A stretch of 63,934 nucleotides of DNA, counting the filler, from Octopus bimaculoides (Eukaryota), in assembly GCF_001194135.2 (NCBI RefSeq). It is 7 parts of 6 records of this genome, joined end to end, with 100 filler letters (N's around TTAATTAATTAA, not from the genome) between each part and the next. Parts side by side here need not be neighbours in the genome. Positions count along the whole stretch, not along the records: positions 1 to 22,544 come from NC_069009.1; 6 more parts are not named here. One strand, 5' to 3'. Shown here one piece after another: positions 1 to 63,934 of this stretch. A model generated the notes under the pieces. The model had not been told where the DNA came from and did not search any database. It saw nothing but the letters and a program-made list of their open reading frames with translations. A program made the position numbers and the translations under genes. Position 1 is the stretch's first letter. Every line of letters begins with the position of its first letter.

Positions 1-217
1 GTTGAATTCATTAATTTAATTCATAGCTAAAGTGTCAAAAAAAACCACAAAGTACAGGTGTTTATAACAAACCATGTTATTTTCCAACCGGGTTTACAGA
101 TAGAAGTACAAAGTACTGTAAACCCGGTTGGCAAAATAACATGGTTTGTCATAAACACCTGTACTTTGTGGGGGGGGTGTTGTCACTTTTGCTATGAATT
201 AAATTAATGAATTCAAC
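1..217. mobile_element. Foldback/MITE-like inverted repeat (left arm probably continues outside the window)
   Basis: 1-99 is a near-perfect reverse complement of 116-217 (gttgaattcattaatttaattcatagc… / …gctatgaattaaattaatgaattcaac), with a 16-nt loop. Confidence 0.8.
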
Positions 218-428
218 GGGATACACCGTCTGCAAGTAGTTGGGTTCAGCATATTATCCTGCATTTTCTAATTGATATACAAATTTTGGGTAACCCCCCA
301 CCCTTTTTTTTATCCGCTCCCATTTATTGGTATAACACTAGTGTAACAATAACTGGGTACCTCCCAGCAGTATACTGGATAGATACTATCCCTTAGTGGG
401 TTGAATCCTCAACCCCTAACTCTCTCGC

Positions 429-477
<49 letters not shown>

Positions 478-735
478 CCTCTCACCCATTTTCGTTTCTC
501 ATAACTTCCTATTGATATCTATGTTTTAATGAAGATTATTGATTTCGAAGAGAGTGGGTGATGATTATTTTGAGAAAATCAAAGCCTTTGATGAGTTTCA
601 GATTAATCCCAACCCCAGATATAAATGTTGACGAAAACATTGAAAAGGATATATTTCTGGAAAATTAATTAAATTAATTTCGTATGTGTATTTCGTGTGC
701 AAGATTCTTGATGTGGATACGTGTGTTGAAAGAAA

Positions 736-869
736 TATAATTAAACCTTGGAAGAGGCATTATGCCGGTAATAAACACACGCACTATATACTGTTTATAA
801 ATTAATAAATGACTGAACCAGTGCGTGTGTTTATTACCGGCATAATGCCTCTCCCAAGGTTTAATTGTA
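736..869. mobile_element. Small hairpin MITE with TA flanks (Tc1/mariner-type TSD)
   Basis: Arms of about 47 bp (aattaaaccttggaagaggcattatgccggtaataaacacacgcact and its complement at 820-866), one internal mismatch, 34-nt loop, TA on both sides. Confidence 0.75.
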
Positions 870-891
870 ATTAAATTAATGTTTATTTCAG

Positions 892-917
892 AAAGGACCA
901 TGAGGAAACAATATCGA
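892..917 (+). CDS. Possible 26-nt upstream exon of the ANK-RING-DD gene (…RTMRKQYR; ATG at 900 could be the start)
   Basis: Acceptor gtttatttcAG at 890-891 and donor CGA|GTGCGT at 918. Ends in phase 0 and joins exon 1148 in frame (MRKQYR-VNQRNN). No other AG between about 983 and 1145. The true 5' end may lie outside the window. Confidence 0.45.
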
Positions 918-1147
918 GTGCGTGTGTGTGTGTGTTTGTGCGTATGTATGAATACGCATATGTGTGTGGTGTATACACGCAAGTATAAATTCAATATAAA
1001 CCACATTTAATTACTCCCCACCCATTCATTCCACCTGTTTAATTAATCTGTTACCTTCTCTTCCCTTTTTCCAAATTATTGTCTTTTAATTCTTCTACCC
1101 CACTTTCTGGACTGATTTTCAACGCATCTATTCATTTCCTTTTTCAG

Positions 1148-1302
1148 GTGAATCAACGAAATAACTTTGGTAAAACACCTCTCCATTTGGCCTGTTCACA
1201 TGGATACGCAGACACAGTTTGCCTTTTAATTAATCACACTGGTATCGATGCCAATGCGGTGGACAATTATGGTGACACACCTCTACATCTGGTAGTTCAA
1301 CG
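1148..1302 (+). CDS. ANK-RING-death domain protein (MIB-like E3), exon: ankyrin repeats 1-2
   Basis: ttttcAG|GTG…CG|GTAAGT. Encodes VNQRNNFGKTPLHLACSHGYADTVCLLINHTGIDANAVDNYGDTPLHLVVQR, with two TPLH motifs. Phase 0 to 2. Confidence 0.93.
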
Positions 1303-1601
1303 GTAAGTCTCCATTGGATCTAGAATATCCAAATCTGTTTCTTTTATATATTCAATAATGTTTGTTATCTTTTATTGAGTCATTCATGTCATAATCCCAG
1401 CATGGTGCAATCATCCTTCCCTCTTTCACGCTATAATGACGCAATAATTTACTTCATTGATTAATCATTACCATAATTGTTGTTGTTGTTGCCTGACTAG
1501 ATTCTTTATTTCATCTCATCCTAAATTACCACAATGATACAGGTTCAAATCCTCCTTTGATCCCATATAAAACTACCTCCCATCTATCTCTCTTTCTTTC
1601 T

Positions 1602-1686
<85 letters not shown>

Positions 1687-2426
1687 AACTTCCGTCTTCC
1701 AGTATTCACATTTGTCTTGTTATGTTCCATGTTCAAGCTAGAGTATCTACTATCACTCTGGGGTCAGTATAATCTGTACCAGTAATACCCAGGAGTTCTT
1801 TGAATAAACTGTCCTCTCTCTTTTCTCCTCTTCTTGTGTCTAATTACTGTTGGAGAAAATAGCTTGTAGCATTTATTTACTACTCTTTATGTTCTGAGTT
1901 CAAATCCTGCCAAGGTCACCTTGTCCTTCCATCTTTACAAGGTTGATAAAATACAATACCAGTTATGTAATGGAGTCCATATAATTAACTGTAGCCCTTG
2001 TCTCCCTCCTAAATTTCATGTTTATATCACAGTTGTCCATTGTACCATATATGCATTTCTGTTTACTCAGGTAAGTATGAGTCATTGTTCTACTGTTTAA
2101 AGTGTATGTTGACAAACTATATGTGTGTGTGTGTGTAATAATTACTGTAATTAGGTTACGATCATCCAATTACTTTGGTAATTAATGATCAACTAATTAT
2201 TGATTATCTCTGTGATGTTTGTATTTTTCATGTTTTTCTTTCCACTTTCCGCAACTTCCAGACAACACATTGATGCGATGACTTTTCTGTTGTCCCNNNN
2301 NNNNNNNNNNNNNNNNNNNNNNNNNNNNNNNNNNNNNNNNNNNNNNNNNNNNNNNNACTAATTATTGATTATCTCTGTGATGTTTGTATTTTTCATGTTT
2401 TTCTTTCCACTTTCCGCAACTTCCAG

Positions 2427-2463
2427 ACAACACATTGATGCGATGACTTTTCTGTTGTCCCAG
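2427..2463 (+). CDS. ANK-RING-DD gene, 37-nt exon (R)QHIDAMTFLLSQ
   Basis: cttccAG|A…CAG|GTTAGT. Phase 2 to 0. Completes ankyrin helix 2 in frame. Confidence 0.88.
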
Positions 2464-2488
2464 GTTAGTTAACAAATACATATTATAT

Positions 2489-2694
2489 AAACAATTACAG
2501 CGTGGAAAGTGTTTATAAGCCATTTAAAAATACACAAAAACCGTTAGATTCACTCCAACATTTAAATCTAATGAATAGGTTGCGGTCTCAAAGAGACGAA
2601 AATATTTTAGCAAATTAAATTTAAATGAAGTGAATCTAACGGTTTTTGTGTGTTTTTAAATGGCTTATAAACACCTTCCACGCTGCAATTGTTT
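2489..2694. mobile_element. Foldback MITE-like element just downstream of the 37-nt exon
   Basis: aaacaattacagcgtggaaagtgtttataagccatttaaaaatacacaaaaaccgttagattcact versus agtgaatctaacggtttttgtgtgtttttaaatggcttataaacaccttccacgctgcaattgttt (imperfect IR of about 65 bp). Confidence 0.8.
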
Positions 2695-3077
2695 TTGCTT
2701 TAGCACATTATCTCAGATCAGGTCACTTACTATGCAAGTACATCTCCGTAACATATTACATACACTCTCTAGTATTTCATAGATCTGTTTAATAGGAATT
2801 TCATCAAGATGCCAGTGAATTAATGGGGTTGATTTAATCACCTGTACCCCCAAACCCTTTACATGGTAGATATTTAGTCTGTGGAAGAACTGTATATGAT
2901 CATGATGTAAATTGATCATCATCATGATGATGGTGTTGGTGGTGGTGACGACCCAACTGATGACCATCATTGGCAATAGTATCTTTAATGGGCAGATGAA
3001 ACACGGTCGTTATGAAATGAACACAAATATATCAGATTTAATGACTCTCTCTATATATATGCGTGTGTGTGTGTGTC

Positions 3078-3128
<51 letters not shown>

Positions 3129-4276
3129 NNNNNNNNNNNNNNNNNNNNNNNNNNNNNNNNNNNNNNNNNNNNNNNNNNNNNNNNNNNNNNNNNNNNNNNN
3201 NNNNNNNNNNNNNNNNNNNNNNNNNNNNNNNNNNNNNNNNNNNNNNNNNNNNNNNNNNNNNNNNNNNNNNNNNNNNNNNNNNNNNNNNNNNNNNNNNNNN
3301 NNNNNNNNNNNNNNNNNNNNNNNNNNNNNNNNNNNNNNNNNNNNNNNNNNNNNNNNNNNNNNNNNNNNNNNNNNNNNNNNNNNNNNNNNNNNNNNNNNNN
3401 NNNNNNNNNNNNNNNNNNNNNNNNNNNNNNNNNNNNNNNNNNNNNNNNNNNNNNNNNNNNNNNNNNNNNNNNNNNNNNNNNNNNNNNNNNNNNNNNNNNN
3501 NNNNNNNNNNNNNNNNNNNNNNNNNNNNNNNNNNNNNNNNNNNNNNNNNNNNNNNNNNNNNNNNNNNNNNNNNNNNNNNNNNNNNNNNNNNNNNNNNNNN
3601 NNNNNNNNNNNNNNNNNNNNNNNNNNNNNNNNNNNNNNNNNNNNNNNNNNNNNNNNNNNNNNNNNNNNNNNNNNNNNNNNNNNNNNNNNNNNNNNNNNNN
3701 NNNNNNNNNNNNNNNNNNNNNNNNNNNNNNNNNNNNNNNNNNNNNNNNNNNNNNNNNNNNNNNNNNNNNNNNNNNNNNNNNNNNNNNNNNNNNNNNNNNN
3801 NNNNNNNNNNNNNNNNNNNNNNNNNNNNNNNNNNNNNNNNNNTATATATATATATATATATATGCGAGTGTGTGTGCGTGTGTTTATGTTTCTTCGCGCC
3901 CCTGTGCGTGTACAGTTTTATGGATGTGTACACTAATCCCCCTTTATTAGTATGTGGCTATTAATATGAACCCCTTATTAATATAGCAGCATTATAAGTA
4001 CACATTAGAAATTATAATTCTTCTTTACAAGACTTGATCTGCTAACCATGTGTTCAGTTTAGTTCAACTCCCCAAAGACATCTTAATAAAATTATCACGT
4101 CTCTAATACATACTCATAGAAAGTTATAGAGAACCTTATCAAGATTAACTTCACTAACAAGCAACAAACATACATGATTGGCTTGATCAAGTACCCAGCT
4201 GAAGACAGTAATAAAACATTAATATTCACCCTAATTTTCAAGTAAAGTTTCATTTCCTATTTTTATCTCCACAAAG

Positions 4277-4486
4277 TTTTCAGTGAAAGTGGATATCAGG
4301 AACTGTGATAATATGACACCATTGCTTGAAGCCGTCTCCCGGGGTCACCTTGGAATGATACGGAAGCTGATAGCAAGGGGGGCAGACGTTAATGCTGTCA
4401 ACAATGAAGGGAGCAATTGTCTGCACCTTGCAGTGAAGAGGACGGTGTTTCATTCTGAGTACCGACCCTTGTGTCTTTTAGACAAG
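4277..4486 (+). CDS. ANK-RING-DD gene, exon: ankyrin repeats 3-4
   Basis: Acceptor aaAG at 4275-4276 is the first AG after the pyrimidine tract and keeps the frame. Encodes FSVKVDIRNCDNMTPLLEAVSRGHLGMIRKLIARGADVNAVNNEGSNCLHLAVKRTVFHSEYRPLCLLDK. Donor AAG|GTAACT. Phase 0 to 0. Confidence 0.9.
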
Positions 4487-4599
4487 GTAACTTTTAAAAC
4501 TGTACGTGAATATATATGTGTGTATTTGTGTGTGTGTGTGTTCTTTCTTTACTATTAAGTAATCAAGTCTCCCCTAATAACCCTAGTTTTGTAACTAAC

Positions 4600-4900
4600 A
4601 ACATTCCCTCTCCTTCCACCCTCAAAGACATAGCTAACTGAAGCTCCTTTTTCACCACTTTATTGCACACCTTCCTTCGTCGACCCCTTCCACACGTTTC
4701 TGCCAAATTAGAGATCAGCACATCTTGATGCAGTTATCTTCATCCATATGAATTACATAACCATACCAGTGCAGTCTTCTCTCTTGCGCACAACATCCGA
4801 TGCCTCATAAACCCAGTTTTTTTCTCAAATCCACTTAATTATGGAAACCTTATTGATCTGTTTGGATATGTCTGTGTGGCGTTGATTTAGTTGTTATGTC
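4600..4900 (-). mobile_element. Decayed RTE-like LINE 3' fragment
   Basis: Minus-strand translation QERRLHWYGYVIHMDEDNCIK resembles the RTE C-terminal RLRWYGHVxRM motif. Stops and frameshifts present. Confidence 0.6.
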
Positions 4901-5401
4901 TGAAGACATTACTATGTTGTTGGTGTCTTCCTTCCTGGTATAACATACATTATTTGTGGTGTCCTATTTATATATACAATACTTTCCCATAAGTATTTCT
5001 CCTGCTATGGCCTGTTGGCTTTTTCAAGCCAGTTGTGTAGATAGGTTCTTGTTCGTTTGTTGTGTTTTATTATTGTGACATTTGTTCCCTTATATTTTGC
5101 ATATTTGACTTGATGCTATGATGTTTTTATATTGTTTTTTTTTTTTATTAAATATTTTTTGTTATTTGTGATTGACAAGTAAATATTTACTCATTAAGTA
5201 TCATCAATCTTGATGTTAACCAATAATGTGTGTTTTGCTCAATATAATGATCATAAATATTGTCTTAATGGAGAAAGTAAAGTTAAAAACAAATGGAAAT
5301 GGAAAATGGATTCGACTAGAAATGATGCAAGAACTCAACAATGTGTAATCAGTTTATCATTGGATAAACAAACTATGTGTAAATGTATATTTGTGTAATC
5401 A

Positions 5402-5619
5402 TGTTGTGTGGACGCCCCCAGACAATAAGTAGGCTAGTCCAATACGTATAAATAGTGGACGTGATAGCTAGTCGTAGAAGTGTCGCGTAGAGCGAGCTGG
5501 AGCCATCGGTAGACTTGACGTCGAGTTCTTTTAAGTTGAGTCGTTGGAAGGGAGAGTTCGGTAGTTGAATAGAGGTATGTTATTGGCGAAGGCACGCCAT
5601 CCGAACGTGCGATATAACA
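5402..5619 (+). mobile_element. Solo LTR (218 bp) in an intron
   Basis: TGTTG…TAACA termini. Flanks aatca/aatcc (5-bp TSD, 1 mismatch). GC-richer than the flanks, with a TATAAATA box. Orientation is tentative. Confidence 0.65.
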
Positions 5620-5632
5620 AATCCTTTACTCG

Positions 5633-5667
<35 letters not shown>

Positions 5668-5679
5668 CATCATTTGTAG

Positions 5680-5855
5680 TTCTGCACTGAGCTCAAACTA
5701 AGCAAGGAAAAGAGGCTCTCTGGTGTGGTGGCTGCTTGTTATCTAGCCAGCAAGGGTGCCGACTTTTACCATAAAAATTACAAGAGTAACGCACCGCTGG
5801 ACCTCATTGAAAATGGAAATTTGAAAGAAAAATTACGAACATTTTTACTATCACG
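5680..5855 (+). CDS. ANK-RING-DD gene, exon: MIB-type last ankyrin segment
   Basis: tttgtAG|TTC…CG|GTAAGT. Encodes FCTELKLSKEKRLSGVVAACYLASKGADFYHKNYKSNAPLDLIENGNLKEKLRTFLLSR, resembling the Mind bomb ACFLAxxGADxxxxNxKGxSPLDL segment (recalled consensus). Phase 0 to 2. Confidence 0.9.
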
Positions 5856-7530
5856 GTAAGTATACAGTAACAATAACAAAATTCTTTGTGTGTGATCATA
5901 TTTATATGTTTATCTAGCTTAAATTCTAACAATGCATTATACAATCACTAGTTTCTTGATGAAAGACTATACAATTTCCAGAACATTTTACTATCCAGTT
6001 TGCTATACATAGTTCAAGTTGTTATACACCCACTTGATATGGTTGGATGATCTGTTGCACCTTCTTTTATCCTCAGTTCTTTCATCGATATTTCTTGTCA
6101 GTCTCAAATAATGAGGCTTCTAACACGTTTATATGGTACTAATACTTCACATGCAGCCCACATGGAATTTAAGATGTGCTGAATGTTAGTGTTGATATCT
6201 CAGGGATTGTAAACTTGAGGCCAGTCAGAGCCTTATTCCTGAGCCTGGTATCAGTAAAAGCAAGCAGTTTTGGAGGTTTTTCTTCCTATCCATTAGTGAT
6301 ATGTTGGGAAGATTAGAGTATGATTAGAATCCGACAATTGTAACATGGTAGTGAGACTGATAAATATTTCAGGAGCAGTGGTAAACAGCAGATCAAAAGT
6401 GTTGTTACCTCTTGTGGATGAGATGATGATCTAAGACCAGTTTGAAGCTAACGCAAAATCAAGATCATTTGCATTTTGTGACCAGTGAATGGTTTTCCAA
6501 TCATTATTTGGGGAACTGAAATCACCTGTATGACATTATGTGCATCCATAGACGCAACTCTAAAGATGTCAAAAAGCTGTATACTATGATGGTATTTTGG
6601 AGGATTGTAAATGTTATATGTTGCAGAGAAATACCTTTTGCTGTGACTGGTTCAAATCCTCACAGGCAACTACTGAAACGCTCAAGCAAACATAGACCGC
6701 CACACCACCTCCATGGTAATTAGAGAGGTCTTTGTGAAACAAAATGTAGCCAGCCATGCTAAAAATACCGTTAAACAGTGAAGAATGTGTCCAATTTTGA
6801 CAAATGGGATTGGAATCATTATTTTTAATGTAAGATTCAAAATAATGGATTTTGTTGTATAATCTGCGGATATTTTAAAAACAATGATTTGTATTTGGAT
6901 TTAAATGTGTCATGATTCATAGAAGAGGATTATTGTTCTTGTTTAGTTTTCTGTGGCCTTTCCAGTTTTGCCCAATTTTGGTTCTATATCCTCAGACAAA
7001 CTTGCATCTCTTTTCCAACTTGTATAAGTCATGCTTCAAGGGAGCTGCAATACGTAATTTCAGGTGTACGTCAGGCGATATGCTAGAACGAATTCAATGA
7101 GCAATTTGATTTTCACGTTTGGCCTTATTAGAGTCTTAACAGTATGAAAGTGCTAGAGAAGAAGTTTAATCTAACGAGTCTGGATCCAGGTTGAGAACAT
7201 GTTTTGGAGGCACACATTTGAAGTGGACAAGTTGTCAAAAAATGTTTGTGGATCAATGAACATGGACTCAGCTATAACTAGGGACAGTTGTGTACACAAG
7301 GCAAACCTGAAATGAAATGTTTTGCTAAAACAAACGTCACACATCGACTGGTTAAGGAATTGAAACCACAATGTTACGATCATGAGTTCAACACCTTAGC
7401 GACTAGGCCATGTGCCTCACTCTTGTCAGTGTAGTTCCTCATAATATTTTGTACTGTAAACATGGACACAATGTAATATTTGTTACAAATGAATGTTATA
7501 AGTGGAATGTGTTTTTATTTTCTTCTGCAG

Positions 7531-7670
7531 GTGTATGCTTTGTGAAGTAAATGAGGCCACTGTGGAGTTACAACCCTGTGCACATAATGCGGTATGTGGA
7601 GAGTGCTACACAATTAAACTTAAAAGATGCCCCAAGTGCAGAACATGTATCAAGAGCAAAAGTAAATTTG
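7531..7670 (+). CDS. ANK-RING-DD gene, RING finger exon (C3HC4, IAP/MIB type)
   Basis: tctgcAG|G…G|GTAAGA. Encodes CMLCEVNEATVELQPCAHNAVCGECYTIKLKRCPKCRTCIKSKSKF, spacing C-x2-C-x11-C-x-H-x3-C-x2-C-x7-C-x2-C. Phase 2 to 1. Confidence 0.93.
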
Positions 7671-8841
7671 GTAAGAATATTAATTGATGATCTGTCTGTG
7701 CGTCACATGGAGTTTATGATGTGGAGTCTACTTCATGTTGCTGTGTAGATCCAGGTCTTTCACAATGTGGTAGAGTTACGATAAAGGATCTCCCAGGTGT
7801 CTTTTCTCTTTGATAGTATATCCATGAATGCATCCATTAAATATTGTATTTATCCAAGTAGGAAACTTGTCACACATCAAACGAGTACTGTCTGCAACAG
7901 ATGACTAATACATTTCACTGAAACATAAATGGCGACTACCTGAAATATCAATAAATCTCCAAGGTCTCCTCAGTAAATATCAACGTTTTACATTCAATTG
8001 TCCGTCAGCTGCTATAAGTGATTAATGATTTATCGGTATCTTTGAAAACTGATAATTAAGGACAATAATACTTACTATAACATCAGGGCTAACTTTGTAA
8101 TGTAGGAATTTGAATGATAAAATCTCAATTGAGAGAGTTTACGGGCCAACATTAATAAGTGAGTCTGACTGTTAAATCAGTTGTGTTTGCATGTTGGTAA
8201 TCGGTAAAATGGAAAAGTTACAACATATTTTACGAAGTTGTCCTACAGAATTTCTTCATGATTTTATCATCTTAAAGACCTCAGATACAGTAGTTTGATT
8301 AAATATCAACTCTGTATAAGAATTTTGATCATTAGATTATTTTCATCGCATATTGAAGTAGTATAGAACTGTGAACATAAGTTTATGTTTATACAAAGCA
8401 TATTTGTTAACATAAAAATACAGATAGAAATAAAATATGAGTTCCCAATGTGACTTGGACACAACTCTGTAACTATATATAATATACATTTGTAACAATG
8501 TTTGAATAACATTTACCACCCATATAGAAATTCTTATACTCACACTTGTTGGTTTTTAAATTATATTAATGCTAATAGAGGGAAGCTTTTCAGAGTCTTT
8601 TACCTTTTGGTTTTAATTATGACTTGATTATTTAGGTTCAAATCACTTCCTGACGACTGGTCATTGTTAGATGACCAGAAATAGAATTTATTAGTCATTG
8701 GCACTGGACCTCGTAATATTTTTGTTTGATTGTTCATGGAGCTACCAACTGTGTTGAGACGCAATCGTATTCATTATAAGGAAGGTCACACACGCTCCTT
8801 AGTCAGGTTATATACATTCTATATCGATATCTAGTACCACG

Positions 8842-9143
8842 GTGGAGGCGCAATGGACCAGTGGTTAGGGAAGCGGACTCGCGGTCGTAGGATCGCAGTT
8901 TCGATTCCCAGACCGGGCATTGTGAGTGTATATTGAACAAAAAAGAGCTCCACGTGGCTCCGGCAGGGGGTGGTGACGAACCCTGCTGTACTCTTTCACC
9001 ACAACTTTCTCTCACTCTTTCTTCCTGTTTCTGTTGTGCCTGTATTTCAAAGGGTCAGCCTTGTCACACTCTGCGTCACGCTGAATCTCCCCGAGAACTA
9101 CGTTAAGGGTACACGTGTCTGTGGAGTGCTCAGCCACTTGCAC
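8842..9143 (+). mobile_element. tRNA-derived SINE family B (tRNA-Arg-like head)
   Basis: GGAGGCGCAATGG…GTGGTTAGGG (A box) and GTTTCGATTCCC (B box). The body is nearly identical to the copies at 17744 and 45192. Confidence 0.85.
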
Positions 9144-9920
9144 CTTGATAAATGAGCTGCGACGTCACTGGTGCCAAGCTGAGTCAGCCTTTGCCTTTCC
9201 CTTAGATGACATCGGTGGCATGGAGAGGGGAGGCTAGTATGCATGAGCGACTGCTGGTCTTCCATAAACAACCTTGCCCGGACTTGTGCCTCAGAGGGTA
9301 ACTTTCTAGGTGCAATCCCATGATCAGTCATGACCTAAGGTGGTCACAAAAACAATTTAGTACCACAATGCCAGGCAGCATGTTATCATATTATTTATGT
9401 ACCCCGTTAACGTGATAATTAATCAGTTAACATTCAAGATACATACTTCTATGTTGAACTGTAAACTTATTTTGTCAAAGAATTATCTTCCCTCACCTAA
9501 CATTTTACACCTTGTTACCCTTTATATAATTCTATTGCTTTACTATGTAGAGAACCACATGCCTACAAATGGTATTCTGGACTTCCACAGCTCAGTCAGG
9601 GCCAGGTGTAATTTCGTCTTGGCAGACTTACTATCAGTGTGAACACCCTGTCTTTTTTCACTGATTGTAAATCTATCATGACATCCATTAAATATTATCT
9701 TTATCAAAATAGAAAATTTTTGTTTGCCGCTGAGAAATTTCATAGATGTGGCATAGATTTAAGAAAGCAAAGAGGAAACTAAGAGAAAACCAGCTTTATC
9801 AAGTAAGGATTAAAGGGGTAATTGCAGAATCGTTGGATTATGTACGATGTCTTAATAGACTGAGAGAGGTGGAGGTGGATTTCGGAAGGTTAATCTATTT
9901 TTGTAGAAAGTATAAACATA

Positions 9921-10324
9921 GGCGTAGGAGTGGCTGTGTGGTAAGTAGCTTGTTTACCAGCCACATGGTTCCGGGTTCAGTCCCACTGCGTGGCACCTTG
10001 GACAAGTGTCTTCTACTATAGCCTCGGGCCAACCAAAGCCTTATGAGTGGATTTGGTAGACGGAAACTGAAAGAAGCCCGTCGTATATATGTGTTTATAT
10101 ATGTGTGTGTGTGTATGTTTGTGTGTCTGTGTTTGTCCCCCAACATCGCTTGACAACCGGTGCTGGTGTGTTTACGTCCCCATAACTTAGCGGTTCGGTA
10201 AAAGAGACCGATAGAATAAGTATTAGGCTTACAAAGAATAAGTCCTGGGGTTGATTTGCTCGACTAAAGGCGGTGCTCCAGTATGGCCGCAGTCAAATGA
10301 CTGAAACAAGTAAAAGAGTAAAAA
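9921..10324 (+). mobile_element. tRNA-derived SINE family A (CORE-like central segment, internal (TG)n, conserved tail)
   Basis: GGAGTGGCTGTGTGGTAAG…GGTTCAGTCCC head, GCACCTTGGACAAGTGTC segment, tail …GGCCGCAGTCAAATGACTGAAACAAGTAAAAG. At least 10 related copies in the window. Confidence 0.85.
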
Positions 10325-10468
10325 CAGTATATTTAACAAAACCTTAGTGGTCACCAGTGGAGTATTTATGATAGAAATGTCTGACAGCAACACAATTTAC
10401 GCTTTAAGAAAGATTAAAACAAAAACACTTTTACTCCATATTGTAAAACTTATAAATATTTATTTCAG

Positions 10469-10540
10469 ATAGTTTAAAGATGGAGGAAAATCACTTCCAT
10501 AGCACGGCAAAGATATTGTCTGTTAAACAGCAACAAGTTG
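10469..10540 (+). CDS. ANK-RING-DD gene, 72-nt linker exon
   Basis: tatttcAG|AT…G|GTAAGT. Encodes DSLKMEENHFHSTAKILSVKQQQV. Open frame, phase 1 to 1, fits both neighbours. No domain homology, so less certain. Confidence 0.72.
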
Positions 10541-11339
10541 GTAAGTATAAAATAACTGTACTTAATTAATCTCAGCAAAATTTACTTCACCTAAGCATAT
10601 TTTATATGTCGGAATGGCTGCAAATAGGTTCCATTCCTAATTGCCAACAGAAAAGTTGGCTGTATTATAATTCTAATTAAAGATATTACTGATTTTTAAT
10701 AAAATTTCCAGCAAGGTAAAATTGATAAATTAGAAAATATAATAGAGTTAATGTTGTCATTTGGAACACAAAACTAATAATTGTTGTTGTTTAAGGGTAA
10801 ACGTGTGCCTTAATGACAACGTTTTTGTTTTACATTTTCACTAATTTCACTAACGTTGTTGTTGCCTCGGTGGATGTCTCTCAAAATCTGACAGACTTAC
10901 AATGATATGTGTTTCAAGTGTGAACACCCAATACTTTTTCACTGACAGTAAATCTATCGTTACATCCACTAAACATCGTCTTTATCCGAGTTAAAGACAA
11001 TATTTTGTTGTTGAGACAAGCATTGTTTGTCTCTCTCTTTATGATAGATACTGGCTGCAAGATACAATAAATTATATCGTCCTCATTGAATAGGTGGTCA
11101 CTGTCCATGTCAGTTCTTATTAACAGTTACTGCCCACCTTCATTGGCTGAGGAACATATTTCATTAAAACATTTCAGCTTTTCTCTTGTATTATGCCCTT
11201 CCTAACATCAACCACTTTATAAAGGGTCCTTGGAACATTTTATTCTGCTCAACAAAATTAAACGTTGAGCATCTTATGCAATGAGATATCAAATTCGTTG
11301 ATAGAAGGGAAGTAAACAGATTAGAGAGAAGGTACATAA

Positions 11340-12490
11340 GAAGCCTTATGTGGTTATTAGGAAGCTGTTTGCAGATGCTAATAGCAGCAGGCTAACATGC
11401 ATTGAAGATCAACTGAACAAACATATACAAACGACCTACAATGACCCAAAGCGAGATCAACCATTACCACTCAGCGACAGTTTGAAATGCACAACGAAAC
11501 CAGGAATCAAATCTCAGCTTGGAGATTACAGCAAGAAACAAGTATATAGCTGAGTGAAGAAGGCAAGACCAAACTGTGACCCTAGAGGTAACGGTGTACC
11601 GTATAAAGCGTAAAATATTGTATTCATTTTATGTTATAAGCTTTACCTAATACTAAGAGAGTTGTAGTATAAAGGTTAACTGATTGATGACCAAAGCAAG
11701 GCAGAAGGAGTTTACTTACCAAAGTAATTTGATGCAGAACTGATTCACCAGTTTCAACCTTGAATGTAGATGGCAAGATATACATGGGTGTATTTTATAA
11801 GGCATCAGCTATACATCTACAAAATAATGACTATGTGATTGAAAGTACCCAGAAGACTGGAATTTCTGGCATTCTTGGGTGTGGGAATCTTACGTTATCA
11901 ATCTGGGATACGATACGAAACAGACAGAAGAATAAAAAGGGATTTGCATGTTGTATCTTGATCTGGTTAATGGTTATTGTTCTGTACCACACAAATTGTT
12001 GATGGAAGCGATAGACTTCTTTTATATATGAAAACCGATTAAGGATCTGAAAAGGAGTTGCTATAGCAATTTCAAGAAGTGGCTCAGGACAGAAGATTTC
12101 ACAACAGACTGTCATCGTCTTAAAATTGGAATTGCTGTAGGTTGCACAATATCAGTCATTTAGCTTGTGCTTGTTATGGAGATGTTACTGATATCAGAAG
12201 AAAAGGATGACATAACAATATTAACAACGTTAGTGGATGACATAACAATATTAACGTTAGTGGATGACATAACAATATTAACAACAGACCACAAGGATAT
12301 CCAAATAGATCTGGATAAAACGGATTAAGTAATTACTTGGTTAAGAATGCGGTTTAAAGCAAATAAGTATTGCAGTCTATCAGTTGTCAGCGGTCATCAG
12401 AAGCTTGTGCGGTTCAAAAGAACGGGCGAAACCACGCCCAAAGTTAAAGAGAAACCTGTAAAACGTTTAGAACAGTGGTTCACTACCTCA
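11340..12490 (+). mobile_element. Decayed HERO-like (R2 superfamily) non-LTR reverse transcriptase fragment
   Basis: Frame-broken motifs: HIQTTYNDPKR, GNGVPYK, AEGVYLPK, LNVDGKIY, STQKTGISG, YLDLVNGYCSVPH, GIAVGCTISV, DDIT, EKPVKRLEQWF. These resemble HERO-type RT motifs recalled from memory. Confidence 0.7.
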
Positions 12491-13097
12491 TTGTCCAGTA
12501 AGAATAAAGGTGTTTAGATCACGGATGGATTAACAGCAATAGATAATTGAAAACTACTGGACAAATACCAGATTTGATGCTTACAGTTTGGTCTGTATCC
12601 CCCGTCATGCTTATATGCATTGTTCAGATATTTTTCCATTGCAATAATGTGTAGATGAACGCTGATATGTAGTTGCGCAAGTGTACAATGTTTAAGGACA
12701 CATTTTGTCCCTTTTCTGTTTCTCATGTGTAGAACTAATAATTGCTAAACTGAAAAAGTATCCGCTTTAGTTAAGGAGTCTTCAAATATTTCTCTAAGTG
12801 AATGATATTCTAGTGAATTGCGATGTGTGCGATAAAATTAAAGGTTAGTAGCAGCAACCTTTAGGAAATCAAGTAGGCTTATGTTTATCCAACTTGAAAT
12901 GGTGTGTCATGTGGTAGACCTAAATATTGAACTGTTACATGGTACCACTGCAGAAAGTATGAAAATGTTGACCAAAAGCACTGTGGTTAGCAGTTGACCA
13001 TAGATGTGTAGAAAGTCACGTAATGATGAAATAATATTATTAATAAAGAGAAAGAAATTCTACTATAAATTGTTAAATTTGGAAATATTTATTTCAG

Positions 13098-13169
13098 TGA
13101 TTCCAGAGCTGAATAAGAAGGATCTTCTGATGGTGGCAAAGAGGTTAGGAGGTAAATGGCAGAGAGCGG
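13098..13169 (+). CDS. ANK-RING-DD gene, death domain N-terminal exon
   Basis: atttcAG|TG…G|GTGAGT. Encodes VIPELNKKDLLMVAKRLGGKWQRA (death-domain helix 1-2, LxxVAxxLGxxW). Phase 1 to 1. Confidence 0.88.
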
Positions 13170-15287
13170 GTGAGTAGAAGATAACAGCATCTAAGTGATT
13201 TTAATAAGTTTTACTTCGCCTTGGCATGTTTTGTTTGTCAAAACGATCGAGAACGGGTTCCATTCCTACTTCGCAATTGAAAGGCTGTATTTATTGTAGT
13301 TCCGTAGGCCCAGGTAAACGTATAGTCCTCTCTCTAAACAAGCTCCATTGTTGATTATATTTATGAGTGGATTGAACTTAGTACTTGTAAGATAATGAAG
13401 CATTCACTAATTATAAAATAATTATCCTAACAGAAGTTATAAACTCAACTTGATTTTGTTTCCGAATTGAAATCATTTTATACTTCGTTACATTATAAAT
13501 GTCGTATGGAAAGGTATGAACATCACAATATCCCATTTCCCCTTGTCTAAAAGTGTAACAACATAAAATATCATCTATACAATGTTTTCATTATTTACAG
13601 CAATGGCTTGTCCCTTTCTATGGTACCTATTCACATATAGGTAGACCAAACCATTGAGAGATATCTTTACCAGAAACATAGAGCGGTGCTGGGGACTAGA
13701 TTTGATCCTTTCATTCCTGACTTAAGAAGTCATGACAATATCCTCTCAGTCTGCTGATAGAAATGATTTATCTAAATTAAGAGAGGACATCATTTATGAC
13801 ATCGGTCAACTTGTTATACCTCTGGTATTGAGATAAAATGTACCAGTCATATATTCATACACTGGGGTAAACTCAGTTCACAAACAACGGTTCATTATTA
13901 CTATTGTCTTACACTCATTTTGTATGCCATACAAAAATAAGAGGAATGACTAGCAAATGTGGATTCCTATATGCTAGAAATAGATGATCAATTTCTACAC
14001 TCATTAATAAATTTTAAACTCATTTTGTATGCGTTACACGACTTCTCTCACAGCTGTTGTTCTTTGTCAGATTTAACTCCTCGTTTTCTTCTATTTGTGT
14101 CTCCTAGCATTTCTTTATCCAAAGTTTATCTTCCGTACTCCTCCCATATTTGTACCACTTCTCTTGTGTACTATTTCTGATCCTTCTAAAACCTAGTTTG
14201 TCTTCCAGCTTATCTGTTCCCTGTATGCATTCTCACACATTAACATTACACTTCTAGTGAAGTATGCTCACTCCATTTCTTGCCAGTTTTCATACATCCT
14301 CCACATCCGATGCAATATTTCACTTTACAAACACACATCATACAACCTCCATTTTCAAACAAAATCCCTATGTTGCTAGTAGTCATGTACATTTTCCCCT
14401 TATTTTTTTTCGAAATACTTTACTACATACACATCCTTCCTCTACATCAACCTGCCAGTGATCCTTCTGCGCCTATTATTTAAAATGGGTACACATAGAA
14501 TTTTTATTCACTCTTTGTTCCTGCATATCAAATATGGTAACTTCCCAGATGATGTAGATATTAGTGAATGCAGTGATTCCTTTAGGACCCAAGTGTCATA
14601 TGTGTATGGTGTAGACGTTCGTGACTTTTGTCTTAATTCCTGCAAACTAAAACTTTTCTCATTGCCTGGTTTACTTTAAGACTTCTCCATAATTGAAATT
14701 TCTCTAAATTGTGGCCTTGATCCATTAAAAGAGACTCTTATTATGAGTCATGACCCTATTAAAATTAAGCTGGTGTCTTCTATAATATTTGATGTGTACC
14801 TAATAGTGTTATATTTTGTACTTTGTGTCAATGAGATCATTCTGGTATCTTGTTGGTTTTAACTGGTCCATAAGTGGTGCATAATATTACTAGTATTGTT
14901 TGATAGTCCATTTTCCACTTTCTAGATACATCGAAATGTTGATAATTTATAAGTATTAATTAGTCAGAGGAGGCGAGGCATCACATATGATTATTTCCGG
15001 CATTGCTCATCAGATGGTTTTCAGTGCCTTCCTTAAAAAATAAATGGGGATCAAACATTATTTATTAAAATTTCTTCATCTTCATTCCTTCTATAAACCT
15101 CCTTCTTATTATTGTCAACATCTTGAGAAATAGAGAACAATGGCTTATTTCTTTCAGGTTTCTTAACTATCTTTTCTTCCTCTATTGGTATAGTTTGTTT
15201 TTGTTATATTTATAACAAACTACGTTCCACATATTTTATATTATTATTAATTGTATTGCAATTTGTTTCTTCTTGTATCTTTTGCAG

Positions 15288-15493
15288 GTATTTTCTTGGA
15301 AATTGAGACTTACCAACTGGATGTTATCAAACACGACAATCCTAATGATACTGTAGAACAGAGCTTCCAGATGTTGTACAGGTGGTTTACAAGTTGTGAT
15401 CCAGACACGCGTACAACCAAAACATTAAGAGAAGCTCTTGAGGAAGCCGAATGTTTCGATGCACTCAAATGTCTATCATCAGAAGAAAAGTAA
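15288..15493 (+). CDS. ANK-RING-DD gene, terminal exon: death domain C-terminal part and stop
   Basis: tttgcAG|GT…TAA. Encodes GIFLEIETYQLDVIKHDNPNDTVEQSFQMLYRWFTSCDPDTRTTKTLREALEEAECFDALKCLSSEEK*, a death-domain pattern (LxI…I…P…EQxxxMLxxW…LxxAL). Exons from 1148 to 15493 sum to 1068 nt = 355 aa + stop. Confidence 0.92.
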
Positions 15494-15735
15494 CTTTCTG
15501 TGTAAATGTTGTTGTTTAGTCTCAGATCAACCAAATGGAGACCTGTAATCAAATGCCCTCAATCCTGGACCACCCTGCCTTTTCCCCAAGTATAGAGAAC
15601 CCAGAACCACATTGTCCAGTATGTCCTTCTTTATGTGTGAAATGCAGTGGATTTGGCTACTAATTCTATCAGATCTATCAACCACAAAAAGACCACTTCA
15701 CTGGTTTGACCTCTTTGTTAGAAATTAACTTTTGA

Positions 15736-15741
15736 AATAAA
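15736..15741 (+). terminator. Candidate polyadenylation signal of the ANK-RING-DD gene
   Basis: AATAAA about 240 nt after the stop, followed by a GT/T-rich tract. Other AATAAA hexamers occur further downstream. Confidence 0.35.
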
Positions 15742-16519
15742 GATGAACTTTGAGATGTTCATGTGTTGTTGTTGTTGTTTAAACACTTCCATCGTTATAA
15801 AGACAGTTTTAATATCCTCTGATATATTAATAGTTATCTACATTCATTTATAACCAGAGCAGAATGTCGGGTATATGTAGATGTCTTTTCTGTATATATA
15901 CCATATAGAGATAGCATTTATATATAATATATTATGTATTTAGGTTGTTTGTCTTTTTTTTTTTGTTGTTGTTGGTTTTGGCATATTGAGGTTTATGGCA
16001 AGTCTTTCTGAAGACGGGGTGGTTGAATAAAAATTCAACTTTTTCGGAGTGTAATATACGATATTTTTATTTTGTATTCTAGCTTTAGGGTCGTCGTTAT
16101 TTACTAATTACTGCAATTTTTTAAGCAAAAAATGCAACTTTACATATGAAAATAAATCCAAAAATTTAAAATTTGATTTTAAAAATCTGTGCTGAAAAAC
16201 CCTGTCATATTAAAATTATTTTAATTCCATATGATTGTGGATAAGCCAGATTTTTCAAATAACTTCACATAAAGGAAGAGCGCATCTCTTTCCCTACAAT
16301 ATTTATTTTCATACTAAGGCAGCGAGCTGGCAGAAACGTTAGCACGTTGAGGTGTCTTCTGTTCACGTTGAGGTGTCTTCTGTTCACGTTGAGGTGTGTT
16401 CTGTTAAGAACGTAAAGAGTACAAATAGAGCTCGTTCACCCTTAGAATTCCCAAATAGCCGGTAGCATTCTTATGGTATGCTGCCAATTCTAGTCTTAGG
16501 TATTCCTTGTGTGTGAAAA

Positions 16520-17730
16520 TAAAAAGTAAAAAGTAAAAGAGTCAAAAGGAAGAGTAAATACGGTTAAGCAGCTTTTGGATCTTTTTTAAAACGGGGGCCA
16601 CATTTTTCATTAACGAAACACTTTGAAACTTGGAACACTGGTAGAATGTGTCATATAAAACATCTTTTTCTCTTAGTCTTCTTTAAAAAAAAAGAAATCC
16701 CTAAGTTATTCCATGTTAAAGTTGTCGTATTTCTGTAATTTCAACCAATCACTGACGTCCATTCAGCCGATATACATTAAGTGCCGACTACATAAACAAA
16801 CGATTCTGAAAGAATTCTATTGGTGATAAAATTATTATTTCCTTNNNNNNNNNNNNNNNNNNNNNNNNNNNNNNNNNNNNNNNNNNNNNNNNNNNNNNNN
16901 NNNNNNNNNNNNNNNNNNNNNNNNNNNNNNNNNNNNNNNNNNNNNNNNNNNNNNNNNNNNNNNNNNNNNNGGTAAAACAGCAAATTTAAAAAGAAAAAAG
17001 CAAATAAAACGAAGAAAAAAAAAGAAAATGAAAAAAGCAAATTTTAAATGAAAAAAGAAGTTATGGAGATTAAATACGCTTTACACCGCTTAATCAGCCA
17101 AAGGAGTAAATGTAAACAACTGAATACTTGTCAGTGATTGGTTGAAATTATCGAAATAAGACAATTTTTTACATGAAATAAATTCGAATACAAAAATATT
17201 TTTCTGTTCTATAACACAAAATAGATAAGTATTCGAAGTTTGAAAGTCTTTCGGTACCAAAAACACTACGTAAAACATTAATGAAAAATGTGGCCCCCGT
17301 TTTAAAAAAGATCCCAGCTTTTTAATCGCTACAAATGTTCCGATACATACCGATCCTCGTATATACAGGATTTAAAGTTGGGTTTAAATTAAATTATGTA
17401 ATGATTCACCTGTATAAGAAGATCTATATGTATCTCCTGAGGCGATACTCAGTTGCTGTCTCCGTCTTTTTCCATTTTTTTTCATTTCTGAAAAAGCCAT
17501 GGATGTTGTAGCATGGAAATCTAGATTTACTTACGGAGACAGCAACTGAGTATCGCCTGAGGAGATACATATAGATCTTCTTATACAGGTAAATCGTTAC
17601 ATAATTTAATCTGTGTCAACTTTAAATCCTGTATATACGAGGATCTGTATGTATCGTAACATTTGTAGCCATTAAAAAGCTGCCTAACCGTATTTACTCT
17701 TCCTTTTGACTCTTTTACTTTTTACTTTTA
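16520..17730. mobile_element. Foldback element (outer) interrupted by a GGATC-MITE
   Basis: Left arm 16520-16576 plus 17323-17465 is the reverse complement of right arm 17533-17730. Loop of about 67 nt. Confidence 0.75.
16577..17314. mobile_element. Non-autonomous DNA transposon (MITE) with GGATC termini and 8-bp TSD
   Basis: TIR GGATCTTTTTTAAAACGGGGG / CCCCCGTTTTAAAAAAGATCC. TSD CAGCTTTT at 16569-16576 and 17315-17322. Internal N gap. Confidence 0.88.
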
Positions 17731-17743
17731 TCTATCTCTCTAC

Positions 17744-18123
17744 GTGGAGACGCAATGGCCCAGTGGTTAGGGTAGCGGAATCGCGGTTTCGATTCCCAGA
17801 CAGGGCGTTGTGAGTGTTTATTGAGAGCGAAAACACCTAAAAGCTCCACGAGGCTCCGGCAGGGGACAGTGGCGAACCCTGCTGTACTCTTCCATCACAA
17901 CTTTCTCTCACTCTTACTTCCTGTTTCTGTTGTGCCTGTAATTCAAAGGGCCAGCCTTGTCACTCTGTGTCACGCTGAATATCCCCGAGAACTTCGTTAA
18001 GAGTACACGTGTCTGTGGAGTGCTCAGCCACTTGCACGTTAATTTCACGAGGAGGTTGTTCTGTTGATCAGATCAACTGGAACCCTCGTCGTCATAAGCA
18101 ACGGAGTGCCAACAGCAACAACG
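17744..18123 (+). mobile_element. SINE family B, near full length
   Basis: Same head and body as the 8842 copy. Ends in …GGAGTGCCAACAGCAACAAC. Confidence 0.85.
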
Positions 18124-18141
18124 ATCTGTATAGATATATAT

Positions 18142-18184
<43 letters not shown>

Positions 18185-18606
18185 NNNNNNNNNNNNTTAA
18201 CAACGAATTTATTTTTTTTTACAGAAAATATTTGTATTCTCACTTTTGTTAAACATAATATTTTAATCATTTAGAAATATTTTTAAGTGAATGTGATTTC
18301 AAAAATGTAAGCTGTTTATACAGTAAGCATTCTTTCAACAGACAATATTTTAATGTTATTTTTCAATTTTTATCTTTGCAAATGAGTAATTTTATTTATT
18401 TTGAAATATATACATAAGAGTAAGACATTTAAAAATTATATTCAAGCGAATACCATTACAAAAAAATTATTTTTTTTTTTGCATAATTAAAAAATATTCT
18501 AAAGTGAAAATGACTTTAAAAATACGATAAATATTTCGTAAAAGACCTGTTCGTAACCTCAGTGTGAGGTCTTTTCACGTGCATTCAACGTATCTCACCG
18601 CCAAAG

Positions 18607-18718
18607 ATTTGGCTGCTATTTCTAGCACGCGCTACTGACACGTAACAGCTATTTGCGATAAAGGACACGAAATAATTGTTTACGTGGTACCAGGGCGTGC
18701 AAGAAATAGCAGCCAAAT
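18607..18718. mobile_element. Small MITE-like element
   Basis: TIR tttggctgctatttctagcacgc / gcgtgcaagaaatagcagccaaa, 22 of 23 complementary. No clear TSD. Confidence 0.6.
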
Positions 18719-19161
18719 ATTTCCTTTTCTGGGGAAAGGACCTGTTTATGCGTGGTTTCGATGTCACATTCGTTGAAGTCTTACAAAATAACCTGGAAAA
18801 GAAAAAGTTCCCGAAGCAAAACTCCGTTGCTGGGAAACTCAGAGTTTGACCCAACGGGTCACGAGTAGTCTAGTACATAAATATATCCATAGATACATAC
18901 ATCCCTACATACATCCATCCCTACATCCATTCATACATGCATACAGACATCCATCTTGTATCTTTGTTGGAAACCGGCTCCCTCCTCAGCGGAAGATTTA
19001 TAATAATTAAAAATAGAAGAGACATATACATACATACATACATACATACATACATACATACATACATACGCACAGATATACAGCCATCAATCCATACATA
19101 CATACAGAGATACATAAACTTGCACCTTAAAAAGTAAGTCAACTACATAATGTTAGAAAGA

Positions 19162-19951
19162 GGATCTTTCTGAATTGACGGGCAACACTTTTCATTTATG
19201 TTTTATGTAGTGTTTTTGGTATCGAAACACTTTCAAACTTCGTATACTTGTATATTTTGTTATAGAACAGATAAAAATGTTTGTATTCGAAGTTATTTCA
19301 TGTAAAAAATTGTCGTATTTCGGTAATTTCAACCAATCACTGACGTCTATTGAGGTGAAAACAATTACTGCTATGGATTGTAGACAAAACGTTGTGCGGT
19401 GTAATGGGATCTTTTCCCTTGAATAAAATTAGTGCCGTTGTTTGTCAACAACAACTATCGGTGGTACTGTTATTTATAACATCGTTCGTGCGTTTGTACT
19501 GGTTTTAGCTTTAGGGTTTTAGGGTTAGGGTTCGAGTTTTAGGGTTAGGGTTAGGGTTAGGGTTTTAGAGTTAGGGTCAGGGTTATGATTATTTTTGCCA
19601 TAACCTAACCCTAAAACCCTAACCTTAACCCTAAAACCCGAACCCTAACCCTAAAACCCTAAACCCTTACTAGGGAATAACAATATAATTACCAGGGAAT
19701 AATGATCTTGACACCGGCAAAAATTATTGTTTACAAAAACAGCAGTAACTGTATTCAGCTAAATAGACGTCAGTGATTGGTTGAAATTACAGAAATAAGA
19801 TAACTTTAACATGAAATAACTTGCAATATAGAAAGTTTTGTTAAGAAGGCTAAGAGAAAAAGATGTTTTATATGACACATTCTACCAGTATCCCAAGTTT
19901 GAAAGTTTTTCGTTCAGAAAACAAGTGGCACCCGTCAATTCAGAAAGATCC
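19162..19951. mobile_element. GGATC-family MITE (790 bp) with 8-bp TSD and internal telomeric repeats
   Basis: Perfect 21-bp TIR GGATCTTTCTGAATTGACGGG. TSD TAGAAAGA at 19154-19161 and 19952-19959. Subterminal arms are homologous to the 16577 element. Confidence 0.9.
19511..19668. repeat. Interstitial telomere-like repeats, head-to-head (TTAGGG)n…(CCCTAA)n
   Basis: Degenerate TTAGGG/TTTTAGGG array at about 19511-19585, a spacer of about 15 nt, then a CCCTAA/CCCTAAAA array at about 19600-19668. Confidence 0.9.
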
Positions 19952-20094
19952 TAGAAAGATTTATTTCTATATTTATTAACGCAGTCAAATCTTTAATGTT
20001 CGGTTTTTGTAGACATGATGTCTTATGAAATTGTGGATGTTTTAATTCGTTTGGGTGTCGTGATAGAATAGACACACACACATATACATATATA

Positions 20095-20640
20095 TGTTGT
20101 AGGGAATTAGTAATAATGATACACGCCTCCCACGTGACGAATGAAATAACATAGTCACTGTAATTAAAGAGAAGTACGAGAGGGCGAGGCAAACTGCGTT
20201 GCTAGTCGTGTCTGTCCTGAGCTAATAACTACACTGCGATACCGAAGTGGGCGTAATAATGATAATTCAACGTTATAAGGATTTTAACAGTGGCGACGAG
20301 GATAAAGCAGTTCAGCTGGAGTTAATTGAACCTCAAAGACGAGTTAATAAACTCACAAATTTTGTGTACGAATTTTAGGAAAAATTGTAAATGTATGGAA
20401 AATTTGTTGGCAGGTTTGCTCGAGTTGAAAAACAGCAACAACTATAACAACAACAGTTACTATTACAGCAACAAATGCTGCAATTAATGAAGTCGCCAGG
20501 AAATTCAGAAAAAGTTTTCTCGTCAGACTATATCGCGATCTCCATAACAGAGTTCAAATACGAACTTGACGAAGGAGCTACCTTGGAAGCGTTCTACAGA
20601 AGACATGAGCAAAATCTTCGAGAAAGAATGCAAAGATTTG
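20095..20640 (+). mobile_element. Ty3/Gypsy-like LTR retrotransposon 5' fragment (LTR + PBS + gag start)
   Basis: LTR TGTT…AACA at 20095-20289. PBS TGGCGACGAGGAT at 20291-20303, complementary to the tRNA-Ser(GCT) 3' end. gag-like QQQMLQLM…ITEFKYELDEGATLEAFYRRHE. Truncated by a SINE at about 20641. Confidence 0.75.
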
Positions 20641-20973
20641 GACTTATTCTTTGGATGCCTAGTACTTATTATATCGGTCTCTTTGCCGAACCGCTAAGTT
20701 ACGGGGACGTAAACACACCACCACCGGGTGACAGGCGATGCTGTGGGAACAAACACAGACACACAAACATATACACACACCCATACATATATATATATAT
20801 ATATATATACATATATACGACAGGCTTCTTTCAGTTTTCGTCTACCAAATCCACTCACAAGGCTTCGGTCGGCCCGAGGCTATAGTAGAAGACAGTTGCC
20901 CAAGGTGCCACGCAGTGGGAATGAACCCGGAACCATGTGGTTGGTAAGCAAGCTACTTACCACACAGCCACTC
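20641..20973 (-). mobile_element. SINE family A
   Basis: Reverse complement of the 9921 copy, with internal (TA)n. Confidence 0.85.
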
Positions 20974-22049
20974 TAATCTAAACTTAGATAAATAAATAAA
21001 CTTAGATATGTTTCGACCAAGGATTGGTGCAGGCCATGTCTAACTTAATAGCACCACCTGATGTGCGTGTGGACCTATTTTTGCGTGTGTGTGTATTAAT
21101 TTAAACATTAGATAATATTTTCCAAGTAAAAAAATAAGCAATAACAAAAATCTTTAGTTTAGAAACATGTAAGGGTGTGATTTTTTTTAATGAAATTAGG
21201 TCAAATGGTGGAGCGATAGTGGTGAAATTTGAGATTAAGTTAAGATTAGAGCAAGAGACGAAAAATGACTGTAGAAGTGAGTATGAGATGTGGGAGAGGG
21301 AGTTGTTATTTACACAGGGTGGAGCTGACAAATGTAAATTGGCTGACATATACACTCTACATATATGTACATAGACACTACATTATACACACCACAACAT
21401 ACAGACATACATTTAATCAAACATACACAAATGCACGCATACATACATGAAAATGCCACGTACACCACTTGTTGGCATATTGACAATTGTCGCTGCAGCA
21501 CTTGGACGAACCAAGTTTCCGTCGCTGTTTTAGCAAACGGAGCTAACAGATATTCCTGAGACAAAGACTTTAAACTACAATTGAAACTCAGTTATCGAAT
21601 TTGGTAAATATTTTTTGATAATTATTTATTAATTCGTTTACATTGTTAAACATTCACGAGAACTATTTCAAACAATTGTACTGTTAGATAGAGAATTCTT
21701 TGTCAGTATTTTATAGAGAATCTCTTGATACATTTTTCAATATTACATTACAAGTAACCCATTTCATTTACATTTACAGATATAATATAAATTACGGTAT
21801 GGTCATAATTATGCAAAATCTATTTGATGGAAATTAAAGGAATGAAAATGTTCATCAGAGTAATTTACGTAGTTTCTAATTATTATGCGAGATTAAAAAT
21901 TTTTTAATCAATTTTACTGCGACAAAATTTGTTGTTTCTTCTAAACGTCATTTAAAAAAGCCTAGACAGGGCGAGAAGGGCTTTGCCTATGCCCCATTAG
22001 ATTTACAGGGTCTCCGAGGGTGATGTGTGATAGGAAGATAACTTCAAAA

Positions 22050-22544
22050 CGACGGTTATTCACCATAGAGGAAAGTGTTTGTCTCTAGACCTTTCAAACG
22101 CGTCCACCATACACATTCTTTCGCCATAGTCACAAGTACGATGAAAATGGCTCTTCCTTCCAGTTTCAAGGAAGGAGGTGCGACGATATTCACGATAGAC
22201 TCGGTTGATTAACTGACTCGACCCACATGTGATAGCAGTCGTCCAACATAGGCCCACAGATCGGAAATGGTTGCACACTGTACGAGTGCGTACAGAACGG
22301 TTTCTTCGCTCTCAGCGCATCTCGGGCAGGTCGGCCCCGTGTTTCTCGAGCCATGCCTGTAGAGCTTATCCCGAACGGGTAGTCCTTCTCGGTAGCACTG
22401 CCAGGCCAGTGTTCTCTGGAAGTTGTCCATAGGTCCCGGCCCGAAAGTCGTGTTGAACAGGCGGGTCAGGTATTCCTCGTCGACGCCTAGGTTCGCCTCG
22501 AGATTGTCGTCGTACCTCTCCTCCACTAATCTCCTATAGAATGC
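22050..22544 (-). mobile_element. Tx1/L1-like LINE ORF2 C-terminal fragment
   Basis: LAWQCYREGLPVRDKLYRHG…CPRCAESEETVLYALVQC, a zinc-knuckle region typical of L1/Tx1 ORF2. Confidence 0.75.
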
Positions 22545-22588
22545 NNNNNNNNNNNNNNNNNNNNNNNNNNNNNNNNNNNNNNNNNNNN

Positions 22589-22600
22589 TTAATTAATTAA
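22589..22600. other. Artificial scaffold spacer TTAATTAATTAA (also at 41267, 45520, 51787, 55147, 62048)
   Basis: An identical 12-mer, always embedded in N runs, with stop codons in all six frames. Confidence 0.92.
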
Positions 22601-23034
22601 NNNNNNNNNNNNNNNNNNNNNNNNNNNNNNNNNNNNNNNNNNNNATATATATATATATATATATATATACATAATAATAGAGGACAGTCAGCTGGCAGAA
22701 TCGTTAGCATGCCGGGCAATAAAATAAAGACCAGTGAAACATTGGGGTGGATATTATCAATTTAACTTCTTTTACCTAAATTGCTGGCTTTATCCCAACG
22801 TTTAAAATCAATATGTATATCATATAAAAACAACAAGTTTATTAAGTAAATATGATAATGCATGCCTGCATAAATAGTATATGTATATATGATGTTTATG
22901 TCTACATACAATGATATACATAATTAATATATATCATATATATATGCGTGCCAATTTGTCAGTGAATATATATGTATATGTATATGTTTGTATATATATA
23001 TATACACACACACACATATAAATACGTATACATA

Positions 23035-23420
23035 GGCACAGGAGTGGCTATGTGGTAGGGAGCTTGCTTCCTAACCACATGGTTCCGGGTTCAGTCCCAC
23101 TGCGTGGCATCTTCAGCAAATGTCTCCTACGGTAGCCTCGAGTTGGCCGAATCCTTGTAAGTGGATTAGGTAGACGGAAACCGAAAGAAGTCCTTCGTAT
23201 ATATTTGTGTGTGTGTGGGTGTATGTGTATTTGTGTGTCCGCCCACCATCGGTTGACAACCGATGTTAGTGTGTTTACGTCCCGTGACTTAACGGTTCAG
23301 CAAAAGAGAACGAGAGTACTAGGCTTACAAAGAACAAGTCATGGGGTCGGCTTGTTCACCTAAAGTCAGTGCTCCAGCATGGCCGCAGTCAAGTGACTGA
23401 AACAAGTAAAAGAATAAAAG
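23035..23420 (+). mobile_element. SINE family A
   Basis: Head and tail match the 9921 copy. Confidence 0.85.
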
Positions 23421-23484
23421 AAAATATATGTGTGCGTGTGTAGATATATACGTATATACATATATATATATACCCCCCCACACA

Positions 23485-23529
<45 letters not shown>

Positions 23530-23879
23530 GCATATATATTTATATATATATATACACACACACATACACACACACACACATATGTATGTATTGAAACCGG
23601 TGATAAATAAGCTCTGCACATCGCTGCGTGTGTGTATTTCTGTGTACATGTATGGGATGTACGTCGATACCCTTCACTGTATATTGGTATGCATATAATT
23701 CCACGAAATATGACATCTGTTTGTTTCTATTCTTAAAGCTGACACAGAAGAGTGAGTGGTAAGCGTGTGTTGGGCGGGCGATCATTGAACGGAATTTGAT
23801 AACGCTGTCAGGAATCCTATTCAGCATGAAAAATATATCTTGGTCCGTCATGGAACAATAAAAAGTATACAAACGATAA

Positions 23880-23962
23880 TAATGACACTACTACCACCAC
23901 CACCACCACCACAACAACAACAACAACAATAACAACAACTACTACTACTACTACTACTACTC

Positions 23963-24052
<90 letters not shown>

Positions 24053-24058
24053 GTAATA
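23880..24058. repeat. Compound trinucleotide microsatellite (CAC/CAA/TAC/AAT)n
   Basis: Directly visible. Confidence 0.95.
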
Positions 24059-24669
24059 ATGCTTGCTTTATTGGCCACAAGGACGCAAAAACATTAAGAC
24101 TACAAAGATGGTGGACGGGGGATGGATTTACATAGAAACCTGTAAACAACAAGACAATAGAATTTACAAGAAACTTGAGAAACGAAATCTCCAATCCCAA
24201 CCAAGGGCGAGTTCTTTATTAGTCACAAAGTCTTGAAGAGTAACGCAATATGCAAAGAATTGTTAATCTCATTTTTAGAAAGGAAACGTATATGTTGAGA
24301 ATGTTTTATACATTTGTGAGGTGATGTTAAAGTTATTGTACATAATATAAATGGATGAATTAAGATTTTAAAACACAAACATTTACACCGAAATAAGCAA
24401 CAATGTGTGTTAAAACAAAAGATAATTAAGAAATAAATCATGAATGTTGACCACTTAGATGGCGTTATTGGGCATGATGTCTTTTCTAACTGGTTTTACG
24501 GGTATTGTTTTCTTGTGGAAATCAAGTTTCCATTTAAGGCCCTTGAGTCTGTTGAATATGAAAAACTATATCTTTGAAGATGGATTTTATTAATTCGCTA
24601 TAGTATTTTAATTGTACTAACTTCCTATCGTTTGTATGTTTCCTTTATTTCGAACCTAATTTACGTAGA

Positions 24670-26000
24670 TCTCGAAGCTCTCAATATCCTGAGACGCATG
24701 AGGCGGTCAAAGTGAACCAGCGATAGAGGATCTTCGCTTCTCAAAATGCGTCATTCCATTTCCTGCTAATCAGCTGCATGTCCCTGTTGATTGTTTGGTG
24801 TTAATTCGTCTTTGGCCTCTCCTCGCCATTTCTTTCTATGAGCTTTTCAGGGCAAGTATTTCACGTTGTAGTTGTATTACATGACCCAGGTAATTCAAAC
24901 GAATTAAGTACTGGAAGACCGGAAAATGGAGCTATTTCATGCATATCTATGAAAGGTTACCTTACAGAATCTGACAACTGGAACCTAACTATACCCGTCT
25001 TATTTTTACATCATCGAAAAATTTATGGCACCCTACATGTATAGTTTTAGCAATGTTATTTGTTAAATTTTTGAAGGAAACCAAATCTCAGTTACTCTAG
25101 CTTGCTTTCATCTTCACCATTTTCAGTGGATGGGTGGAGAGGTATCAAGTTTCATTTTTATACTGAATACTTTTTGTTATTTTGCGCTGAGTGTATTTTG
25201 TAATTTTTCTTTTCTTTCGACAGCTAGTGCTCATTTTATCCTTCTTATGACCTGAACTCTTTCAACTCTAAAGTAAATTCATTTTTTGCCTTACTCCCTC
25301 TTTCTTCATAGTCCTTTACAATAAGTAGCTTCCGCAAAAGCAGCGACTTATCGTGTTACTGTTTGCTACTTTGAGAAGACGAAGTGTCTATTCATTTGTT
25401 TCTAGTATTGGACATAAAGTGGTTTCTCCCGCTATTTATTTTACTAATGATCTTCTGGAAAGTGGAGCTGGCAGCTAATCTCCATTACTGTTCTTTCTCG
25501 TTTTCTTACCTAGTCTGTCTAATTCTTCTACGTAGGTATCTATGAATTGGCTATTCGAGCGAGAAATGTAGCAAGTTAGCGTTTGTACTGTACCATCAAA
25601 TCCTTATAATTGGTCTCGGCACCCTCGACTGAGCACCATACCAATATGGCTTAGAGATTCCTATTGAGACAGAAGTGAAAATCAACAAAAATTCACGTTG
25701 CTTAAATGTTCCTACCGTCATTTTAGTTACTTTGCCTGAAGCACAGGAGCTAAAGTGGATCGATGGAGGTATATCTAGCTTCAGCAGCCCTTGTCTTGGT
25801 TGAATCTACCATTTTAACGTACATTTTTCTCTTTGTTCTCATTTGCAAAGAAACGCAATCTGGTTTTTGAGAAATTTTCCCAGTTTATTTTTCTTAGTTT
25901 AAGCTGTGATAAGTCTAACTCTTTTACGTTAGACTTGATGCGAAATTAGCTTTAAGACAGCCAAAATAGCTTCCTGAGTCTTTGAGCGGCAGGCACTTGT
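24670..26000 (-). mobile_element. Highly decayed RTE-like LINE remnants
   Basis: A GRPKT…RDMQ…W C-terminal-like stretch near 24700-24840 and weak endonuclease-like pieces further along. Many stops. Confidence 0.4.
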
Positions 26001-26169
26001 AGCAGTTGTTTTTACTGTTCACACAATCTTCCAAAGAATTTATTAGACTGTTTAGAATATTTTTCTGTTTATTGTTAATTAGAATGTGTCTTTTTTACTT
26101 TCTTTCAGTTGTATACACCGTTGTTTTGTGTTGTTGTTGTTTTTTTCTCCCTTTATCCTCACATTATAT

Positions 26170-27410
26170 TGCCGATCGAGGATACTTGGGTAGTATCATT
26201 ACCTGGATATTCAACAGCTTTTGTAGATTGGACAAAGTCTGATTTAGCAAATCTAGATAGAATTATGAAGGCATTGAATATGAATGAATGGTCGCACCCA
26301 AGATCAGGAGTAGTAAAAATTGTATTTTCTTGAAACAAAGGTGGGAGAAGTATGTCAGTAGAAAACTGTGTGGAGTTAGATAGAGTAGGTATACTTTTCT
26401 ACCCTAGGCACAAGGCCCGAAATTTGGGGGGAGTTGGCAGTCGATTGCATCAATAGCAGTACGTAACAGGTACTTAATTTATCGACCCCGAAAGGATAAA
26501 AGGCAAAGTTGACCTCGACGGAATTTGAACTCAGAACGTAAAGACAGACAAAATACTGCTAAGCGTTTCGCCCGGCGTGCTAACGTTTCTCCCAGCTCGC
26601 CGCCTTACAGTCGAAAAATGTTACTAAGAGCTGCTAGCATGATAGTAGAGGATATAGAAAAAAATGGACAAATATAATTAAAAAAACTAGTTAAAAGAAA
26701 CAAGATTGTCTGACTGGTGAGAGAAGGCTTTGCATGGTAAATATCCAAACGTAGTGACATGAAATAGTAATAATAAGGCATGTTTGCTAGTAGCAGCACA
26801 AGATTAGGCATTGAGGATTAATTGGTTAAAAGGCAAGATAGACAAAAGTCAGGAAGATTTTCTATCTAGGTTATGTAAAACAAAGGAAGAAATTGTTACT
26901 GATATAGTAAGTAAATACAGCATGCTGGCACAGGAAGAATGCAAGAAAAGACATGACGATCTGAGGAGAATAATCCACTGGAAGTTATGTAGAAAGCTAA
27001 GGTTAGACCTTACTGATTAATGGTATGAACATTAACCTAGTGAAGAGCTAGAAAGTATGCAATATAAGAGTTTGTGTGATTTAAAAATTCAAACTGACAG
27101 TGTAATAGAGTTGTAGTCGAGAAGGAGCATAGAAAGTGCTAGATAATTAACTTTACAGTTCCAAAGTCAATATGAGAGGTATAGAAAAAATAGCCAAGTA
27201 CCAGAACCTAGATTTTGAGTTACAAAGACTATGGAAAGTGCAGGTAAAATGTATCCCTGTAGTTATAGATACATTAGGTACTATCCCTAAAGATTCGAAC
27301 AGATGGATTGAGGAAATAGGCATAAAACCTAGTCTAGAGCAGCTCCCGAAAACAACCTTATTAGGTAGAGATAGGTTACTTAGGAAGGTTCTAATAATCT
27401 AAGGTTACTT
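26170..27410 (+). mobile_element. Decayed R4/Dong-like RLE non-LTR retrotransposon
   Basis: GYSTAFVDWTKSDLANLDR…HPRS, a degenerate zinc knuckle (RLCKTKEEIVTDIVS…RHDDLRRIIHWKLC), and EKIAKYQNLDFELQRLWKVQVKCIPVVIDTLGTIPK. Interrupted by a SINE at 26392. Confidence 0.78.
26392..26604 (-). mobile_element. tRNA-derived SINE family C, near full length
   Basis: Minus strand GGCGGCGAGCTGG…CGTTAGCACGCCGGGCG…GAGTTCAAATTCC…TTGCCTTTTATCCTTTCGGGGTCGATAAATTAAGTACC. Partial relatives near 1890, 16318, 22684, 45838, 52370 and 54060. Confidence 0.85.
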
Positions 27411-27729
27411 GTTGTAGGCTGATGGTAGGAATATTTTCTCAACAGCCTATTATGTTGTGCGTATAGGAAATAATAATAATGACAACAAAAACAGCAGCAC
27501 AAAGAACAATGATGATAATGATGATGGTAATGGGGTAAGCTAAGCAGAACAGAAACAGATAAAGTGAAATCCCAACAATGGTTGAGAAATACATAATGAA
27601 GAATAATACAATAAATAGCTGCAGAATATATGGTGGGGAAGAAACAATAAATATTATCTCTCGCTGCCCCTTCCTGGTTAAAACAGACGTAAGACTTATT
27701 ATACACTGGAAGTTATGCTAACACTATGG

Positions 27730-28155
27730 AACGACAAGGAAAAAGGGATAGTGGAGGCATATCCCAGAAAAGGTCTCACACAATGACAATGCAAACATAC
27801 TGTAGGATATCTCGATATATACAGATAGACAGATCAAGGCTAATAGACTGGATATAGTTGTCAGAGGAAACGAAGAGAAATAATGCCTTTTAACTGATTT
27901 ATCAATGCCAACAGATGACGATGTACCTCTAAAAGAAATTGAGAAATCATCGAAATACAATGTTCTGGAAATAGAGCCTTAAAAAAGAAACGATTCCTAT
28001 AGTAATATGTGAATTAGGTATGATTAAAAAACATTCTGACAAATGATTAATCAAAACATCTAACACAGAAAATAGCACCACTACGCACAGCACATACACA
28101 AGGAACACATAACTGTGCTCGGTAGTGCAGTGGCAACACGTGATAAGACTACGGA

Positions 28156-28157
<2 letters not shown>
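27730..28157 (+). mobile_element. R4/Dong-like RLE endonuclease and 3' UTR fragment ending in (AAT)n
   Basis: HIPEKV…IYTDRQIKANRLDIVV…DLSMPTDDDVPLKEIEKSSKY. The 3' UTR (…GCTCGGTAGTGCAGTG…) is shared with the 31590 fragment. Confidence 0.75.
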
Positions 28158-28228
<71 letters not shown>

Positions 28229-28229
<1 letters not shown>

Positions 28230-28784
28230 GCCAGGACGATGTACCAGGCTGTGGCTCTCATGGCTTCTGATTTTAACTGATTGGAAGTGTTATCATGTAC
28301 ATTGTTTTGTCTTGGTATAAAAAGATGGGCTACAGCAAATATTCTGCTCAATACCACAGATTTTCTTGTCAATTGTTTGACCATAACCAATTGCGCATGT
28401 CCCTTAGTGGCTGACGATATGTGCATCTCTGATTAAGAGCAGAAGTAGTAGGGAAGCTTCATAGCTGTGTGTTGAGAGGAATTCTTTGGGGTTTGAATAA
28501 TTCACCTCTGAAAACATGGGTATTTCGTTCAACATCCTTAAACAAAATTTATTCATGGACCTTTTGTGTAGGATAGGCTCCTCGACCTGAAGAAAATTCT
28601 AACTGGGTCCCACCTGCAAAGTCATGCGCTGTTTATCTTGATATGAGATCACCATGTCGCGTACATATGGTTGTGATGTATGTGCCTGGTGTACCCTTAT
28701 CAGACGGGTAGTCATGATGGGTATAATGGGCTTCGAATATTTTACCCCAGTGTCACTTTGATGGCATTCACTACTCTCTCACTC

Positions 28785-28785
<1 letters not shown>
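28229..28785. mobile_element. About 560-bp non-coding repeat element bounded by (AAT)n on both sides
   Basis: Non-microsatellite block between (ATA)n at 28158-28228 and (AAT)n at about 28786-28840. No coding signal. Repeat status is from recall and from this structure. Confidence 0.55.
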
Positions 28786-28838
<53 letters not shown>

Positions 28839-28980
28839 TATATAGATATGACATGTTAGCTAGGGAGATTCAGCAGCTGTGGTCGATGAAAATGGTGGTA
28901 GTAGTACTAATAACTGTCGGAGTTCTGGGAACAGTGAGTAAATATCTTGAGAAGTACATGGTACAAATAGGGGCTGCAAT

Positions 28981-30640
28981 ACTGACTACCCTGCTCGTCA
29001 CCTCGTTCCAGTTCTTATCCACCAAGAGGTCCGGTCCAAACCAAACCCCAAGCAACTTTACCCGTCCATCCATCCAACGCATAGCGATGCTGTTGGACGG
29101 CATAGACTTGCTTCTCCAGGTGCCGAGTTGCAAGCCTACCGACTTTTCCAGGTTAAGTTTTGCTCTCGTCAACTTTTCATATTCCTCTAATGATGCGCCA
29201 ACAATCTCGATTTCTGACACCATCACGGTGATATTGTCCGCATATGCCGACAAAGCACTTCTGCGTCCCAGTTTGCGTGGGATGCGCTGTAGAAACTCAA
29301 GCTTCTGCAGTAAAGGCTGAAGAATCAATATATACAGAAGGGAGGAGAGAGGGTACGCTTGACGGACCGATCGAGAAATTTGAAACGGTTCTGAGAGGTG
29401 GCCATTAATTTTGACCAACGAACAGATGCTGCTGTGCATTGCAGAGATCCAACCTTTGAGGACATGACCGATGCCAACCGCTTTTAGGACTCTAGATATC
29501 GATTTTCGAGCTTATTGAAAGCTTTTGATTGATCGAAATTGATCAGTACCCCACCGAAGCCATTTTACACCTTACCCTTTTTATGATGTATCGCATGAGG
29601 TGGAGGTTGTCATGTATGGACCTAGTCAGGATTGAGCAGGTTTGCGCCTTCCCAACCAAATCCTTGACGGCAAGCGCCAACCTCTTTGCTAATACCTTGG
29701 TCAAGATCTTAAATTCTGTGTTAAGCAGAGTTATGGGCCTGAAGTTAAGTCCTTTTTGTTTTCGCCTTTCCTTATCAGCGTCCCTACGTTCTCACAGAAC
29801 TGGGAATACTCCCGTTCTGCTGCCAGTTGCAGTAGGGCGCTTCGAGGAGTTTAGAGAACAAGTCTGGTATATTTACGTAAAGTTCATAGGGCAGACCATC
29901 TAATCGGGTAACTTGTGCCACGTGCAGCCGACAAGGGCATCCTCAATTTCGCCTGAAGGTGTCTGCCTTTCACAGTACTCAGCGTCGGTCACCGAGAGAC
30001 GCGGCAAGCCGTCGAGGTAATGACTGAAGTCCGCCACCATCGCCCCACCATTCTCTCCGTACAACCGTGCAAAGTGCTGGCGAAAGGCCTCATACATCCT
30101 CCTAGAATCGCTCAGCTCGTGTCCGTCTCGGTCTGTCAAAGACCGAATTGTGGTTTTGTTATCACGATGACCCTCTAACACGCGGGCCAATAGAATAGCT
30201 CTGATCCTCTCATTTCTTGGAGCACGCGCCTTAGCTCTGACAATGCAGCCTTCATGTTTCGCACTAAAGAACTGGTCTCATGCCATTCTCGCTACTAGCA
30301 CGTCGGTTGCAATGGCACTACAAATCGCCTCGTCTAATTTAGCTACTAACCCCACCTATCTTCTATTTTTCTAATGCTATTTCTTTGCTAAATCCTATCG
30401 ACATTACTTTAATCTCTCTTTCGAGAGTCGCCCATCCCCTGTTGTTGACGACCCCACCTGTTAACTTCTGCTTAACTAAATTGCTGACTCGGTCCCTGTG
30501 AGCCTTACATGCTGGAAACATGTTCAGCTTCCAATACCCGCTTCCAAACCTACGCGTCTTATCTACGTCCACCATACAGATTCCAAACTTATGGTCTGAA
30601 TAGGCGGCCGTTGGATCGTTAGAGGTGAATCGTTGCTTTT
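28981..30640 (-). mobile_element. Tx1/L1-like LINE ORF2 pseudogene (APE end + RT)
   Basis: FGSGYWKLN, ITLLNTEFKILTKVLAKRL, INGHLSEPFQISRSVRQAYPLSSLLY, SAYADNITV (YADD equivalent), LLGVWFG. Multiple frameshifts. Confidence 0.85.
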
Positions 30641-31589
30641 TTCGTGTCTGCTGAAATGCATCTGAAAAGCACCGTTCTTCTCTCCACCGCTTCAATTGTC
30701 TCTGATGGAACTGTCAAGTGGTTGGCCGAATTTTTCTCTTGTTTTATTAGTTTTCATGCCCGTGGTAGCGTCTGTTCCCTATTTGTGAGGTCTACAGTAA
30801 ATCGCTGTTTGTTCTTCACCGCTGCTGCTGCGAACATATTCTTATTATTGTTATTGGTATTGTATTGTTTTTGTTGTTGTTACTGTTGCAGCCGTTTTTG
30901 TTGTCGTTGTTCTTATCGACGTTGTTGATATTGGTTTTGTTGTTGTTGCTGTTGTCACTTTTGCCGTTGCTGTCTGCTTCGCGGTTGTTGTTGCTATCAA
31001 TATTACTACTGCTGCGGCTGCTGTCACTGTTGCGGTTGCTGCTGTTGTCGTTGCTATGTTGCTGCTGTTTCTGCTACTATTGTTGTTACTGTTACCTGGA
31101 CTTTGTACCATGATAGTTTTGTTTTTCTCCTCCTCTCCTTCCCTTGTATTGTTGCCCGTAACGGGGTGTGGGGGAAGGAAGTCTTCATCCATATTGGTAG
31201 GAGGGATTGCTTTATTTTTTCTCAACTCTTTCAAGACGCATCCCGCCATTCCTGTTGAGTTGTATTTGTTTATTGAAATTTAATGCCCACTGAAATTATT
31301 TCGTGGTCCGAAATTCGCCCCTGTGAGGGCTACGTAACCATAAAGATGCTAGTGTTTCTATTCACAACGTGGAATAAAATACTTATTGGAAAAGGGTACC
31401 AATCCTGGTGTAAATAAATATTTTGAACAGCACTAACTTGGAGCGTTCAGGGGAAACTCTCAAATTACAGAGATCTGGAAATAAAGATAACTCGAATGTG
31501 GAGCCTAAGAAGGGAAACAATTCCTGGAATATTAGGTGCATGAAGTATGATTTTAAAAAATCAGATTCATAACTAAAACACCAGGACTT

Positions 31590-31800
31590 ACGAATGTATG
31601 TAACATACAGAAAATAACACTACTAAGCACCGCCGCGCACATCCTACGTAAAGCACTTTCGGTATAGTAAAAATAAGAGTATCACAATAAACCGCAGCAC
31701 AAACCCAAAGCACACAGGGCTGCGCTCGGTAGTGCAGTGAAAGGACATGACAAGTAGAAGAACAAACATAACATGAAATATCCACATAAAACAGCAATAG
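31590..31800 (+). mobile_element. R4/Dong-like 3' end fragment
   Basis: KITLLSTAAHILRKALSV* followed by the same 3' UTR motif as at 28075-28150. Confidence 0.65.
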
Positions 31801-34027
31801 TTTATCATATTGTCCTCTGTGAAACACCGGGAAGAGAACAAAGGCAGGAAAATAAGTAAAGAATATATTATAGGAGTGGGTTTACAACGAGTAATAATAG
31901 TGAGATTAAGGTTGAGAAAAGATTGACATCAATAAATAGACAAATGGATAGTCAGGGGATAAAAAAAACGTTTAGACTTTTGTATGTAGACATGTTAGTA
32001 TGTGTTTTTATGTATGTGTATATACTGGTGTGCTGAGTTTCAATTGTAATTTTGTGATTGGTGTGCCTTTATTGACCGAGTAATTTGTAACTAAGATTAA
32101 GTTTTTGTTTATGATACTTTACAACGATTGACCAAGCATAAATACGCTTCCGGATTTACCATGGTTGTTCTTTTGTCAAATTATCATTTTATTTATTTAT
32201 TTTCATTAAGCTGTTTTCAATGAGAAAAGCAAAGAATAGAAAAATATGCAGCATATAAACATTTAAGTATTTTAATAAATGTGCTTTTAAATAAAGCTGA
32301 TGCGTTGTTGTTTACTATTAAGACAAATTCGTCGAGAACAGCTATTATCAAAGGTGATACATTCGTGAACATCATGCATTATTAGCAGACATTTACAACT
32401 ACACTGCCCAGCTTGATATTGCTATTACAGATTTATTTCTATACCGATCAAATAACGAGGTAAATGATACAGTTAATTTTAGAAGGACTTGAACTGCGTA
32501 GATGTTCCTTCTATAAAACATAATGTAAGCCTCATTTAATTAATAAATCTATACTATTTTGTTCTTTCCCTCAAAAATTATTTAGCAGGTTTCAAGCATT
32601 TATAGCTGTCAATTTAGTTAATTATATCGACTGCAGAACTTAGCCTATTGCGCATCTTATCGGACTTTAGTTTTCCAGTCATTAAGGTCATATGAAATAT
32701 GTTGCTTTAGAGACTTTGTTACTTTCAAACTGTTTTTTACACCAGTAAAAATACGTTTTGTTGGTAGAAGGGCAATTTTACATGTATGTATGTATGTATG
32801 TATGTATGTATGTATGTATGTATGTATGTATGTATGTATGTACGTATGTACCTATGTATGTATGTAGGTATGTATGTACGTATGTACCTATGTATGTATG
32901 TAGGTATGTATGTATGTATGTATGTATGTATGTACGTATGTATGTATGTATGTGTACACTCACTCACAGACTCATATATATGTATGTACTAATCATTAAA
33001 ATCTTACAACACTGAATTTTTACATTTCTTTTTTAAATTTCCTATTTTCAAAAATATTTTCATATTTTATAAAAGACTTCAAGTAATAGTTTGTATGGTA
33101 ACAATAACTATTTTGAGATGAATACAAGTTACACTTGGATGAATATTTACATGGTAATAGATAGACGGCATTGTTGGATAGTTAACGGAGACAATGCTGA
33201 TAATATAATAATAGTTTTTGGGTGAATATTTTTTTTTAAATGAAGCCAAATTTAAATTATTACTGTTGTCTATTTAGAGACAGGTTTGAATTTTTTCTTT
33301 TTTTCTTTTTGCCTTGCTATAACATCATTTGAGGGGAAAATTATATAAAATTTCAATAAATTTTTCTATCGTTTTGCCAATTGATTACTTAAGGGGATCG
33401 GTAACTCGTTGTCGGTGTACTCGCGTGTATTTTGATAAGGAGCTTCAGATTTGGTCACAGTTCTTGTGCTAGATACTGTAAATGAGATCTCTGATTTTAT
33501 TGTTAATATTTACATCGATGAATATTATCCTTCAGGTCTATATGTTGATATGATGATCGGAATGAATAAAAGTTCACCAACACCCCCAACGTCTATCAAT
33601 ACAGATACAACCTGTTTTTATCACTGACCTTTCGATCAAACTTACCTTGTCAAAAATTATTTCAGGTTGTTTTTGGCTGTCATTTGCTTTGAACAGGCAT
33701 TCGATTGATAATTAAATACTTTGGCAAATAGTGAGATTCATGTGGCATTGATAATATTATGGTTGTGAATTGTATATCAATATAAAAGAACCTGGCTTTG
33801 TGCTTCTCTGACACGACAACCTCGAAGTTATGTATGTATATATTTTGCCCGTTGTGTATAATTATGTATATGTAAATGTGTAGTTTTTGTTTCAATTCTT
33901 TTGATTTCTACGAGTCGTTGTTTTCTTATGTTAAATCATGAACAAAGGTAAAATATTTTTTTTGTGTTTGATGACATAATCTAATGATCGATTACTGATG
34001 TTTGTATGCATATCTATCAATCTATCC

Positions 34028-34089
<62 letters not shown>

Positions 34090-34593
34090 NNNNNNNNNNN
34101 NNNNNNNNNNNNNNNNNNNNNNNNNNNNNNNNNNNNNNNNNNNNNNNNNNNNNNNNNNNNNNNNNNNNNNNNNNNNNNNNNNNNNNNNNNNNNNNNNNNN
34201 NNNNNNNNNNNNNNNNNNNNNNNNNNNNNNNNNNNNNNNNNNNNNNNNNNNNNNNNNNNNNNNNNNNNNNNNNNNNNNNNNNNNNNNNNNNNNNNNNNNN
34301 NNNNNNNNNNNNNNNNCAGATTTTTCAATATGCTAAGCCACTGGTTTTAAATTGATATTGATCAAATTAATATTCAGTTGTTCACCCTTATTATTTAAAT
34401 TTAAATAACCATGTTCTCTAACCGGCAAAATTCACCGCAGAGAATTATTTTCTGCACAATTATTTCCGGTATTTGGCGCGCCAAAACAAAGACTTTTGAA
34501 ATATAACCCCAAATGTAATTGGTAGAACAATATACATGTTCAATCTCATGCAGTCGTCTCGTGTATAGTTCTGCAAATTATATTGCTATGATG

Positions 34594-34665
34594 ATCACAC
34601 TGATGAGTTGCGGACATTTACGTAAGTGATTACGTCAGTGTTAACAACGAAGCCAGGTATGTGAT
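34594..34665 (+). ncRNA. Degenerate type I hammerhead-ribozyme-like motif
   Basis: ATCACA-CTGATGA-GTTG…long hairpin…CAAC-GAAG-CCAGG-TA-TGTGAT. Stem I is 6 bp. GAAG replaces the canonical GAAA. Confidence 0.4.
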
Positions 34666-34717
34666 TAATCTTTATATTTTGCATCTCTTCATTTGTCTTA
34701 CCCGCTTACACACACTT

Positions 34718-34750
<33 letters not shown>

Positions 34751-34771
34751 CACACACATATACATACACAC

Positions 34772-34805
<34 letters not shown>

Positions 34806-36759
34806 NNNNNNNNNNNNNNNNNNNNNNNNNNNNNNNNNNNNNNNNNNNNNNNNNNNNNNNNNNNNNNNNNNNNNNNNNNNNNNNNNNNNNNNNNNNNNNN
34901 NNNNNNNNNNNNNNNNNNNNNNNNNNNNNNNNNNNNNNNNNNNNNNNNNNNNNNNNNNNNNNNNNNNNNNNNNNNNNNNATATATATCCGTTACGCTGTT
35001 TGTGCTATTTTTTAAAATGACTACAATTCTCACCTTTGTATATTTTACGGTTTAATGTAAAATGTTCGAAGATTGAATTCATTTAACCACTCTACTAAAT
35101 TTCAAAAATTTGGAAACAATCCCCGAAGGATTTTTTCCATAGTTGCTTTAAATAAATTTTTTAATCAATGTTATAGTTTTCTCTGTTTATTATTTATTTG
35201 TTATTCTTTTCTACCATGTTTGTCACTACTGAGTTTGCATATACTGTACATTGAATTAGGAAATTACTTACACTATTAAAAGTGAATATTTTGCTCCCAA
35301 GTAGATAACTAAGAACGCCTAATATAATGTCCAAGGAAAATTTGATGGGAAATTACTATGTTTCAAAGTAATGTTGATAATACTGCTTAAACTCCTCTGA
35401 ATACTAAATGCAAATATGAACTGTAAAACTAGTAATCTGATTCAGCATATCAAGTTCTCGAATTGTTGAAAACTTGACCGCACTGGAAACACATTATGAG
35501 ATGCACGCCACTACACAAACAATAAATTGGAAAAAAAAAACTACTGTTTTAGTAATTATTTGGCAACATGCAAGAATATGTTCTATGAAATACTTCTGCT
35601 TTGTAAAATTTATTACTAAGTGAAGTTAAAATCCGGCAGTGATGATGGAATTTGATCATTATTTGATCATCACAATTTTTAGAAGATGTGTACAACATAC
35701 GCATATGTGTATGTATGTGTATATGCGCGCGCGTGCCTGTCTGTCCTTGTGTGTGCTTGTGTGTAGGGAATCTAAATTTGAGTCACTTCTTCGTGTTCCT
35801 ATCAATATTCTTCAAATATCTGTAAATATTGTGGATAAAAGAGTTCCGACATCATTGTTCTATTGATATAATAATGTTAATGTTAATATCCTTATTCTTA
35901 TGTTGTTATTATTATTGATGTTGTGTTGTTAACATTTCTATAAAATTCAATTATATGATAATTTAATTAGCAAAGTAACACTGATATTTGGTGAACACAA
36001 GTCTCCACAAACATCAAGAACCTCTGGATTCTTCTAGAATACAAATGAATAAATAAACTTGTGAGTCTAAAATATAACTGCTGGGCAGATTCTCACAGTT
36101 TGTGTCGAATCACAAAGCTATAACGTCTATGCAGCAATGGCTGAAAAATCTGATTAGCAATATATATATAAAATTTACACACTTCAGTATGTATAATTTT
36201 AATTCGTTGATAAACCCTTAACATGTACCTGCTTCAAATTTGCTCGGAACTAAATACGAAACGAAAATAAATACTTGAAGCTGGACAAATCGCCTTACTT
36301 TTATTCGTTGCAAGGCATTCAAATCCTATCCATGAAATATTCAGCTATTCACCACATCAGAAAAAGAATGCCGAAACATTATTAATCAAAGACAAGCTTG
36401 CTACAAGTAAACGTTTGAACACGAAAGTTTTACGACCCACGAATTTGTCTAATTAAATATTGTCTACCTTATCAAACAGTAACATGGTGCACCAACCAAA
36501 ATCACAAATTACATCAACGTACCTAGAAACTGTAGACTAAGCTTTCGTTTAACGAAAACCGGCTTATCTGGTGCTCTGTGAAATATACCATTATTCATAA
36601 AATATTACTGAACTGATCATGAGCATGCTACGTGTTAAAATTTAGTGTAGCAATGGAGGTATTCATCAGCTAATTCCAAGTAAACAAAGTCTCTAAGTTG
36701 TGAATTGGCTGTATTTTTTGCTAGTTTTAGAAACGAATGAATGCTGATTGAATCTTCTT

Positions 36760-37505
36760 GTCAGAAGAGTATCATCACTTTATTGAACATTACAATATCA
36801 TGTGCTCGCAGATGGCTTTTAAGCCCAGCTTTCGATTGCCACGTGTTTCGTTTGTCGCAGATGCTTCGATTGGGAGAAGGAATCAGCCACACACATTGCA
36901 CTTCAATTTCCGCACTTGGGTCCAGCTTACGAAATAAAAGCTTCAAAGTAGCATGCACCATTCGCTTTTGCTCAAACACACAACATCTGTAATTAACAAC
37001 CTCTCTACTTAACGAAGAGCTTTTGACCAATATATCCCAGATATCCATATCAATCTCAACGAATTTAAGTTTACCTTTTAGGGTGTCCATAAGCGGCTTC
37101 TCAAGTTTATGCTGATGCCTGTTCCCTCTGGTCAGTTTCCCATCCTGACATGACTAGCGCAATACATTTGGTTCAAGATTATTCTTTTCGCAGTACTGGT
37201 TTTGTCGGTGTTCACAACTATGACATCAAGCATGCATAAGGATCACTTTATCTTCAGGGTGATGAGAGATTCAATGCTGATGAAATATTTTCAGCTGCTT
37301 GATATGTTGCCTGTAAGTTGTCTATGTTTCGCACACGTATAGCAGTGCTGTAAGAACACATTCCTCAGACACAGCGCTTTTCCTGTCTCTCACGAAACCC
37401 CGATATCTCCAGGTTCGCTTCTCGAGTTTACAAACACAGCAGCCTTTTTCGCCATACTGTGATTAATTTCAGCGTGTAGAGTACAATTTCTACAAAATCT
37501 ACTTC
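36760..37505 (-). mobile_element. RTE-clade LINE 3' fragment with one degenerate C2H2 finger
   Basis: YLGS…AEIN…KKAA, ALLYVCET, DTLKGKLK…IDMDIWD…FEQKRMVHATLK…SKAGLKSHLRAH. Confidence 0.75.
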
Positions 37506-37547
37506 CAAGATACACATACATACATACATACATACATACATACATAC

Positions 37548-38270
37548 GTCCGTCCAAGAGCAGGAAATATAAACCAAGTACCTGATGCACAACAGGGATA
37601 GAGATGCAGGGAAAGCATTAAAATATGACAACTGATGCAGACTTTGTGGAGTTCAAACTGAAGATATCACCCACATCATAAGCAGTTGTCTGAAAATGTC
37701 ATCTTAGTATTATCTACCGATGAGACATGCTGTTGTAGCTAGGACATTCTATAATGAAATCCGTCGGAAGGATAATTCCGAGGACAATGAAATAAAAACC
37801 CACAATATGGTAGAAGCCATAGCCACTGATAATAAAAAAAATACTGGTGGAAATATCCCAGTGAAGACCTCAAGAAAATGTAAGCACAACAGACATGATA
37901 TAATGATTTGGGAAAGAGAAGAGAAACTGTGTACAGTTGTGGAAATTAGCTGCCCAGCGGATGTTAACATAAAGCTGAAGATCAATGTAAAAGGGAAACC
38001 TACGTTGAACTATTGAGAAATATGCAGTTACTCTATCCAGATTACATGTTCGGGTTTATACATGTAATTATTGGGGCCCTGGGATATGTAATACACTGCC
38101 TACATACCAATCTTGAGAAATTAGGCTTCTCAAAACCAGAAAGGAAAAAATTAATTCGAAGACTACAGATCCAATCCATCACTGGAACTGTAAAAATCTT
38201 TCCAGAAGTTTATCAGTTAAATATATATAAGCATGTTTAGATATGCAACTATATGCATAAGAATACATAC
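37548..38270 (+). mobile_element. RLE-type non-LTR 3' fragment (CCHC + restriction-like endonuclease)
   Basis: CRLCGVQTEDITHIISSC, RHAVVA, KHNRHDIMIWEREEKLCTVVEISCPAD, IIGALGYV. Flanked on both sides by (TACA)n. Confidence 0.78.
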
Positions 38271-38394
38271 ATAAAACAAACAAACCTGCATATACATACA
38301 TGCATACATACATACATACATACATACATACATACATACATACATACATACGTATATACATACATACATTCATACATACATGCATACATTCATA

Positions 38395-39445
38395 CATGAT
38401 GGCTGACCCCTCGTTATCGAGGATGGCCATTGCACGAGGCTTAACTGTTATCGGTGCTGTGATCGAATGTGACTTTTTAGCCCAGCTAAAGATCTACAAT
38501 GTCTTGTACAGAATTGGCAGCGAAAGCCTTTACCGGCAATAGCCGACTGTAGTTGTAATCGGGCTTCATATACCTTTGCATGTCGTTTAAGTCCTCCCGC
38601 CGAATTACATTCCCTTCCACATGCCCGACAGATATGATTATTATGGTGTGTAGCACCACCACCAGTGCCCTGGTAGTCAATCATCGGTCTCACTTTATGA
38701 CTACAAAGATGACTCATGAGTCCATCTTTACTGAGGTAGGGTCTTGCACAGACAGTGCATGTCAGCGTCATAGGAAGACTCTTACCATCTGGAAGTGCAA
38801 CAGCGATGCCCTTCCTGACATCCCTCCTTACTTTCTCATGCGCAACTCGAGATTTCTCAAAAGTAGCTGTCCCGTCGTGCACAGTCCTTCTCCACCTGCT
38901 ACGGTCAATAGCTATGCCCTCCCATGTGTCAGGAGAGATGCAAGCATCTCTTCAGGAAGCCTTCAGCAAATCCTTATACCCTTTTTTTTTTTTGGTTTAT
39001 TGGAGGTCGTTCTCCTTTAGTTGACTCTCCATAAAAGAGTTTTGGCATCATTGAATCTTTTATCCTGTTCAGATAACCACTTCATCTGAGCCTTTGCTTT
39101 AACACAAGAGCTTCTATACTTCCATACCGAGAGCTTTCCAATATTTCAAGATCACTGATGCGGTCCTCCCAATTAATGCCATAGATCCGCCTGAGACACA
39201 TCTGATGGAATCGTTCCAGTTTAAAGTGGCATCGATTTGTGACCCACGTCTCGCAGGCATACAGAAGAGAAGAGAGCACAAATGCCTTGTACACCTTTAT
39301 CTTTGTCTTCCTGCATATGTCTCGACGACTCCAGAGACGCCTTTCTAGCCTTCCGAAAGCATCACTTGCTTTCCTAATTCTGTATGGAATTTCATTGTCG
39401 AAATTGCTATATCTATTAACAGTGCTTTCCAGGTAGACAAACTGA
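38395..39445 (-). mobile_element. RTE-clade LINE 3' fragment with three C2H2-like zinc fingers
   Basis: YLESTVN…DNEIPYRIRKASDAFGRL…TKIKVYKAFVLSSLLYACETW…RFHQMCLRRI, then CTVC…GLMSHLCSH, CRAC…GLKRHAKVY and CQFC…GLKSHIRSQH. Confidence 0.85.
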
Positions 39446-39912
<467 letters not shown>

Positions 39913-40844
39913 AAGAGAGATACATAGACGCATAGATAATTGAAATATGTCATAAAGCATTGTCAATTTGAAACTTGTATAAAAAGAAGCCACAACCATT
40001 CAAGGATTATTCTTTTTTTTTAAATAAATGACATTCATTTTAATCTATCGATATATCGAAGCCGCATCGCTTCATAACTCAGTGTCTTAAAACCTCTTGA
40101 AAAGATCTGCATCACATTTTCCCGAGATGATGCGAAAGTATAAAATTTCACAGATTACCAAAAATATGAGAACACAGGAGAAGTATTTTCAGCTGTGGAC
40201 CGAATAACTGTTTATGCAGGAAAAAGAGGCAACATATTAAGAAGAGATGCTTTCTCTGCAAACTTTTCGACATGCGAAACCGTCCGAAGAGGGCGTTTGC
40301 TGGGGAATGTAAATTTCATATTAATATTGTTTAACTAATTCAACTCCGACAGAAATTGATTCCAAATAATCATACTCTTCGAATGGTACCTGATTAATGG
40401 TAACTAAGATCTATAGGCGAAAAAATGGTAAATGTAAATACATGTGATTCAATTTCAAAAGAAAAAAGTAATACATTCTTTTCATGTTTGTATATGGTAC
40501 TTGAAAATGTAACAATATATGCAACCACAAACTTACATATATATTTAAACACATACATACACATGTATATTATACATACATATATTATACACACGTATAT
40601 ATATTCATGTACATATGTATGTATTTGAATAATAGAGCATCCCACATATAATAAGCAGTGAGCGAAAGAACCCCATACATACTCTATTAATCGAATACAT
40701 CTTGATCACTTCTGCGTAAGCCTTACTTACCTAATTTACATGAAGTGGCACCACATTTAACTGCTTCTAAGACCTCAAAAAACATATTATCCTACCTCAA
40801 ATTCAGCATCTCACTTTAAGAGTGCATTATCTTCATGAACAGAA

Positions 40845-41222
40845 AGCTCAACATTCGAGTTATCTCTATTTCCAGGTCTTTGTATTTTGAAAGTTTTTCC
40901 ATTTCTTTTAGAGAAACATTGTCATCTGCTGGTATTGATACATCAATTAGAAAGCATTTTTTTTCTTCATGATCTTTGACAACTATATCTGGTCTATTTG
41001 CCTTAATTTCTCTATCTGTGTGTATTGGCATATCCCAGAGTATGGTTGCTTTCTCGTTTTCTGTGACCTTTTCTGGCGTGTGTTTATACCATCTTTTTTC
41101 TGTTGTTATTCCATAGTGTTGGCATAGCTTCCAGTGTATATAGGTCCCAGCTCTGTCGTGTCTGTGAATATATTCCTTCTTAGCCAGGACTGGGCAGCCA
41201 GAGATAATATAATTTATTGTTT
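40845..41222 (-). mobile_element. R4/Dong-like RLE fragment, well preserved
   Basis: GCPVLAKKEYIHRHDRAGTYIHWKLCQHYG…WDMPIHTDREIKANRPDIVVKDHEEKKCFLIDVSIPADDNVSLKEMEKLSKYKDLEIEITRM (PD…D motif intact). Cut by a gap. Confidence 0.85.
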
Positions 41223-42282
41223 NNNNNNNNNNNNNNNNNNNNNNNNNNNNNNNNNNNNNNNNNNNNTTAATTAATTAANNNNNNNNNNNNNNNNNNNNNN
41301 NNNNNNNNNNNNNNNNNNNNNNGTGAGTGTGTTTTGTATTTGAGTTGAGCTCTTGTGTGTAATTGTATATATGTGTATGTGTGTGAATATATGCGTGTGT
41401 ATACGTGTGTGTGTGTGTGTGTGTACATATACGCATATACATATCTCATCAATTTGTTTCACAATTTTTTTCAATTCATATGTGTCAGTATTTCCGTCTA
41501 TCGATTTATTCATCTGTTGATCTATTTATCAATATGCAGATACGCACATATATGCACATACATACATACATATATACATATATAGATACATGTGTATGTA
41601 CATAGATGAAAANNNNNNNNNNNNNNNNNNNNNNNNNNNNNNNNNNNNNNNNNNNNNNNNNNNNNNNNNNNNNNNNNNNNNNNNNNNNNNNNNNNNNNNN
41701 NNNNNNNNNNNNNNNNNNNNNNNNNNNNNNNNNNNNNNNNNNNNNNNNNNNNNNNNNNNNNNNNNNNNNNNNNNNNNNNNNNNNNNNNNNNNNNNNNNNN
41801 NNNNNNNNNNNNNNNNNNNNNNNNNNNNNNNNNNNNNNNNNNNNNNNNNNNNNNNNNNNNNNNNNNNNNNNNNNNNNNNNNNNNNNNNNNNNNNNNNNNN
41901 NNNNNNNNNNNNNNNNNNNNNNNNNNNNNNNNNNNNNNNNNNNNNNNNNNNNNNNNNNNNNNNNNNNNNNNNNNNNNNNNNNNNNNNNNNNNNNNNNNNN
42001 NNNNNNNNNNNNNNNNNNNNNNNNNNNNNNNNNNNNNNNNNNNNNNNNNNNNNNNNNNNNNNNNNNNNNNNNNNNNNNNNNNNNNNNNNNNNNNNNNNNN
42101 NNNNNNNNNNNNNNNNNNNNNNNNNNNNNNNNNNNNNNNNNNNNNNNNNNNNNNNNNNNNNNNNNNNNNNNNNNNNNNNNNNNNNNNNNNNNNNNNNNNN
42201 NNNNNNNNNNNNNNNNNNNNNNNNNNNNNNNNNNNNNNNNNNNNNNNNNNNNNNNNNNNNNNNNNNNNNNNNNNNNNNNNNA

Positions 42283-42318
<36 letters not shown>

Positions 42319-42513
42319 TGTATATAATGTACATGTGTATTTGTGTGTTTGTATAACGTTCATACACTTTGCCCAATGTATGATACCTGTATATTAATAA
42401 ACTTTTGTGTCTGAAAATAGTTACAAATATGCAGGTGTATAGATACAGAGACATACAGATGAATAGTTAGATCCATAAATGTATGACAAAACTTCGAGAC
42501 AGACCAATTGAAG

Positions 42514-42553
<40 letters not shown>

Positions 42554-43902
42554 CATACATACACATATACATATGCAAATACATACAAACATATATGTGC
42601 GTTTTGTTTGTGTATATATACGCTTGTGTGTGTGGGAGTGGGTATTGTTATGGTTTGGGATGGTCATTTCTTTTTTTTCTGCCCAATAAACACACGCACT
42701 ATACATTAGTTCTTCACTCCAGGTTTATTATTGTTCCCATTTTATGTCCTTTGTCTGAAAGTTTTTCGTCATACATCTAGTGACGAAATGGCTGTCCAAC
42801 CCATGTGTCTTCAATGGCAGTCCAATGACTCTTCAATGGCTGTCCAACCCATGCGTCCACTCCTGTTTTGTTTAGTCCATTCTGTTTTTCTATAGTGTCT
42901 TACACCGTAGAAAGACAAAATGGACTACATGGACCAGAAGGAGATACGTGGTATGGGAAGTCGCTGAAGAGGTCACAGGATGTGTGACGAATGATTTTTA
43001 AACAAAAGGCACTAAAATAAGATNNNNNNNNNNNNNNNNNNNNNNNNNNNNNNNNNNNNNNNNNNNNNNNNNNNNNNNNNNNNNNNNNNNNNNNNNNNNN
43101 NNNNNNNNNNNNNNNNNNNNNNNNNNNNNNNNNNNNNNNNNNNNNNNNNNNNNNNNNNNNNNNNNNNNNNNNNNNNNNNNNNNNNNNNNNNNNNNNNNNN
43201 NNNNNNNNNNNNNNNNNNNNNNNNNNNNNNNNNNNNNNNNNNNNNNNNNNNNNNNNNNNNNNNNNNNNNNNNNNNNNNNNNNNNNNNNNNNNNNNNNNNN
43301 NNNNNNNNNNNNNNNNNNNNNNNNNNNNNNNNNNNNNNNNNNNNNNNNNNNNNNNNNNNNNNNNNNNNNNNNNNNNNNNNNNNNNNNNNNNNNNNNNNNN
43401 NNNNNNNNNNNNNNNNNNNNNNNNNNNNNNNNNNNNNNNNNNNNNNNNNNNNNNNNNNNNNNNNNNNNNNNNNNNNNNNNNNNNNNNNNNNNNNNNNNNN
43501 NNNNNNNNNNNNNNNNNNNNNNNNNNNNNNNNNNNNNNNNNNNNNNNNNNNNNNNNNNNNNNNNNNNNNNNNNNNNNNNNNNNNNNNNNNNNNNNNNNNN
43601 NNNNNNNNNNNNNNNNNNNNNNNNNNNNNNNNNNNNNNNNNNNNNNNNNNNNNNNNNNNNNNNNNNNNNNNNNNNNNNNNNNNNNNNNNNNNNNNNNNNN
43701 NNNNNNNNNNNNNNNNNNNNNNNNNNNNNNNNNNNNNNNNNNNNNNNNNNNNNNNNNNNNNNNNNNNNNNNNNNNNNNNNNNNNNNNNNNNNNNNNNNNN
43801 NNNNNNNNNNNNNNNNNNNNNNNNNNNNNNNNNNNNNNNNNNNNNNNNNNNNNNNNNNNNNNNNNNNNNNNNNNNNNNNNNNNNNNNNNNNNNNNNNNNN
43901 NN

Positions 43903-43937
<35 letters not shown>

Positions 43938-45191
43938 AATAGCAAACAATTTACGAGAAAAACAATTCACGAAAAATTAATTTGTGAAGGTATCATTAAT
44001 TGTTATTATCCAAATGTAACTATTTTAAAATGATAACAGAATCAATGATACAGGCGATAGCAGGCCAAGAGTAGCATTAAATAGCATTATTTTGGCGGTT
44101 TAATAAGTGTTTTGACTGTTATTTCAAGCAGGTATACATACTTAGTATGTCCTTTGATTAATTTTAAAGTGTCTTGCTCAAGGACTCAACACGCCGGTGG
44201 AAATCGCACTCACGACTAAATGATTGTGAGCTGAATTACCGAACACTAAAACACACACCTTCACGATGTGCGTGTGTATGTATGTATGTATGTATGTATG
44301 TATGTTTGTATGTGTATAAATGTAGCATCAGCGATAAGCAGTGATGCGGAATAAATGAACTTTATGTTAGTTAAAAAAAATTGGGGGGATATATTTTTAA
44401 CTCTAAAGGCAAACTCATTACAATTACTGCGGAGAAAAATTCCTCGTTCATGGTAAAAAATATATAAATGCACCATGGTCCCCAGACGCGTTTCTGGCTT
44501 ATTACCTTCCCTTAGTAGGAGATACCGAAGGGAGACAACCATGGGCAGATCCTAGAACCGTAGTTTTATATTAGTACAGTCAATACCATGTTCTAAAAAA
44601 AAAACGTGAATACTGGGGCCGATCTGTTGGACTAAACCCTTCAAGACAGAACAACAACATAGCTACAGTCCAGTGAAAAGGAACAAATAGAAGATAAATG
44701 ATAAAGATTTATATACTGTTTCTGAATTGTATTTATAATTTCAGATACTACGTTTCCTCGCGATTTCTCATATATTACCACCAGTCCTACTTTCTGGTAT
44801 ACACCGACAGAGCCTGATAGTTGAGCAGGACGATTAGACCCCCGCCCCCTTTTTATCCTCTGATAAATGGTCATTTTATCATGTTGAACCGTTCATCCCT
44901 ATACATTTTTTCTATCTCCTTTTTTCTCATTCCCTCTCCGTTTTCGTTCCCCCCGCCTCTTAATATTTTCTGTCGAAGAACGTAGGCTCGAAACGTCAAA
45001 GACTTTTCCATTCTTCCCGAGCGTTAAATTAATACACCCGCTTCTTGTACCTTCACCTGTCTTCGTCATTTGCTTCTCGTAAATTTGAACTAAATATAGT
45101 TTACTCTTCCGTTAAGATAAGATCAACAAAACAACTACTCCATCTGGTCAGGGAGACATTGTCTAATGTGCACAGTATATAGTTCTGAGCT

Positions 45192-45475
45192 GTGGAGGCG
45201 CAATGGCCTAGTGTTTAGGGCAGCGGACTCGCGGTCATAGAATCGCGGTTTCGATTCCCAGACCGGGCGTTGTGAGTGTTTATTGAGCGAAAACACCTAA
45301 AGTTCCACGAGGCTCCGGCAGGGGATGGTGGCGAACCCTGCTGTACTCTTTCACCACAACTTTCTCTCACTCTTACTTCCTGTTTCTGTTGTGCCTGTAA
45401 TTCAAAAGGTCAGCCTTGTCACACTGTGTCACGCTGAATATCCCCGAGAACTACGTTAAGGGTACACGTGTCTGT
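45192..45475 (+). mobile_element. SINE family B (cut by gap)
   Basis: Matches the 8842 and 17744 copies. Confidence 0.85.
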
Positions 45476-45960
45476 NNNNNNNNNNNNNNNNNNNNNNNNN
45501 NNNNNNNNNNNNNNNNNNNTTAATTAATTAANNNNNNNNNNNNNNNNNNNNNNNNNNNNNNNNNNNNNNNNNNNNACACAAATTGCAATAATTTCCTTAT
45601 TGAATACTTTCTTAAGATGGCGAACTGCCAGTATTGTTACCACACCGGATAAAATGCTTAGCACCATTTCTTCCGGCTCTTTACCTACTGAGTTCAAATA
45701 CTGCCGTGGTCGACGATACCTTTTCTCCTTTCGGAGTGCATTGCTGGAAGATCGATGTAATCAAATGCCTCTTCCTCACCCGCATCCCTTAAATTGCTGG
45801 CCTTGAGCTAGAATCTGAAAACACCATGGAAAGCATTGAGGTGGCGAGTTGGCAGAACCGATACCGCACCAGGCGAAATGCTTAGCCGCATCTATTCCAG
45901 CTCTTTACGTTCTGAGTTCAAATGCCACCCAGGTCAACTCTACATCTCATCAACAACGTA

Positions 45961-46165
45961 CTCTTTTTACTTGTTTCAGTCACTTGACTATTAGCTTTCC
46001 CAAGCCATGCTGGAACACCGGCCTTTTAGTCGAAGAAATCGACCCCCGGGCTTATTCGTTGTAAGCCTAGTACTTATTTTATCAGTCTCTTATTGCCGAA
46101 GCGCAAAGTTACGGGGACGTAAACACACCAGCGTCGGTTGCCAAGCGATGGTGGGGGACAAATAC
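45961..46165 (-). mobile_element. SINE family A tail
   Basis: Reverse complement of the family A 3' half. Similar tails at about 46920-47165 (+) and 50733-50935 (-). Confidence 0.75.
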
Positions 46166-47268
46166 AAGCAGACAAGCAGACAGACAGAGGTGACTGGGAA
46201 AGAGGCGAAGGAGACAGTTAGAGGATGCTACTTCAAGTCTTCTGCTTTGATCCTACTCACAGACGGCCGTAGAGTGATGGTTGTCTTTTCTACAGTCCTG
46301 CCCTAGGTGGCTGTGTTATGCAAAGCCCTCGTTCGTCGAAAAGACGAGAGAGAGTCTATCACTAAGGTGTAATAAGAGTTAAAGTATATCAAGATGTGTA
46401 GTAACGTGTGTTAAGGGTGTGATAAGATTGTTAAAATGTGTAATAAAGTGTATAGCAACACTTACATAAGATGGCGTTGCAATGTCTGCAATTCGGGTTA
46501 CATTAAGCCTCGTTCTGATTTATGTGAAAAAGTCTTAATATTATTGGTTAAAACAGGGCTCTTTTACTTAATGTCTAACCAATCACGTTGCGTATACATC
46601 CGAATACATCTAAACGTTTCTAAGCATGTGATGTATGGCAGAACAATGCATGGCTATTAGCTTTCCCAAAGTTCACGCCAATCGAAGCCGGTGTGAGATT
46701 CATTAGAGTTCAGACAATGAAATGGAATTTCATTCACAGATTAGCTGGGTGCAGCACAAAGGGTTCTTGGAAAGTGTGTTTGGGAAAAACAGAGCTGCTC
46801 TACAGAAAAGAAAAGAAAATGCCATAGCTGCAGATTCTCGAAAGACGATGTTGGCTTTTTGTCGTGACATAGTTTGGCTGATAAAGCAAAATAACAATCT
46901 TTTGTTAACAATAATTTTGTGTGAGTGTTTTTGTGTTTGCCTCCCCCCCCCCACTACTACTTGACAACCAGTGTTGGTTTGTTTACGTTCCTGTAATTTT
47001 AGCGATTCGCCAAAAGAGAGCGGCAAAATAAGTACCAGGTTTAATAAAAAAAAAAACAAAAAGGAAAAATAAATTAGTACCGAGGTCTGTTTATACGACT
47101 AAACCCTTCAAGGCACGGTGCTCCAGCATGACCGCTGTCCAATGAGCGAAGCAAATAAAACAAAAACGTAAAAACAAAAGAAAAATAACAATTGTATCTC
47201 CATTCTCAGATCGGTGAAGTTGGGATCGGGTTACCAAAGGCCCCATAAATATAGCCATATTATGCTCC

Positions 47269-47362
<94 letters not shown>

Positions 47363-48969
47363 CTCTCTCTCCCTTCCGCCTCTCCTTCTCTCTCTTTTCA
47401 ATTGTGGGTCAAGTTAACTATTAAAACTAGGACTCGTCTGCGACAAGGGTCTTTTCTGTTTTTCTTTATCTTTTATTCTGTTGTTTTTTGTTTTGTTTTT
47501 GTCCTCTATGGCGCCGTTCACTGTTTCCAAGCCACACCTTCACTTATGAACTTTAGAGCTTGTCTAAGCTACACCTTCTACAATGAACCGAGACATCTTC
47601 TACTGACATCTTGTTCTACAACCACAAATACTGCAAGCGGTTAAAAACATTCGACGTCTCAGTAATTGCAAATCAAGCGCAAATGAAATATTTTCTCATT
47701 GTTAGTCATAATTAATAAGGTTATTTGTCCTCCCCCAATCATATGTCTATTGTAACCTCTAATTGAGGTCTTCTATCAAAACAATGACAGTGAAGTCTCC
47801 TCGTTCGTGGCCTTAATTAAAAGTGTGCTGTAAACACTTTCGTAACGTATTAATTATGATATTCACTTCTTCGTTTCTGTAAAAATGCTCAACGTATTTC
47901 TTTTATACAGGGATGACTGCGAAGTTAAGAAGCTCACTTTCCAGACCTCGGCGGGATTTGAACCCAGAACGATCGCAGCGATAAGTAAATTTCAGAGGGG
48001 AAACGTGAAACGGTGATAAGCGCAATGTTATTACCTGCCTGGATATGTTCGGTGCACGTTCGATACCGTAACAACTCGGCAAGGACGAGGGTATCCTCGT
48101 TCCCTGTGGGATTACCTGGACAATAAACCGAGCATTTCTACACGCACGCGTGCGCGTGCACGGAGGACAAGAAACACTAGAAGTTACATAGAAAACCCTC
48201 ATAACGTTCACAAAACAAAGAAAGCAGAATAAAGAAAGCAATCTGGTGTCCAAACAGAGAGCAATGACAGTTACGGCAGCAACAATTATGTACAAACAGG
48301 ACATTATATACCAATCCTTCCTTGCCCGACCTTTCCTCCAGTCCCGCCATACCGAACTATAATAAACGTACAGGGTTCTGACTGATAAGAAGAATGTAAG
48401 AATTCTATGAATGATGTCAAGGAATCGGTGCTTCTAAGAAGTGACCCTACGTAGAGGATAACTAGCGTATTTGAGGGCAAACAAGACGCACTGTTTCCCC
48501 CACCACAAAAAATCTGTTAAGAAATCTCCCCGGGATCCTATAAGCGAAGTTGGGCCCCTGCTACATGTTTTAACGCATTAAGAAGTGTTTCTCCTGAATC
48601 TGCCCTGCTGAAACTTGGGCGCATTTAATATGCTTGTGTGTCTTTTATGTTACCAGATGCAATAGTTTTAAAGTAAGGCAAAGCAAGTTCTAAAGCCAAA
48701 TCCATTCCAGAATTCTACGATGCCATAGACAAAATAAGATGTCATTTAACTTCAAAGAGATAATGGAATGTTACCTGCACCAGTTAGCCTTAAATATGAA
48801 CATAAGGTGCATTGAAATGGTTGGAAATGTATATTATTGTTTCGTTCGTTGATTTAGGTGCAGTAGACTAGTCAAATTATAAAAGAAAAAAAGTAGGAAT
48901 ACTAGTTTGGGAGTAATCAACATATATCTTTCTTTCTTCCTCCATTTCTATCCCTCTCTGTCTCTTTGC

Positions 48970-49023
<54 letters not shown>

Positions 49024-63331: not shown

Positions 63332-63934
63332 CTACAGTGGATTAAAAATTGAGTTTCATGCTCTTCTGTCAGTTAAAAGTATAGTACTCTGCGTCACGTA
63401 TCGAGTTCTCCTGCCACGTTATAAAAGGAATGGTATGTACGTGTGTAAAATAAATCGCTTTTACAGTGGAACTCGAAGTAGATAAAGCTATAAATAATAT
63501 TTTGTAGACCACAGCAGATGTAGATTAATATCCCACGGGAAATCTTTGACTTTTCTTTTCAATCCAAACGGGATGTTTTAAACAAAATATTCTACATGCT
63601 ATTATTTATAGATATATCTACTTTTAGTTCCACATACATACATACATACATACACACAAACATACATACATGTATTATATATTCTTTTACTTGTTTCAGT
63701 CATTTGACTGCGGCCATGCTGGAGCACCGCCTTTAGTCGAGCGAATTGACCCCAGGATTTATTCTTTGTCAGCCTTGTACTTATTATATCTGTGCCTTTT
63801 TGCCTAACCGCTAAGTTACGAGGACGTAAACGCACCAGTATCGGTTATCAAGCGATGTTGGGGACACACAAAAATACACACACATGCACACAAACACACA
63901 CACGCACATACATATATATATATATATATATATA

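Follow-up and report, generated by a model that had tools for sequence, protein, structure and literature searches.

A Mind bomb 2-derived ankyrin-RING module joined to a death domain in an expanded family of octopus genes

Gene structure and state of the assembly

On the plus strand of the window (the whole stretch of Octopus bimaculoides DNA analysed, 63,934 nucleotides including filler), eight GT-AG exons lie between positions 1148 and 15493, at a locus on chromosome scaffold CM046629.1. The splice sites and phases are intact and compatible, and the exons join in frame, as the preliminary description of this DNA had proposed, into a 355-aa product made up of four ankyrin repeats (the last interrupted), a C3HC4 RING that ends in CPKCR and, after a disordered linker, a death domain. 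Residues 58-355 of this product are identical to P0001 (298 aa), which NCBI names "E3 ubiquitin-protein ligase MIB2 [Octopus bimaculoides]". The features of the locus are as follows.

1148..1302, plus strand: exon 1 of the available part; ankyrin repeat 1 and first half of repeat 2, VNQRNNFGKTPLHLACSHGY...TPLHLVVQR
2192..2296, no strand: pre-gap copy of a 105-bp assembly overlap, an exact match to 2357-2461
2427..2463, plus strand: exon 2 (37 nt); second helix of ankyrin repeat 2, QHIDAMTFLLSQ
4277..4486, plus strand: exon 3; ankyrin repeat 3, first half of the interrupted repeat 4 and start of the insertion, …NCLHLAVKRTVFHSEYRPLCLLDK
5680..5855, plus strand: exon 4; remaining insertion and second half of the interrupted ankyrin repeat, GVVAACYLASKGADFYHKNYKSNAPLDL, with a Mind-bomb-type signature
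7531..7670, plus strand: exon 5; IAP-type C3HC4 RING (zf-C3HC4_3), CMLC…CAH…CGEC…CPKCR, counterpart of MIB RING1
10469..10540, plus strand: exon 6 (72 nt, phase 1 to 1); linker DSLKMEENHFHSTAKILSVKQQQV, predicted disordered, found in P0001
13098..13169, plus strand: exon 7 (72 nt, phase 1 to 1); first death-domain helix, VIPELNKKDLLMVAKRLGGKWQRAG
15288..15493, plus strand: exon 8; remaining death domain and stop codon (15491-15493)

The public gene model is cut short by an assembly artefact. It starts after the first gap, at an ATG in exon 2 (2443), and lacks exon 1, which has splice sites of its own (acceptor ttcag/GTG, donor ACG/gtaagt) and is colinear with paralogs P0002, P0004 and P0007. 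The gap itself (2297-2356) has the same 105 bp on both sides, without a mismatch (2192-2296 = 2357-2461), and is an uncollapsed contig overlap in which no sequence was lost; the pre-gap copy carries a truncated duplicate of exon 2 (2262-2296), and the exon is whole solely in the copy after the gap. A second gap (3129-3842) falls inside the intron between exons 2 and 3, where no exon was lost, since paralogous proteins are colinear across this junction. The assembly also cuts off the 5' end of the gene: the missing part lies upstream of the piece, where the public record holds only N, and in the nearest paralog the preceding exon is found ∼6.9 kb upstream of the exon-1 equivalent.

Two candidate features were set aside. 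Joining exons 2 and 3 through donor 2467 and acceptor 4284 ('VM') was dropped, because the pair 2463/4277 (acceptor acaaag/TTT, giving 'FSV') reproduces P0001. The start proposed earlier at position 892, an ATG mini-exon (892-917, MRKQYR), found no support, having no paralog match and lying just beyond the limits of the alignment to the paralogous locus; it may be an alternative first exon. Scans of the piece for tRNAs and Rfam families gave no matches.

Domain composition and predicted structure

The domains anticipated for the product were ankyrin repeats, zf-C3HC4_3 and Death. Pfam returned the ankyrins at 1.2e-24 and Death (PF00531) at 4.7e-7 (30.3 bits, cut-off 22.6 bits; residues 275-350), whereas zf-C3HC4_3 (7e-6, 26.2 bits, residues 193-235) fell just under its 27-bit cut-off. 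The RING nevertheless has all eight zinc ligands (C194, C197, C209, H211, C215, C218, C226 and C229) with C3HC4 spacing (C194-x2-C197-x11-C209-x-H211-x3-C215-x2-C218-x7-C226-P-K-C229-R230), and L196 (hydrophobic), P227 and R230 occupy its E2-contact and linchpin positions. No BIR domain is among the Pfam matches of the product, which sets it apart from the Inhibitor-of-apoptosis proteins.

An AlphaFold2 model (mean pLDDT 85.5) predicts folded ankyrin, RING and death-domain segments joined by a disordered linker (pLDDT below 50 at residues 242-264). The death-domain region (270-347) is modelled as a compact all-helical bundle, with five DSSP helices, the first of them long, at a block pLDDT of 85-95; the death fold has six helices. 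Searching solved structures with the whole protein, whether by sequence or by fold, returned mostly designed ankyrin proteins and generic ankyrin-repeat chains and was uninformative on the architecture, and the comparison was therefore made segment by segment. The best match of the exon 4 segment is the ankyrin region of human MIB1 (8v0e, E 0.0017), the RING matches those of cIAP1, cIAP2 and XIAP (best for cIAP1/cIAP2, ∼1e-5), and the relatives of the death domain are ankyrin-3 (closest, E 1.4e-5), PIDD, RIPK1, Fas and TRADD.

Mind bomb origin of the ankyrin-RING module

To a canonical O. bimaculoides MIB2-like protein (P0266), BLASTP gave one colinear alignment, of residues 8-263 with 492-770 (36% identity, E 3e-50), which crosses the interrupted last ankyrin repeat and reaches into the RING. 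Canonical MIB2 proteins of many phyla align colinearly in the same manner (45 inspected out of 240 BLAST hits), with scores of 150-161 bits for octopus, 135-147 for bivalves and ∼105 for vertebrates. As in MIB2 and MIB1, the ankyrin block and its interrupted last repeat (…ACYLA.xGAD…PLDL) are directly followed by a zf-C3HC4_3 RING, an arrangement that is homologous throughout. In a neighbour-joining tree, which is rough at its deep nodes (numerical warning for saturated distances), the octopus family described below was monophyletic in 195 of 200 bootstraps and grouped with octopus MIB2 paralogs in 129, and the two together grouped with MIB2 from a sequencing-run assembly in 160, placing the family with cephalopod MIB2. 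These comparisons show that a duplicated Mind bomb 2 gene gave rise to the module from its C-terminal half, which comprises the ankyrin repeats with the interrupted last one and RING1, in agreement with the Mind bomb derivation put forward in the preliminary description.

Of the two parts that define Mind bomb function, one for substrate binding and one for catalysis, neither is kept. Canonical P0266 comprises MIB_HERC2, ZZ, Mind-bomb SH3 repeats, ankyrins and two RINGs. Its MIB/HERC2-ZZ-MIB/HERC2 module, also found in its orthologs, is absent from the window product and from the Met-starting full-length members P0004 and P0124, and Pfam found MIB_HERC2, ZZ and SH3_15 in none of 36 aligned family members; the absence of these N-terminal domains is read from the paralogs, the window gene's own 5' end being missing. 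Mind-bomb SH3 (REP) repeats (PF18346) are likewise found in 0 of the 36, but are present in the octopus intermediates P0180 and P0263 and in canonical MIB2. At the other end, the product has one RING, and its C-terminus is a death domain where canonical Mind bombs have a further RING, as had been noted before. The N-terminal substrate-binding Mind bomb domains are thus absent, and a variable linker with a death domain stands in place of the terminal catalytic RING, making the name 'MIB2' misleading.

A family of octopus genes

The interrupted ankyrin block, RING and death domain occur together in at least 57 protein clusters from the separately annotated genomes of three Octopus species (O. 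bimaculoides, O. sinensis and O. vulgaris), with a further 25 clusters having ankyrins and RING only and five having ankyrins and a death domain without a detectable RING. Among the 36 aligned members, Pfam detects zf-C3HC4_3 in 34 and Death in 18. Four family genes lie within ∼227 kb of each other (11.466-11.692 Mb of CM046629.1), and no relative of the window gene in O. sinensis or O. vulgaris exceeds 54% identity. Relative to the nearest paralog, dN/dS is 0.52 overall, 0.25 in the main death-domain exon and 0.6-0.7 in the ankyrin exons, and the overall and death-domain values show that the window gene is under constraint and not decaying into a pseudogene; among its exons, that of the RING is conserved best (88% amino-acid identity).

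These data describe a large, tandemly duplicating and fast-evolving family, so far found only in octopuses. Among the matches, the combination of RING and death domain was not found in any relative outside Octopus; the absence of squid, cuttlefish and nautilus is uninformative here, because none of their named proteomes is among the best 120 canonical MIB2 matches listed. Our search of the literature on Mind bomb or MIB2 with a death domain in octopus, cephalopods and molluscs found no description of the family. The window thus holds a protein-coding O. bimaculoides gene that is a lineage-specific variant, and both earlier guesses, of a lineage-specific Mind bomb derivative and of an automated MIB2 annotation, agree with the Octopus-only matches and the NCBI label of P0001.

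RING type and ligase activity

In BLOSUM62 local comparisons the window RING scores 68-101 with RING1-type domains but 42-49 with the terminal RING, which identifies it as the equivalent of MIB RING1 and not of the terminal catalytic RING. This single RING is the only one in the product, from which the C-terminal catalytic RING (ccRING3 of MIB1, last RING of MIB2) is absent. The RING1 correspondence had been overlooked in the preliminary description.

In human MIB1, activity comes solely from the last RING, RING1 and RING2 being dispensable; the ANK-RING1-2 fragment is monomeric and gives no detectable autoubiquitination with UbcH5B, and deleting RING1 and RING2 together raises signalling slightly, a hint of a regulatory role (bioRxiv 10.1101/2024.03.01.582834). 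The same study shows MIB1 R996 hydrogen-bonding UbcH5B, and Arg230 of the octopus protein occupies the equivalent position. Given that human MIB1 RING1 is without ligase activity, such activity in the octopus protein is plausible but unproven. One report (PMC7815719) describes mammalian MIB2 as ubiquitylating the death-receptor pathway components cFLIP-L, RIPK1 and CYLD.

The claim that a linchpin Arg follows the last Cys stands for the window copy but does not extend to the family. Of the 91 family RINGs, 70 have an intact set of eight ligands and 21 are without the canonical ligand pattern. Only 27 of the 70 intact domains carry R or K at the linchpin, and Pro follows the seventh Cys in 35, so that catalysis is not conserved throughout the family. 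In the canonical proteins compared, RING1-type domains have neither Pro after the seventh Cys nor Arg after the eighth, and terminal RINGs have the Arg in 8/8 and the Pro in 3/8.

Possible functions

We favour, at a probability of roughly 55%, a reading in which a MIB2-derived ANK-RING1 module and a death domain, in an octopus tandem family, make up a death-domain-recruited RING that acts with an E2. Through homotypic contacts, the death domain would recruit the protein to death-domain assemblies of the MyD88, FADD, CRADD or RIPK1 kind, a partner or substrate would be bound by the ankyrin stack, and the RING, which in the window copy has its eight zinc ligands, L196, Pro227 and Arg230, would recruit ubiquitin-charged E2. 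Clustering through the death domain might then supply the RING proximity given in canonical Mind bomb by the lost coiled-coil terminal RING.

A possible though less probable alternative is a non-catalytic adaptor or decoy, in which an intact but inert RING1-type finger sits in a scaffold or competitive inhibitor of death-domain assemblies while the ankyrins sequester partners. The RING1 type of the window RING, the inactivity of human ANK-RING1-2 and the slight rise in MIB1 signalling on deletion of RING1 and RING2 are all in keeping with this, as are the many paralogs with degenerate RINGs or without the linchpin residue and the five RING-less clusters. Retention of all eight ligands in 70 of 91 RINGs argues the other way, as does the RING exon being the best conserved; moreover, the window copy and a subset of paralogs have the Pro after the seventh Cys and the Arg after the eighth, unlike the canonical RING1-type domains compared.

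We consider it decidedly unlikely that the family is one of innate immune sensors, whose variable ankyrins would detect non-self or danger ligands and so free the death domain to nucleate an oligomer, with the RING mainly setting the protein's own turnover or the signal strength. Lineage-specific tandem expansion and fast divergence would fit, as would the higher dN/dS of the ankyrin exons than of the death-domain exon, the 54% identity ceiling in the other two species and the resemblance to the repeat-plus-effector-plus-Death-like architectures typical of immune expansions in marine invertebrates (PMC8195603), but dN/dS stays below 1 and variable ankyrin surfaces are expected of any ankyrin family. 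That the gene is an annotation artefact or dying copy, its death-domain exons belonging to another transcript or its 5'-truncated remnant being unexpressed, is highly improbable: although the 5' end is absent from the assembly, 25 clusters are ANK-RING only and read-through beyond the RING exon donor meets a stop after five codons (GKNIN), so that an ANK-RING-only isoform is possible, the eight exons are intact with canonical and phase-compatible splice sites, the RING-to-death-domain order recurs in 57 clusters of three separately annotated genomes, dN/dS is below 1 and the missing 5' end is accounted for by a run of N, not decay.

If the death-domain-recruited RING does operate as we favour, a ubiquitin ligase would be wired into death-domain signalling through its own death domain, not via adaptors, and the apparently dispensable ANK-RING1 half of Mind bomb would be reusable as an independent module. 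A bolder version, speculative and as a whole unlikely, has octopuses evolving a class of their own of cytosolic regulators of immunity or cell death from a 'spare' MIB2 ANK-RING1 half onto which a death domain was grafted: the variable ankyrins would serve for recognition, death-domain oligomerisation would activate a RING1-derived finger with regained E2-binding features (Pro227, Arg230), and repeated duplication of a 72-nt death-domain exon cassette would adjust the linker length, yielding a cephalopod counterpart of the TRIM-like and IAP-like expanded families.

Comparison with known systems

The octopus protein shares with cIAP1 and cIAP2 (BIR-CARD-RING) its RING subtype and the presence of a death-fold domain (CARD in the cIAPs) and a RING in one chain. 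The cIAPs act in death-receptor signalling, and the CARD of cIAP1 restrains RING dimerisation. The octopus protein differs in having no BIR and in its true death domain C-terminal to the RING, which in IAPs is itself at the C-terminus. Ankyrin repeats and a death domain also occur together in ankyrins (including ankyrin-3, with the closest solved death domain), DAPK1, ANKDD1A/B and NF-kB p100/p105, none of which has a RING; conversely, the octopus protein is without ZU5/UPA, kinase or Rel regions and its ankyrins are of Mind bomb origin.

A parallel in organization is offered by the Death-like/TRADD-N expansions of marine invertebrates (PMC8195603), which likewise combine repeats, a ubiquitin-system effector and a death-fold adaptor and are tandem, fast-diverging and lineage-restricted, whereas the octopus family is built on a classical death domain joined to a module derived from Mind bomb. 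The same survey reports few or no such expansions in cephalopods (PMC8195603). The octopus family is a clear lineage-specific expansion in this group, and its members are therefore candidate genes for innate immunity or cell-death control.

Origin of the linker exon

The cassette containing exon 6 is 63% identical, in register over 171 nt, to positions 13059-13229 (null 28±3.6%, maximum 44%), which shows that the linker exon arose by duplication, followed by divergence, of the cassette that holds the first death-domain exon. Further copies of this cassette are found in the paralog locus.

Structure of the ANK-RING-death-domain gene

The piece at positions 1-22544 is identical to GCA_001194135.2 scaffold CM046629.1 at ∼11,463,439-11,485,982 (36% G+C), where runs of N flank it on both sides. 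The DNA is eukaryotic in character, its introns being long and AT-rich, and it contains microsatellites as well as interspersed repeats. Six-frame inspection combined with tblastn searches using related proteins identified eight exons of the gene.

Exons of the ANK-RING-death-domain gene
1148-1302, + strand, exon 1 of the available part
2427-2463, + strand, exon 2
4277-4486, + strand, exon 3
5680-5855, + strand, exon 4
7531-7670, + strand, exon 5 (RING)
10469-10540, + strand, exon 6 (linker)
13098-13169, + strand, exon 7 (death-domain exon 1)
15288-15493, + strand, exon 8 (main death-domain exon)

These exons have AG acceptors and GT donors with compatible phases throughout, and splice into 1068 nt encoding 355 codons and a stop. 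The death-domain exon starts proposed in the preliminary description (13098 and 15288) proved exact, and no support was found for its optional mini-exon at 892-917. Residues 58-355 of the product are identical to the 298-aa NCBI protein of this gene (P0001), whose name, ‘E3 ubiquitin-protein ligase MIB2 [Octopus bimaculoides]’, bears out the earlier guess that an automatic MIB2-like annotation already existed.

The NCBI model starts at an internal Met (2443) and omits exon 1, probably because a 105-bp overlap duplicates part of exon 2. The gap at 2297-2356 (60 N) lies between perfect 105-bp copies (2192-2296 = 2357-2461) and is an uncollapsed contig overlap rather than missing sequence; exon 2 falls within the duplication, being whole only after the gap and partly duplicated before it. 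Another gap, at 3129-3842, lies within intron 2, and since paralogs are colinear over the exon 2/3 junction, no exon has been lost there. Full-length paralogs, P0004 (508 aa) among them, carry ∼130 extra N-terminal residues of further ankyrin repeats, and the exon before the counterpart of exon 1 in the nearest paralog (P0002) lies ∼6.9 kb further upstream. The corresponding position here falls in the upstream run of N, and the edge of the piece thus truncates the gene.

Domains and predicted structure

Pfam had been expected to return Ank, zf-C3HC4_3 and Death, and it did so for Ank (E 1.2e-24) and Death (residues 275-350; 30.3 bits versus a 22.6-bit cut-off), while zf-C3HC4_3 matched residues 193-235 at 26.2 bits (E 7e-6), below its 27-bit cut-off. 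The RING has eight of eight zinc ligands. Among solved structures, the RING segment matched the RINGs of cIAP1, cIAP2 and XIAP; the death-domain segment matched the death domains of ankyrin-3, PIDD, RIPK1, Fas and TRADD; and the best match of the interrupted ankyrin repeat segment was human MIB1 ANK (8v0e). The AlphaFold2 prediction, based on 36 family sequences (mean pLDDT 85.5), shows the ankyrin stack, the RING and a helical death domain as folded, and residues 242-264, encoded by the linker exon, as disordered.

In the protein alignment, the death domain of approximately half of the family is a variant lacking two residues (…LKI--DDES…). The Pfam Death model misses this variant (18 of 36 members were detected), so that domain-based censuses undercount the family. 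Outside the window, the O. bimaculoides protein P0151 (XP_014788728.1) is an adhesion-type GPCR with LRR repeats, a GPS motif, 7tm_2 and, at the C-terminus, a death domain that shares 49% identity with that of the gene described here. Domain shuffling in octopus has put this type of death domain on a membrane receptor as well, making P0151 a possible upstream partner.

Origin from Mind bomb 2

The structure and ancestry of the gene are well supported. The Mind bomb ancestry suggested earlier for the ANK-RING part holds on three counts. First, the canonical O. bimaculoides MIB2-like protein (P0266: MIB_HERC2, ZZ, Mind-bomb SH3 repeats, ANK and two RINGs) aligns with product residues 8-263 in a single colinear alignment (36% identity, E 3e-50) that spans the insertion of the last ankyrin repeat and enters the RING. 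Second, residues 1-236 align with the corresponding part of MIB2 proteins of ∼920 aa from many phyla, and scores drop as the taxa become more distant (octopus 150-161 bits, bivalves 135-147, vertebrates ∼105). Third, in a rough neighbour-joining tree the family was monophyletic in 195 of 200 bootstraps and grouped with octopus MIB2 paralogs in 129; these together joined an MIB2 from a sequencing-run assembly in 160.

MIB_HERC2, ZZ and SH3_15 were absent from all family members examined. Truncated Mind bomb paralogs of O. sinensis, O. vulgaris and O. bimaculoides (P0180, P0261-P0265) have SH3 (REP) and ankyrin repeats without MIB_HERC2 or ZZ, with a RING also present in P0180, P0263 and P0264. 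Such proteins may represent intermediate steps from canonical MIB2 towards the ANK-RING-death-domain family.

Both the linker exon (10469-10540) and death-domain exon 1 (13098-13169) measure 72 nt, run from phase 1 to phase 1 and have similar flanks. The stretch 10430-10600 is 63% identical in register to 13059-13229 over 171 nt, compared with 28±3.6% (maximum 44%) for the 20,440 other offsets; identity reaches 80% and 68% across the intron flanks and 50% in the exons. The nearest paralog carries a pair of linker exons in flanks of this cassette type (cassette regions at about 34489-34616, 40267-40356 and 43806-43966 of its locus, L002), and one of the pair still resembles death-domain helix 1 (EEKQRETMAKRVGS versus KEKDLLRVAKRLGS). 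Together, these observations indicate that the linker in both genes was built by duplicating the death-domain-exon-1 cassette, and the variable, repeat-rich linkers of other family members may have arisen likewise.

Distribution and turnover of the family

In a word-indexed search, 81 octopus clusters, all from O. bimaculoides, O. sinensis or O. vulgaris and mostly named MIB2-like or MIB1-like, ranked ahead of any other taxon; the interrupted ANK, RING and death domain occur together in 57 clusters. When the C-terminal half was run exhaustively with HMMER against 1.84 billion representative proteins, only 197 matched at E ≤ 0.001, and every match looked up that combined a RING with a death domain was from Octopus. 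Non-octopus matches were death-domain-only (amphioxus, Ridgeia, a fish) or ANK-RING (a bryozoan). Even the best 120 matches listed for canonical MIB2 included no named proteome of squid, cuttlefish or nautilus, so ‘Octopus-only’ here describes the proteomes represented in these searches. Our search of the literature on Mind bomb or MIB2 with a death domain in octopus, cephalopods and molluscs found no description of the family.

Four family genes lie within 11.466-11.692 Mb of the 11.99-Mb scaffold. The P0002 gene, 114 kb away, is colinear with the gene described here over exons and introns (∼70% nucleotide identity). Between the two, dS is ∼0.12 in exons 4-5 (5680-7670; L002 29694-33045) versus 0.34-1.1 in other exons, and identity in the introns flanking exons 4-5 climbs to ∼80%; the low dS suggests that gene conversion has occurred around the exons for the interrupted ANK and the RING. 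Identity to the closest O. sinensis or O. vulgaris relative reaches only 52-54%, compared with 82% for canonical MIB2 between species, a pattern that fits birth-and-death evolution.

Ligase or adaptor

Compared with canonical MIBs, the RING is closer to their first RING (scores 68-101) than to their terminal one (42-49). Human MIB1 depends for ubiquitin transfer on its terminal coiled-coil RING3 alone; it can do without RING1 and RING2, and ANK-RING1-2 is a monomer, inactive with UbcH5B (bioRxiv 10.1101/2024.03.01.582834). The family has therefore retained the Mind bomb half without a known catalytic role, having lost both the substrate-binding and catalytic ends. Unlike the canonical RING1-type domains among the proteins listed in the comparison, which have neither residue, this RING has Pro after the seventh Cys (Pro227) and Arg after the eighth (Arg230, in CPKCR), the latter at the linchpin position as first described. 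The canonical terminal RINGs compared have this Arg in 8 of 8 cases, with Pro also in three. Across the family, the C3HC4 pattern is intact in 70 of 91 RINGs, among which Pro occurs in 35 and R or K at the linchpin position in 27. Ligase activity is possible for this copy and is not a safe assumption for the whole family.

We propose that the protein would act as a ligase recruited by its own death domain, a reading drawn from domain logic, from these RING features and from the part that mammalian MIB2 is reported to play in signalling by death receptors (PMC7815719). In view of the RING1 ancestry, the chief alternative is that the protein serves as a non-catalytic adaptor or decoy. A sensor-type immune family is a possibility, and a more novel one. 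An artefact or pseudogene is unlikely; the overall dN/dS against P0002 is 0.52, with values of 0.6-0.7 for the ankyrin exons and 0.25 for the main death-domain exon.

Repeats at the locus

(GT)n and (TA)n microsatellites adjoin three of the four assembly gaps, and interspersed repeats of 83-199 nt (88-93% identity) occur in introns and downstream of the gene.

Repeats in the piece
8892-9149 and 17780-18043, interspersed repeat pair
9928-10126 versus 20775-20973, inverted interspersed repeat pair
1-217, 2489-2694 and 17315-17682, hairpins (near-perfect short inverted repeats, MITE-like)

A 105-aa ORF at 22209-22526 (− strand) matches zf-RVT just below the cut-off (E 7e-6, 27.0 versus 27.5 bits) and is probably a non-LTR retrotransposon remnant at the edge of the piece.
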